A DNA stretch of 39,924 nucleotides from contig CAZNWR010000002.1 in NCBI GenBank assembly GCA_964576645.1, positions 1 through 39,924 of the forward strand, read 5' to 3'. The translations under genes were made by a program, and so were the position numbers. Position 1 is the stretch's first letter; every line of letters begins with the position of its first letter. The notes beneath the pieces were generated by a model, which was not told where the DNA came from, did not search any database, and saw only the letters and a program-made list of their open reading frames with translations. This document shows, piece by piece, positions 1 through 39,924 of this stretch. This DNA comes from an uncultured Enterobacteriaceae bacterium (GTDB lineage Bacteria > Pseudomonadota > Gammaproteobacteria > Eutrophobiales > Eutrophobiaceae).

Positions 1-52
1 CCGGAAGTCAGCCGTATCGGTTGAGCAAGCCGGAACTCAGAAAATTGCCGTC

Positions 53-946
53 GTGGTTGTAACCCATAATCGCAAGGACTTGCTGAGCGAGTGTCTTGCC
101 AGCTTACTTCGGCAAACCCGCCCGCCGGACCGGATCTACGTCGTCGACAATGCTTCCACCGACGGCACCGCCGAACTGCTCAAGTCCCGGGGCCTACTTG
201 CCGGCGGTAAGATAATCATGATCCGGCTGCAACGGAACACCGGCGGTGCCGGCGGCTTTCATGAAGGCATGCGCCATGCCGTGTCAGAACGGATGGACTG
301 GCTCTGGGTGATGGACGATGACGCCTGCCCGGATGAGGACGCCTTGCGGGCGCTGTTGGCCGCACAACCGGACAAGCACAACGTCTACGGATCGGTGGCC
401 ATCAACACCGATCGCGGCAAAGAGGAACTGTGCTGGCCCGCAGCGAGGCCGGGATTGGACAGCGCTTTTATCAGGGCAGAGCTTGAGCCATTGCAGGCCG
501 TTCACAATATCCCCTTTTTAGGACTCTTTATTCATACTGACCTGGTCCGAGCCATCGGCCTGCCGGACAAGAATTACTTCATACTCGGCGACGATACGGA
601 ATACATAGAGCGCGCGCGCATCCACGGTTCGAGTCTTTGCCTTGTGCGTAACAGCGTCGTGCGCCACCCGATGCCGGCTCGCCGCAGTTTCACCTTCATG
701 GGCCGGCGATTTTATAATCTGATTCTGCCGCCTTGGAAAAAGTACTACGACGTACGCAATCACATTCTCATCGGCAAAAAATACTATGGCCTGCGTTGTT
801 GGACGCAAACACTACCCGGCGTGATCGTGCGTTTGGTCGATTCCGTCGTGCATGAACCGGACCGGCTGCACATGCTGCACGCTTATACGCTGGGCATCCT
901 TGATGGAATTCTGGGCCGGCACAGCCGGCGCATCCTTCCACAGTGA
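53..946 (+). CDS. Family 2 (GT-A) glycosyltransferase, rhamnosyltransferase/WbbL-like; possibly 5'-truncated by the window edge
   Basis: 297-aa ORF. VVTHNRKDLLSECLASLLRQTRPPDRIYVVDNASTDGT plus WVMDDD give the GT2 nucleotide-sugar/DxD pattern. The frame stays open back to nt 2 (..KIAVVVVTHNR), so the true start may lie left of the window. GTG at 53 is the first in-window start. Confidence 0.8.
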   Translation: MVVTHNRKDLLSECLASLLRQTRPPDRIYVVDNASTDGTAELLKSRGLLAGGKIIMIRLQRNTGGAGGFHEGMRHAVSERMDWLWVMDDDACPDEDALRALLAAQPDKHNVYGSVAINTDRGKEELCWPAARPGLDSAFIRAELEPLQAVHNIPFLGLFIHTDLVRAIGLPDKNYFILGDDTEYIERARIHGSSLCLVRNSVVRHPMPARRSFTFMGRRFYNLILPPWKKYYDVRNHILIGKKYYGLRCWTQTLPGVIVRLVDSVVHEPDRLHMLHAYTLGILDGILGRHSRRILPQ

Positions 947-955
947 CGACGCATT

Positions 956-2074
956 ATGCAGCTGCTCTTTCTCTGCAAGCAGAAGTACATGCACAAGGAC
1001 GTGATTGATGATCGCTATGGCCGACTCTATGAGTTGCCTCATCACCTTTCACGCTATCACCAGATCACGATCATCGTGACAAACTACCGTATGACCTGGG
1101 GGTTCAAGCGGCCGCGGCGCTTCAAAGAGAATAGTAATGTCACATGGTACTCCTTGCAGATGCATTACCTGTTACTGCCGACGCTCGTCTCTTATTGGCG
1201 CCTGATTCTTCGGCAGTTCCGGGAAAATCGTCCCGCTTTGGTGGTCGGCGCTTCCGACAGTCCCCACATCATCCTGGCTTCATTGATCGCCGGGGTCCAC
1301 GGCGTACCAGTGATTCTGGACCTTTATGACAATTTCGAAGCGTTTGGCCTGAGCAAAATCCCGGGTGTCCGAACGCTCTACCGCCATGCCCTGACGCGGG
1401 CCAATGCCGTAACCTGCGTCAGCAGCCGGCTTCGGGGACATGTAGAGGCGATACGCGGAGCCAGCGGATCCGTGTTCACCATTGAAAGCACGATCAACAA
1501 ATCTGATTTTTATCCGCAGGACAAGAAAGCGGCGCGCCGCAGTCTGAACCTGGACGCCGACGGAATCTACATCGGCGCCGCCGGGTCTTTATATGCAAGC
1601 CGGGGGATCAATACCGTTTACGCGGCGTACCGCCAGATAGTCGCAGCGCGTCCCGCCGTAAAGCTCCTGCTGGCCGGCAAGCTCGATCCGCGCGCGCCGT
1701 TACCCGAACATAGTAACGTGGTTTATCTCGGCAACCTGCCACATTCCGAAATGAACAGCTTCTACAATTCTCTGGATGTCGCCTTCAACTACATGGAGGA
1801 CGACGATTTCGGCCGCTATTCATTTCCCCAGAAGGCCTACGAGATGCTCGCTTGCGAAGTGCCGGTCCTGAGCGCCCGGGTGGGCGTCTTCGCGGACTTG
1901 CTAAAGCACGACCGGTTTCTGTACACACCCGCAGATTCGGCGGAATTGACGGACAAGGCAATTTCCCTTCTTGATAAACCGGCCGTGCTGCAGCTGAATA
2001 TTCCCGCCTGGTCCGACCAGGCAGATCGACTGGATAACGTAATCTGTGGTCTTTTTACGCCTGAGCACTCTTGA
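956..2074 (+). CDS. GT-B fold glycosyltransferase (GT4/GT1-like)
   Basis: 372-aa ORF starting 10 nt after the preceding stop. The C-terminal half has a GT-B donor-site pattern (YLGNLPHSEMNSFYNSLDVAF ... FPQKAYEMLACEVPVLSARVG). Confidence 0.65.
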   Translation: MQLLFLCKQKYMHKDVIDDRYGRLYELPHHLSRYHQITIIVTNYRMTWGFKRPRRFKENSNVTWYSLQMHYLLLPTLVSYWRLILRQFRENRPALVVGASDSPHIILASLIAGVHGVPVILDLYDNFEAFGLSKIPGVRTLYRHALTRANAVTCVSSRLRGHVEAIRGASGSVFTIESTINKSDFYPQDKKAARRSLNLDADGIYIGAAGSLYASRGINTVYAAYRQIVAARPAVKLLLAGKLDPRAPLPEHSNVVYLGNLPHSEMNSFYNSLDVAFNYMEDDDFGRYSFPQKAYEMLACEVPVLSARVGVFADLLKHDRFLYTPADSAELTDKAISLLDKPAVLQLNIPAWSDQADRLDNVICGLFTPEHS

Positions 2075-2111
2075 ATAAGAAAGGACCACGCCAGGGCTTA
2101 GCGGATTTTTC

Positions 2112-3167
2112 ATGAATACCTCCTCAAGACACGGTCGCCCCGATACCAACCGGCAAACTCGGCTTGAGTTGCTGGAGACCAAGCACCCTGACTATGTCTA
2201 TCGACTGAAAAACAGCACCTACGTACTTGAACCGCGGAAGCTGTTCTACATGGATGTTCCAAAATGTGCCGGAACCAGCATCAAAACACTGTTGGCATCT
2301 GTCAAAGGCTATAACAGCGACTTGGCGGAGTTTGCCGAGTCATCCGAAACCAGACGGGAGATGCTGATCCACGAAAGGAAGATTAATCCTGTTCCCAGTT
2401 TGAGAAGTTTCCCAAGAGAGAAACAGGAAGAGATCCTGTTCGGGGACACATGGGCCAGGTTCTGCGTCGTAAGGAATCCTTATACACGCATCTTCAGCGT
2501 GTGGTTCTCAAAGGTGCTGTTGAGAGAAATTGGATATTTGGAGAAGTTGCCCGGTTACACTCTTAGAGAAACATACGAGAATACCGACCAGATACTCGAT
2601 GATTTTCGTAATTTCGTGCAGTTCATCTACGAGAATCAATCTACAAAACCTCTGGATGGGCACTGGGATCGCCAGACCAGACTCCTGCTTCATGATTCGC
2701 TGAAGTGGGACAGGATATTCAAATATGAGGAACTCCCCAGCGTCGAGGAATATCTACGCCAGAAAGGCGTAGGCGACGGTCAACTGGGCCGGCTGAACGT
2801 CTCCGGATACAATCCGGACTTCAAATGTCTTGGCAAAGACACCATCTCCAAAATCAGGGAAATGTTTGCCGAGGATTTCGAGTGTTTTGATTATGATCCC
2901 GATTTACTGCCCTCGGCCAGCTCCGTAGACGAATCCCTGCTGATTCTTTACGTAACTTCAAGCATAGCAAGAAATTTGCGGATCCAAGGTCTGCGCGCCG
3001 AAGTTGCCGGCCTATCAGCGGAAAATGGACGCCAGTCGGCGCAAATTTCCTGCCTCAAACGAGAATTTCGGGATTTAACGAACAGGTTTGTCTTTAAGAA
3101 CATCTTTAGAAAGACCGCCAAAAGGATAAGAAACACTATTTTGAAGGATGACACGCGCAATGGTTGA
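2112..3167 (+). CDS. Carbohydrate sulfotransferase-like protein (Sulfotransfer_2 type) with coiled-coil-like C-terminal tail
   Basis: 351 aa. YMDVPKCAGTSIKTLL resembles the 5'-phosphosulfate-binding loop (PKxGT[ST]S). VVRNPYTRIFSVW resembles the 3'-phosphate-binding RxPxxRxxS motif of PAPS-dependent sulfotransferases. The tail is LRIQGLRAEVAGLSAENGRQSAQISCLKREFRDL. Confidence 0.65.
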   Translation: MNTSSRHGRPDTNRQTRLELLETKHPDYVYRLKNSTYVLEPRKLFYMDVPKCAGTSIKTLLASVKGYNSDLAEFAESSETRREMLIHERKINPVPSLRSFPREKQEEILFGDTWARFCVVRNPYTRIFSVWFSKVLLREIGYLEKLPGYTLRETYENTDQILDDFRNFVQFIYENQSTKPLDGHWDRQTRLLLHDSLKWDRIFKYEELPSVEEYLRQKGVGDGQLGRLNVSGYNPDFKCLGKDTISKIREMFAEDFECFDYDPDLLPSASSVDESLLILYVTSSIARNLRIQGLRAEVAGLSAENGRQSAQISCLKREFRDLTNRFVFKNIFRKTAKRIRNTILKDDTRNG

Positions 3168-3253
3168 ACACGAGATGAACAATGATGTTGGTATTAATGG
3201 GACTCTTTCAGTGATCTCCCGGAGGTAAAGGTTGATCGCAAGAGACCGTTCCC

Positions 3254-4270
3254 ATGAAGACGCTATTCGTACATTTTGGTTTTGCCAAAACAGGCTCCAC
3301 CAGCATTCAGTTGTTTTGCTATAAGAACCGTCTGCGACTGGAGCAAGAGGGGGTAAGGTTTCTCAGATCAGGGCTTGTTTGGTGCATTCATCGGCGATAC
3401 AGAGAAAAGCTGTCCCGAATCATAGATGAGATCAATACCACAAACTTTGACACTTACATTCTTTCTGAAGAAGAAATCTCATTTAAGCCTGATACAGTTT
3501 ATTTGTCCCGCCTTTTAGCAGGGTTGCATGATTGCAAGGTGATTTTACTGTGCTACATAAGACGGCAAGATGATTTTCTTGAGTCGTTATATTGCGAAGA
3601 TATAAAGAATACGAGGATTGCGGATTCCGCAAACGCCTATTTGAACCGACTGGAAACGGCCGGCGGGCTCAGGAAGATAGACCGCGGGGATTACCTCTTG
3701 ACGATAAAGAGCTACATGCGCGCGCTCAATCTTGGCTACGAGGATTTCATCGTGCGCAGGTTTTCCAGGAACGAGCTTTACAGGGGTGATGCGGTAGTGG
3801 ACTTCATATCAATGGTTTGCCCGCATTTGCACGATCAGTTGTCAATGGACCCAGTTAACTGGGAGGAATTGGGATTCACGCCGTGCCCCCAACTGAATTT
3901 CTCAAAGGATCTGGATTACGTAGAATTCAAGCGACGTCTTAACAAAGTTATCAATAGAATGCCTGCAACGGAATCCATAAAAAACAAACTGGCCGGATGG
4001 CTGCGAAACATCCTGCGCTCCGCACCGGCGAAGCGATCCGGAGATACAAGGGCCTACTTTAACCCTGAACGAAGGCAGGAGTTGCTACGCCACTTTTCTG
4101 ATATCAATTCCGAACTCTCCCGCATATTCTTTGATGGAGCGGCACTGTTCCAGGAAGGAGATGTCCGCTCGGTTACACCATACCCAGGGCTGAAAGGCCC
4201 CCAATACCTGCGCATTCTTTGGTATTACGTGAAGGCCGGAGCACGGGCTCTGAGACCGGCCGCAAAGTGA
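3254..4270 (+). CDS. Second sulfotransferase-like / P-loop protein, function uncertain
   Basis: 338 aa. N-terminal FVHFGFAKTGSTSIQ is a PSB-loop-like KTGSTS. LLCYIRRQDDFLESLY resembles an R-x-D-x3-S 3'-PB motif. Low-GC coding sequence similar to the neighbouring genes. Confidence 0.45.
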   Translation: MKTLFVHFGFAKTGSTSIQLFCYKNRLRLEQEGVRFLRSGLVWCIHRRYREKLSRIIDEINTTNFDTYILSEEEISFKPDTVYLSRLLAGLHDCKVILLCYIRRQDDFLESLYCEDIKNTRIADSANAYLNRLETAGGLRKIDRGDYLLTIKSYMRALNLGYEDFIVRRFSRNELYRGDAVVDFISMVCPHLHDQLSMDPVNWEELGFTPCPQLNFSKDLDYVEFKRRLNKVINRMPATESIKNKLAGWLRNILRSAPAKRSGDTRAYFNPERRQELLRHFSDINSELSRIFFDGAALFQEGDVRSVTPYPGLKGPQYLRILWYYVKAGARALRPAAK

Positions 4271-4420
4271 ACTTCATGCACAGTCGCGGGACATCTGGCC
4301 ACGCGCACCTTGAAGGAGCGAACCGGTTTTCGATCCCGATACCCTGGCTGAAACAGCCTCGTACACCTATGCGCCGGAACACTGTAAATCGAATGCCCTT
4401 ACACAGGGTGATTTCCTGCA

Positions 4421-5566
4421 ATGACTGATCCCAAAGTTTCCGTAATCGTTCCGATCTTCAACACTTCCCAATATATCGAGAGGTGCGTTCGGTCACTCCT
4501 TGAACAAACTTTGAGGGAGATAGAGATAATACTCGTTAATGACGGCTCCACGGACGACAGCCACGGGGTAATCACGCGCCTGACAAAACTAGACTCCCGC
4601 ATCAGCCATGTTCATTTCGACACCAACCTGGGCACCTTCCATGCACGCCTCTCTGGAATGCTAGTGGCAAAAGGGGAGTATATAGGTACTGTCGACTCGG
4701 ACGATTGGGTCCATAAAGAGATGTACAAGAAACTCTACGACGAAGGTAAAGCGCATAATTGCGACATCGTGGAGTGCGGGCTATGGTCTGTTTCTGCCGA
4801 TGGAAGAATGTGCAGGCTGGAATGGTGTGATCACTTTGTCAGAGAATTGAACTGCCGCCAGATAGTTGCCGGCGTTCTCGCCAGGCTCATCTGGCACATC
4901 ATGGCAAACAAGATATTTCACTCATCGGTAGTCAAGGAGAGTCTTTCGTTCCTGGAAACGGTGGATGAAAAAATAATTGTCGCGGACGATAAACTCATTA
5001 CATTCCCCATGTACTTTCGGGCCAAAAAATATCGCCACCTTCCCCAGAGGATGTACTATTACGCGCAGCGCCAGCATTCGTCTTCCAACAATCGAAGCCT
5101 TGCGCATGACCTCAGGCACATCAGGGACACTCTTACAGTTGATAAACATATTCGACGCTTCTTGAATTCCAATGCTGGCAATTCGGACCTATTGAGTCTT
5201 CTTGACCAAAACGAAGCGGAAGAACTGGAGTTATGTCTAAAAAATATCAGCAATTACAAGTGCCACTCTCACGATAGAAATTTGCTCTACGAAGAGTTAA
5301 TCACGCAGTATGGAAGCAGGTATCTCGCTCTATCTCACGGCAATGTCAGAAGGGACCCGGCGACAGGGGACATCATAGTCCCAAAGAAATCCGGATTTCG
5401 GAATGCGGGACGGCAAATCAGGGGTTCCGAAAGATACTTATACCTGCTCCTGAAAACGCACTATCCCGTTCTCTCTGCTCTCTACACTCCTTTGCACGTA
5501 CTGTTCCTGTTCGCGTACAAAACAGCGATTCGAATACGAGAGTTTCTTTACGGGACGAAGCAGTGA
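4421..5566 (+). CDS. Family 2 glycosyltransferase
   Basis: 381 aa. KVSVIVPIFNTSQYIERCVRSLLEQTLREIEIILVNDGSTDDS and VDSDDW (DxD) are a classic GT2 N-terminal domain. Confidence 0.8.
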   Translation: MTDPKVSVIVPIFNTSQYIERCVRSLLEQTLREIEIILVNDGSTDDSHGVITRLTKLDSRISHVHFDTNLGTFHARLSGMLVAKGEYIGTVDSDDWVHKEMYKKLYDEGKAHNCDIVECGLWSVSADGRMCRLEWCDHFVRELNCRQIVAGVLARLIWHIMANKIFHSSVVKESLSFLETVDEKIIVADDKLITFPMYFRAKKYRHLPQRMYYYAQRQHSSSNNRSLAHDLRHIRDTLTVDKHIRRFLNSNAGNSDLLSLLDQNEAEELELCLKNISNYKCHSHDRNLLYEELITQYGSRYLALSHGNVRRDPATGDIIVPKKSGFRNAGRQIRGSERYLYLLLKTHYPVLSALYTPLHVLFLFAYKTAIRIREFLYGTKQ

Positions 5567-6702
5567 GCCGGCCTAAGGTATCTGTCGTCTTACCGACATA
5601 TAACGCCGAAGCGTATATACGCCAAACAATGGAATCGCTCGTGTCCCAGACCATGTCCGACATAGAAATCATTCCCGTAGATGATGGGTCTCCGGATGCT
5701 TGTGGGAAGATATTGGACGAATTCGCATCGATGGACAAACGCGTCAAACCCATCCATCAGGAAAATGGCGGATATGGCTCAGCCGTTAATTCCGGACTGG
5801 AACTGGCCTCTGGCGCTTTCATTGGAATAGTCGAAGCTGATGACTATGTCGAACCCGGGATGTTTGAAACCCTTTGGAATCTGGCTTCCCGCTTCGACAC
5901 TGATATTGCCAGATGCGGGTACAACGTGCTGACAAATGGAAGTGTCGCAGAGGTCGTTAGTCCCACCCCCCCTGAAAACGCGCCTTTCAACATAAGAGAG
6001 TTGCCTGAGTTTCTGGTCTCGCCCCCTGCGATTTGGTCTGCCATCTATCGGAAACAATTTCTGGAGAATCACGGGATCCGGGTGGTCGCGGACAAAGGGA
6101 TTTCCTATCAGGACGTTGACTTTTTTGTACGAACAACGATTCTCGCGGATAAACTCATTTGCACGATGACTCCTCTCTATAATTACAGACTGGACAACCC
6201 GTCCTCTTCCACCAACAGCGGGAAAAAAATCAACGACATCTTCGTAAGCTACCGGGCAACCGACAACTTTATCGAAAGTGCGTTAAGTAAATCAGACAAA
6301 ATTCGAGCATATTACACAAAGAGAAAAATATGTGACTTGCATTGGCATTTTCGCCGGCTGGGACGGTCGCCGGAGCAGCGGTATTATTTTGCCAACAAAG
6401 CCTCAAAATATCTGGAGCCAGCCGCCGGGGACGCTGCAGTTATAGCCCTGTTGAGTTCCAAACAGAAATTGTTTTTCTCCAGCATAACCAGGTATCCCCG
6501 CCTCTACACATTTTACAAGAACAACGAACCAGTTCTCGGTCTTCCGTCGAACTGGAACCAGAGGCGCCGATGGGGAAAGCTCCTCTATTTGTCGTTCGCA
6601 CACCCGGTTAAAGTCATCCTCAGGCTGGCCGCGCGGGTTTTCCATACAACACGGGAGGCGAAACATGACGCCGACACCGATCGCGAAGGTCATACAAATT
6701 GA
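5563..6702 (+). CDS. Family 2 glycosyltransferase
   Basis: 379 aa. KVSVVLPTYNAEAYIRQTMESLVSQTMSDIEIIPVDDGSPD and VEADDY. The GTG start overlaps the upstream stop (GTGA), so the genes are probably translationally coupled. Confidence 0.8.
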   Translation: MSRPKVSVVLPTYNAEAYIRQTMESLVSQTMSDIEIIPVDDGSPDACGKILDEFASMDKRVKPIHQENGGYGSAVNSGLELASGAFIGIVEADDYVEPGMFETLWNLASRFDTDIARCGYNVLTNGSVAEVVSPTPPENAPFNIRELPEFLVSPPAIWSAIYRKQFLENHGIRVVADKGISYQDVDFFVRTTILADKLICTMTPLYNYRLDNPSSSTNSGKKINDIFVSYRATDNFIESALSKSDKIRAYYTKRKICDLHWHFRRLGRSPEQRYYFANKASKYLEPAAGDAAVIALLSSKQKLFFSSITRYPRLYTFYKNNEPVLGLPSNWNQRRRWGKLLYLSFAHPVKVILRLAARVFHTTREAKHDADTDREGHTN

Positions 6703-6890
6703 AGCGGCTCATACACGGCTCCGGATGCGGCGGCAGGAATGCAGCAACGTCAGGTGAAGATTTCAGGGATCTGCAAGTATGGCAAACAGGCAGGTTATGG
6801 ATAGATATTCTGGATCCGGAGCTTTCCTGCGACTCGCTCCCTGTCCCTTATCCCACGGTGACTTTGCGCTAGCACCTCCCGTTCACTTCG

Positions 6891-8588
6891 ATGATTATTC
6901 GTAGTTTTCTCTCCTGCTTTCGCCTGCTAAACGCAAGACAGAAGCGGGACTACTTTATCGTTGTTGTTCTGTCGACACTGGCGTCGCTTACCGACATGCT
7001 TGGGATGATGGCCATAATCCCGGTGATTTCCGCTCTGGTGGACTATGACACGTCCGTGAGAAAGGGCTATCTGGTTTTCCTGTATCACCTGGCCGGAGAG
7101 CCAGAGAAGGCAGTATTTCTCGCGACACTGACCTTATGCGCCCTCGCCCTCGTATGGTTCAGCGGGGTCACCACCATGTCAGCGCTGTTCGCCAGCCAGA
7201 GGTTTTTCAAGCGAGTCAACGCGGATATTTCCGGGCGGGTATACCGTAGATACCTGTTTCAGCCGATTGAAGAATTCTATTCGAGGCCGTCCTCGGAATT
7301 TCTTCGAAATGTCAACGGCGTGAGTGAGCGAGTAGCATCGGGCGTGTTCGGTGCATCTACCATAATTCTGTCGCGGCTGATTCAGATTACGGTGATACTT
7401 ACAGCGCTGCTCTACGTAAATACTTTTGTTACCTGCGTTATCGTCGGCATCATATCGACCTGCTACCTGGCGATTTTTTTGGGTGTGAAGCCTAAGATCG
7501 TAAGGATTGCCGCTGAAAATTTTGCCGACACAAAACTGATCCAACAGCTTGCAATAGGAAGTTATCAAGGCTACCGGGGGATCACCGTTGACCAACAACT
7601 CGACCATTTTTCGTCACGATTTGACGATCTCAAAAAGGAGGCATCGAGGAAAGTCGCAAATATGGAGATTATCGGCGCCATCCCGAGAAATTTGATCGAG
7701 ATCACGGGCTTGACGTTGCTAATCGCCGCTTCCTATCTGATAGGCAGGACATCTCACGGCAGTCAGCATTTCGTCTTTGTAATGGGGCTTTTTGCAGTCG
7801 CAGCCTATAAGATCCTGCCTTCCGCGCAGCAATTGTACAACGCTTTAAACCGCCTTATGGCTTCTATGGTCGTTTACATGAAGGTGGAAGACGAATGGAA
7901 CGGTTTACCTGTAATCCAGCGCGTTCCGGCGGGTGGATCCCATATCGAAAGCTGCAGGCTCATTGAAATCGAAAATCTTTCATACAATATTGGCGACAAG
8001 CGTATTCTCAGCAACATTTGCATGAAGATCCCGCTTGTTGGAGTTATCCGCATAGCCGGGCCGTCAGGTATAGGGAAAAGCACCCTGCTGGAATTGATGG
8101 CGGGCCTGAGAAGACCGCAAAAGGGGGAGGTCTTCCTGGACGGCAGGCCCATGTCGAAGTTGAACCTCGGAAGTTGGTGGGCGTGTATATCCTACCTTTC
8201 CCAGGGTGCATACCTGTTCGAAGGCAGTATTCGTGAAAATATCGTGCTGCGAGAATTTTCGGTCGATCAGGAACGGCTTTTTGAAGTTGCGGATATATGC
8301 GGCTTGAATCTTCTTGACGGGTCAACCGGATTCGATCCGGAATTCCACGTTGCCGAGAATGGCTCGAATTTGTCGGGCGGCCAGAGGGGGCGTGTACTGC
8401 TGGCCAGGGCATTGTACAAAGACACCGGGATAGTATTTCTTGACGAGGCCTTTTCCGCCCTTGACGTTGGTGCGGCAAGAAAGATCCTGGAGAAGGTCGA
8501 AGCAGCCTTCCCCGGGCGCTGCATAATAGTCGTCAGCCACCGTGATGCTGAGTTACCTGAAGACGTAACGGAATATGTAATCAGCTAG
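6891..8588 (+). CDS. ABC exporter, fused permease + ATPase half-transporter (MsbA/PglK-type architecture)
   Basis: 565 aa. The N-terminal ~300 aa have about 6 hydrophobic segments. The C-terminal NBD has Walker A GPSGIGKST, signature LSGGQRGRV, Walker B IVFLDEAFSALD and H-loop VVSHR. Confidence 0.85.
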   Translation: MIIRSFLSCFRLLNARQKRDYFIVVVLSTLASLTDMLGMMAIIPVISALVDYDTSVRKGYLVFLYHLAGEPEKAVFLATLTLCALALVWFSGVTTMSALFASQRFFKRVNADISGRVYRRYLFQPIEEFYSRPSSEFLRNVNGVSERVASGVFGASTIILSRLIQITVILTALLYVNTFVTCVIVGIISTCYLAIFLGVKPKIVRIAAENFADTKLIQQLAIGSYQGYRGITVDQQLDHFSSRFDDLKKEASRKVANMEIIGAIPRNLIEITGLTLLIAASYLIGRTSHGSQHFVFVMGLFAVAAYKILPSAQQLYNALNRLMASMVVYMKVEDEWNGLPVIQRVPAGGSHIESCRLIEIENLSYNIGDKRILSNICMKIPLVGVIRIAGPSGIGKSTLLELMAGLRRPQKGEVFLDGRPMSKLNLGSWWACISYLSQGAYLFEGSIRENIVLREFSVDQERLFEVADICGLNLLDGSTGFDPEFHVAENGSNLSGGQRGRVLLARALYKDTGIVFLDEAFSALDVGAARKILEKVEAAFPGRCIIVVSHRDAELPEDVTEYVIS

Positions 8589-8652
8589 GCCGAACACCAG
8601 TTGAGCTTGCGCGCCGCCCGGAACATATCCTCGCCAAGGCGGCGCCGCTGAT

Positions 8653-9393
8653 TCAGCTTCGCCGGGGATCTGTACCGTGTACGTTCCCGCGGACAGCGGC
8701 AATGAATCCGCGCAGTATATTGTATTCGTTTTCATCGAGTTCCAGTCGGTTAAGGAGCCGTTGCAAGCGGAGCAGGAGCCGGCGCGGATTTTCCGGATCA
8801 AAGAAACCCACTTCGGTCATGCATTGAACCAACTGGTCCTGCAACATTTCCATCTCCTGCGCAGTGACCCGCCGCCAATCTCCCTTTGTTCCATCCGCTT
8901 CCGGAACGGTAAGAGCCAGACGGATCTCATACGCGATGACCTGCACCGCCGCGGCAAGATTCAACGAATGGAACTCCGGGTTGGTGGGGATCCGGATGGC
9001 CCCGCTGCAAAGACCCAGATCAGTGTTGGACAGGCCGGAACGTTCCGGACCGAAAACCACAGCCGCATCCGCACCGCTCGCAGTGACCTCCGCAATGCGC
9101 TCAGCGCCCTGCCGGGGCGTATATTCCGGCCACGGAATGCTGCGTTGCCGGGCGCTGGTCGCGAGCACCAGGGAACAATCGCCAATGGCATCAGCCAGGG
9201 AGTCGAAACAGCCTGCATCGGCCAACACGTCGCTTGCGCCCGCGGCGCGGGCGGTGACCTCGGCGCTGGGGAATCCCGACGGCGTAACCAGCCGCAGGCT
9301 TCCCAGGCCCATGGTTTTCATGGCGCGGGCGCTGGCGCCTATGTTTCCCGGATGAGAGGTAGCTACCAGGACGAAATGTATTTTATGCGGCAT
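8653..9393 (-). CDS. trmJ: tRNA (cytidine/uridine-2'-O)-methyltransferase TrmJ (SpoU family)
   Basis: 246 aa. IHFVLVATSHPGNIGASARAMKTMGLGSLRLV closely matches the TrmJ N-terminus. It lies divergent from suhB, as in enterobacteria. Confidence 0.85.
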   Translation of the reverse strand: MPHKIHFVLVATSHPGNIGASARAMKTMGLGSLRLVTPSGFPSAEVTARAAGASDVLADAGCFDSLADAIGDCSLVLATSARQRSIPWPEYTPRQGAERIAEVTASGADAAVVFGPERSGLSNTDLGLCSGAIRIPTNPEFHSLNLAAAVQVIAYEIRLALTVPEADGTKGDWRRVTAQEMEMLQDQLVQCMTEVGFFDPENPRRLLLRLQRLLNRLELDENEYNILRGFIAAVRGNVHGTDPRRS

Positions 9394-9463
9394 TCCAGAT
9401 ATCTCGACGTTCCACAGCTTTCAGGGAAACCCGTACAATAGCTGTCCGTTCCGGGAAATCATT

Positions 9464-10252
9464 ATGCATCCAATATTGAATATCGGCATCCGTGCGGCGC
9501 GCAGCGCGGGCGACCTGATCGTGCGTTACATGGATCGCCTGAGCGGCATTCCCGTGACGAGCAAGGGCAGAAATGACTTTGTGTCCCAGGTCGACCGCGA
9601 AGCGGAAAGCACGATCATCGACGTCATCAGAAAGGCCTATCCGTCCCATGCGATACTGGCCGAAGAAAGCGGTGCCCACGGACAGGACGATTTCGTGTGG
9701 ATCATCGACCCGCTGGACGGGACCACCAATTTTCTCCATGGATTTCCACAATTTGCCGTGTCCATCGGGGTCCAGAACCGCGGCCTGATGGAGCAGGCAG
9801 TCGTGTACGACCCGTTACGCCAGGAACTGTTCACGGCATCCCGCGGCAACGGCGCTCAACTGAACAACCGCCGTATCCGCGTGAGCCGGACGCCGGGGCT
9901 GGAGGGTGCCCTGCTGGGCACCGGCTTTCCGTTTCGAAGCCAGGAACACCTGGACCGCTACCTGAATATGTTCCGCATGTTCCTGCAGGAAACCGCCGGC
10001 GTCCGCCGAGCCGGTGCAGCCGCGCTGGACCTGGCCTATGTCGCCTGCGGACGCCTGGACGGATTCTGGGAGCTGGGTCTCAAACCCTGGGACATCGCCG
10101 CCGGCATGCTGCTGGTGCGGGAGGCCGGCGGCATGATAAGCGATCTGGACGGCATTGCCGATTGCCTGCAGACGGGCAATGTCCTGGCAGCCAATCCAGG
10201 GGTATACAAGGCGATGCTCAAATGTCTTGTCGCATGCGATGGCCGCAGCTAG
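9464..10252 (+). CDS. suhB: Inositol monophosphatase family protein SuhB
   Basis: 262 aa. It carries the IMPase motifs ILAEESG and WIIDPLDGTTNFLHGFPQFAVSIG. Confidence 0.9.
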   Translation: MHPILNIGIRAARSAGDLIVRYMDRLSGIPVTSKGRNDFVSQVDREAESTIIDVIRKAYPSHAILAEESGAHGQDDFVWIIDPLDGTTNFLHGFPQFAVSIGVQNRGLMEQAVVYDPLRQELFTASRGNGAQLNNRRIRVSRTPGLEGALLGTGFPFRSQEHLDRYLNMFRMFLQETAGVRRAGAAALDLAYVACGRLDGFWELGLKPWDIAAGMLLVREAGGMISDLDGIADCLQTGNVLAANPGVYKAMLKCLVACDGRS

Positions 10253-10260
10253 CTTATCCC

Positions 10261-10428
10261 GCTGTTTCGTTATGCGATACACATGGCCAGGGGCATTACG
10301 GTAGCCGGATGACGGACACGCTGTGAATACATCCATGTACGCTCAATCGCCGCATCCCCGCGGCTCACGATCCATCATCCGGCCACCGCAACGCCCTTTT
10401 TATTTCGGAATTTCGAACGTCTATCCAA
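10261..10428. repeat. Dispersed structured intergenic repeat, copy A (~167 nt)
   Basis: About 78-80% identical by hand alignment, same orientation, to 36261-36429. It contains a 12-bp stem (10301-10312 / 10375-10386) enclosing a small hairpin GCCGC-N6-GCGGC. Confidence 0.6.
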
Positions 10429-10450
10429 ACAAACTGACATTTTTCTTCTT

Positions 10451-11437
10451 TTGAGTTCCACTTCCCTGTCAAAGTCTGTTCTGGTCACCGGCGGCGCCGG
10501 CTACGTGGGCAGCCACGCCTGCAAAGCGCTGCACGCGGCCGGCTACAAGCCCATATGCTACGACAATCTCTGCCGGGGCCACGCGGACGCCGCCCGCTGG
10601 GGCCCGCTGGTAACCGGGGACCTCCTGGACACCGCCGCGCTGGACGCGGTCTTCGAGCAGTACAGGCCGGAAACCGTGATGCACTTTGCCGCTCTCACCT
10701 ACGTCGGTGAATCGGTTTCCGATCCCCTCGCGTACTTCCGGACGAACGTCGGCGGCAGCGTGAGCCTGCTGGAGGCGATGCGCCGCCATTCAGTCACCAG
10801 ACTGGTGTTTTCCAGCAGTTGCGCGGTTTACGGTGTCCCCGACCAGGTGCCCATCAGCGAGACTGCGCCCTGCCGGCCCGTGAGCCCCTATGGCTGGACC
10901 AAGTATGTGGTGGAAACCGTTCTGGCACAGCACGCCCAGGCCTCCGGACTCCGGTACATCTCACTGCGCTATTTCAATGCCGCCGGGGCCGATATCGATG
11001 GAGATCTGGGCGAGCGTCATGATCCCGAGACCCACCTGATTCCACTGGTTCTCGAAGCCGCGGCGGGTAAGCGCGATCAAATCGAAATCTACGGTGACGA
11101 CTACGATACGCCGGACGGCACCTGCATCCGTGATTACGTTCACGTCAATGATATAGCCGAGGCCCACGTGCTGGCGCTGCGCAGGCTGGAACAGGGCGGC
11201 TCAACCACCACTTACAACGTCGGGACCGACCATGGATTTTCGGTCAGCGAGATTATTGCCCGCGCCGAGGCGGTGAGCGGATGCAAAGTGCCGGTGACGA
11301 CGGTAGCGCGGCGGCCCGGCGACGCCCCTTCCCTGGTTTCCGATGCAGCGCGCATACGCAATGATCTTGGCTGGTTACCAAAGCATTCAGACCTGGACCG
11401 TATCCTGGCCAGCGCATGGGCCTGGCATAGGCGCTGA
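10451..11437 (+). CDS. galE: UDP-glucose 4-epimerase
   Basis: 328 aa. VLVTGGAGYVGSH Rossmann motif, SSSCAVYG, catalytic PYGWTK (YxxxK) and RYFNAAGA. TTG at 10451 is the only plausible start before the GxxGxxG motif. Confidence 0.85.
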   Translation: MSSTSLSKSVLVTGGAGYVGSHACKALHAAGYKPICYDNLCRGHADAARWGPLVTGDLLDTAALDAVFEQYRPETVMHFAALTYVGESVSDPLAYFRTNVGGSVSLLEAMRRHSVTRLVFSSSCAVYGVPDQVPISETAPCRPVSPYGWTKYVVETVLAQHAQASGLRYISLRYFNAAGADIDGDLGERHDPETHLIPLVLEAAAGKRDQIEIYGDDYDTPDGTCIRDYVHVNDIAEAHVLALRRLEQGGSTTTYNVGTDHGFSVSEIIARAEAVSGCKVPVTTVARRPGDAPSLVSDAARIRNDLGWLPKHSDLDRILASAWAWHRR

Positions 11438-11461
11438 ACAGGTATCACCGCCCCGTCGCGG

Positions 11462-12679
11462 TCAGGTGGAGAGGCTCATCAATTCCCTGAACAATTCCAC
11501 GTACACCCCAGCCGCGCGTTCCCAACTGAAACGCCCGGCAGCGGAAGTACGGCCGTTGCGGGCCAGCCTGGACGCGAGCGCTGTATCGTCCAGCAACAGG
11601 CGGATCGCGCGCGCCAGATCCTGAGGATCGCCCGAATGCGCAAACAGACCGGTTTCTCCGTCCACAATGACGTCGCGGACAACGTCAAGATCCGACGCGA
11701 TAACGGGACAACCGCAGGCCTGGGCCTCGACCATCACCAGACCCAGCCCCTCCCGGTCACCGCCCGCGGCCTCGACAAAAGGAAACACCGCAATGGCGGC
11801 TGACTGGTAGTGTGCTGCCAGCGATTTCTGCGTAAGCGCACCGAGGAACGTGACACGCGGCCCCAGGTGCAAACGCGCCGCGTGTGCCTCAAGGGCGCCC
11901 CGCTGCGGCCCGTCACCGATAATGTACAAATGGATGTCCGGATGCTCGGGCACAAGCGACTGTAAGGCATCCAGTAGAACCGGGACGCCCTTCTTTTCCA
12001 CCAACCGGCCAACGAAGAGCAGGCGGCGCGGGATACGCGGCAACCGGTTCTCCGGCGGTACAAACAGCGATTTCGTGTCCACGCCCATGGGCGCCACCCG
12101 CAGGCAGTCCCTGCGGGCTCCCAGAGCCAGTGCGTGCCGCACCATGGCATCGCTCACGACGGCAACAACGTCCGCATTGCGCATCACCCAGGACTTCAGT
12201 CTCCCGGCAAGGCCTCCGCGAAATGTGTAAAGGTCCGCTCCGTGGGCCGTACAGACTACCCTTACGTCCCTGCGCAAGACACGCTTGATGAATACGGCAA
12301 CCACGCCCTGCGGCAGGATCCAGTGGGCGTGAATGATTTTGAAATTACCTCGCGCAAGGACGCGCAGGCAGGCGATAAGCTGCGCAATCACGAAAAACGG
12401 CACCTGCAGAAAGCGCAGTGGATTGCTCCTGAGCTTTGCCGGGATACCGCCGTCATAGGCCAGTGTTTCCAGGAACACAGGCAGGTAACGGTAGCGGTAA
12501 ACGTCAACGTCATCCAGTCGTTCCCGTGTCAGAGCGCCGGCAACATGTGGCGCCAGCACGGTAACGTCAAATTCCGATGCTACCCGCCGGCAGAGTTCGT
12601 GAACAAAGACAGGTTCGGTGTCACCCTCCCGGCGCGGATAGGTGGAAGTAATAACCAGAAGGCCCGGTTTCGACGGCAT
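11462..12679 (-). CDS. GT4-family (GT-B) glycosyltransferase
   Basis: 405 aa. LLFVGRLVEKKGVPVLLDAL ... EGLGLVMVEAQACGCPVIASD is the typical GT4 E-x7-E region. Convergent with galE (24-nt gap). Confidence 0.8.
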   Translation of the reverse strand: MPSKPGLLVITSTYPRREGDTEPVFVHELCRRVASEFDVTVLAPHVAGALTRERLDDVDVYRYRYLPVFLETLAYDGGIPAKLRSNPLRFLQVPFFVIAQLIACLRVLARGNFKIIHAHWILPQGVVAVFIKRVLRRDVRVVCTAHGADLYTFRGGLAGRLKSWVMRNADVVAVVSDAMVRHALALGARRDCLRVAPMGVDTKSLFVPPENRLPRIPRRLLFVGRLVEKKGVPVLLDALQSLVPEHPDIHLYIIGDGPQRGALEAHAARLHLGPRVTFLGALTQKSLAAHYQSAAIAVFPFVEAAGGDREGLGLVMVEAQACGCPVIASDLDVVRDVIVDGETGLFAHSGDPQDLARAIRLLLDDTALASRLARNGRTSAAGRFSWERAAGVYVELFRELMSLST

Positions 12680-12789
12680 GGAATGGCAGTTTGGCGATCT
12701 CGAACCCCGGGAAACTCGGGCCTAAGGCCCCGGGCTCCGCTTTGGCGCCGGCGCCATGGATACCAGGGCGACAAACCATTCCTTACGGT

Positions 12790-13653
12790 TCATTGACCAC
12801 CCCCGCGCTGATACATGAGCGCGGTGATCTGTTCGGACACCAATCCGACAAGAAACACCATGAAGGACGCCAGCAGCAGCAGCGCGCTCATGTTCGTGAA
12901 ACGGTCCTGGGTAAAGTATGTGTAGCCGTAATTGATGAATCCGAGTATCGCCAGCACAAGGCTAATCGGAAAGAAAATCTTCAACGGGGAGTAGAGGGTG
13001 CCAATGCGGAAAATGATCAAAATAAACCGCAGTCCGTCGCGCAGAGGCTTGATATGGCTGCGCCCAGCCCGCCGCGCAGCCTGGATGGGGACATATTGAA
13101 CGGGGTAGCCCGCACGGAAGAACGCCATGGTGATGGTGGTGGGATAGGAAAATCCGTTGGGCAACAGATGCAGAAACTCGCGGAACCTGGCAGTTTCCAC
13201 CGCCCGCAGGCCCGACGTCAGGTCAACGATGCGGTGCCCGGTGATCCAGCTCGACAATACATTGTAGAAAGCGTTGGCGAAGCGGCGAAACAGGTTCGCT
13301 TGGGAGTCAGTGCTGCGGGCTCCCACGACCATGGAGTAACCGTTCTCAATTTCCGCGCACAGGCGCGTCACATCATCCGGGGAATGCTGGCCGTCGGCAT
13401 CCATGAATACCGTCACCGCGCCGGATGCGGCGCGCGCACCGGTCTTTATCGCGGCACCGTTTCCCATGCAGTATGGATGCCTGATTACGGTAGCCCCCGC
13501 GCTCTCAGCCACACTGACCGTCGTATCACTGGAAGCATCATCCACGACAATAACCTCGCCTGCCGGGAACAATTGCTTTAAGCGGGGGAGGATGCGGGCC
13601 AGGCCATCAGCCTCGTCCCGGGCCGGAATGACAATGCTGAGCGTCCTATTCAT
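12790..13653 (-). CDS. GT2 with two C-terminal TM helices (GtrB/ArnC/DPM1-like polyprenyl-phosphate glycosyltransferase candidate)
   Basis: 287 aa. LSIVIPARDEADGL ... VIVVDDASSDTT ... VFMDADGQH. The C-terminus (LKIFFPISLVLAILGFINYGY ... ALLLLASFMVFLVGLVSEQI) has the two-helix anchor typical of Und-P/Dol-P sugar synthases. The upstream gene's 3' end overlaps this gene's start by 8 nt. Confidence 0.7.
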   Translation of the reverse strand: MNRTLSIVIPARDEADGLARILPRLKQLFPAGEVIVVDDASSDTTVSVAESAGATVIRHPYCMGNGAAIKTGARAASGAVTVFMDADGQHSPDDVTRLCAEIENGYSMVVGARSTDSQANLFRRFANAFYNVLSSWITGHRIVDLTSGLRAVETARFREFLHLLPNGFSYPTTITMAFFRAGYPVQYVPIQAARRAGRSHIKPLRDGLRFILIIFRIGTLYSPLKIFFPISLVLAILGFINYGYTYFTQDRFTNMSALLLLASFMVFLVGLVSEQITALMYQRGGGQ

Positions 13654-15628
13654 TGCCCTCTCGATTTAATCGATCCCCTGGAAATCGGGGCTCCGTTTCA
13701 CCGGCCCCGATGTCTTTATGCGGCTCGCGCTGTAATACTTTCAGTTGCCGCCTGAGCTTGTTCACTTTTTTTCTGTAGGCCAGGTACGCCACGGGATCCT
13801 TGTCCAGTTCCTTTCGCACGGCGGAATACGCTCTGGCGGACTCCTTTGGAAGCCGAAGCGCAAGACTGACCTCCAGAAGATAGACGCGCCGGTGAACGGT
13901 GGGTGATGCGTGCACCGCCTTGACCAGATTAGCATAACCCCGCGCCAGATCCCCGAAACGAAGTTCAAGCGTGGCGGCAAGTTCGTACAGGGCGCCTGCC
14001 CGGTTGCCCGCATGACGCGCCAGGGTCACGATCAGGTGTGCCAGCTCGTGATGATCTATAGGCGGACAGTCACCCGACGCGACCAGAGGGACAAGTGTCG
14101 CTATTTCTCCGATATTTTCGAAAACCTGGCGCGTGCCGGCCGCCGCCTTGCGATCCGCCGTCTGCCACGATTGATTGTCGATGGACTTGCCCAGCACACA
14201 GGCATTGACCGCTATACGTTTCAGTACCGGGTAAACCTGTTTCGGGAAATCCGACTCCATGACGTCCAGCAAGCGGAGTGCCGTATCCGTATCACCTGAA
14301 ACGAGCAGTCGATTTTCCAGGTTCATGAGCGCCCGCGGTGACTCCGGATGCCACTCCGCCATCAATTTCGCCTGCAGCAGCGGCTGCCTCCACAGCTGTA
14401 CATTCTGCCAGGTTACGGCTGTAACCATCACGCAGTAGCCGACTGCCGCTACAGCCACCGGCAGGCGCAGCGACTTGCGCTCCAGCAGCCGATGAACCAT
14501 CCACGCCAGCAGAAATACCACGCCCAGTGATGGCAGGTAGTTTCTGTGCTCGAAGTAGATGTCCAGATTCACGAAGGTAGACTCGATAACGTGCCCCCCG
14601 AAAAACCAGAGCACGGAAAAGCTGAACGCGGGAGCGCGCCTGCGCAGTCCGACAGCCGCACCGACCAGCAGAACTATGCCGAGGCAGGCGAACAGCGTGG
14701 TGGGTGGCGACAGCAGGCCGTGGGAGACGGCGAAGTCATCGTGGAAAAGGCCGAAGGCGGCCGGGTGCGGAAATGCCAGGTTACGCAGGTAGACCAGGAG
14801 AACGCGACCCTCGGATATCAGCTTCTGCCAGGCCGAATAGGGCCGCGAGACGAAACTGTGAAGGGTAGGGCCGAGGTCGAGCAGGAAATAGCCGACTATC
14901 GCCAGCAACGGCAAAAGTAGAAAAACGCTGCGCCAGATACGGTACTTAGGAAGGCGTTGTGTGCCCCTCAGCAGCGTGACATCGGTGATGAGCGCGTATA
15001 GGGGCAAGAGGGCGCCGTTCTCCTTGGAGAAGACCGCCAATGCGGTACCCAGCACAATGGACAGGCTCATCACCAGGTAACATCGACGAGCACTCCAGCG
15101 GGGAAAATTCGACCGGCCCAGCATGAACCCGCAGACGCCGGCCATGATGAACAGGGCGGAAAGCTCGGTCATGCGCTGTACGACGTAGAGAACGGTATCC
15201 GTCAGCATGGGCTGCAGCGCCCACAAACCGGCGACCGCCAGCGCAAAGGCAGTTCCGCGCGTGCCGGGAATTGAAAGTGCTTTGGCGGCCAACCGGGCGA
15301 AACAGTAAATCAGTGCGGCCGTCAGCAAATGCAGCAGGAGATTCACGAACTTGAAGGCAAATGCATCGTACGGCCAGGCCGCGTGCTGCAGGGCGAAGGT
15401 GGCCAGGGACAGGGGTCGGCCCGTCGGCCCCGCTACGCCCCCGAATACATACCAGGAATAGCCCGACGTCCTGATCTGCTCAAGCGGGCCGAGGTTGAAA
15501 AAATCGTCGAGAAAATACCCGCTGTGCAGACCGGGCCAGTACAAGCCGGCCACCGCGCACAGCAACAACGCCAATCCGAGAAGCCCGGCATGGCGCTCGA
15601 ACCGCGGGTCAATAATGCGAAATTTCAC
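13646..15628 (-). CDS. TMTC-like polytopic membrane protein with C-terminal TPR domain (PMT_2/GT-C candidate)
   Basis: 660 aa, GTG start. YFLDDFFNLGPLEQI ... GRPLSLATFALQH ... FKFVNLLLHLLTAALIY is the N-terminal signature of bacterial TMTC-type proteins. About 10 hydrophobic segments are followed by TPR-like repeats. Confidence 0.7.
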   Translation of the reverse strand: MKFRIIDPRFERHAGLLGLALLLCAVAGLYWPGLHSGYFLDDFFNLGPLEQIRTSGYSWYVFGGVAGPTGRPLSLATFALQHAAWPYDAFAFKFVNLLLHLLTAALIYCFARLAAKALSIPGTRGTAFALAVAGLWALQPMLTDTVLYVVQRMTELSALFIMAGVCGFMLGRSNFPRWSARRCYLVMSLSIVLGTALAVFSKENGALLPLYALITDVTLLRGTQRLPKYRIWRSVFLLLPLLAIVGYFLLDLGPTLHSFVSRPYSAWQKLISEGRVLLVYLRNLAFPHPAAFGLFHDDFAVSHGLLSPPTTLFACLGIVLLVGAAVGLRRRAPAFSFSVLWFFGGHVIESTFVNLDIYFEHRNYLPSLGVVFLLAWMVHRLLERKSLRLPVAVAAVGYCVMVTAVTWQNVQLWRQPLLQAKLMAEWHPESPRALMNLENRLLVSGDTDTALRLLDVMESDFPKQVYPVLKRIAVNACVLGKSIDNQSWQTADRKAAAGTRQVFENIGEIATLVPLVASGDCPPIDHHELAHLIVTLARHAGNRAGALYELAATLELRFGDLARGYANLVKAVHASPTVHRRVYLLEVSLALRLPKESARAYSAVRKELDKDPVAYLAYRKKVNKLRRQLKVLQREPHKDIGAGETEPRFPGDRLNREGNE

Positions 15629-15720
15629 TGGTTGAGATATTGCGATCGCCTGGAAGCGACCCCTTGATCGGGGTCAATTACCTGACTGCCATCGCTGCGC
15701 GAAGTTCGCAGCCGGTACAC

Positions 15721-15749
15721 AAAACAAAAAAGGCCACTTTACGTGGCCT
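15721..15749 (-). terminator. Rho-independent terminator downstream of pilin gene 2
   Basis: The minus strand reads AGGCCAC-GTAAA-GTGGCCT followed by TTTTTGTTTT, 24 nt after the pilin stop. Confidence 0.7.
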
Positions 15750-15772
15750 TCATCAAAATGTCCCGCCGAATA

Positions 15773-16234
15773 CTACTTGCAGGTGGCGGGTAAGTATTTG
15801 GATCCAATCTCGGTGGCGGGCACGTTGGTGACCTGCCTGCCACATGCCCAGGTCTTGCCACCGTCTCCAGTTTCCAGGGAAAAGGTCTTGCCCTGGATTC
15901 CTTTAGCGGCACCTATCGTCTTGAATGTGGCAATTACCATTATCGTCGCACCTGACGCATTGCCGGTTGTAATGGATGTCACGTAATGACCCGACGACGT
16001 TCCCCCCAGGTCCGCGAGATTGACGGAATCAAAGCTGCCGTTATTCAAAAAATAATCGGTCAGCATGGTCTTGTACTGGCCCGTCAACTGAATCGCCTCG
16101 GTAACCTCTGACCTGGCCGTATAGTCCTGGTAAGAGGGGATGGCGACGGCAGCCAGTATCCCGATGATGGCCACCACGATCATCAGCTCTATCAATGTGA
16201 AGCCGTGACTACCTTGCCTTCTGTGAACGCGCAT
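15773..16234 (-). CDS. pilA: Type IVa pilin (second, divergent copy) with an 11-residue basic leader
   Basis: 153 aa from ATG 16234 (RBS GGGGAGAA upstream). [44 protein letters not shown], with a C-terminal Cys...Cys loop ([25 protein letters not shown]). The longer ORF-track start (16498) overlaps pilin 1 and is rejected. Confidence 0.85.
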
Positions 16235-16322
16235 ATGTGTTCTCCCCACTTTCTGAGGCCCCGGCATCCGGGGATGAGCCATCTCGCCGGGCGAAACCCC
16301 TGCCCCGCGCTTCCGGTAGTTC

Positions 16323-16354
16323 AAAAAAAAAGGCCGCCGTTTTGAGCAGCGGCC
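16323..16354 (-). terminator. Strong Rho-independent terminator between the two pilin genes
   Basis: The minus strand reads GGCCGCUG-loop-CGGCGGCC followed by nine T. It is also flanked by T6 on the + strand, so it is bidirectional in form. Confidence 0.85.
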
Positions 16355-16419
16355 TTTTTTGGCATCCCAGCCGGGAATTACTCCATCAGCAAGTACATTT
16401 AAAACCGGAAGCCTGCCTG

Positions 16420-16869
16420 TTACTTGCAGGCACCGGGGGAGAACTTGCTCTGGATGTCGCTGTAAGTACCAGCCGTACCACCCTTTCCGCAGCTCCACGT
16501 CTTGCCGCCATCCGTCGTTGCGACCGCAAACGTGTCATTCTGGATAGCTGCCGCTACGCCGCTCGACTTGAATTTCGCTACGACGGCAATGGTGCTTCCG
16601 TTGCCGGCGGTAAACGTGATACCCGACACGTACTTGCCGGCCGTTGTACCACCCAGATTCGACAAGCTCGCACTGGCGAAATTGCCGTTATCGGCAAAGA
16701 ACTCGGCCAGGGACGTCTTGAACTGGGAGGTGAGGGACACCGCCTCAGAAACCTGGGCGCGCGCCGTGTAGTCCTGATAGGAGGGGATGGCGACGGCGGC
16801 CAGAATACCGATAATGGCCACCACGATCATCAACTCAATCAGGGTAAAACCTTGCTGGAGTGTCTTCAT
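16420..16869 (-). CDS. pilA: Type IVa major pilin
   Basis: 149 aa. [44 protein letters not shown], with a C-terminal disulfide loop ([25 protein letters not shown]). RBS AAGGAGAG lies 7 nt upstream. Confidence 0.9.
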
Positions 16870-16963
16870 TCTTACTCTCCTTAAGACTATTATTTACCGT
16901 TGAAAAAAAGCGCTTTATTTCACTCAGTGCCCCAAAACATCGACGGGGTCACGGACTGTAACA

Positions 16964-16979
16964 AGCAGCTTTCGTGCCA
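16964..16979 (-). promoter_or_regulatory. Sigma54 (-24/-12) promoter of pilin gene 1
   Basis: The minus strand reads TGGCAC-GAAAG-CTGCT, against the consensus TGGCAC-N5-TTGCW. GG and GC have correct spacing, about 95 nt upstream of the ATG. A sigma54 activator (pilR) lies in the same array. Confidence 0.7.
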
Positions 16980-17087
16980 ACCCTTGTTTTTTGTGACACG
17001 GTTCACGCAGGATGCCCTTCTGACCCCTTATTCTTCCTGACTCGCCCCTGCGGCTGCCCGCAGCACTGACCCTGAAAGAGGAAAAGC

Positions 17088-17102
17088 TGACAATTTTTGT
17101 CA
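17088..17102. promoter_or_regulatory. Perfect palindrome TGACAA-TTT-TTGTCA, candidate enhancer (PilR?) site
   Basis: 6-bp inverted repeat located about 110-125 nt upstream of the -24 element, a typical bEBP enhancer distance. Assigning PilR as the binder is inference only. Confidence 0.3.
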
Positions 17103-17121
17103 CCGCCGGGGACGTCAGGTG

Positions 17122-19134
17122 TCATGGGGCGGCTTCGAGATCGTGCAGCTGGGTGGCGGCCGGATTCCGTGGGTCGGGCCAGATGGCCAGCGCAGTTTTG
17201 AAGTGCTGCCGGGCGCGGGCGGTTTCGCCCTCCTGCAATGCGATTTCACCCGCCAGGCGCGCGGGAGTCGCCAGGTCGCGTTTGGTCAATGCCTGTGAAC
17301 GCAGCCGAATTGCCGCTTCCAGTTGCCTGCGCACCAGCTTCGGACGGGTACGCACCAGCCCCTTGTCGATGAGCCTTTCCGCCACCATCAAGCTGCCGAG
17401 ATATTGATCGCAGGCACCGGGGTGCGGTTTCGCCGCAATGCGGACAAAGTCCCGGCTATGTACGCCCAGCCATAGACGGCAATAATCCTTGCGCAACAGC
17501 AGGGCATCCATACGCTCCCAGGGTTCCCTGGGAAAGGGGCGCGCCGCGATTCGCTGAAAAAAGTTCACAATTCGAGGATCGGCCACGACGCGCTGTTCCG
17601 CACCGCGGTGGGGATCCACCTTGAAATACAGCCCATAGTCATCCGCGGTGAAGCTGTTGGGAAAATCGTTGGCGTAAAAAACCGGGCGGGCCGAGGCACT
17701 GATAAACCGGTCGAACAATGACTTCACGTCTGCCGCTGACAGCAGATATGGCCGATACATGCGGCCTTTGAAGAAAAAGCGCCTGCCACTTTGCAGTTCG
17801 ATATCCGGCCTGATACCGAGCACCCGGTGCAGGTAGCCCACGGGCCCGTTTATGGAGTCGGCATTGGCGTAGAACACCGCACCCACGGGCAGGGAACGTA
17901 GCAGCGCAAGTCCGTTTTCCTGCGCCCAGTGATCGTGGCCGCGGTAGTTTTCAGATACGTTCGCCAGCCAGGTTGTTCCTGCCAGAACCATCACCAGTCC
18001 CAAGCGAACGTAAGCCTTCCCCACGCGCTCACGCAGTCGCGGCTCCAACCACTCGCTGACATTCGCCGCCCCCAGAGCCAGCCACAGTGCACAGATCCCA
18101 TAAGGCAGGTGCGGATACACGCGGAAGGTTTCCCTGTGCAGCAGGTCGTAATTGAACCCCAGTAGGCCGATCAGCAGAAAGGTACCGCCCAGGTAACCGG
18201 CGAGCAGGCCCCAGCATTCCCAGCGCCCCCATTCCCGCCATTGCCGCACCAGGCCCAACAGCACCAGTACGCCGCCCACCGGTCCGAATTGGTTTACCGT
18301 CTGCTCCAGCACGAATTTTCCGAACTGCAGCTTGTCCCACCAGCCCGCGCTCAGGTCCCGGTCCACGCTCCGGTAGCCTTCGCGACTCACGTAAAGCCAG
18401 AAGTCATGCCAGTTGGAAATGGGACCGTAATAACAGAATCCCGGCACGGCATGGGTCCGGTAAATCAGCCAGAGATACGGTGTCAGTCCGGCCGCCAGTC
18501 CCGCCGCCGCGGCCGGCCAGTGGCGCCACAGCTGCCGGCGAGCCGGCCAAAGCACCAGCACCAGCGCCGGCGTGGACAGGATCATCAGCGGCCAGTGGTT
18601 GCTCAGTGACAGACCGTAGAGCAGGGCGACCACCAGTATCCGGCGTCCGGTCACTTCATCCGGTGCACGCGCCCCGCGCACGGCCAGATACAACAGTAGA
18701 AAGAACAGCAGCGCATTCAGGCTATAAACCTTGGCAATGATCGCCTGCGACCAGAACACCGCGGAGAACCCGAATGAAAGCGCCGCCAGAGTGGCAAACA
18801 GGCGCTGGCGCAGCAACAAATCAGCCAGACGCCAAAGTGCAATACAGGCAAGTGCGCCGAACAAACCGCTCAGCGCGTGTACCCGAAACGCCACCGTGCC
18901 CACCGGAACGAGGGTGGCCAGATGAGCGAACACCATAAATAAGGGATATCCCGGCGGATGTGCGATCCCGTTGAAGTACGCGGCCGTGACAAAATAGCCG
19001 TCGTCGCCCAGCACTACCGAATTGGTAGTGGACCACAGGTAACAACCGAATACCGCCAGGAATACGAGCGACTGATGAACACGGTCGTACGCAAGCGGCC
19101 CCGGATCGTACGTCAGCCATCTGAACCGCTTCAT
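17122..19134 (-). CDS. DUF2723/TMEM260-like polytopic membrane protein with C-terminal TPR-like tail (GT-C candidate), paralogue 1
   Basis: 670 aa. VVLGDDGYFVTAAYFNGIAHPPGYPLFMVFAHLA follows TM1, which is the hallmark DUF2723 motif. More than 10 hydrophobic segments are followed by a soluble C-terminal half ending in TPR-like helices. Confidence 0.75.
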   Translation of the reverse strand: MKRFRWLTYDPGPLAYDRVHQSLVFLAVFGCYLWSTTNSVVLGDDGYFVTAAYFNGIAHPPGYPLFMVFAHLATLVPVGTVAFRVHALSGLFGALACIALWRLADLLLRQRLFATLAALSFGFSAVFWSQAIIAKVYSLNALLFFLLLYLAVRGARAPDEVTGRRILVVALLYGLSLSNHWPLMILSTPALVLVLWPARRQLWRHWPAAAAGLAAGLTPYLWLIYRTHAVPGFCYYGPISNWHDFWLYVSREGYRSVDRDLSAGWWDKLQFGKFVLEQTVNQFGPVGGVLVLLGLVRQWREWGRWECWGLLAGYLGGTFLLIGLLGFNYDLLHRETFRVYPHLPYGICALWLALGAANVSEWLEPRLRERVGKAYVRLGLVMVLAGTTWLANVSENYRGHDHWAQENGLALLRSLPVGAVFYANADSINGPVGYLHRVLGIRPDIELQSGRRFFFKGRMYRPYLLSAADVKSLFDRFISASARPVFYANDFPNSFTADDYGLYFKVDPHRGAEQRVVADPRIVNFFQRIAARPFPREPWERMDALLLRKDYCRLWLGVHSRDFVRIAAKPHPGACDQYLGSLMVAERLIDKGLVRTRPKLVRRQLEAAIRLRSQALTKRDLATPARLAGEIALQEGETARARQHFKTALAIWPDPRNPAATQLHDLEAAP

Positions 19135-19280
19135 GATTTACGACTTGCACCGGGCCGGATTATCCATAAACGGCCAGACAGGATCCGGGCGGGTGACAGC
19201 GGGTATGGCCTATCGCGAGCACGAAGACCATGCCCGCCGGCAGGACCCGCTCGCCATTTGCTTCCGCCTTTCATGAATAA

Positions 19281-21113
19281 TCAAAGTTTACGGGCGCCGT
19301 TGCGCGCGGCAACTGTCCTCCGCATTGCAAACCGTAGAAGTATGCCAAACGCCAGCAGAAACGACGCGAGGCTCAGGTAATCGGCGAGACGCTGCCACCA
19401 GGGAATCGCAAACGGAAATTTTCGGTAGTGGGTAAATGCCAGCACGTCATTGCGCTGGTCCATGCGGAAATGATCACCCGGCCGGCATTGGTTGGACTTG
19501 CCGAACACGTAGCAGGCCGGATTGAACATCGCCACTTGGCCCGTTCGCGGATTCACGACCGGTCCGAGACGTACTTCGCGACGGGGGAACGTTTCCAGTC
19601 TGTACCCGAATATGGGCTGGTAGCAGGGCACCGGACTGGTCCCGTCGACAAAGCGGTCGTTCAGTGCCCTGCCGATCTGGTCAAAGGGCTGCTTTACACG
19701 CGTAACGGGCGGAACGTCCCCGCTCTTCCGTACACTGAAGTAACTGCGCGTGACCGGGCGCGGATCGTAGAGCAGAACACGGTTCGGCACCACATAACCC
19801 TGGAGGTTGACGGCGACAACTCCCGCGATCCCGGCGGCTGCAAGCCCTGACCTGAGCGCTGCTGAATCGACCCTGTCCAACACCATGGCCGAAATCAGAA
19901 TAACGACCGGAATGTCCGCGGCGATCCAGCGCAGGAACAGGAAGGTGCTCTCCAGGTATGGCAACTTTTTGAACAGCGCATCCAGACCGGGACTATGAAT
20001 GTTCATGATCACCGGCAACAGACATACCCCAACCAGGATCGCCAGCCGCAGCAGTGTAAATGCGCTGAGCCGGATCCGGCGCGTATCTCCTGCGCCGTGT
20101 CGCACCGCCAGCACCATTACCGCCGCCAGAAACACAAATACCGGCGCCGGCGTCACGCTGTACTGAAACTCGTGGAGTTCCACGAAATAGTTGGTGTGCA
20201 CAATCAGCCCGGGACGCGGAATGTAAGTACCTGCTGAAAACAGCGAATGCAGGACCACCAGGAAGGAGGTCCTGAAGTCCCTGAAACCCGGCACCGGGTA
20301 CAGGTCCCGGGGGAAGTGCGAGAGGAAAGCCATGGCCGGGACCAGCTTGAAGGCGGCCAGGCACAGGCTGAATGTCACGGCAGCCGCAAAGCACGGCCAG
20401 AAAGCGGTACGGCGCCCGCCGTGCAGCTCCGCCAGAACCCATATCCCCACCACACCCAGAAGTGACGGCCCGTAAATCACCGCACCACCCGACAGCAGCA
20501 GGTACGCCAGCATCAGCGCCGCCAACACCGCCCCCGCAACGGCTTTCCACATACGGAACCGATCCCCGGCGGGCAGCGGCGACAGCAGGCAAAGTGCAAT
20601 CGCGGGCACCAGCATGAAGGAATGAAACGTCAGGTGACCCGCCAGCATGCGATTGATATAGAAACTGTTGAACAGAAAACACGCGGCCGCAAACAGGGAC
20701 GTCGCCAGAGAGAGGTGAAAGCGGATCCGGCACAGCGCAAAAAAACCCCAGAAACCGGCCGCGGCGAACAGCACCACCGTCAGAAAGACGCTGCTCCGAG
20801 GGTCGGCCAGCAGCGTCAGGACCTGCGGTACCGAGTAGTAGAGATTCTGGGGATTCGGCACGAACGGCAGGCCCGCGCAAATGGCCGGCGTGAACCAGGG
20901 CACGGCCCAGGGACCGTTGTGCAGAAACCAGAAATACCCATTGAGCAGCGCCGGTAGAAAATACCCAAAATCCGCAGCCAGATAGTGTTCGGCAGGGGCG
21001 ATATATAGATGCGTGTTGTATATGAAGACCAACAGCAATATGAGGAATACAAACAGGCAGGTGGCCAAAGGCAGTTGTGGATCCGCCAGGATCGTGGGCC
21101 GGTCAATTTTCAT
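19281..21113 (-). CDS. Unclassified polytopic membrane protein (about 12 TM + periplasmic domain + terminal TM), tandem copy 1
   Basis: 610 aa. Codons ~48-583 are nucleotide-identical to the adjacent gene. The motif DFGYFLPALLNGYFWFLHNGPWAVPWFTPAICAGLPFVPNPQN follows TM1. I recognised no family motif, so the GT-C-like call rests on architecture and context only. Confidence 0.7.
   Translation of the reverse strand: MKIDRPTILADPQLPLATCLFVFLILLLVFIYNTHLYIAPAEHYLAADFGYFLPALLNGYFWFLHNGPWAVPWFTPAICAGLPFVPNPQNLYYSVPQVLTLLADPRSSVFLTVVLFAAAGFWGFFALCRIRFHLSLATSLFAAACFLFNSFYINRMLAGHLTFHSFMLVPAIALCLLSPLPAGDRFRMWKAVAGAVLAALMLAYLLLSGGAVIYGPSLLGVVGIWVLAELHGGRRTAFWPCFAAAVTFSLCLAAFKLVPAMAFLSHFPRDLYPVPGFRDFRTSFLVVLHSLFSAGTYIPRPGLIVHTNYFVELHEFQYSVTPAPVFVFLAAVMVLAVRHGAGDTRRIRLSAFTLLRLAILVGVCLLPVIMNIHSPGLDALFKKLPYLESTFLFLRWIAADIPVVILISAMVLDRVDSAALRSGLAAAGIAGVVAVNLQGYVVPNRVLLYDPRPVTRSYFSVRKSGDVPPVTRVKQPFDQIGRALNDRFVDGTSPVPCYQPIFGYRLETFPRREVRLGPVVNPRTGQVAMFNPACYVFGKSNQCRPGDHFRMDQRNDVLAFTHYRKFPFAIPWWQRLADYLSLASFLLAFGILLRFAMRRTVAARNGARKL
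19366..20974. repeat. Tandem direct repeat, unit 1 (1609 nt, apparently 100% identical to 21220-22828)
   Basis: Offset is 1854 nt. All nested six-frame ORFs translate identically in the two units. I checked the boundaries base by base (mismatches at 19365/21219 and 20975/22829). Confidence 0.9.
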
Positions 21114-21140
21114 CGGTGCTCTCGATGGTCCGGGCTCTCG

Positions 21141-22967
21141 CTAACCGGTGCTATGCTTCGCGTTGCTTGCTGCGCGTCGTAAAACCAAGAGCAGTACAGT
21201 AAACGCGAGCGCAAATGAAGCGAGGCTCAGGTAATCGGCGAGACGCTGCCACCAGGGAATCGCAAACGGAAATTTTCGGTAGTGGGTAAATGCCAGCACG
21301 TCATTGCGCTGGTCCATGCGGAAATGATCACCCGGCCGGCATTGGTTGGACTTGCCGAACACGTAGCAGGCCGGATTGAACATCGCCACTTGGCCCGTTC
21401 GCGGATTCACGACCGGTCCGAGACGTACTTCGCGACGGGGGAACGTTTCCAGTCTGTACCCGAATATGGGCTGGTAGCAGGGCACCGGACTGGTCCCGTC
21501 GACAAAGCGGTCGTTCAGTGCCCTGCCGATCTGGTCAAAGGGCTGCTTTACACGCGTAACGGGCGGAACGTCCCCGCTCTTCCGTACACTGAAGTAACTG
21601 CGCGTGACCGGGCGCGGATCGTAGAGCAGAACACGGTTCGGCACCACATAACCCTGGAGGTTGACGGCGACAACTCCCGCGATCCCGGCGGCTGCAAGCC
21701 CTGACCTGAGCGCTGCTGAATCGACCCTGTCCAACACCATGGCCGAAATCAGAATAACGACCGGAATGTCCGCGGCGATCCAGCGCAGGAACAGGAAGGT
21801 GCTCTCCAGGTATGGCAACTTTTTGAACAGCGCATCCAGACCGGGACTATGAATGTTCATGATCACCGGCAACAGACATACCCCAACCAGGATCGCCAGC
21901 CGCAGCAGTGTAAATGCGCTGAGCCGGATCCGGCGCGTATCTCCTGCGCCGTGTCGCACCGCCAGCACCATTACCGCCGCCAGAAACACAAATACCGGCG
22001 CCGGCGTCACGCTGTACTGAAACTCGTGGAGTTCCACGAAATAGTTGGTGTGCACAATCAGCCCGGGACGCGGAATGTAAGTACCTGCTGAAAACAGCGA
22101 ATGCAGGACCACCAGGAAGGAGGTCCTGAAGTCCCTGAAACCCGGCACCGGGTACAGGTCCCGGGGGAAGTGCGAGAGGAAAGCCATGGCCGGGACCAGC
22201 TTGAAGGCGGCCAGGCACAGGCTGAATGTCACGGCAGCCGCAAAGCACGGCCAGAAAGCGGTACGGCGCCCGCCGTGCAGCTCCGCCAGAACCCATATCC
22301 CCACCACACCCAGAAGTGACGGCCCGTAAATCACCGCACCACCCGACAGCAGCAGGTACGCCAGCATCAGCGCCGCCAACACCGCCCCCGCAACGGCTTT
22401 CCACATACGGAACCGATCCCCGGCGGGCAGCGGCGACAGCAGGCAAAGTGCAATCGCGGGCACCAGCATGAAGGAATGAAACGTCAGGTGACCCGCCAGC
22501 ATGCGATTGATATAGAAACTGTTGAACAGAAAACACGCGGCCGCAAACAGGGACGTCGCCAGAGAGAGGTGAAAGCGGATCCGGCACAGCGCAAAAAAAC
22601 CCCAGAAACCGGCCGCGGCGAACAGCACCACCGTCAGAAAGACGCTGCTCCGAGGGTCGGCCAGCAGCGTCAGGACCTGCGGTACCGAGTAGTAGAGATT
22701 CTGGGGATTCGGCACGAACGGCAGGCCCGCGCAAATGGCCGGCGTGAACCAGGGCACGGCCCAGGGACCGTTGTGCAGAAACCAGAAATACCCATTGAGC
22801 AGCGCCGGTAGAAAATACCCAAAATCCGTGCCAAGTTTGGGTGTCGACGAGGACAGGTACCAATGGACATTGTTAACGAATACGCCCATGAGCACGATAA
22901 ACACAAGGAGGCAGATCGCGGCCGGCAGTTTCCAACCCCGCCGGACAATGAAGCGGGGGACAACCAT
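21141..22967 (-). CDS. Unclassified polytopic membrane protein, tandem copy 2
   Basis: 608 aa from ATG 22967. I chose this start because MVVPRFIVRRGWKLPAAICLLVFIVLMGVF aligns with the copy 1 N-terminus and lies exactly one repeat period (1854 nt) from the copy 1 start. The ORF-track start at 23126 would add a Cys-rich 53-aa extension. Confidence 0.65.
   Translation of the reverse strand: MVVPRFIVRRGWKLPAAICLLVFIVLMGVFVNNVHWYLSSSTPKLGTDFGYFLPALLNGYFWFLHNGPWAVPWFTPAICAGLPFVPNPQNLYYSVPQVLTLLADPRSSVFLTVVLFAAAGFWGFFALCRIRFHLSLATSLFAAACFLFNSFYINRMLAGHLTFHSFMLVPAIALCLLSPLPAGDRFRMWKAVAGAVLAALMLAYLLLSGGAVIYGPSLLGVVGIWVLAELHGGRRTAFWPCFAAAVTFSLCLAAFKLVPAMAFLSHFPRDLYPVPGFRDFRTSFLVVLHSLFSAGTYIPRPGLIVHTNYFVELHEFQYSVTPAPVFVFLAAVMVLAVRHGAGDTRRIRLSAFTLLRLAILVGVCLLPVIMNIHSPGLDALFKKLPYLESTFLFLRWIAADIPVVILISAMVLDRVDSAALRSGLAAAGIAGVVAVNLQGYVVPNRVLLYDPRPVTRSYFSVRKSGDVPPVTRVKQPFDQIGRALNDRFVDGTSPVPCYQPIFGYRLETFPRREVRLGPVVNPRTGQVAMFNPACYVFGKSNQCRPGDHFRMDQRNDVLAFTHYRKFPFAIPWWQRLADYLSLASFALAFTVLLLVLRRAASNAKHSTG
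21220..22828. repeat. Tandem direct repeat, unit 2
   Basis: See unit 1. Confidence 0.9.
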
Positions 22968-23037
22968 CAGAAATGCACCCCGGCCCCGAGATTCATCGGG
23001 GCAGTATTGGAGAAAATCGCAGATCCCGCCATGTTTG

Positions 23038-23053
23038 CGCACGGACAGCGCCA
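23038..23053 (-). promoter_or_regulatory. Weak candidate sigma54 promoter upstream of tandem copy 2
   Basis: The minus strand reads TGGCGC-TGTCC-GTGCG, with GG and GC at the correct -24/-12 spacing about 70 nt upstream of ATG 22967. The -12 region is off consensus, and a chance match is possible in GC-rich DNA. Confidence 0.3.
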
Positions 23054-23264
23054 ATGGGCAGGCACATTTGTCTCGCGCTTGACGTATCCCGAACAGGCCG
23101 CAACACTGGTCTAAACCTGCCGGCACCGCCCGAATGGAAATTGATTGCGACTTTCATAAAAAGTTACGGTACCCGATCAACGCCGCCCTGTCCCGTCCAG
23201 CCGTCTCCCGGATCGCAGCCCACCGGCGCCGCCGCCCCACAGGCACATACATCCGAAGTGATAA

Positions 23265-25316
23265 TTACTTGTTTGAATCCCCCGTACCCGTTTCCCTGAA
23301 CAGGCGGTAAGCGGGATTCTTATAAGAGTTCCAGATTGAGATGGATTGGGCAAAGTATCTATGCGCCGACTTTCGGTGCCCGAGCGCAAGTTCGGCGCGC
23401 CCCGTTTGCGTTTCCAACCCGGCACGGTCATCGACCGTCACCGCCTGGTCGGCCTGGCGCCGCGCATCCTGCAGAAGCTTCAGCACGGCGGCGGCATCCG
23501 GATGCGGCTGGTTCAGTCTCGCGGTCGCGCGCTCCAGTAGCCCATGATAATCGCTGCAGCGAAGTGCCAGCATCCGGGTCAACCGTCGCTGTTCAAGCGG
23601 AGACGGCGCGTGGATTTTCAAGGCGGACAGAAGATGGCAATACATGTCAGTTAGCTGGCGATAGTGTATCAATTCGCTCAGATCCCGGGGCGGCCCCGCG
23701 CGGAACATATTATCAAAATAGGCCTGGATCCTGGGGGTCAGAATCGCCACCTCGTCTGTGACCGGATGATTTCTGTAGACGCGCCAATACAATCCGTAAA
23801 AGACACTGCCGCCGCTGTGCGGCAGTTCCATGGCAAAGTAGACCGGGGATTTTGTACGCGCCAGGAATTTGTCCACCGCGGCGTGAACCGTAGCCTTGCT
23901 CAGATTGTAGGCGCTGTAGAGTCTGTTCTTAAACAGCTGGCCCCTTACAACGTACATGCTAACGTCGGGACGTACGTGTTCGATGCGGTGCAGGTAGCCA
24001 ACGGGACCGACTACATAATCTCCGGAAGCAAAAAATACGGCGCCCCTGGGCAGCGTGTCCAGAACGGTACGGGCATAATCTTCGGCCCAGTGGTCCCGGG
24101 CCTGGTAGTTGTTGCCGGCATTCGCCAACCAGGTCGTCCCCACCAGCAACAGCACCGCTCCCCAGCGCAGGTATTCCGTCCTCGCCCACCCCTCCAATTT
24201 CCCCTCCAACCAGCCGATCATCACCTGCGCCCCCAGCCCCAGCCACAGCGCGCATATCCCGTATGACAAAACCGGATATACCCGGAACACATTCCGGTGC
24301 AGCAAGTCATAGTCGAAACCCAGCAATCCGATCAAAACGAAAGTTCCGCCCAGGTAGCCCAGCACCAGACCCCAACTCTCACAGCGCCGCCACCGTCTCC
24401 ACTGCCATACCAGCCCCAGCAGCATCGGCGCCCACCCCAGCGGGCCGAACTGCTCCAGGGTCTGCCTCAGCACGTAGCCGCCGAACCGCAACCTGTCCCA
24501 CCAGCCCGCGCCTATATCATGGTCCACCGTCCGATAGCCCTCGCGGCTCACGTAGAACCAGAAGTCGTGCCAATTCGAGATCGGTCCGTAGAAGCTGATT
24601 TCCGAAACACGTGAACGCACCACCATCCACAGATATGGCGTCAGCCCCAATGCGACAGCGGCGATCAGCAGCGGCCAGCGCTTGAAGAATTCCTTGCGCT
24701 TCGGCCACAACACCAGCGCCAGCGCAGGGGTGGACAGCACTATCAACGGCCAATGGTTACTGAGAGAAACCCCGTACAACAGCGCGATCCAATATGGTGT
24801 GCGGCTTCGGTTTGCAATCGCAACATCCCGACCGTAGTTCACGCACATCAGCAACAGCGAGAAGAACAACAGTGCATTCAGTGAATACACCTCGGCGACG
24901 ATGGACTGCGACCAGAAAACATCCGACCAGGCGAATGCGAGTGCGGGGATATAGGCCAGGGAAGATGACCGAAGCAGGCGCCGGGCAAGAACCCACAATA
25001 TGGCGCTTGCACCGGCGGCAAATAAAACGCTGAGCGCATGCACCCGGTACGCGACCGAACCTATCGGAACGAGCGTAGCCAGGTGCGCGAGTGCGGTATA
25101 AAGTGGGTAGCCGGGAGGGTGAGCAACGCCGTTGAAAAAAGCTTCGAGGACGAAGTAACCATCGTCATCAACCATTATTCCGCGCGGTGCGCTGGCCAGA
25201 CCATTGGCAAGAACCAGACCGAACACCACAAGCAGATGCGGGAAATATCGAGTGCGATCCCTCGCATCCAAACGGCTTCTCAGGATCACCGTCTGCTTAC
25301 ACCGCCTCTCAAGCAA
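23265..25316 (-). CDS. DUF2723/TMEM260-like polytopic membrane protein with TPR-like tail, paralogue 2
   Basis: About 683 aa. IMVDDDGYFVLEAFFNGVAHPPGYPLYTALAHLA. Colinear with 17122-19134 throughout. The proposed TTG start at 25316 is preceded by GGAAGGAG and overlaps the upstream stop by 8 nt. GTG 25289 is an alternative. The ORF-track ATG at 25439 would overlap the upstream gene by 131 nt. Confidence 0.7.
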   Translation of the reverse strand: MLERRCKQTVILRSRLDARDRTRYFPHLLVVFGLVLANGLASAPRGIMVDDDGYFVLEAFFNGVAHPPGYPLYTALAHLATLVPIGSVAYRVHALSVLFAAGASAILWVLARRLLRSSSLAYIPALAFAWSDVFWSQSIVAEVYSLNALLFFSLLLMCVNYGRDVAIANRSRTPYWIALLYGVSLSNHWPLIVLSTPALALVLWPKRKEFFKRWPLLIAAVALGLTPYLWMVVRSRVSEISFYGPISNWHDFWFYVSREGYRTVDHDIGAGWWDRLRFGGYVLRQTLEQFGPLGWAPMLLGLVWQWRRWRRCESWGLVLGYLGGTFVLIGLLGFDYDLLHRNVFRVYPVLSYGICALWLGLGAQVMIGWLEGKLEGWARTEYLRWGAVLLLVGTTWLANAGNNYQARDHWAEDYARTVLDTLPRGAVFFASGDYVVGPVGYLHRIEHVRPDVSMYVVRGQLFKNRLYSAYNLSKATVHAAVDKFLARTKSPVYFAMELPHSGGSVFYGLYWRVYRNHPVTDEVAILTPRIQAYFDNMFRAGPPRDLSELIHYRQLTDMYCHLLSALKIHAPSPLEQRRLTRMLALRCSDYHGLLERATARLNQPHPDAAAVLKLLQDARRQADQAVTVDDRAGLETQTGRAELALGHRKSAHRYFAQSISIWNSYKNPAYRLFRETGTGDSNK

Positions 25317-34461: not shown

Positions 34462-35427
34462 ATGGAACCGGAACGACTCAGCCTGAAGATCCGGCCGGAA
34501 TGGGACGGCAGGCGATTGGACCAGGCCCTGGCTGCTCTCTGCCCGCAGCATTCCCGGGCGCGGCTCCAAAGTTGGATCCGCGCGGGACAGGTTACGGTGA
34601 ACGGACAGGCTCGGCGGCCTCGCGACCCGGTCAGGGCCGGCGACCTGGTATCCCTGGAAGCAGTACCCTACCCGGTTAAAACGCCGGCCCGGCCCGAGCC
34701 ACTGCCGCTGAATGTCGTCCACGAGGACGCCGCGATATTGGTGATCAACAAGCAAGCGGGCATGGTCATGCATCCCGGGGCCGGCAACCCGGAGCACACA
34801 CTGATGAACGCCTTGCTGCACCACTCATCACAACTGCGGCACGTCCCCCGGGCCGGCATAGTACACCGGCTGGACAAGGACACTTCGGGACTGCTGGTTG
34901 TTGCGAAAACGCCGGAAGCGCACACGTTCCTGGTTTCTGAACTTAAAGCGCGGCGAATAACCCGGGAATACAGGACAATCGTCAGCGGCGTACTGACGGC
35001 GGGAGGCACGGTCGATGCGTCCCTGCGCCGCCACGCGCGCGACAGGACGAAGATGGCCGTGGACGATTCCGGGCGCAAAGCGGTGACCCATTATCGCGTG
35101 CTGAAGCGCTTTCACGCCCACACTTACCTGCGTGTCATGCTGGATACCGGCCGCACACACCAGATCCGGGTACACATGGCCCACATTGGACACCCGGTGC
35201 TCGGGGACCCGGTCTACGGGCGGCGTCGCCACCTGTCCGCCGGCGCCGGCGAGACCTTGCGCGCCGTACTCACGGCATTCAAACGGCAGGCCCTGCACGC
35301 TTTCATGCTGGCCCTGACTCATCCGGTCAGCGGTGACGCTGTACGCTGGGAGGCACCGCTTCCAGAAGACATGAGTCAATTGCTGGAGGCACTGAAAGAA
35401 AGTGAAAAGTTAAAAGGTAAAAGGTAA
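34462..35427 (+). CDS. rluD: 23S rRNA pseudouridine synthase RluD
   Basis: 321 aa. An S4 domain is followed by GIVHRLDKDTSGLLVVAKT and the HQIRVH motif. Confidence 0.9.
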   Translation: MEPERLSLKIRPEWDGRRLDQALAALCPQHSRARLQSWIRAGQVTVNGQARRPRDPVRAGDLVSLEAVPYPVKTPARPEPLPLNVVHEDAAILVINKQAGMVMHPGAGNPEHTLMNALLHHSSQLRHVPRAGIVHRLDKDTSGLLVVAKTPEAHTFLVSELKARRITREYRTIVSGVLTAGGTVDASLRRHARDRTKMAVDDSGRKAVTHYRVLKRFHAHTYLRVMLDTGRTHQIRVHMAHIGHPVLGDPVYGRRRHLSAGAGETLRAVLTAFKRQALHAFMLALTHPVSGDAVRWEAPLPEDMSQLLEALKESEKLKGKR

Positions 35428-35475
35428 AAGGGCTAAGGAAGTATCTTTCACCTTTACCTTTTAACTTTTCACTTT
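35399..35475. repeat. AT-rich long palindrome (23-bp perfect arms, extendable to about 31 bp), copy 2
   Basis: AAAGTGAAAAGTTAAAAGGTAAA (35399-35421) is the exact reverse complement of 35453-35475. The left arm lies inside the last 9 codons of rluD. Confidence 0.75.
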
Positions 35476-35486
35476 TACCTTCCAGT

Positions 35487-36242
35487 ATGCCCAACACCCC
35501 GGACACATCGTGCTGGATTGACGCCGACTGGCCCGCCCCGGCGAATATCCACGCCGGCGTCACCACGCGGCTGGGGGGGTGCAGCCGGACCCCGTTCGAC
35601 TCATTCAACCTGGCGGCCCACGTGGGCGACGACCCGAACGCAGTCGAGCGCAACCGCGCCGCACTGCGCCGCCGCCTGAGCCTGCCCGCGGAACCGCACT
35701 GGCTGCAGCAGGTGCACGGCACTGCGATCCGGGATGCATCGGAAACCGGGAGTCCGTGCGCGGACGCCACCTGGGCTGACCGTCCGGGAGAAGTGTGCGC
35801 GGTGCTGACCGCCGATTGTGTTCCGATTCTGCTGTGTAACCGGTCCGGCACGGAAATCGCCGCCGTCCACGCCGGCTGGCGTGGATTGAGCGGCGGCATA
35901 ATCGCGAAAGCGGCCGCCCGCTTTCGGGCCGAACCAGGCATGTTGCTTGCCTGGCTGGGGCCCCATATCGGCCCCGCTCATTATCGGGTGGGGGACGACG
36001 TAAGAAACGCCTGCCTCACTGCCAGTGCCGCGGCGTCCGCCGGATTTACCGACGCCGGCGCCGACCACTGGTTCGCGGACCTCGGTTACCTGGTTCGCTC
36101 GGCACTGGCCGAATGTGGCGTAACCGCTTGTTTTGCCAGCCCTCATTGCTGTTTCAGCCGCGACGAGCTGTATTACTCCTATCGGCGCGATCGGGTTACC
36201 GGCCGCATGGCCAGCCTTATCTGGATGGAAGGGCGTTCATAA
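35487..36242 (+). CDS. pgeF: YfiH/PgeF family (peptidoglycan editing factor / laccase-domain protein)
   Basis: 251 aa. CADATWADRPGEVCAVLTADCVPILL ... AAVHAGWRG. It lies downstream of rluD, as in E. coli. Confidence 0.85.
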   Translation: MPNTPDTSCWIDADWPAPANIHAGVTTRLGGCSRTPFDSFNLAAHVGDDPNAVERNRAALRRRLSLPAEPHWLQQVHGTAIRDASETGSPCADATWADRPGEVCAVLTADCVPILLCNRSGTEIAAVHAGWRGLSGGIIAKAAARFRAEPGMLLAWLGPHIGPAHYRVGDDVRNACLTASAAASAGFTDAGADHWFADLGYLVRSALAECGVTACFASPHCCFSRDELYYSYRRDRVTGRMASLIWMEGRS

Positions 36243-36260
36243 GAAGATTAATCTAATATG

Positions 36261-36429
36261 GCTGTTCCGAAACGTGATACACACGGTTAGGGGCGTTACG
36301 GTATCCGGGTGACGGACATGCTGTGAAGACTTCCCTGTACGCTCGATCGCCGCGTCCCTGCGGCCCACGGCCCATTACCCGGATACCGCCGCGACACCGT
36401 TTGTTTCAGAATTCCGAACACCTATCTGG
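36261..36429. repeat. Dispersed structured intergenic repeat, copy B
   Basis: Homologous to 10261-10428. The 12-bp stem 36301-36312 / 36375-36386 carries compensatory substitutions relative to copy A. Confidence 0.6.
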
Positions 36430-36527
36430 ATGCTTCAGATGGCCGGCGGCTAGTTTAATTGGCGCCGGATTGCACTTGGGTCATCGTCCGGAACGGATAT
36501 GACCGGGGATCCACGGGGGAGATCACA

Positions 36528-37961
36528 ATGCCGAACAAACAAAACAAGCACCACAAGCACCTTTCCTTCAGCCAGAGCGTCGACCGAATGGCTGACCGCG
36601 CGCTGGAGGTGCTGGACATGGATCCGGGGGTAGCAAACGCCATCAAGGCCTGTGAATCGATCATCCAGGTGAACTTTCCCGTCAGCCTGGAAGGCAAAAT
36701 ACACGTATTTACCGGCTGGCGGGCGGTTCACAGCACACACCGGCTGCCGGCCAAGGGCGGTATCCGTTACGCGCCCATAGTCAACCAGGACGAGGTCACG
36801 GCACTGGCGGCGCTGATGACCTACAAGTGCGCCATCGTCGACGTGCCTTTCGGCGGCTCCAAGGGCGGGCTGCTGATCGAGCCGTCCAAACATTCCCGCG
36901 AACACATGCAAATCATTACCAGGCGCTTTGCACGGGAGCTGATCCGCAAGGACTTCCTGAGTCCGTCCACCAACGTGCCGGCGCCGGACATGGGCACCGG
37001 CGAGCGGGAAATGGCCTGGATCGCCGACACCTTCAAGCAACTGCACCCGGAAAACATGAACTACGCCGCCTGCGTGACGGGCAAACCGATTCACCACGGC
37101 GGCATACGCGGCCGCACCGAGGCCACCGGCCGCGGCGTCGTCTATGTCATGCGTGAGTTTTTCCGGCACGGTCCGGACGTGAAAGCAGCGGGACTGGACG
37201 GCGGCCTGGGCGGCAAGACCATAGTCATCCAGGGACTGGGCAACGTCGGTTACCACGCGGCGAAACTGCTGGATGAGGAAGACGACGCCAAGATCATCGC
37301 CATCGTCGAACGCGACGGCGCGCTGGTGAACCAGGACGGCATCTCCGTCCAGCGCGTGCGCGAATACATCAACTCCCAAAAGACCATACGCGGATTTCCC
37401 GATGCTGAATTCACGGAAAACGGCGCCGGCGTTCTGGAAATGAACTGCGACATACTCATTCCTGCCGCAATGGAAGCCCAGATAACCGCCGAAAACGCTC
37501 CCAGGATCAACTGCAAGCTGATAATCGAGGCAGCCAACGGTCCGGTTACCTATGAGGCCGACGAGATCCTCCGTCAGCGCGGTATAACCATCTTGCCGGA
37601 TGCCTACGTCAATGCCGGTGGCGTTACGGTGTCCTACTTCGAGTGGATACGGAACCTGTCTCACATCAGGTTCGGGCGCATGCAGCGGCGTTACGATGAA
37701 ATGCACGGCCAACACCTTATCAGCGCAATGGAGACTCTGAGCCAGAAGAACGTGCCTGACTGGATGCGCGCTGAAATTATTCATGGCGCCGATGAACTCG
37801 ATCTGGTGCGATCCGGTCTGGACGACACCATGCGCAACGCCTTTCAGGAAATCAGTGAAGTGCGCCATTCCAACGACAAGATCGACGACTATCGTACCGC
37901 CGCCTACGTGGTTGCAATCAATAAGATTGCCCGCTCGTACTTTGATATCGGGGTGTACTAG
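36528..37961 (+). CDS. gdh: Glutamate dehydrogenase (Glu/Leu/Phe/Val dehydrogenase family)
   Basis: 477 aa from ATG 36528 (RBS GGGGGAG upstream). LPAKGGIRYAP and VPFGGSKGG form the catalytic Lys region, and IQGLGNVGYHAA is the Rossmann motif. The ORF-track start at 36459 is less likely. Confidence 0.85.
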   Translation: MPNKQNKHHKHLSFSQSVDRMADRALEVLDMDPGVANAIKACESIIQVNFPVSLEGKIHVFTGWRAVHSTHRLPAKGGIRYAPIVNQDEVTALAALMTYKCAIVDVPFGGSKGGLLIEPSKHSREHMQIITRRFARELIRKDFLSPSTNVPAPDMGTGEREMAWIADTFKQLHPENMNYAACVTGKPIHHGGIRGRTEATGRGVVYVMREFFRHGPDVKAAGLDGGLGGKTIVIQGLGNVGYHAAKLLDEEDDAKIIAIVERDGALVNQDGISVQRVREYINSQKTIRGFPDAEFTENGAGVLEMNCDILIPAAMEAQITAENAPRINCKLIIEAANGPVTYEADEILRQRGITILPDAYVNAGGVTVSYFEWIRNLSHIRFGRMQRRYDEMHGQHLISAMETLSQKNVPDWMRAEIIHGADELDLVRSGLDDTMRNAFQEISEVRHSNDKIDDYRTAAYVVAINKIARSYFDIGVY

Positions 37962-37970
37962 GTAGGCGGT

Positions 37971-37996
37971 GTGCGCGGTGACCGTGCACCGCGCAC
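37971..37996 (+). terminator. GC-rich hairpin downstream of gdh (possible terminator, no U-tract)
   Basis: GTGCGCGGTG-ACCGTG-CACCGCGCAC, a 10-bp perfect stem beginning 10 nt after the stop. Confidence 0.4.
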
Positions 37997-38014
37997 CTTG
38001 CACCATGAACCGAA

Positions 38015-38042
38015 CTTGATCTGTAGCAATTCGCCCCAATGT
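38015..38042 (+). promoter_or_regulatory. Sigma32 (heat-shock) type promoter of clpB
   Basis: CTTGAT-N13-CCCCAATGT, against the consensus CTTGAA-N13-15-CCCCATNT, about 35 nt upstream of the clpB ATG. Confidence 0.55.
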
Positions 38043-38077
38043 TAGGGAAGGCATAATTTGATCCAGGTACTTCATCC

Positions 38078-39924
38078 ATGCGCGCCGACAAACTGACGAC
38101 CAAGTTTCAGCAGGCCCTCTCCGAGGCGCAGAGCCTCGCCCTGGGCCGCGATCACCAGTTCATCGAGCCTGTCCACGTCATGACGGCGATGCTCGACCAG
38201 GAAGACGGCACCGCCCGGCCGTTGCTGGCCGCGGCAGGGGTGAACGGCGCACAACTCCGCTCCAGGCTGGGCGAGGCGCTCGATCGGCTTCCCCAGGTCC
38301 AGGGCACTGCCGGAGAAGTCCACGTATCCAAGGACCTGGAAAGACTTCTGAACCTCACTGACAAGTACGCCCAGCAGCGCCGCGATGATTACATCTCCAG
38401 TGAGCTGTTCACCCTGGCAGCACTGGAAGACAAGGGCGAACTAGGACGCATACTCAAATCCTGCGGCGCCGACCGCGCGCGACTGGAAGCTGCCCTGGAC
38501 AAGCTGCGCGGCGGGCAGAACGTCAACGATCCAAACGCGGAAGAACAACGCCAGGCCCTGGAAAAATATACCATCGATCTCACGGCGCGCGCCGAACAGG
38601 GCAAACTGGATCCGGTCATCGGGCGTGACGAGGAAATCCGCCGTACTATCCAGGTCCTGCAACGCCGCACCAAGAACAATCCGGTACTCATCGGCGAACC
38701 CGGCGTCGGAAAGACCGCCATCGTCGAGGGGCTCGCTCAGCGCATAATCAACGGGGAAGTACCGGATGCACTCAAAGGCAAGCGGCTGCTGGCGCTCGAC
38801 CTGGGAGCGCTGATCGCGGGCGCGAAGTTCCGCGGCGAATTCGAGGAGCGATTGAAGGCCGTTCTCAATGATCTGGCAAAACAGGAAGGTCAGATCATTC
38901 TGTTTATCGACGAGGTTCACACTATGGTTGGCGCCGGCAAGGCAGAGGGCGCCATGGACGCCGGCAACATGCTCAAACCCGCGCTGGCCCGCGGCGAGCT
39001 GCATTGCATCGGCGCCACCACTCTCGATGAATATCGGGAGAACATCGAAAAGGATGCCGCACTGGAGCGCCGCTTTCAGAAAGTGCTGGTGGACGAACCC
39101 AGCGTGGAAGACACCATAGCCATACTACGCGGGCTGAAGGAGCGCTACGAGGTGCATCACAATGTACAGATCACCGACCCGGCAATCGTCGCCGCGGCCA
39201 CTCTTTCGCACCGCTACATTACCGACCGCCAGCTTCCGGACAAGGCAATAGACCTGATCGACGAAGCGGCAAGCCGCATCAGTATTGAGATGGATTCCAA
39301 ACCGGAATCCATGGATCGACTGGAGCGCCGGCTCATCCAGATGAAAATGGAAAGGGAGGCTTTGAAAAAGGAATCCGACGAAGCATCCAGGAAACGGCTG
39401 GAAAAGTTGGAGGAGCAGATCCGCGACGTGGAGAAGGAATACCGTGGATTGGAGGAAATCTGGGTAGGCGAGAAAGCGGCTCTGCAGGGCGGACACGCTG
39501 TCAAGGAACGGCTGGAGCAGGCGCGTCTCGAGTTCGAAACCGCGCGCCGCGCCGGTGACTTGAACCGCATGTCGGAACTTCAGTATGGCACTATCCCGGC
39601 ACTGGAAAAGGAACTCCAGGCGGCGGAGCCCGGTGAACAGCGCAAGCTCACCCTTCTGCGCAACAAGGTGACGGAAAACGAAATTGCGGAAGTCGTTTCC
39701 AAGTGGACCGGAATACCTGTCGCGAAAATGCTGGAAGGCGAGCGGGAAAAACTGCTGCGCATGGAAGAGGCGCTGCATAAGCGGGTGGTGGGCCAGGATG
39801 AGGCGGTTGCCGCGGTGGCCGACTCCATTCGCCGTTCGCGCGCCGGCCTTTCGGATCCCAATCGGCCTAACGGGAGCTTTTTGTTCCTCGGACCCACCGG
39901 CGTCGGCAAGACGGAACTGTGCAA
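38078..39924 (+). CDS. clpB: Chaperone ClpB (3'-truncated by window end)
   Basis: Not in the ORF track because no stop is reached, so I translated it by hand. [44 protein letters not shown]1 Walker [18 protein letters not shown], and NBD2 Walker [16 protein letters not shown] at the window end. I checked the frame at three points. Confidence 0.95.

Follow-up and report, generated by a model that had tools for sequence, protein, structure and literature searches.

Type IV pilins of Pseudomonas aeruginosa group IV strains (Pa5196/PA7) are glycosylated by a system centred on TfpW, whose gene follows pilA immediately. TfpW is a polytopic protein of about 650 aa with a DDx motif in its first periplasmic loop and a TPR domain at the C-terminus, and its donor is made in the cytoplasm on a polyprenyl-phosphate carrier (bioRxiv 10.1101/2020.04.19.049825). 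The glycan of this system is an unsulfated oligomer of D-arabinofuranose produced by DprE1/E2-type enzymes, and no flippase has been identified. Fused TMD-NBD homodimeric half-transporters of this kind of pathway are PglK, encoded in the Pgl protein-glycosylation locus of Campylobacter jejuni, and Wzk of Helicobacter pylori; the PglK system is N-linked, and relies on the oligosaccharyltransferase PglB and an Und-PP-linked heptasaccharide. In the archaeal Dol-P pathway of Haloferax, which AglJ initiates, an oligosaccharide is assembled on a polyprenyl monophosphate, flipped, and handed over as a whole to a protein of a surface filament, by N-linkage, through AglB and with no ABC flippase. S-layer proteins and archaellins of halophiles bear sulfated N-glycans. 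Archaellins, which are type IV-pilin-like, are known to carry sulfated glycans (PMC2952790). In the systems of rhizobial NodH/LpsS, mycobacterial Stf and the sulfated capsules of marine Vibrio/Cobetia, genes for cytoplasmic PAPS-dependent sulfotransferases are found among glycosyltransferase and exporter genes, with a dedicated or extra APS kinase in a polysaccharide cluster (PMC11641403); the products are lipo-chitooligosaccharides, LPS, glycolipids and capsules, none of them a pilin glycan.

The locus described here combines features of these systems. A protein of TfpW size, termed U660, is encoded after pilA and has a DDx motif and a TPR domain, the likeness being one of features. Unlike the Pseudomonas system, the locus adds several GT2/GT4 genes, one clear and one candidate sulfotransferase, and an ABC transporter of the same size and type as PglK and Wzk. 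This transporter is not a PglK orthologue, since it scores 178 bits against an equivalog cut-off of 1000 bits; moreover its partner is TfpW-like, rather than PglB, and a monophosphate may serve as carrier. The GT2 next to the TfpW-like gene matches AglJ best. In contrast to the NodH/LpsS, Stf and Vibrio/Cobetia systems, the second sulfotransferase candidate comes from a family for which no curated model exists.

Gene content and proposed pathway

The window, i.e. the whole stretch of 39,924 nucleotides analysed, is an entire contig, so that the 5' end of the cluster is truncated by the contig start. An earlier note, made from the letters alone, had described seven + strand ORFs (2-8588), and all were found where it placed them, including the GT2 and GT4 genes at the beginning, the two GT2 genes joined by a GTGA start/stop overlap (5563-5566) and the 565-aa fused ABC protein. 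The relevant features are the following.

2..946, +, GT2 glycosyltransferase (Pfam Glycos_transf_2, E 8e-27); 5' end missing at the contig start
956..2074, +, GT4 glycosyltransferase (Pfam Glyco_trans_1_4 / Glycos_transf_1)
2112..3167, +, sulfotransferase 1 (ORF3, 351 aa; PF03567), opening the low-GC cassette
3254..4270, +, sulfotransferase 2 candidate (ORF4, 338 aa), from motifs, fold search and distant relatives
4421..5566, +, GT2 cassette gene (Pfam Glycos_transf_2, E 3.5e-31), with a hydrophobic/amphipathic C-terminal tail
5563..6702, +, GT2 cassette gene (Pfam, E 2e-31), translationally coupled to the preceding one
6891..8588, +, fused TMD-NBD ABC half-transporter, 565 aa (Pfam ABC_membrane and ABC_tran)
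10451..11437, +, GalE, UDP-glucose 4-epimerase (NCBIfam TIGR01179, 428.8 bits, cut-off 262)
11462..12679, -, GT4 glycosyltransferase closing the pilin-side gene string (Pfam, E 6e-40)
12790..13653, -, polyprenyl-phosphate sugar synthase-like GT2 (AglJ/PpgS/ArnC-like; best NCBIfam matches, sub-cut-off)
13646..15628, -, TfpW-like polytopic membrane protein (U660) with C-terminal TPR domain, directly downstream of pilA
15773..16234, -, PilA2, type IVa pilin (Pfam Pilin and N_methyl), candidate acceptor
16420..16869, -, PilA1, type IVa pilin (ORF and G|FTLIELM leader), candidate acceptor

The two pilins are 57% identical. The pilin module is located 4-8 kb from the ABC cluster; trmJ, suhB and galE stand between the two gene strings, which do not form one operon here. 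As the earlier note had stated, none of the window's annotated ORFs encodes an initiating phosphoglycosyltransferase, Wzm/Wzt, Wzx/Wzy or a PAPS-synthesis enzyme.

The analysis shows what the genes are, their motifs and fold, the genes of the PAPS pathway and the conservation of the neighbourhoods. On this basis a pathway can be proposed, in which the carrier, the acceptor, the chemistry of every step and the order in which the steps occur are inferred. Genes 2-8588 would be the part that builds and exports the glycan in a TfpW-type system for O-glycosylation of type IV pilins, and regulator-like and UDP-galactopyranose-mutase-like genes on another contig (C277) probably belong with them. The AglJ/ArnC-like GT2 (12790-13653) would load a sugar onto undecaprenyl phosphate on the cytoplasmic side, GT2 and GT4 enzymes associated with the membrane would lengthen the chain, and two cytoplasmic PAPS-dependent sulfotransferases, ORF3 and the novel-family ORF4, would add sulfate esters. 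The PglK-like half-transporter (6891-8588) would then flip the sulfated glycan, still bound to its lipid, into the periplasm, where the TfpW-like GT-C/TPR protein (13646-15628) would attach it to Ser/Thr residues of PilA1, PilA2 or both. We give a probability of about 0.5 to this reading, i.e. that the cluster is a swappable cassette making a sulfated, lipid-linked pilin O-glycan by TfpW-type glycosylation. A literature search found no sulfated bacterial pilin glycan, so the product would be without precedent, which counts against the reading; if the reading is correct, the sulfated chain on type IV pili is a modification not yet described for pili of bacteria.

Sulfotransferases and PAPS supply

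ORF3, Sulfotransfer_2-like in the earlier note, is a clear Sulfotransfer_2 protein and is predicted to be cytoplasmic. It matches PF03567 with E 1.4e-19 and 71.7 bits (cut-off 22), over model positions 5-252 of 252, and contains the motifs PKCAGTS (residues 50-56) and RNPYTRIFS (121-129), of which P50-K51...T55-S56 and R121-x7-S129 are kept in a 43% identical homologue (P0005). After the catalytic domain (38-262) come some 60 residues that are helical, and then the C-terminus KTAKRIR, which is basic and conserved. In a related genome (G002), a family-level relative of ORF3 is fused to a methyltransferase and adjoins a Wzt whose Wzt_C domain is of the carbohydrate-binding kind.

The assignment of ORF4, also proposed in the earlier note, stands as a candidate one on motifs, predicted fold and distant relatives, whereas a curated family match was not obtained: Pfam and NCBIfam searches gave no match, even at E 10. 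The protein is one of a large family that lacks curation, for which 1890 distant homologues were found and which shows the pattern HxGxxKTG[ST]T ... SxE ... RRQDxxxES, here represented by KTGSTS (residues 12-17) and RRQDDFLES (103-111). Among 40 relatives H7, G9, K12, S71, E73 and R103 are invariant and S111 is conserved, the K-T-G-S-T 5'-PSB and R-x7-S 3'-PB motifs being invariant or nearly so. The family profile found a sole match in PDB, the sulfotransferase 3rnl (E 0.022), with both motifs aligned. By Foldseek, the AF2 model (pLDDT 92.6) best matched solved sulfotransferases, the top matches being 3rnl, the NDST1 sulfotransferase domain and HS 3-OST-1/-3 with PAP (probability 1.0, TM 0.50-0.57 on target).

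Alternatively, ORF3 may be the sole sulfotransferase, with ORF4 a P-loop-fold enzyme of another activity, for example a kinase or a different group transferase that modifies the glycan; the product would then carry at most one sulfate. In addition to the missing Pfam and NCBIfam matches, this reading is favoured by the modest Foldseek E-values (5e-4), with GPN-loop GTPases, zeta-toxin kinases and nucleotide kinases close behind, and by hhalign comparisons with two sulfotransferase families, in which 18-28 residues were aligned, all in the PSB loop. It is nevertheless unlikely: K-T-G-[ST]-T lacks the kinase Walker A pattern GxxxxGK[ST] and is followed, at the correct spacing, by R-x7-S, the 3'-phosphate-binding motif of sulfotransferases; four of the five best fold matches are sulfotransferases, three of them of carbohydrate type; Sulfotransfer_1 is independently matched by 5/40 relatives, and UniRef names one family member a sulfotransferase family protein.

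The genome check for PAPS synthesis suggested by the earlier note was positive outside the window, with an APS kinase (CysC) on contig C86, a Sat-type ATP sulfurylase on C83 and CysQ on C145 (316 bits); the genome, rather than the window, is thus predicted to make and recycle PAPS. Since CysH carries the CC...CxxC pairs of APS reductases, PAPS is not required for assimilation. About 12 further sulfotransferase genes are present in the genome, hence the PAPS supply is not specific to the locus. The APS kinase gene sits in a second polysaccharide cluster, together with a WbpL/WecA-like initiating transferase.

The ABC half-transporter and the pilin genes

Against NCBIfam, the ABC protein scored 185 bits with MsbA and 178 bits with PglK, both sub-cut-off. 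Among solved half-transporters the best full-length match was PglK (E 1.7e-43, residues 10-554 against 6-545), in line with the flippase type named in the earlier note. The protein belongs to a rare PglK-like subfamily and may act as a flippase for a lipid-linked glycan. Six relatives, 43-49% identical, were examined (L003, L024 from Zhongshania aquimaris, L025, L026, L098, L099), and all six lie in strings of pilA, U660-like, GT2, ABC and variable glycan genes. One of them, a 15-kb metagenomic cluster (L025), holds together homologues of the window's GT2 at 2-946, GT4 at 956-2074, ABC protein, pilin, U660 and GT4 at 11462-12679. The earlier note's sulfated oligosaccharide, built on a lipid carrier and flipped by the ABC protein, is supported by these comparisons as a predicted product, and protein modification, a minor option there, appears to be its best-supported destination. 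In the ABC tree the window clade falls in an unresolved basal fork, beside three separate pilA-linked lineages. The closest orthologues (71-77%, L019-L023) are found on contigs without a visible pilin gene, and in L019 the ABC gene has a different genomic place. This ABC protein was absent from all 20 TfpW-like pilin loci sampled, so it is not a general need of such systems.

U660 has an invariant D41-D42 pair after TM1, about 12 predicted helices and then the TPR domain; its family occurs in 125/400 genomes of the class. By position, size, motif and TPR domain it is a candidate pilin glycosyl- or oligosaccharyl-transferase. Its membrane part was poorly modelled (pLDDT 59.6) and no GT-C structure was recovered; an hhalign comparison with TMEM260-like proteins of the window gave no significant match. 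The adjacent GT2 (12790-13653) has AglJ, PpgS, Dol-P-hexose transferase and ArnC as best NCBIfam matches, AglJ leading with 126 bits, far under its 325-bit cut-off, and its homologues (53-65% identical) adjoin a U660-like gene in 19/20 sampled loci. This gene is a candidate for the initiating enzyme, and such a polyprenyl-phosphate sugar synthase, rather than an off-contig gene, may explain why the window contains no phosphoglycosyltransferase. Homologues of the GT4 at 11462-12679 (42-47%) follow the GT2 in five pilin loci (L025, L026, L078, L091, L094).

The product could instead be a sulfated O-antigen of LPS, a capsule or a free surface polysaccharide, built on Und-PP, flipped in a Wzk/PglK-like manner and ligated or exported without pili, with proximity to the pilins reflecting mere clustering of surface-structure genes. 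Marine bacteria are on record as having sulfated capsules together with sulfotransferase and ABC genes (PMC11641403), the contigs of the nearest ABC orthologues carry glycan genes only, the WbpL/WecA-like transferase accompanies the APS kinase elsewhere in the genome, trmJ and suhB lie between the cluster and the pilin genes, and the equivalent slot of G002, with its Wzt and methyltransferase-Sulfotransfer_2 fusion, is O-polysaccharide-like. We consider this outcome possible but rather doubtful, because all six more distant members of the ABC subfamily lie within pilA operons, both gene sets are mixed in L025, and the window has no Wza/KpsD-like outer-membrane export genes. A genome search also found no Wzy_C-family ligase gene (WaaL/PglL/TfpO), an absence which, the genome being 93% complete, is no proof. 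In another reading, ORF3 would not decorate a short oligosaccharide but cap a growing chain: the two large GT2s, as putative polymerases, would make a polymer, and sulfation of its non-reducing end by ORF3 would stop growth and so set chain length before export. The WbdD protein of E. coli O9a, which has a coiled-coil and a membrane-binding end, would be the model, resembled by the helical stretch and KTAKRIR end of ORF3, and the G002 relative, fused to a methyltransferase beside a Wzt_C-containing Wzt, fits such a cap; the window's ABC protein, however, is PglK-type and lacks a Wzt_C domain, and we hold chain capping to be improbable.

Conserved frame and proposed variable cassette

The GT2 at 2-946 and the GT4 at 956-2074 are conserved frame genes: the former has 73-74% orthologues in L020 and L022, the latter 64-75% orthologues in L020-L022 and a 38% homologue in the pilin-linked L025. 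The GT2 has a weak best match to the galactofuranosyltransferase GlfT1 (NCBIfam, 109 bits, sub-cut-off), and contig C277, which encodes a UGM-like FAD enzyme, probably joins the window at this end. Of the closest relatives, L020 and L022 have one unrelated GT2 where the window has the four genes 2112-6702, and an orthologue of the GT2 at 4421-5566 is absent from both; a 42% homologue of the GT2 at 5563-6702 directly precedes an ORF4 homologue in L004. Sister loci contain sulfotransferases of other families: Sulfotransfer_2 in L003, Sulfotransfer_3 in L020 (E 3e-29) and a hexapeptide-Sulfotransfer_3 protein in L098. The GC content of genes 2112-8588 is 48-51%, with 48-50% for the cassette and 48% for both 2112-3167 and 4421-5566, against 60.8% for the genome. 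We propose that genes 2112-6702 form a specificity cassette that entered a conserved GT2-GT4...ABC frame by horizontal transfer. The strongly atypical GC, along with promoter and terminator signals not clearly above shuffled expectation, would also suit a recently acquired island, unexpressed or decaying and with no present product, but the seven genes are intact, co-oriented and tightly spaced, with one translationally coupled pair and neither stop codons nor frameshifts, which makes such an island very improbable.

In L020 the orthologous cluster (71-73%) lies between suhB and galE, an interval which, in this bacterial family, is a variable slot adjoining GT2-U660-pilA. GalE (10451-11437) is likely to supply sugar nucleotides to the locus, and a 67% orthologue of it closes the L020 cluster.

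The gene cluster and its position in the pilin locus

The seven co-oriented genes, putatively of glycan synthesis and export, that the earlier note had described at the start of the contig were all found in the ORF set of the window, and their glycosyltransferase (GT) and ABC identities were upheld by Pfam.

Genes of the cluster (window coordinates, strand, product)
2-946, +, GT2 glycosyltransferase (GT2a), 5' end cut by the contig start
956-2074, +, GT4 glycosyltransferase
2112-3167, +, ORF3, 351 aa, Sulfotransfer_2 protein
3254-4270, +, ORF4, 338 aa, second sulfotransferase candidate
4421-5566, +, GT2 glycosyltransferase (GT2b)
5563-6702, +, GT2 glycosyltransferase (GT2c)
6891-8588, +, ABC half-transporter, 565 aa

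The GTGA start/stop overlap between GT2b and GT2c (5563-5566) could be read directly in the sequence, and a scan for promoters and terminators gave nothing above shuffled expectation. The parental genome, G000 (2.85 Mb in 317 contigs, 93% complete), of which the window is the whole of contig C2, has a GC content of 60.8%. The genes from 2112 to 8588 have a GC content of 48-51%, the two preceding ones of 56-58%, and all downstream genes of 55-63%.

The window also contains, downstream of the cluster, a type IV pilin locus with two pilin genes, pilA2 (15773-16234, minus strand) and pilA1 (16420-16869, minus strand). A TfpW-like polytopic membrane protein, here called U660 (13646-15628, minus strand), is encoded directly after pilA2; its stop is overlapped by the start of an AglJ/PpgS/ArnC-like GT2 (12790-13653, minus strand), after which the locus continues with a GT4 (11462-12679, minus strand). 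The locus also includes pilR, pilS, a GT2-GtrA fusion and genes for four additional large membrane proteins, of which two are TMEM260-like. Two adjacent membrane proteins of 610 and 661 aa (19281-23126) are 93-96% identical over about 570-600 residues, and the TMEM260-like pair (17122-19134 and 23265-25439) is 47-48% identical. The tandem pilins (15773-16869) both carry Ser/Thr/Gly-rich sequence in the globular part, in stretches of 19 and 20 residues which could provide glycosylation sites. Farther along, a glutamate/leucine-type dehydrogenase is encoded at 36459-37961 on the plus strand (ELFV_dehydrog, E 2e-59); the longer antisense ORF at 36450-38075, without family match, is probably spurious.

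A 71-73% identical orthologous frame, in the order regulator, FAD enzyme, GT2a, GT4, GT2, ABC, was detected in locus L020, between the 3' end of suhB and galE. In addition, 20 genomes of the same family show one recurrent arrangement: trmJ, suhB, variable glycan genes, GT2, U660, pilin, pilRS. It follows that the slot filled by the cluster is the variable one of the pilin locus; the window's genome has the cluster on the opposite side of the trmJ-suhB pair. The genes missing upstream of GT2a are probably supplied by contig C277, which, in reverse complement, carries purM, a 191-aa HTH protein and a 471-aa FAD enzyme (Amino_oxidase/NAD_binding_8, with a UDP-galactopyranose-mutase-like C-terminal motif). 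These are 78-82% identical to the genes preceding GT2a in L020, and since the last of them runs to the contig end, C277 is likely to abut the start of C2 (window 1-60).

In L020/L021 and L022 the conserved GT4 is separated from the ABC gene by a single unrelated GT2; at this position the window contains instead four low-GC genes, i.e. ORF3, ORF4, GT2b and GT2c. In another locus, L004, an ORF4 homologue (47%) directly follows a GT2c homologue (42%), an arrangement which suggests that the two act together, one adding sugar and the other sulfate. Other sulfotransferase families are represented in the sister loci: a Sulfotransfer_2 protein in L003, a Sulfotransfer_3 protein in L020 and a hexapeptide-acyltransferase-Sulfotransfer_3 fusion in L098. 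Overall, a sulfotransferase gene is present in four of the nine loci with sufficient flank. Exchangeable cassettes within a fixed GT2-GT4...ABC frame are of interest for the engineering of sulfated glycoconjugates.

The two sulfotransferase candidates

ORF3 matches PF03567 with 71.7 bits (gathering threshold 22; E 1.4e-19) over model positions 5-252 of 252, and is the sole match to this model in the genome. It contains a 5'-phosphosulfate-binding (PSB) loop, P50-K51-C-A-G-T55-S56, and a 3'-phosphate-binding (PB) motif, R121-N-P-Y-T-R-I-F-S129, of the form R-x7-S. Two such motifs, the loop being of the form P-K-x-x-G-T-S/T, are generally regarded as defining PAPS binding in all sulfotransferases. 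K51, T55, R121 and S129 are invariant with P0005, the only close homologue of ORF3 (43% identity); H87 and H184 are conserved in the same comparison, and both motifs are also found in distant relatives of 195-207 aa. A metagenome scan with ORF3 and P0005 returned just such distant Sulfotransfer_2-like proteins, with no informative context. ORF3 has no signal peptide. Membrane association is suggested by the region past the catalytic domain, which has a helical stretch and, at its C-terminus, the conserved basic sequence KTAKRIR.

ORF4 has no match in Pfam or NCBIfam, even at E 10, and sequence searches with ORF3 and ORF4 against the PDB gave nothing useful. ORF4 has almost no close homologues; an exhaustive HMMER search revealed 1,890 distant ones. 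In 40 full-length relatives H7, G9, K12, S71, E73 and R103 are invariant, with the consensus HIGxxKTGTTAIQ ... SSE ... YLRRQDxxxES; the corresponding ORF4 motifs are K12-T-G-S-T-S17 (5'-PSB loop) and R103-R-Q-D-D-F-L-E-S111 (3'-PB, R-x7-S). The K-T-G-T-T loop of the family, which is not a Walker A motif, and its R-x7-S are thus found at sulfotransferase spacing. Five of these 40 sequences match Sulfotransfer_1 by themselves (best E 6e-06), and the family profile has a single PDB match, the Alicyclobacillus sulfotransferase 3rnl, in which both motifs align. When the family was compared by hhalign with ORF3 or with the Sulfotransfer_3 protein of L020, the PSB loop alone was aligned.

The confident AlphaFold model of ORF4 (pLDDT 92.6, pTM 0.89) retrieved with Foldseek, at ranks 1-4 and 6-8, 3rnl, the NDST1 sulfotransferase domain and the PAP-bound heparan sulfate (HS) 3-OST-3/-1. 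These matches have a probability of 1.0 and a target TM of 0.50-0.57, but E values of only 5e-4 to 5e-3, and P-loop kinases and GTPases rank next. In the model S71 and E73 are placed at the end of strand 3, as candidate PAPS-pocket or catalytic-base residues. ORF4 is, in our judgement, probably a sulfotransferase of an uncurated family. The approximately 1,900 uncurated homologues, with sulfotransferase hallmarks, are found in pilin, flagellin and polysaccharide loci, and one biochemical assay could annotate them all. One family member (L018, 10001-10957) is flanked by flagellin/FlaF/FlbT genes on one side and by the gene of a 1486-aa MptE/Maf-like protein on the other, in a flagellin-glycosylation locus.

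PAPS supply

The genome was searched for PAPS synthesis, as proposed in the earlier note, and the pathway proved to be encoded, on contigs other than that of the cluster.

PAPS-related genes and further sulfotransferase matches in the genome (contig, coordinates where given, product)
C86, 8184-8966, stand-alone APS kinase, within a second polysaccharide cluster (C86, 1443-10134)
C83, Sat-type ATP sulfurylase
C145, true CysQ, 316 bits against a cut-off of 229
C68, C3, C29, C283, C271, C111, C246, C253, C226, C304, C65, C124, Sulfotransfer_3 matches

The C86 cluster surrounding the APS kinase contains a WbpL/WecA-like transferase, an epimerase, manC, a GT4, an asparagine synthase-like gene (asnB) and ugd. 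A Wzt-like ATPase is encoded on contig C170. The only PAPS_reduct-family protein of the genome, CysH, carries the CC...CxxC cysteine pairs typical of APS reductases; with a CysH of this type sulfate assimilation does not need PAPS, and the APS kinase therefore serves sulfation. With about 12 Sulfotransfer_3 matches, of which several lie in open reading frames of 600-790 aa, the genome is unusually rich in sulfotransferases for its small size. Because of these genes PAPS supply is not locus-specific, and an exclusive link of the APS kinase to this locus was ruled out. Similarly, suhB was rejected as a locus-specific CysQ: it scores 326 bits with the inositol monophosphatase model against 85 bits with the CysQ model, the true CysQ is located on C145, and trmJ and suhB form a housekeeping pair that is conserved in 20 relatives.

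Transporter, TfpW-like protein and possible fate of the glycan

The ABC protein is a fused TMD-NBD half-transporter (Pfam ABC_membrane and ABC_tran). It falls below equivalog level with both the PglK model (178 bits, cut-off 1000) and the MsbA model (185 bits, cut-off 602); its nearest full-length solved half-transporter is PglK/WlaB, matched end to end with E 1.7e-43. The protein is rare: at E <= 1e-60, a search of 5.8 billion clusters gave only 26 matching proteins, and among 400 genomes sampled from the class it was detected in the window's genome alone. A scan of genome contigs with the ABC protein alone gave only unrelated NBD matches.

All six ABC homologues looked up (43-49% identity; L003, L024, L025, L026, L098, L099) are encoded beside pilA and a TfpW-like gene. 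The gene string in these loci is pilA, a U660-like gene (629-647 aa), in some cases FimB, GT2 and ABC, followed by variable glycan genes which include TagF-like, NeuB, Glf, Stealth and methyltransferase genes. The GT2 of the string, missing from L025, is 58-60% identical to that at 12790-13653, and in L024 (Zhongshania aquimaris) the string adjoins pilBCD. L025 combines homologues of both halves of the window in a single cluster, with pilin, U660, ABC, Glf, GT2a (45%), the GT4 of 956-2074 (38%) and that of 11462-12679 (45%). In a maximum-likelihood tree of the ABC protein the window clade and three separate lineages linked to pilA diverge from an unresolved fork at the base. It is these homologues that decide for reading the cluster as part of a pilin locus.

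TfpW is a protein of 646 aa encoded immediately downstream of pilA, with about 11 TM helices, an essential DDx motif placed in the first periplasmic loop and a C-terminal periplasmic TPR domain; the flippase of TfpW-type pilin glycosylation was stated to be unknown (bioRxiv 10.1101/2020.04.19.049825). Like TfpW, U660 (660 aa; relatives 629-647 aa) is encoded directly downstream of a pilin gene, its own gene starting 145 bp after the pilA2 stop, and has D41-D42 right after TM1, invariant, among other shared motifs, with four homologues of about 30% identity. About 12 helices are predicted (8-413), followed by a TPR-like domain, the membrane part being modelled poorly and with low confidence (AlphaFold pLDDT 59.6). 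From this weak model Foldseek recovered TPR proteins only, including the TPR of O-GlcNAc transferase, and no GT-C structure; hhalign comparison with the TMEM260-like neighbours was not significant (probability 1.8%). The U660 family is present in 125 of the 400 genomes of the class. In 20 sampled loci of the family pilin and GT2 flank it almost always, and this ABC protein was found in none of them, so that the ABC protein and the extended glycan genes represent a rare addition to a pilA, TfpW-like, GT2 core that is itself common.

On these grounds a mechanism may be proposed. The AglJ-like GT2 would load a sugar on undecaprenyl phosphate, and the GT2 and GT4 enzymes would extend the chain, which, given the UGM-like gene, the GlfT1-like GT2a and galE (10451-11437, plus strand), possibly includes galactofuranose. 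ORF3 and ORF4 would sulfate the chain with cytoplasmic PAPS, the PglK-like ABC protein would flip the glycan and U660 would transfer it to pilin. The product would be the first sulfated O-glycan of a bacterial type IV pilin, borne on Und-monophosphate, with AglJ-like initiation, PglK-like flipping and en bloc transfer by a TfpW-like GT-C/TPR enzyme, and the ORF4 family would be a new, widespread group of carbohydrate sulfotransferases, present also in flagellin-glycosylation loci. This combined reading is tentative, with a probability of about 0.3.

If true, an archaeal-style (Dol-P-like) logic of protein glycosylation is at work in a gammaproteobacterium, and the PglK-like ABC protein is the flippase missing from the Pseudomonas TfpW model. 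An ABC subfamily repeatedly found in the same operon as a TfpW-like gene is a directly testable candidate for this role; no paper linking PglK-type flippases to TfpW/GT-C pilin systems was found in the literature searched. Pilin glycans influence phage resistance, adhesion and pilus charge. A sulfated one would bring a strong negative charge and is without reported bacterial precedent, none having been found in the literature searched.

The main rival to a pilin glycan, that the product is a sulfated O-antigen or capsule, is considered less likely. A search of the assembly (93% complete, 7% missing) for the Wzy_C family (WaaL, PglL, TfpO) gave no gene, which weakens the O-antigen-ligase route. 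A side hypothesis is that ORF3 caps chains in the fashion of WbdD. The separate Wzm permease and the Wzt ATPase with a carbohydrate-binding Wzt_C domain, typical of a Wzm/Wzt-dependent O-polysaccharide pathway with a WbdD-like terminator, were not found in the window, the transporter being a fused half-transporter devoid of Wzt_C. Capping by ORF3 is suggested by its tail and by a methyltransferase-Sulfotransfer_2 fusion encoded beside a Wzt with a Wzt_C domain in G002, a relative of the same family. The latter locus (L015; contig C42 of G002, 144-12691) is located next to suhB-trmJ and contains, with this Wzt, GT2s, a TagF-like enzyme and a GT4. Its fusion protein, of 574 aa, appears to be a methyl/sulfate chain terminator belonging to an ABC-dependent polysaccharide pathway.

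Follow-up and report, generated by a model that had tools for sequence, protein, structure and literature searches.

Two intergenic segments in the window (the whole stretch of DNA analyzed: 39,924 nucleotides of contig CAZNWR010000002.1 from an uncultured Enterobacteriaceae bacterium, given as its + strand) resemble each other in sequence and in a conserved stem. What kind of element do they represent, and on which strand, and as DNA or RNA, is their structure read? A sequence-only reading had taken them for a structured repeat family, which could be REP/MITE-like DNA, a small RNA, or a shared 5'-leader, with a slight preference for an RNA of the + strand.

Two copies of the repeat in the window

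Copy A (10261-10428) was located between the stop codon (10250-10252) of a SuhB-like gene with an Inositol_P domain (9464-10252) and the start of a GalE-like gene with an Epimerase domain (10451-11437). Copy B (36261-36429) was located between the stop codon (36240-36242) of a YfiH-like gene with a Cu-oxidase_4 domain (35487-36242) and the ORF of a glutamate dehydrogenase, Gdh, of the ELFV dehydrogenase type (36459-37961). These domain matches agreed with the names suhB, galE, yfiH, and gdh assigned previously. The two copies were aligned colinearly on the same strand with a mean column identity of 79%, as estimated by hand in the sequence-only reading (~78-80%). Both were full-length elements; the family alignment gave the order of copy A as long wing, P1-P3-P2-P1' module, and short wing, and copy B was arranged in the same manner, with terminal TGTTCCGAA-type boxes 14 and 10 nt away from the module.

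The 12-bp stem noticed earlier was real in both copies and formed the central section of a clamp helix (P1) that extended over ~27-30 bp. In copy A, the low-coordinate arm of P1 (10286-10317) paired with the high-coordinate arm (10370-10401) on the - strand, as assigned by the covariance model and by folding, and the match to this model (10286-10401) scored 85.0 bits (E = 1.2e-18). The arms of copy B (36286-36317 and 36370-36401, - strand) were assigned by the covariance model, with a match at 36286-36401 of 76.5 bits (E = 2.1e-16); both matches are well outside what chance would give. A.C mismatches on the + strand of P1 in copy A (e.g., 10303/10384 and 10298/10389) were G.U pairs on the - strand.

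The clamp enclosed two hairpins. P3 of copy A (10320-10342, - strand), assigned by family covariation and the loop logo, consisted of GCT/CGC, a GTGAA bulge, and TAC/GTA, with the hexaloop ATCCAT (10331-10336; AUGGAU in the - strand reading). P2 of copy A (10344-10369, - strand; stem 10349-10353/10360-10364) corresponded to the small inner hairpin described before, GCCGC-N6-GCGGC, which was seen in both copies (10349-10364 and 36349-36364). Its hexaloop, ATCCCC (10354-10359), is read as GGGGAU on the - strand, and the first A, which is otherwise invariant, was mutated here. In copy B, P3 (36320-36342, - strand; sequence read against the family logo) was degenerate: the upper stem was broken by GAAGAC, which replaced GAATAC, and the hexaloop was TTCCCT (36331-36336). 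The hexaloop of P2 (36344-36369, - strand; stem 36349-36353/36360-36364) was GTCCCT (36354-36359), and its - strand reading, AGGGAC, matched the consensus. Copy A carried UCC loops on the written + strand and GGA loops on the - strand.

The predicted fold of copy A was -68.6 kcal/mol (z = -7.4) on the - strand versus -49.3 kcal/mol (z = -5.3) on the + strand. The z-scores of copy B were weak (-2.6 and -1.9), consistent with a copy that has decayed too far to discriminate between the strands. Copies A and B ranked 35th and 43rd, respectively, of the 74 matches in the genome, in which the top copies scored ~105 bits. The two copies belong, in moderately decayed form, to a family of mobile DNA repeats with nested palindromes and a high copy number.

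Architecture and covariation of the repeat unit

The unit consisted of lineage-specific wings, the clamp helix P1, and an invariant core of ~56 nt with the hairpins P3 and P2. P1 had a median ungapped length of 30 bp, and its sequence was unrelated from copy to copy, even within one genome. On the window + strand, the core was GGAC ACGC(T/C/G)GTGAATAC-NTCCNT-GTA(C/G)GCT-[P2]-GTCC, in which P2 had a variable stem and the loop (A/G)TCC(A/C)T. In P3, a five-base bulge lay between GC(N)/(N)GC and (T/C)AC/GT(A/G), and the hexaloop was that of P2; the region of P3 was first taken as unpaired, and the hairpin became apparent from divergent core subtypes at a single locus in Marinobacter. At least 26 specified core bases were identical across orders, with the arms and flanks fully diverged. 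The full element in the window's own genome was ~170 nt with unequal wings, and its terminal boxes were TAGATAG(A/C)TGTTCCGAA and the complement. Two subfamilies with different arms were present side by side in this genome, and three copies carried an extra domain of ~105 nt with its own hairpin and the same loop.

In a MAFFT alignment of 91 distinct cross-genus copies, 87.8% of the cells were paired, versus 55.9% in shuffled and 32-43% in slid-partner controls, and two-sided changes were found at 36 of the 42 pairs. All four Watson-Crick pair types occurred in the stem columns of this alignment, and no variation was seen in the loops and junction. An independent alignment of 109 matches gave similar values (88.9% paired versus 57.8% shuffled; both sides changed at 45/47 pairs); its loci lay outside the training of the model, yet the alignment itself was fitted to the model. 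In the same alignment, the upper stem of P3 had U-A in 55 and C-G in 42 sequences and was never unpaired, and every pair of P2 covaried in the family. RNAalifold, when applied to an unfitted alignment, recovered P1 and P2 and proposed another pairing for the P3 region. All three helices (P1, P2, and P3) covary strongly. The claim that the stem is kept by two-sided changes, which had been made from two sequences, extended to the further copies, and so did the conservation of the inner hairpin.

The unit contained no conserved reading frame: the arms varied and stop codons occurred. A coding function of the core alone was also considered because its variable sites fell at codon positions 3, 3, and 1 of a frame reading G-H-A-V-N-T-S-L-Y-A; this was dropped on account of the unrelated arms, immediate stops in many copies, and the presence of just three variable sites.

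Copy number and distribution

The assembly containing the window (2.85 Mb, 317 contigs, 60.8% GC) had 95 places that matched an nhmmer profile of the core, 25 of which were at contig ends, and 74 matches to the covariance model (R1). The structured repeat family suggested by two sequences was supported, with at least 74-95 copies in a 2.85-Mb genome. With the same covariance model, 73 members of a sample of 300 genomes, spread evenly over Gammaproteobacteria, were positive, as were 69 of the 271 genera; all 13 positive genomes of a phylum sample belonged to Gammaproteobacteria. The distribution in the window's own taxonomic family was patchy (6/19 genera positive). Two complete Marinobacter chromosomes each gave ~100 matches with 150 of ~1,200 candidates scored, and the count per Marinobacter chromosome is thus at least 100. 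A 29-nt core pattern occurred at more than 117 loci among the matches listed, the hosts of which included Marinobacter, Microbulbifer, Halomonas, Pseudomonas/Halopseudomonas, Sedimenticola, Alishewanella, Luteimonas, Thiogranum, Acidiferrobacterales, and others. The family was not found in plasmids and phages, and 5,426 E. coli genomes gave no match.

The whole window had no match in Rfam 15 at the gathering score, and a search of 10200-10500 on both strands at E<=10 found nothing relevant; a described RNA family was, therefore, not recovered even at this permissive threshold. A literature search by motif (both strands) and by keywords found no description of the repeat. The family is scattered over approximately one quarter of the sampled gammaproteobacterial genera and is apparently undescribed. 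Interspersed palindromic repeats are known as a kind of element, and the present variant, judged by Rfam 15 and the searchable literature, is new. To the same extent, the new aspects are the invariant two-hexaloop core in a clamp of free sequence, the class-wide spread, and the absence of a REP-associated tyrosine transposase (RAYT).

Mobility and genomic context

Presence/absence polymorphism was found at orthologous sites. The spacer between the acyl-CoA dehydrogenase and enoyl-CoA hydratase genes of Marinobacter was empty in several species (11-25 nt, both arms absent), and ~150 nt with arms and core when filled. Such truly empty sites indicate that the arms arrive together with the insert, and insertion into pre-existing palindromes was ruled out by these orthologous sites lacking both arms. 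No clean empty frames were found in the window's own genome. Core-less derivatives that kept their arms occurred in another genome (G087) and at one place in the window's own genome (C32:5777); at a further site (G059), the outer boundary motifs alone remained. Head-to-tail arrays had periods of 120 and 227 nt. The element is inserted and lost as a block including its arms, and was amplified in bursts (~75-95 copies here).

Among the 30 classifiable copies of the window's own genome, none was present in a divergent spacer (background: 25%) and 13 were in convergent spacers (background: 22%), showing that the element avoids the promoter-bearing divergent spacers. Between tandem genes, the mRNA strand coincided with the UCC-loop strand in 27 copies and with the GGA-loop strand in 32. 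The orientation relative to genes is random, and the repeat is neither a dedicated 5' leader nor a private leader of galE or gdh: the reading as a shared 5'-leader failed because copies occur in both orientations between tandem genes and also between convergent genes.

Expressed in the core frame, the distances between the terminal boxes and the module were exactly (14,7) for 6 copies, whereas 8 copies had exactly (7,14). Since an asymmetric core was present in both orientations within the same asymmetric shell, at least one inversion of the core between the clamp arms must have taken place. At orthologous Marinobacter sites, orientation was kept in 22/22 and 10/10 cases despite differing arms and core subtype, which hints at a local function or at wing-guided replacement. 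Close pairs were always tail-to-tail (inverted) in two chromosomes (12/12; probability by chance, ~6e-8), and a 4-kb cluster for fatty-acid/leucine catabolism contained 3-5 copies per species.

The repeat shows several traits of a MITE: it is short, non-coding, and multi-copy, with terminal inverted repeats and the polymorphism described above. No transposase recurred among the genes bracketed by copy pairs or among 906 neighboring proteins, which were ordinary housekeeping and metabolic genes and metabolic paralogues. Within these two sets, a parent insertion sequence sharing the ends of the repeat was likewise not found. No consistent direct repeat indicative of a target-site duplication was found around 37 full-length copies, in which the terminal palindrome blurs the ends. 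Neither a promoter nor a terminator was conserved in the flanks.

The strand on which the hairpin is maintained

A.C on the written strand is G.U (G.T) on the opposite strand, and an excess of A.C mismatches consequently means that the hairpin is kept stable on the opposite strand. On the window + strand, A.C exceeded G.T by 2.3- to 4.4-fold in three data sets. The ratio was 57:13 for the Marinobacter copies (p = 1e-7), 82:35 across genera (p = 2e-5), and 49:21 for the copies of the window's own genome (p = 1e-3). These counts refer to the inner clamp only, after the removal of near-duplicate arms, and a count including the frayed outer stem was nearly symmetric (76 versus 106). G.U pairs were rare overall, and most stems were near-perfect. 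Copies lying on the two strands of one operon gave the same ratio (31:6 and 26:4), with contributions from both arms, indicating that the asymmetry is intrinsic and does not come from the direction of genes or of replication. These ratios show that the hairpin is selected on one fixed strand, that with the loops C[ANGGAN]G, regardless of the direction of the neighboring gene. The earlier strand assignment, which had been based on a single G.T pair taken to favor a + strand RNA, was reversed by the A.C excess at the family level.

Resemblance of the loops to CsrA-binding sites

On the selected strand, each hexaloop was closed by C-G, with A1, G3, G4, and A5 invariant, N2 variable, and C or U at position 6; the GGA triplets of the two hexaloops were ~23 nt apart. 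This loop logo, which is on the strand opposite to GGACACGC..., fits the optimal RsmE/CsrA site, (A/U)CANGGANG(U/A) (PMC6849547). High-affinity CsrA sites are apical hexaloops containing CANGGANG, and a single dimer is bound by two neighboring hexaloops, optimally ~18 nt apart (PMC4894983). Of 31 relatives, with or without the element, 26 encode CsrA (PF02599), among them three positive genomes (G005, G008, and G015). The window's own assembly, at 93% completeness, showed no csrA. The match of the loops to the CsrA motif, which was recognized after the fact, is a strong lead rather than a finding. Read as YATCC(C/A)TG, the loop may also resemble a MOBP-type nic site; a relaxase context was not seen.

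Mode of action and alternative explanations

When the choice between DNA and RNA is set aside, we consider it probable that the repeat, with the mobility and covariation described above, acts as a hairpin of one single strand. The element would work as a folded single strand with fixed polarity, in which a conserved trans-acting protein would read two identical hexaloops, and the long clamp would merely ensure that the loops are presented. That this action takes place on single-stranded DNA during the element's own propagation is a serious possibility, to which we give slightly less than an even chance. On such a route, a putative enzyme would act by the same logic as in REP/IS200-type or attC-type elements. 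Several observations weigh against it: no mobilizing enzyme was found, Y1/RAYT being absent from three element-rich genomes (see below); a target-site duplication was not definable; and no orientation switch along the two complete chromosomes (replichore dependence) was seen, unlike in elements that depend on single-stranded DNA of the lagging strand. The conservation of orientation at orthologous sites (22/22 and 10/10) also counts against this route, and loops invariant across orders need an equally conserved reader, for which CsrA is easier to envisage than an unknown transposase.

The alternative that survives best, and which we regard as possible but tentative, is a CsrA/RsmA-binding RNA module; the remaining probability falls to other or mixed readings. 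In GGA-strand transcripts, the clamp would present two C[ANGGAN]G hexaloops ~23 nt apart, one dimer might bridge both loops, and copies in UTRs might recruit or titrate CsrA; oppositely oriented copies would show the complementary UCC loops, and all of this is compatible with mobile DNA. The loop logo matches the RsmE/CsrA consensus with variation at the two N positions only, sites of two hexaloops and one dimer with a spacing of ~18 nt have been published (PMC4894983), and the third hairpin of the three-copy variant has the same loop. Wobble tolerance is on exactly the GGA strand, and the conserved specificity of CsrA, with its presence in 26/31 relatives, would account for the invariance of the loops between orders. 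In ten Marinobacter species, a copy in the GGA orientation lies ~30 nt upstream of the start codon of a carboxylase gene. On the other hand, orientation relative to genes was unbiased (27 versus 32), and GGA-antisense copies were equally asymmetric (31:6), so that co-transcription with host genes is not the selective agent. The flanks had no conserved promoter or terminator, and a terminator-like hairpin was present on the UCC strand in the one tandem array examined. Rfam gave no match to CsrB or RsmX/Y/Z, csrA was not found in the window's own assembly (93% complete), and the motif match was spotted after the fact.

An extension of this reading, a transposable, self-folding post-transcriptional control module that plants a high-affinity two-site CsrA/RsmA platform, or its antisense, into gammaproteobacterial operons, appears rather doubtful. 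If it were true, inversion of the core between the clamp arms would switch each transcript between platform and antisense, and the copies of one genome, 100 or more, could together serve as a distributed CsrA sponge in lineages where a Csr/Rsm sponge RNA is unreported.

Neutral palindromes without any reader protein, in which the core has recently spread and the stems are perfected by template-switch correction of quasipalindromes, are an improbable explanation. It would account for the rarity of G.U, the mostly near-perfect stems, and the complementarity that orthologous copies keep despite differing arms. On the other hand, at least 26 specified core bases are identical across orders in which the arms and flanks have diverged, the loops are invariant precisely at would-be protein contacts and variable elsewhere, and strand-neutral correction would not give the mismatch asymmetry.

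Mobilization by RAYT as a member of the REP/REPIN group is very unlikely. The repeat is extragenic, palindromic, and high-copy, its close pairs are always inverted like those of BIMEs and REPINs, and copy A incidentally contains GTAGCCGGATG. However, Y1_Tnp (PF01797) had no match in three element-rich genomes (G000, G005, and G015, with at least 54, 11, and 17 copies, respectively), while many element-free genomes do have a PF01797 gene; moreover, the 91-sequence alignment had no conserved GT(A/G)G head, conservation was reversed (loops invariant and stems variable), and the unit was 116-170 nt rather than 20-35 nt. Membership in REP, as defined with RAYT (PMC2817692), was excluded by the absence of Y1/RAYT in the three genomes. 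Of the options offered by the sequence-only reading, REP/MITE-like DNA was supported.

A + strand RNA (shared 5' leader or small RNA) acting on the downstream galE and gdh, for which both window copies are upstream of and co-oriented with a gene and copy B has one + strand G.T pair, is likewise very unlikely: the at least 74-95 copies are found in every gene context, with 13 between convergent genes, wobble tolerance is family-wide on the other strand, the - strand fold of copy A is better by ~19 kcal/mol, and no promoter-like site was found.

Comparison with known repeats and structured elements

REP, ERIC, and Correia repeats are known, and their mobilization and function are largely open. 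REP elements with RAYT are those of Enterobacteria, Pseudomonas, and Xanthomonadales (Nunvar et al. 2010, PMC2817692). The present repeat resembles REP, BIME, and REPIN in being extragenic and palindromic, with tens to hundreds of copies in both orientations and inverted close pairs, in the paired changes that preserve palindromy, and in one folded single strand as the proposed agent. The REP stems are conserved and genus-specific; in the present repeat, it is the loops and the junction that do not change across orders, and the stems that vary freely. The lack of a GT(A/G)G head and of RAYT in element-rich genomes, together with the larger size (116-170 versus 20-35 nt), further separates the present repeat from this group.

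Correia elements (CREE/NEMIS) from Neisseria and other MITEs are non-coding, ~100-170 bp in length, with terminal inverted repeats and no resident transposase. Correia elements are intergenic and co-transcribed either way, their long hairpin is a possible RNase III substrate, and their inverted repeats are conserved in sequence, with TA duplication. Although size, terminal inverted repeats, intergenic location, and the long hairpin are shared, the sequence of the present repeat is unrelated, its arms vary, no duplication is definable, and it has a class-wide two-hairpin core. ERIC (IRU) sequences are 127-bp intergenic imperfect palindromes from Enterobacteria and Vibrio, and are transcribed either way; they are likewise gammaproteobacterial and similar in size, and differ by description in the core and in host range (no match here in 5,426 E. 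coli genomes).

The attC sites of integrons are recognized as a folded single strand with defined polarity; their structure is kept while the stem sequence varies, and unpaired bases serve as identity marks. They form one-directional cassette arrays beside intI and contain R and L boxes (GTTRRRY). The conserved structure with free stem sequence and the strand polarity are common to both, but copies of the present repeat lie scattered between housekeeping genes in either orientation and share an invariant 56-nt core, and no GTTRRRY box was conserved in the 91-sequence alignment.

The tandem apical hexaloops with CANGGANG are shared with the Csr/Rsm sponges (CsrB/C and RsmX/Y/Z) and the flaA leader of C. 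jejuni (PMC4894983), and the GGA-to-GGA distance of ~23 nt comes close to the range of 18-21 nt reported for dimer bridging (PMC4894983). Each of those RNAs is a gene or leader present once, with a promoter and terminator of its own, whereas a dispersed repeat with a 30-bp clamp, unbiased orientation, no detected promoter, and no Rfam match was found here.

Implications

Since the 56-nt core is invariant over the whole class and only the clamp is free, one conserved reader protein should be sought, and the mismatch spectrum allows the selected strand to be read directly. Of the RNA-binding motifs in Gammaproteobacteria, it is the best-defined one with which the loops coincide. If the reader were CsrA, a mobile element would be rewiring a global regulon; if it were an enzyme, a new system for single-strand transposition or recombination without RAYT would be involved. 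An entry in Rfam or Dfam would stop confusion of the copies with locus-specific regulatory RNAs. The element also breaks short-read assemblies: in this genome, 25 contig ends lay inside a copy.

Core orientation and core subtypes

In the genome of the window (G000; C-numbers denote its contigs), the asymmetric core of the repeat was found both ways round within the same asymmetric shell: the distances from the terminal boxes to the module were exactly (14,7) in six copies and (7,14) in eight. Examples of core orientation are C8:22059-22174 versus C181:5113-5228, together with the two copies in the window (10261-10428 and 36261-36429). The presence of both orientations in one shell implies that the core was inverted between its own clamp arms of ~30 bp.

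In the lower stem of P3, core positions N1 and N4 (10322 and 10340 in the window) make up the third pair, which was T.C in the most frequent subtype and C-G, G-C, or T-A in the remaining subtypes; a conserved mismatch turns into a pair in minority subtypes. These subtypes occurred together in many genera.

Arrangement of copies in Marinobacter

Close pairs, defined as copies with a start-to-start distance of 400 nt or less, were analyzed in two complete Marinobacter chromosomes (G034 and G031), and all 12 were in the + then - order (in the sense of the UCC strand) with their P2 sides facing one another (e.g., G034:C1:115740-116000, G034:C1:189415-189701, and G031:C1:1453282-1453555). None of the 12 showed any of the other three arrangements; such uniformity has a probability of ~6e-8 by chance. 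By symmetry, any transcript across such a pair would carry the UCC module first and the GGA module second, and the loops of these two modules are complementary to each other.

A catabolic Marinobacter cluster for acyl-CoA dehydrogenase, enoyl-CoA hydratase, and biotin carboxylase (loci L158-L182) contained 3-5 copies per 4 kb, a density far over the genome average, with nearly every spacer holding one copy. Since the orientation in each spacer was kept between Marinobacter species, but the arms and core subtype in the same spacer were not the same, either wing-guided replacement or conversion is suggested, or a site that was hit by insertion more than once.

Insertions, deletions, and arrays

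Three G000 copies (C118:6170-6374, C74:4771-4971, and C160:4449-4648) had an extra domain of ~105 nt in place of ATCC after GTGAATAC, inside which was a further hairpin (GTTCGCC-GTCCCT-GGCGAAC) with a hexaloop identical to that of the family. P2 insertions of other kinds were present in other genomes (L110, L113, and L115). Deletion derivatives were found at L198 (G087:C1:371220-371540), L188 (G059:C1:1473340-1473560), and G000 C32:5777; they included forms that kept the arms and lost the core (GAATTTGCGGGCGG..CCGCCCGCAAATTC; GTTGCGCTATCCGG|ATACCGCAAC) and one reduced to the outer boundary motifs (TTTGGTGTA|CGGACAACG).

A head-to-tail array of six copies with a period of 227 nt was located at L202 1788-3152 (G662:C1:94287-95651), in each unit of which the module was accompanied by a terminator-like hairpin, whose T-run lay on the UCC strand, and by a classic GTAG-type REP (GTAGGAGCGGCTTCAGCCGCGA). 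The arrays at L035 and L130 had a period of 120 nt.

Other repeats in the genome and the window

A second repeat family (...GGCAGGACCCGTCCGCCA...TTCACGAATAATCC...), unrelated to the hairpin repeat, occupied ~80-175 places in G000 (e.g., C8:7679-7760, C19, and C32), and often adjoined the hairpin module (C8:7429, C134:7857, and C57:7639). We attribute the 317 contigs of this genome to its being unusually repeat-rich. On the - strand of the window, a sequence of at least 130 nt (GAACGACCGCTTTGTCGACGGGACCAGTCCGG...) occurs twice without any difference, at ~19,500-19,650 and, ~1.85 kb away, at ~21,350-21,500, which looks like a local duplication.

Follow-up and report, generated by a model that had tools for sequence, protein, structure and literature searches.

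A tandem pair of GT-C-like membrane protein genes with an identical core and diverged ends, probably shaped by interlocus gene conversion, in a putative pilin glycosylation locus of an uncultured Enterobacteriaceae bacterium

The identical core and the diverged ends

How do two adjacent genes come to be identical through their middle 88%, while their coding ends are only about half alike? The question is raised by a 39,924-nt stretch of DNA from an uncultured Enterobacteriaceae bacterium (GCA_964576645.1, CAZNWR010000002.1:1-39924), analysed as a whole and hereafter called the window, in which two paralogues, X2 and X1, follow each other on the minus strand. The pair comprises the following features.

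21141-22967, minus strand: X2, the upstream paralogue, a predicted GT-C-fold membrane glycosyltransferase of an unnamed family, 608 aa from the ATG at 22967 (MVVPRF)
19281-21113, minus strand: X1, the downstream paralogue, an ORF of 610 aa (AF2 model and Foldseek)
21220-22828, minus strand: identical core, X2 copy (base-by-base comparison)
19366-20974, minus strand: identical core, X1 copy, from codon 47 position 2 to codon 583 position 2
22829-22967, minus strand: X2-specific head, N-tail and TM1, 52% nucleotide identity to the X1 head
20975-21219, minus strand: unique 245-nt junction between the cores, where 21141-21219 is the X2 tail with the last TM helix, 21114-21140 a 27-nt spacer, and 20975-21113 the X1 head with its N-tail and TM1
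19281-19365, minus strand: X1-specific tail, last TM helix and basic C-terminus, 51% nucleotide identity to the X2 tail and 62% to the tail in the related locus L057

Base-by-base comparison at an offset of 1854 nt reports 1609 identical positions out of 1609 between 19366-20974 and 21220-22828, in agreement with the preliminary description of this DNA. The run is unbroken, and the 30-nt windows just outside both edges drop to 0.2-0.6 identity. A repeat search of the whole window recovers the same pair and no other long repeat except the 5' ends of two pilin genes (172 nt at 74%); a 1.6-kb exact repeat cannot have arisen by chance. The segment encoded by the core begins with the invariant Asp48 of the first periplasmic loop and reaches the point where the last TM helix starts; the two proteins are identical over residues 48-586. 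The mechanical ORF of X2, whose NCBI-called product is P0017, extends to a GTG at 23126, and X1 begins 27 nt past the X2 stop codon, its ATG preceded at a distance of 5 nt by a Shine-Dalgarno-like GAGAG motif. Neither gene is truncated, their products having the length usual in the family (about 600-620 aa), and the plus-strand ORFs inside the repeat (19428-19850 and others) are antisense ORFs within X1 and X2, not genes.

The ends of the two genes had been described as homologous but only about half identical, which holds on both sides. The first 141 nt of the heads align without gaps and are identical at 73 positions (binomial p about 4e-10, against a chance match of 27%), with 21/46, 30/46 and 20/46 identities at codon positions 1, 2 and 3, respectively. 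The second positions are thus the best conserved, as expected of constrained coding sequence, and the third positions are near saturation, indicating that the termini are old. The 3' tails share 40 of 78-79 nt.

Predicted fold and family of X

At E <= 0.01, X1 and X2 match no family of Pfam or NCBIfam. A profile search of the PDB with X returned nothing, and homology to the Emb proteins is not detected by sequence. The PF11028 domain (TMEM260-like/DUF2723, GT117) is absent from both X1 and X2, whereas their neighbors A1 and A2 do match it. The AF2 model of X1 (pLDDT 83, pTM 0.88) displays about 12 membrane helices and describes a polytopic protein of inner-membrane type with its N-terminus inside; hydropathy and charge counts report no K/R in loop 39-104 and a basic C-terminus. 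Foldseek analysis of this model against the PDB returns GT-C enzymes as 9 of the 10 top matches, as well as at ranks 12 and 15, including AglB (3wak), AftD (6w98), Pmt4 (9i5k), ArnT (5ezm) and ALG9 (9s6u). The GT-C probabilities are 0.96-1.00, yet the TM-scores reach only 0.33-0.44 with E-values of 6e-4 to 0.1, and the predicted model therefore indicates a likeness to GT-C enzymes at the level of the fold.

In 17 members of the X family, D48 is invariant within a G-x-D-[YF]-[SG]-Y-F-L-P motif located just after TM1; the acidic residue of the first outside loop is hence a single Asp and not a DDx/DxD pair. In the model, the protein is devoid of TPR, and a TM anchor at the C-terminus comes after a periplasmic domain that contains Cys. 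The family, which has no Pfam or NCBIfam model, comprises about 800 clusters at 50% identity (E <= 1e-30), and four unusually long members (658 to 1300 aa) returned no informative Pfam domain. By analogy with GT-C enzymes, X would use a polyprenyl-phosphate-linked sugar donor at the outer side of the membrane. A gene encoding GT2 and GtrA domains shares an operon-like array with X in the window, about 20 of the 53 related loci have GT2 genes next to X, and in about one in five of the loci examined pilin genes are found less than 10 kb away. Often encoded beside GT2/GtrA genes, the X family is thus a candidate for a new protein or pilin glycosylation chemistry.

The surrounding locus

The gene order, PilS-PilR, GT2/GtrA, A2, X2, X1, A1, two pilins and a possible TfpW-like gene, points to a type IV pilin glycosylation locus, with a pilin as the putative target of X; another locus (L019) carries the same gene set. 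The neighbors of the pair are listed below.

25309-26400, minus strand: GT2 and GtrA-domain protein (PF00535, 4.5e-27; PF04138, 1.6e-20)
23265-25439, minus strand: A2, upstream of X2, a TMEM260-like (DUF2723/GT117) GT-C protein with a TPR-like C-terminus (PF11028, 6.5e-25)
17122-19134, minus strand: A1, downstream of X1, a second TMEM260-like GT-C protein (PF11028, 3.9e-28)
16420-16869, minus strand: type IV pilin gene 1, 149 aa (ORF and sequence), with a terminator-like hairpin at 16350-16333
15773-16234, minus strand: type IV pilin gene 2, about 153 aa from an internal Met (Pfam Pilin 8e-18, N_methyl 2.5e-9), with a terminator-like hairpin at 15751-15729

The GT2/GtrA protein is likely a polyprenyl-phosphate-sugar synthase providing the lipid-linked donor, and the product of pilin gene 1 is a likely target of glycosylation. 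The true start of A2 is probably downstream of 25439. A1 matches the solved TMEM260 structure 9rql (7.6e-25) and is 48% identical to A2 at the amino acid level. A 660-aa gene at 13646-15628 was considered as a third X paralogue and rejected, as it has no significant similarity to X; its position and architecture fit TfpW better than those of X do. A promoter and terminator scan of 15500-26600 gave about as many hits as shuffled sequence, and meaningful signals seem limited to the two hairpins that follow the pilin genes. The GC3 of the core, sought as a trace of biased conversion, does not differ meaningfully from that of the termini or of the neighboring genes.

Comparison with related loci

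The comparison with orthologous loci that the preliminary description had proposed reports a single copy of X in 53 of 53 related loci, and the tandem pair is hence lineage-specific. The genome scan returned no genome of the same species, the next full-length relative of X being 41% identical, and a scan of metagenomes for independent copies of the locus returned a single JGI contig (L001). A truncated family member (P0021), considered as a possible break at the repeat edge, is N-terminally short and only 38% identical to X1, and is uninformative.

The only closer relative, L057, contains an X1-type fragment located 15 nt upstream of an A1 orthologue (75% identical). On this single short contig, the test between orthologues and paralogues covers 167 nt of core and 79 nt of tail. 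The L057 core matches that of the window at 137 of 167 positions (82%), as compared with 100% between the X1 and X2 cores, and third positions are 67% identical between these orthologous cores against 43% between the paralogous heads. The order is reversed in the tails, where L057 shares 49/79 with X1 and 43/79 with X2, while X1 and X2 share 40 of 78-79. The preference of the L057 tail for X1 (49 against 43 of 79) is weak on its own. Paralogous cores closer than orthologous ones, with the tails reversed, are the pattern expected of interlocus gene conversion, which this single fragment supports, if weakly.

A diverged island in an independent contig

Over 3.4 kb, the independent JGI contig L001 differs from the window in a single in-frame island in X2 and is otherwise 100% identical to it. 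It links A2 to the X2 head, and this head through the core to the X2 tail; from the junction between the cores, it confirms 21141-21219 only, and X1 and the X2-to-X1 junction beyond the X2 stop codon are known from the window contig alone.

22000-22086, minus strand: island of X2 that differs in L001, 87 nt (comparison of the window with L001)

The island consists of one SNP at 22000 and a dense patch at 22038-22086 with 45% nucleotide identity and a 6-nt indel, and its divergence is at the level of the X termini. An example k-mer of the L001 variant is CATGTTCATATGGTTGTGCG. The X1 equivalent of the island is located at 20146-20232. The island encodes residues about 295-312, assigned from the model to a periplasmic loop that lies after the invariant R269/G276 and before E315. 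The preliminary description had confined the difference between the copies to the terminal helices, whereas L001 suggests this loop as a third point.

The L001 island is an in-frame diverged allele. A silent cassette as its source was found neither in the window (<=3 mismatches) nor in any fetched locus. A local inversion is rejected, as the reverse-complemented window patch does not resemble the island. A diversity-generating retroelement is rejected as well: the differences hit all four bases and include the 6-nt indel, instead of being confined to adenines, and no reverse transcriptase matched among 29 ORFs scanned. The island may distinguish two strains, or else the two copies, in which case the window conceals the difference; either the homogenization is patchy and recent, or the perfect identity in the window was made by the assembler.

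Origin of the identical core

We consider it likely that X2 and X1 form a real and old tandem pair of paralogues, the core of which has been overwritten by interlocus gene conversion (concerted evolution). The direct repeats would have undergone non-reciprocal homologous recombination, by which 1609 nt were overwritten, from the catalytic loop with Asp48 to the start of the last TM helix. The tracts would stop at the limit of usable homology, so that the first and last TM helices keep their ancient divergence of ~50%. The 87-nt island in the variable periplasmic loop would still be unconverted, at least in a sister strain. The boundaries are as abrupt as expected of conversion, with 100% identity over 1609 nt against 52% in the head and 51% in the tail, and the overwriting of one gene copy by another is a fairly ordinary kind of phenomenon. 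A RecA-type conversion would be hard to start between sequences as diverged as the X termini, and the neighbors A1 and A2, at 48% identity, contain no converted tract. Therefore, either the ancestral X cores resembled each other more closely than the ends did, or conversion began with a rare event. The RecA-type mechanism and the direction of transfer are inferred, as are the donor substrate and the role of a pilin as the target.

The two X copies are certainly near-identical, while the chances that they are exactly identical in the real chromosome are evenly balanced. The pair may indeed be real and near-identical but owe its perfection to the assembler, one edge of the graph having been walked twice after bubble popping. 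In the chromosome, X2 would then bear the L001 variant of the 22000-22086 island; this would be the minimum difference between the real copies, to which scattered SNPs may add. Such an explanation, which we hold to be quite plausible if short of probable, disputes only the word "perfect" and leaves gene conversion untouched. A de Bruijn assembler that walks a repeat edge twice renders the copies identical by construction, and assemblers of the metaSPAdes type collapse short bulges whatever their similarity and traverse simple loops, which would produce just such a picture. The window is a 39.9-kb contig from the assembly of an uncultured organism, L001 matches it at every other position over 3.4 kb and yet bears the diverged island, two paralogues are the simplest source of both island variants within one population, and the divergence of the island (45% and an indel) equals that of the termini, as expected of a relic of the original X2. 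On the other hand, had the contig been built from long accurate reads, the identity would be real. Bubble arms of equal coverage with 33 differences are not removed by every assembler (e.g. by similarity-based merging), and an unresolved bubble normally breaks the contig. Moreover, the path of L001 through the repeat cannot be phased, and its island may be a strain allele. The proposal of an old duplication with a recently homogenized core thus stands for the old termini and the younger core (82% with L057), while the recent perfection is inseparable from an assembly effect.

It is highly improbable that the duplication itself is an artefact, with a single X gene and a chimeric contig or a falsely duplicated segment, as the preliminary description had offered for an alternative. 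X1 and the X2-X1 junction occur in one assembly only, searches of other public contigs recovered no X1 fragment, and X is single-copy in all 53 other loci. However, the junction at 20975-21219 is unique, continuous sequence in which the 27-nt spacer connects the X2 tail with the X1 head, and every head and tail joins the core in frame, yielding two intact genes of family-typical length with their own diverged termini. Furthermore, an X1-type tail beside A1 exists independently in L057, as do the X2 head, core and tail in L001; since both terminal sets are independently real, both need a core. A recent tandem duplication of the whole gene, followed by replacement of both ends of one copy by a foreign allele or module exchange, appears improbable too. 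A relative (L059) is devoid of the X2-X1-A1 block (17122-22967) between its A2 orthologue and a pilin gene, and the X1-A1 pair lies in a different context in L057, indicating that modules of this locus move. Such a history nevertheless requires two separate replacements, exactly at the edges of the conserved region and with the frame kept, leaves the internal L001 island unexplained, and ends in a mosaic that is in effect still a homologous replacement.

Comparison with known systems

Concerted evolution of bacterial duplicates by gene conversion is documented for tufA/tufB, the tandem mtrA-1/mtrA-2 and fla (PMC6053082, citing Lathe & Bork 2001 and Wang et al. 2015). As in these systems, the paralogues of X within a genome are far closer than the orthologues between genomes (for X, on the one L057 fragment), the sequence outside the tract is abruptly diverged, and the recombination would be non-reciprocal. 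In contrast, X is homogenized only in its middle part, both coding ends being ancient, and its copies are adjacent direct repeats 245 nt apart that encode an uncharacterized membrane enzyme.

The mycobacterial embC-embA-embB genes encode tandem, co-oriented GT-C arabinosyltransferase paralogues that use polyprenyl-phosphate sugars. X2 and X1 are likewise adjacent and co-oriented GT-C-like paralogues, and the X model resembles the AftD fold; the Emb paralogues, however, are well diverged throughout and share no identical core. TfpW is the GT-C pilin arabinosyltransferase of Pseudomonas aeruginosa group IV strains (bioRxiv 10.1101/2020.04.19.049825). X resembles it by its GT-C type, its pilin locus and the acidic motif in the first periplasmic loop, and both contexts contain a GtrA-like component and genes for lipid-linked sugar synthesis. 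TfpW differs by its 11 TM segments, its periplasmic TPR domain and its location immediately downstream of pilA, whereas X has no TPR match, a C-terminal domain that is not TPR-like in the model, and a position upstream of the pilins with A1 in between.

Neisseria pilE/pilS and opa vary the cell surface through gene conversion of the cassette type. Similarly, short diverged tracts would be exchanged between homologous X genes linked to pili, and the L001 island resembles a mini-cassette. Unlike the Neisseria cassettes, both X copies are complete and presumably expressed, no silent cassettes were found in the window, and there is no sign of a dedicated mechanism or of high-frequency switching.

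Implications

If the identity is real, the pair would be a clean natural case of partial-gene concerted evolution in bacteria, with edges defined to the nucleotide and possibly an unconverted relic persisting in a sister strain. A direct repeat of 1.6 kb should then delete readily unless both copies are needed; as correctly anticipated from the geometry, loss of a single period would leave a chimera with the X2 N-terminus and the X1 C-terminus. The proposal that selection maintains two copies distinguished by their terminal helices alone finds no direct support, the tracts ending where homology ends. For genome scans, perfect identity of a tandem repeat in a metagenome contig may be made by the assembler, and is not evidence of recency.

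A more speculative reading, to which we give little credence, is a modular specificity system, in which conversion would keep two GT-C catalytic bodies identical while selection separates three short islands: TM1, the last TM helix and the loop at residues about 295-312. Through these helices, each X might be matched to a TMEM260-like partner of its own (A2-X2 and X1-A1), and the loop might set the acceptor, e.g. which of the two pilins is modified. Were it true, occasional conversion of the loop island, of which the window and L001 would be an example, would switch glycosylation specificity within the population, providing low-frequency surface variation through the modifying enzyme instead of the pilin, possibly under phage pressure.

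An identical core between diverged ends

Two adjacent minus-strand genes, X2 and X1, encode tandem paralogues with a predicted GT-C fold, and each contains one copy of a long direct repeat. When the window is compared with its own sequence shifted by 1854 nt, positions 19366-20974 and 21220-22828 are identical over 1609 nt (0 mismatches, a single unbroken run), while 30-nt windows just beyond the core edges show an identity of only 0.2-0.6. The perfect tandem repeat of the preliminary description is thus accurate in length, period and abruptness of its edges, and the plus-strand ORFs cited there are antisense ORFs inside X1 and X2. Elsewhere in the window, the one repeat detected is formed by the conserved 5' ends of the two pilin genes.

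Genes of the locus (window coordinates)
27770-29377, minus strand, PilS
26449-27765, minus strand, PilR
25309-26400, minus strand, GT2 and GtrA-domain protein
23265-25439, minus strand, A2, TMEM260-like (DUF2723/GT117) GT-C protein
21141-22967, minus strand, X2, 608 aa from MVVPRF
19281-21113, minus strand, X1, 610 aa
17122-19134, minus strand, A1, TMEM260-like (DUF2723/GT117) GT-C protein
16420-16869, minus strand, type IV pilin gene 1, followed by a terminator-like hairpin
15773-16234, minus strand, type IV pilin gene 2, followed by a terminator-like hairpin
13646-15628, minus strand, 660-aa polytopic protein

X2 and X1 are spaced by 27 nt. Their heads, the first 141 nt of each gene, align without gaps with 73/141 identical positions, and identity at codon positions 1, 2 and 3 amounts to 21/46, 30/46 and 20/46, respectively, indicating homologous coding sequences near saturation at synonymous sites. 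The tails share 40/78 positions. Since the identical core opens with D48, the two proteins differ exactly by the cytoplasmic N-terminal tail with TM1, and by the C-terminal anchor helix with its basic tail.

The duplication itself is very probably real. The junction between the core copies (20975-21219) is unique and continuous, X1 and X2 are both intact, in frame and of a length typical for the family, and X2-type ends occur independently in the JGI contig L001, as does an X1-type tail beside an A1 gene in the Logan contig L057. The preliminary description had raised an artefactual duplication as the alternative; this runs against the same observations, and a contig of this kind from a single-copy organism would require chimeric reads.

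The X family and its genomic context

X1 and X2 return no match with Pfam or NCBIfam models or with PDB sequences. The family is not rare: a profile search over 1.84 billion cluster representatives reports 817 at E <= 1e-30 and 3771 at E <= 1e-3, and a genome scan yields 53 loci, chiefly in Proteobacteria, SAR324, Myxococcota and Nitrospinota. The AlphaFold2 model of X, computed from a 17-sequence alignment, is confident (pLDDT 83, pTM 0.88). GT-C glycosyltransferases, among them AglB, AftD, Pmt4, ArnT and ALG9, represent 9 of its 10 best PDB matches as well as ranks 12 and 15, with probabilities of 0.96-1.00 yet TM-scores of just 0.33-0.44. The protein comprises ~12 membrane helices. Residues 266-322 form a long periplasmic loop, in which R269, G276 and E315 are invariant, and a Cys-containing periplasmic domain (residues 439-571) precedes the final TM anchor. 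The catalytic acid of GT-C enzymes is usually placed in the first outside loop after TM1, and D48, which directly follows TM1 in that loop, is invariant across the family. Judged by fold and context alone, X would most likely take its sugar from a polyprenyl-phosphate carrier and attach it to an acceptor in the periplasm, probably the pilin or a glycan linked to it. A GT-C enzyme encoded in a pilin locus has its known precedent in TfpW of Pseudomonas aeruginosa (bioRxiv 10.1101/2020.04.19.049825). We do not assign X to TfpW, because X is devoid of the TPR domain of TfpW and differs in its position within the locus.

The minus-strand order is PilS, PilR, GT2/GtrA, A2, X2, X1, A1, the two pilins, the 660-aa protein, and GT2 and GT4 genes; pilin, TMEM260-like and X genes thus all occur in pairs. 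A1 matches the solved structure of the TMEM260 O-mannosyltransferase (7.6e-25). A1 and A2 are 48% identical and, unlike X1 and X2, share no identical or converted tract; their closest outside relatives differ (75% for A1, 57% for A2), so that the two genes may have separate histories. At the ends that encode their N-termini, the two pilin genes are nearly identical (79 nt at 88.6%; 172 nt at 74%). The 660-aa protein, encoded directly downstream of pilin gene 2, carries an FLDDFF motif near its N-terminus and a helical C-terminal half, and resembles the pilin arabinosyltransferase TfpW (GT-C and TPR) in position and architecture. It is unrelated to X and returns no Pfam match below E=0.01 (a marginal DUF6867 at 0.01), no NCBIfam match and no significant PDB match. 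The region ~2000-8000 is lower in GC (45-51% versus 55-62% elsewhere). It contains genes for a sulfotransferase, for GT2 proteins and for an ABC exporter, together with an unassigned 338-aa ORF, and may be an island for glycan synthesis acquired by horizontal transfer. Three ORFs at the right end (36450-38075, 38441-39004 and 39125-39778, all minus strand; 541, 187 and 217 aa) have no Pfam match at 1e-5.

Among the related X loci, a GT2 gene lies within the fetched region in ~20/53, often adjoining X, and pilin genes lie <=10 kb from X in ~11/53. The locus L019 of a deltaproteobacterial MAG encodes PilR, a pilin, a PMT_2/TPR protein, a GT2, a TMEM260-like protein and X, which is the gene set of the window. 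A comparison of copy number across these related loci, of the kind proposed in the preliminary description, finds X single-copy in 53/53. The Thiodictyon MAG D14_bin-1308 possesses two unlinked X-family paralogues (loci L016 and L020) that are 60% identical, indicating that duplication in the family occurs elsewhere, without homogenisation.

Old ends and a probably younger core

Searches with A1 and A2, the genes on either side of the X pair, retrieved two closer relatives, the Logan contigs L057 and L059, and no others. L057 (SRR31012000, 1-2420; 2.4 kb), the nearest of all relatives retrieved, encodes an A1 orthologue (75% aa and 77.7% nt identity) preceded, 15 nt upstream, by the final 81 codons of an X1-type gene; the corresponding gap in the window is 146 nt. 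The contig starts 167 nt inside the stretch repeated in the window, and its gene after A1 is not a pilin but a different gene, beginning MTHDPTTTERQDGERPLISIVAPA. Over these 167 nt of core end, L057 and the window are 82% identical (third positions 37/55), whereas the paralogous cores are 100% alike. The tails behave in the opposite manner, with matches over 79 nt of 49 for L057-X1, 43 for L057-X2 and 40 for X1-X2; this comparison is a thin one, of a single 246-nt fragment (167 core and 79 tail). Synonymous-site identity is likewise lower between the paralogous heads (43%) than between the orthologous cores (67%). Cores closer between paralogues and tails closer between orthologues form the pattern by which interlocus gene conversion is usually recognised, and on the weight of one fragment the X pair would predate the species split while its core is younger. 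The old duplication with a later homogenised core proposed earlier is thus borne out to that extent.

L059 (SRR15167846, 1-6952), more distant at ~71% nt identity, was compared with window positions 16825-29933: it encodes PilS, PilR, GT2/GtrA and an A2 orthologue, which directly adjoins a pilin gene. The X2-X1-A1 block (17122-22967) is absent, and therefore represents an insertion or deletion between the lineages. In addition, the contig L056 (JGI 3300032133) is 97.8% identical to window positions 16451-17586, covering the A1 3' end and pilin gene 1; its presence in a second environmental sample indicates that population variants of the locus exist.

A variant island in the X2 core

Only one outside sequence shares the 90% cluster of X1; it is encoded on contig L001 of JGI metagenome 3300031367. 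This contig (Ga0307440_1010317, 3412 nt) corresponds to window positions 24546-21141, namely part of A2, the spacer, and the head, core and tail of X2. It is identical to the window except for one SNP at 22000 and a dense patch at 22038-22086 (window …ACTTACATTCCGCGTCCCGGGCTGATTGTGCAC… versus L001 …ATGTATTATCCCCATGTTCATATGGTTGTGCGTGACCTGATT…), located in the most variable part of the periplasmic loop. The patch is in frame and homologous, encoding AGMYYPHVHMVVRDLITVEVEL instead of AGTYIPRPGLIVH--TNYFVEL; it is 6 nt longer and 45% identical to the window, the level of the heads and tails. It is not an inversion, and its pattern of differences is inconsistent with DGR-type mutagenesis; the rest of the window contains no donor for it. 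On both sides the sequence matches the window over hundreds of nucleotides, so the patch belongs to a gene copy otherwise equal to the window core, and the ancestral sequence of one paralogue is its only plausible origin. The island is separated from the unique ends by 740-780 nt of repeat and is not phasable to either copy. L001 terminates precisely where the X2 stop codon ends (21141), 79 nt beyond the repeat edge and 27 nt short of the X1 start, which may reflect a coverage gap or a strain-level structural difference right after X2.

Two accounts of the island are roughly even. The sister strain may keep an unconverted X2 relic, the window strain having since been converted from X1 over a tract of at least 87 nt. 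Alternatively, the window organism may also possess the relic, its assembler having merged the variants and passed along a single graph edge for both copies, so that the copies would be identical by construction; bulge collapsing and simple-loop traversal in metaSPAdes-type assemblers can produce such copies. Both accounts support conversion of the core and differ only in whether the final step is biological. The perfect homogenisation claimed in the preliminary description therefore finds support as to conversion, while its exactness is about as readily explained by assembly.

Mechanism and significance

Conversion would be best accounted for by RecA-type non-reciprocal recombination between the adjacent direct repeats, with tracts that stop where homology is lost: at the heads, at the tails and, in the past, at the loop island. 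This account meets a difficulty, because ends as diverged as those of X1 and X2 would be unable to start such recombination, and no trace of it is seen between the neighbouring A1 and A2. The ancestral cores may have been more alike than the ends, which is plausible since the ends and the island region are the least conserved parts of the X family, or a rare first event may have seeded later ones. A perfect 1.6-kb direct repeat would be expected to delete by unequal exchange, leaving a chimera with the X2 head and the X1 tail; that both copies persist hints that both are needed. This persistence is the sole, indirect point in favour of the earlier proposal of selection for two copies differing in their terminal helices, and nothing marks these helices as the selected difference. 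It is quite improbable that conversion across the loop island switches enzyme specificity and that the terminal helices match each X to a TMEM260-like partner of its own.

The exact identity of X1 and X2 is the most striking feature of the locus, yet may be technical. Concerted evolution of bacterial duplicates is documented for tuf, mtrA and fla (PMC6053082), and the X pair is a further example of this known process rather than a categorically new one. Within it, X1 and X2 stand out as a partial-gene, tandem and sharply bounded case, and as members of an uncharacterised family of GT-C enzymes with links to pilin loci.
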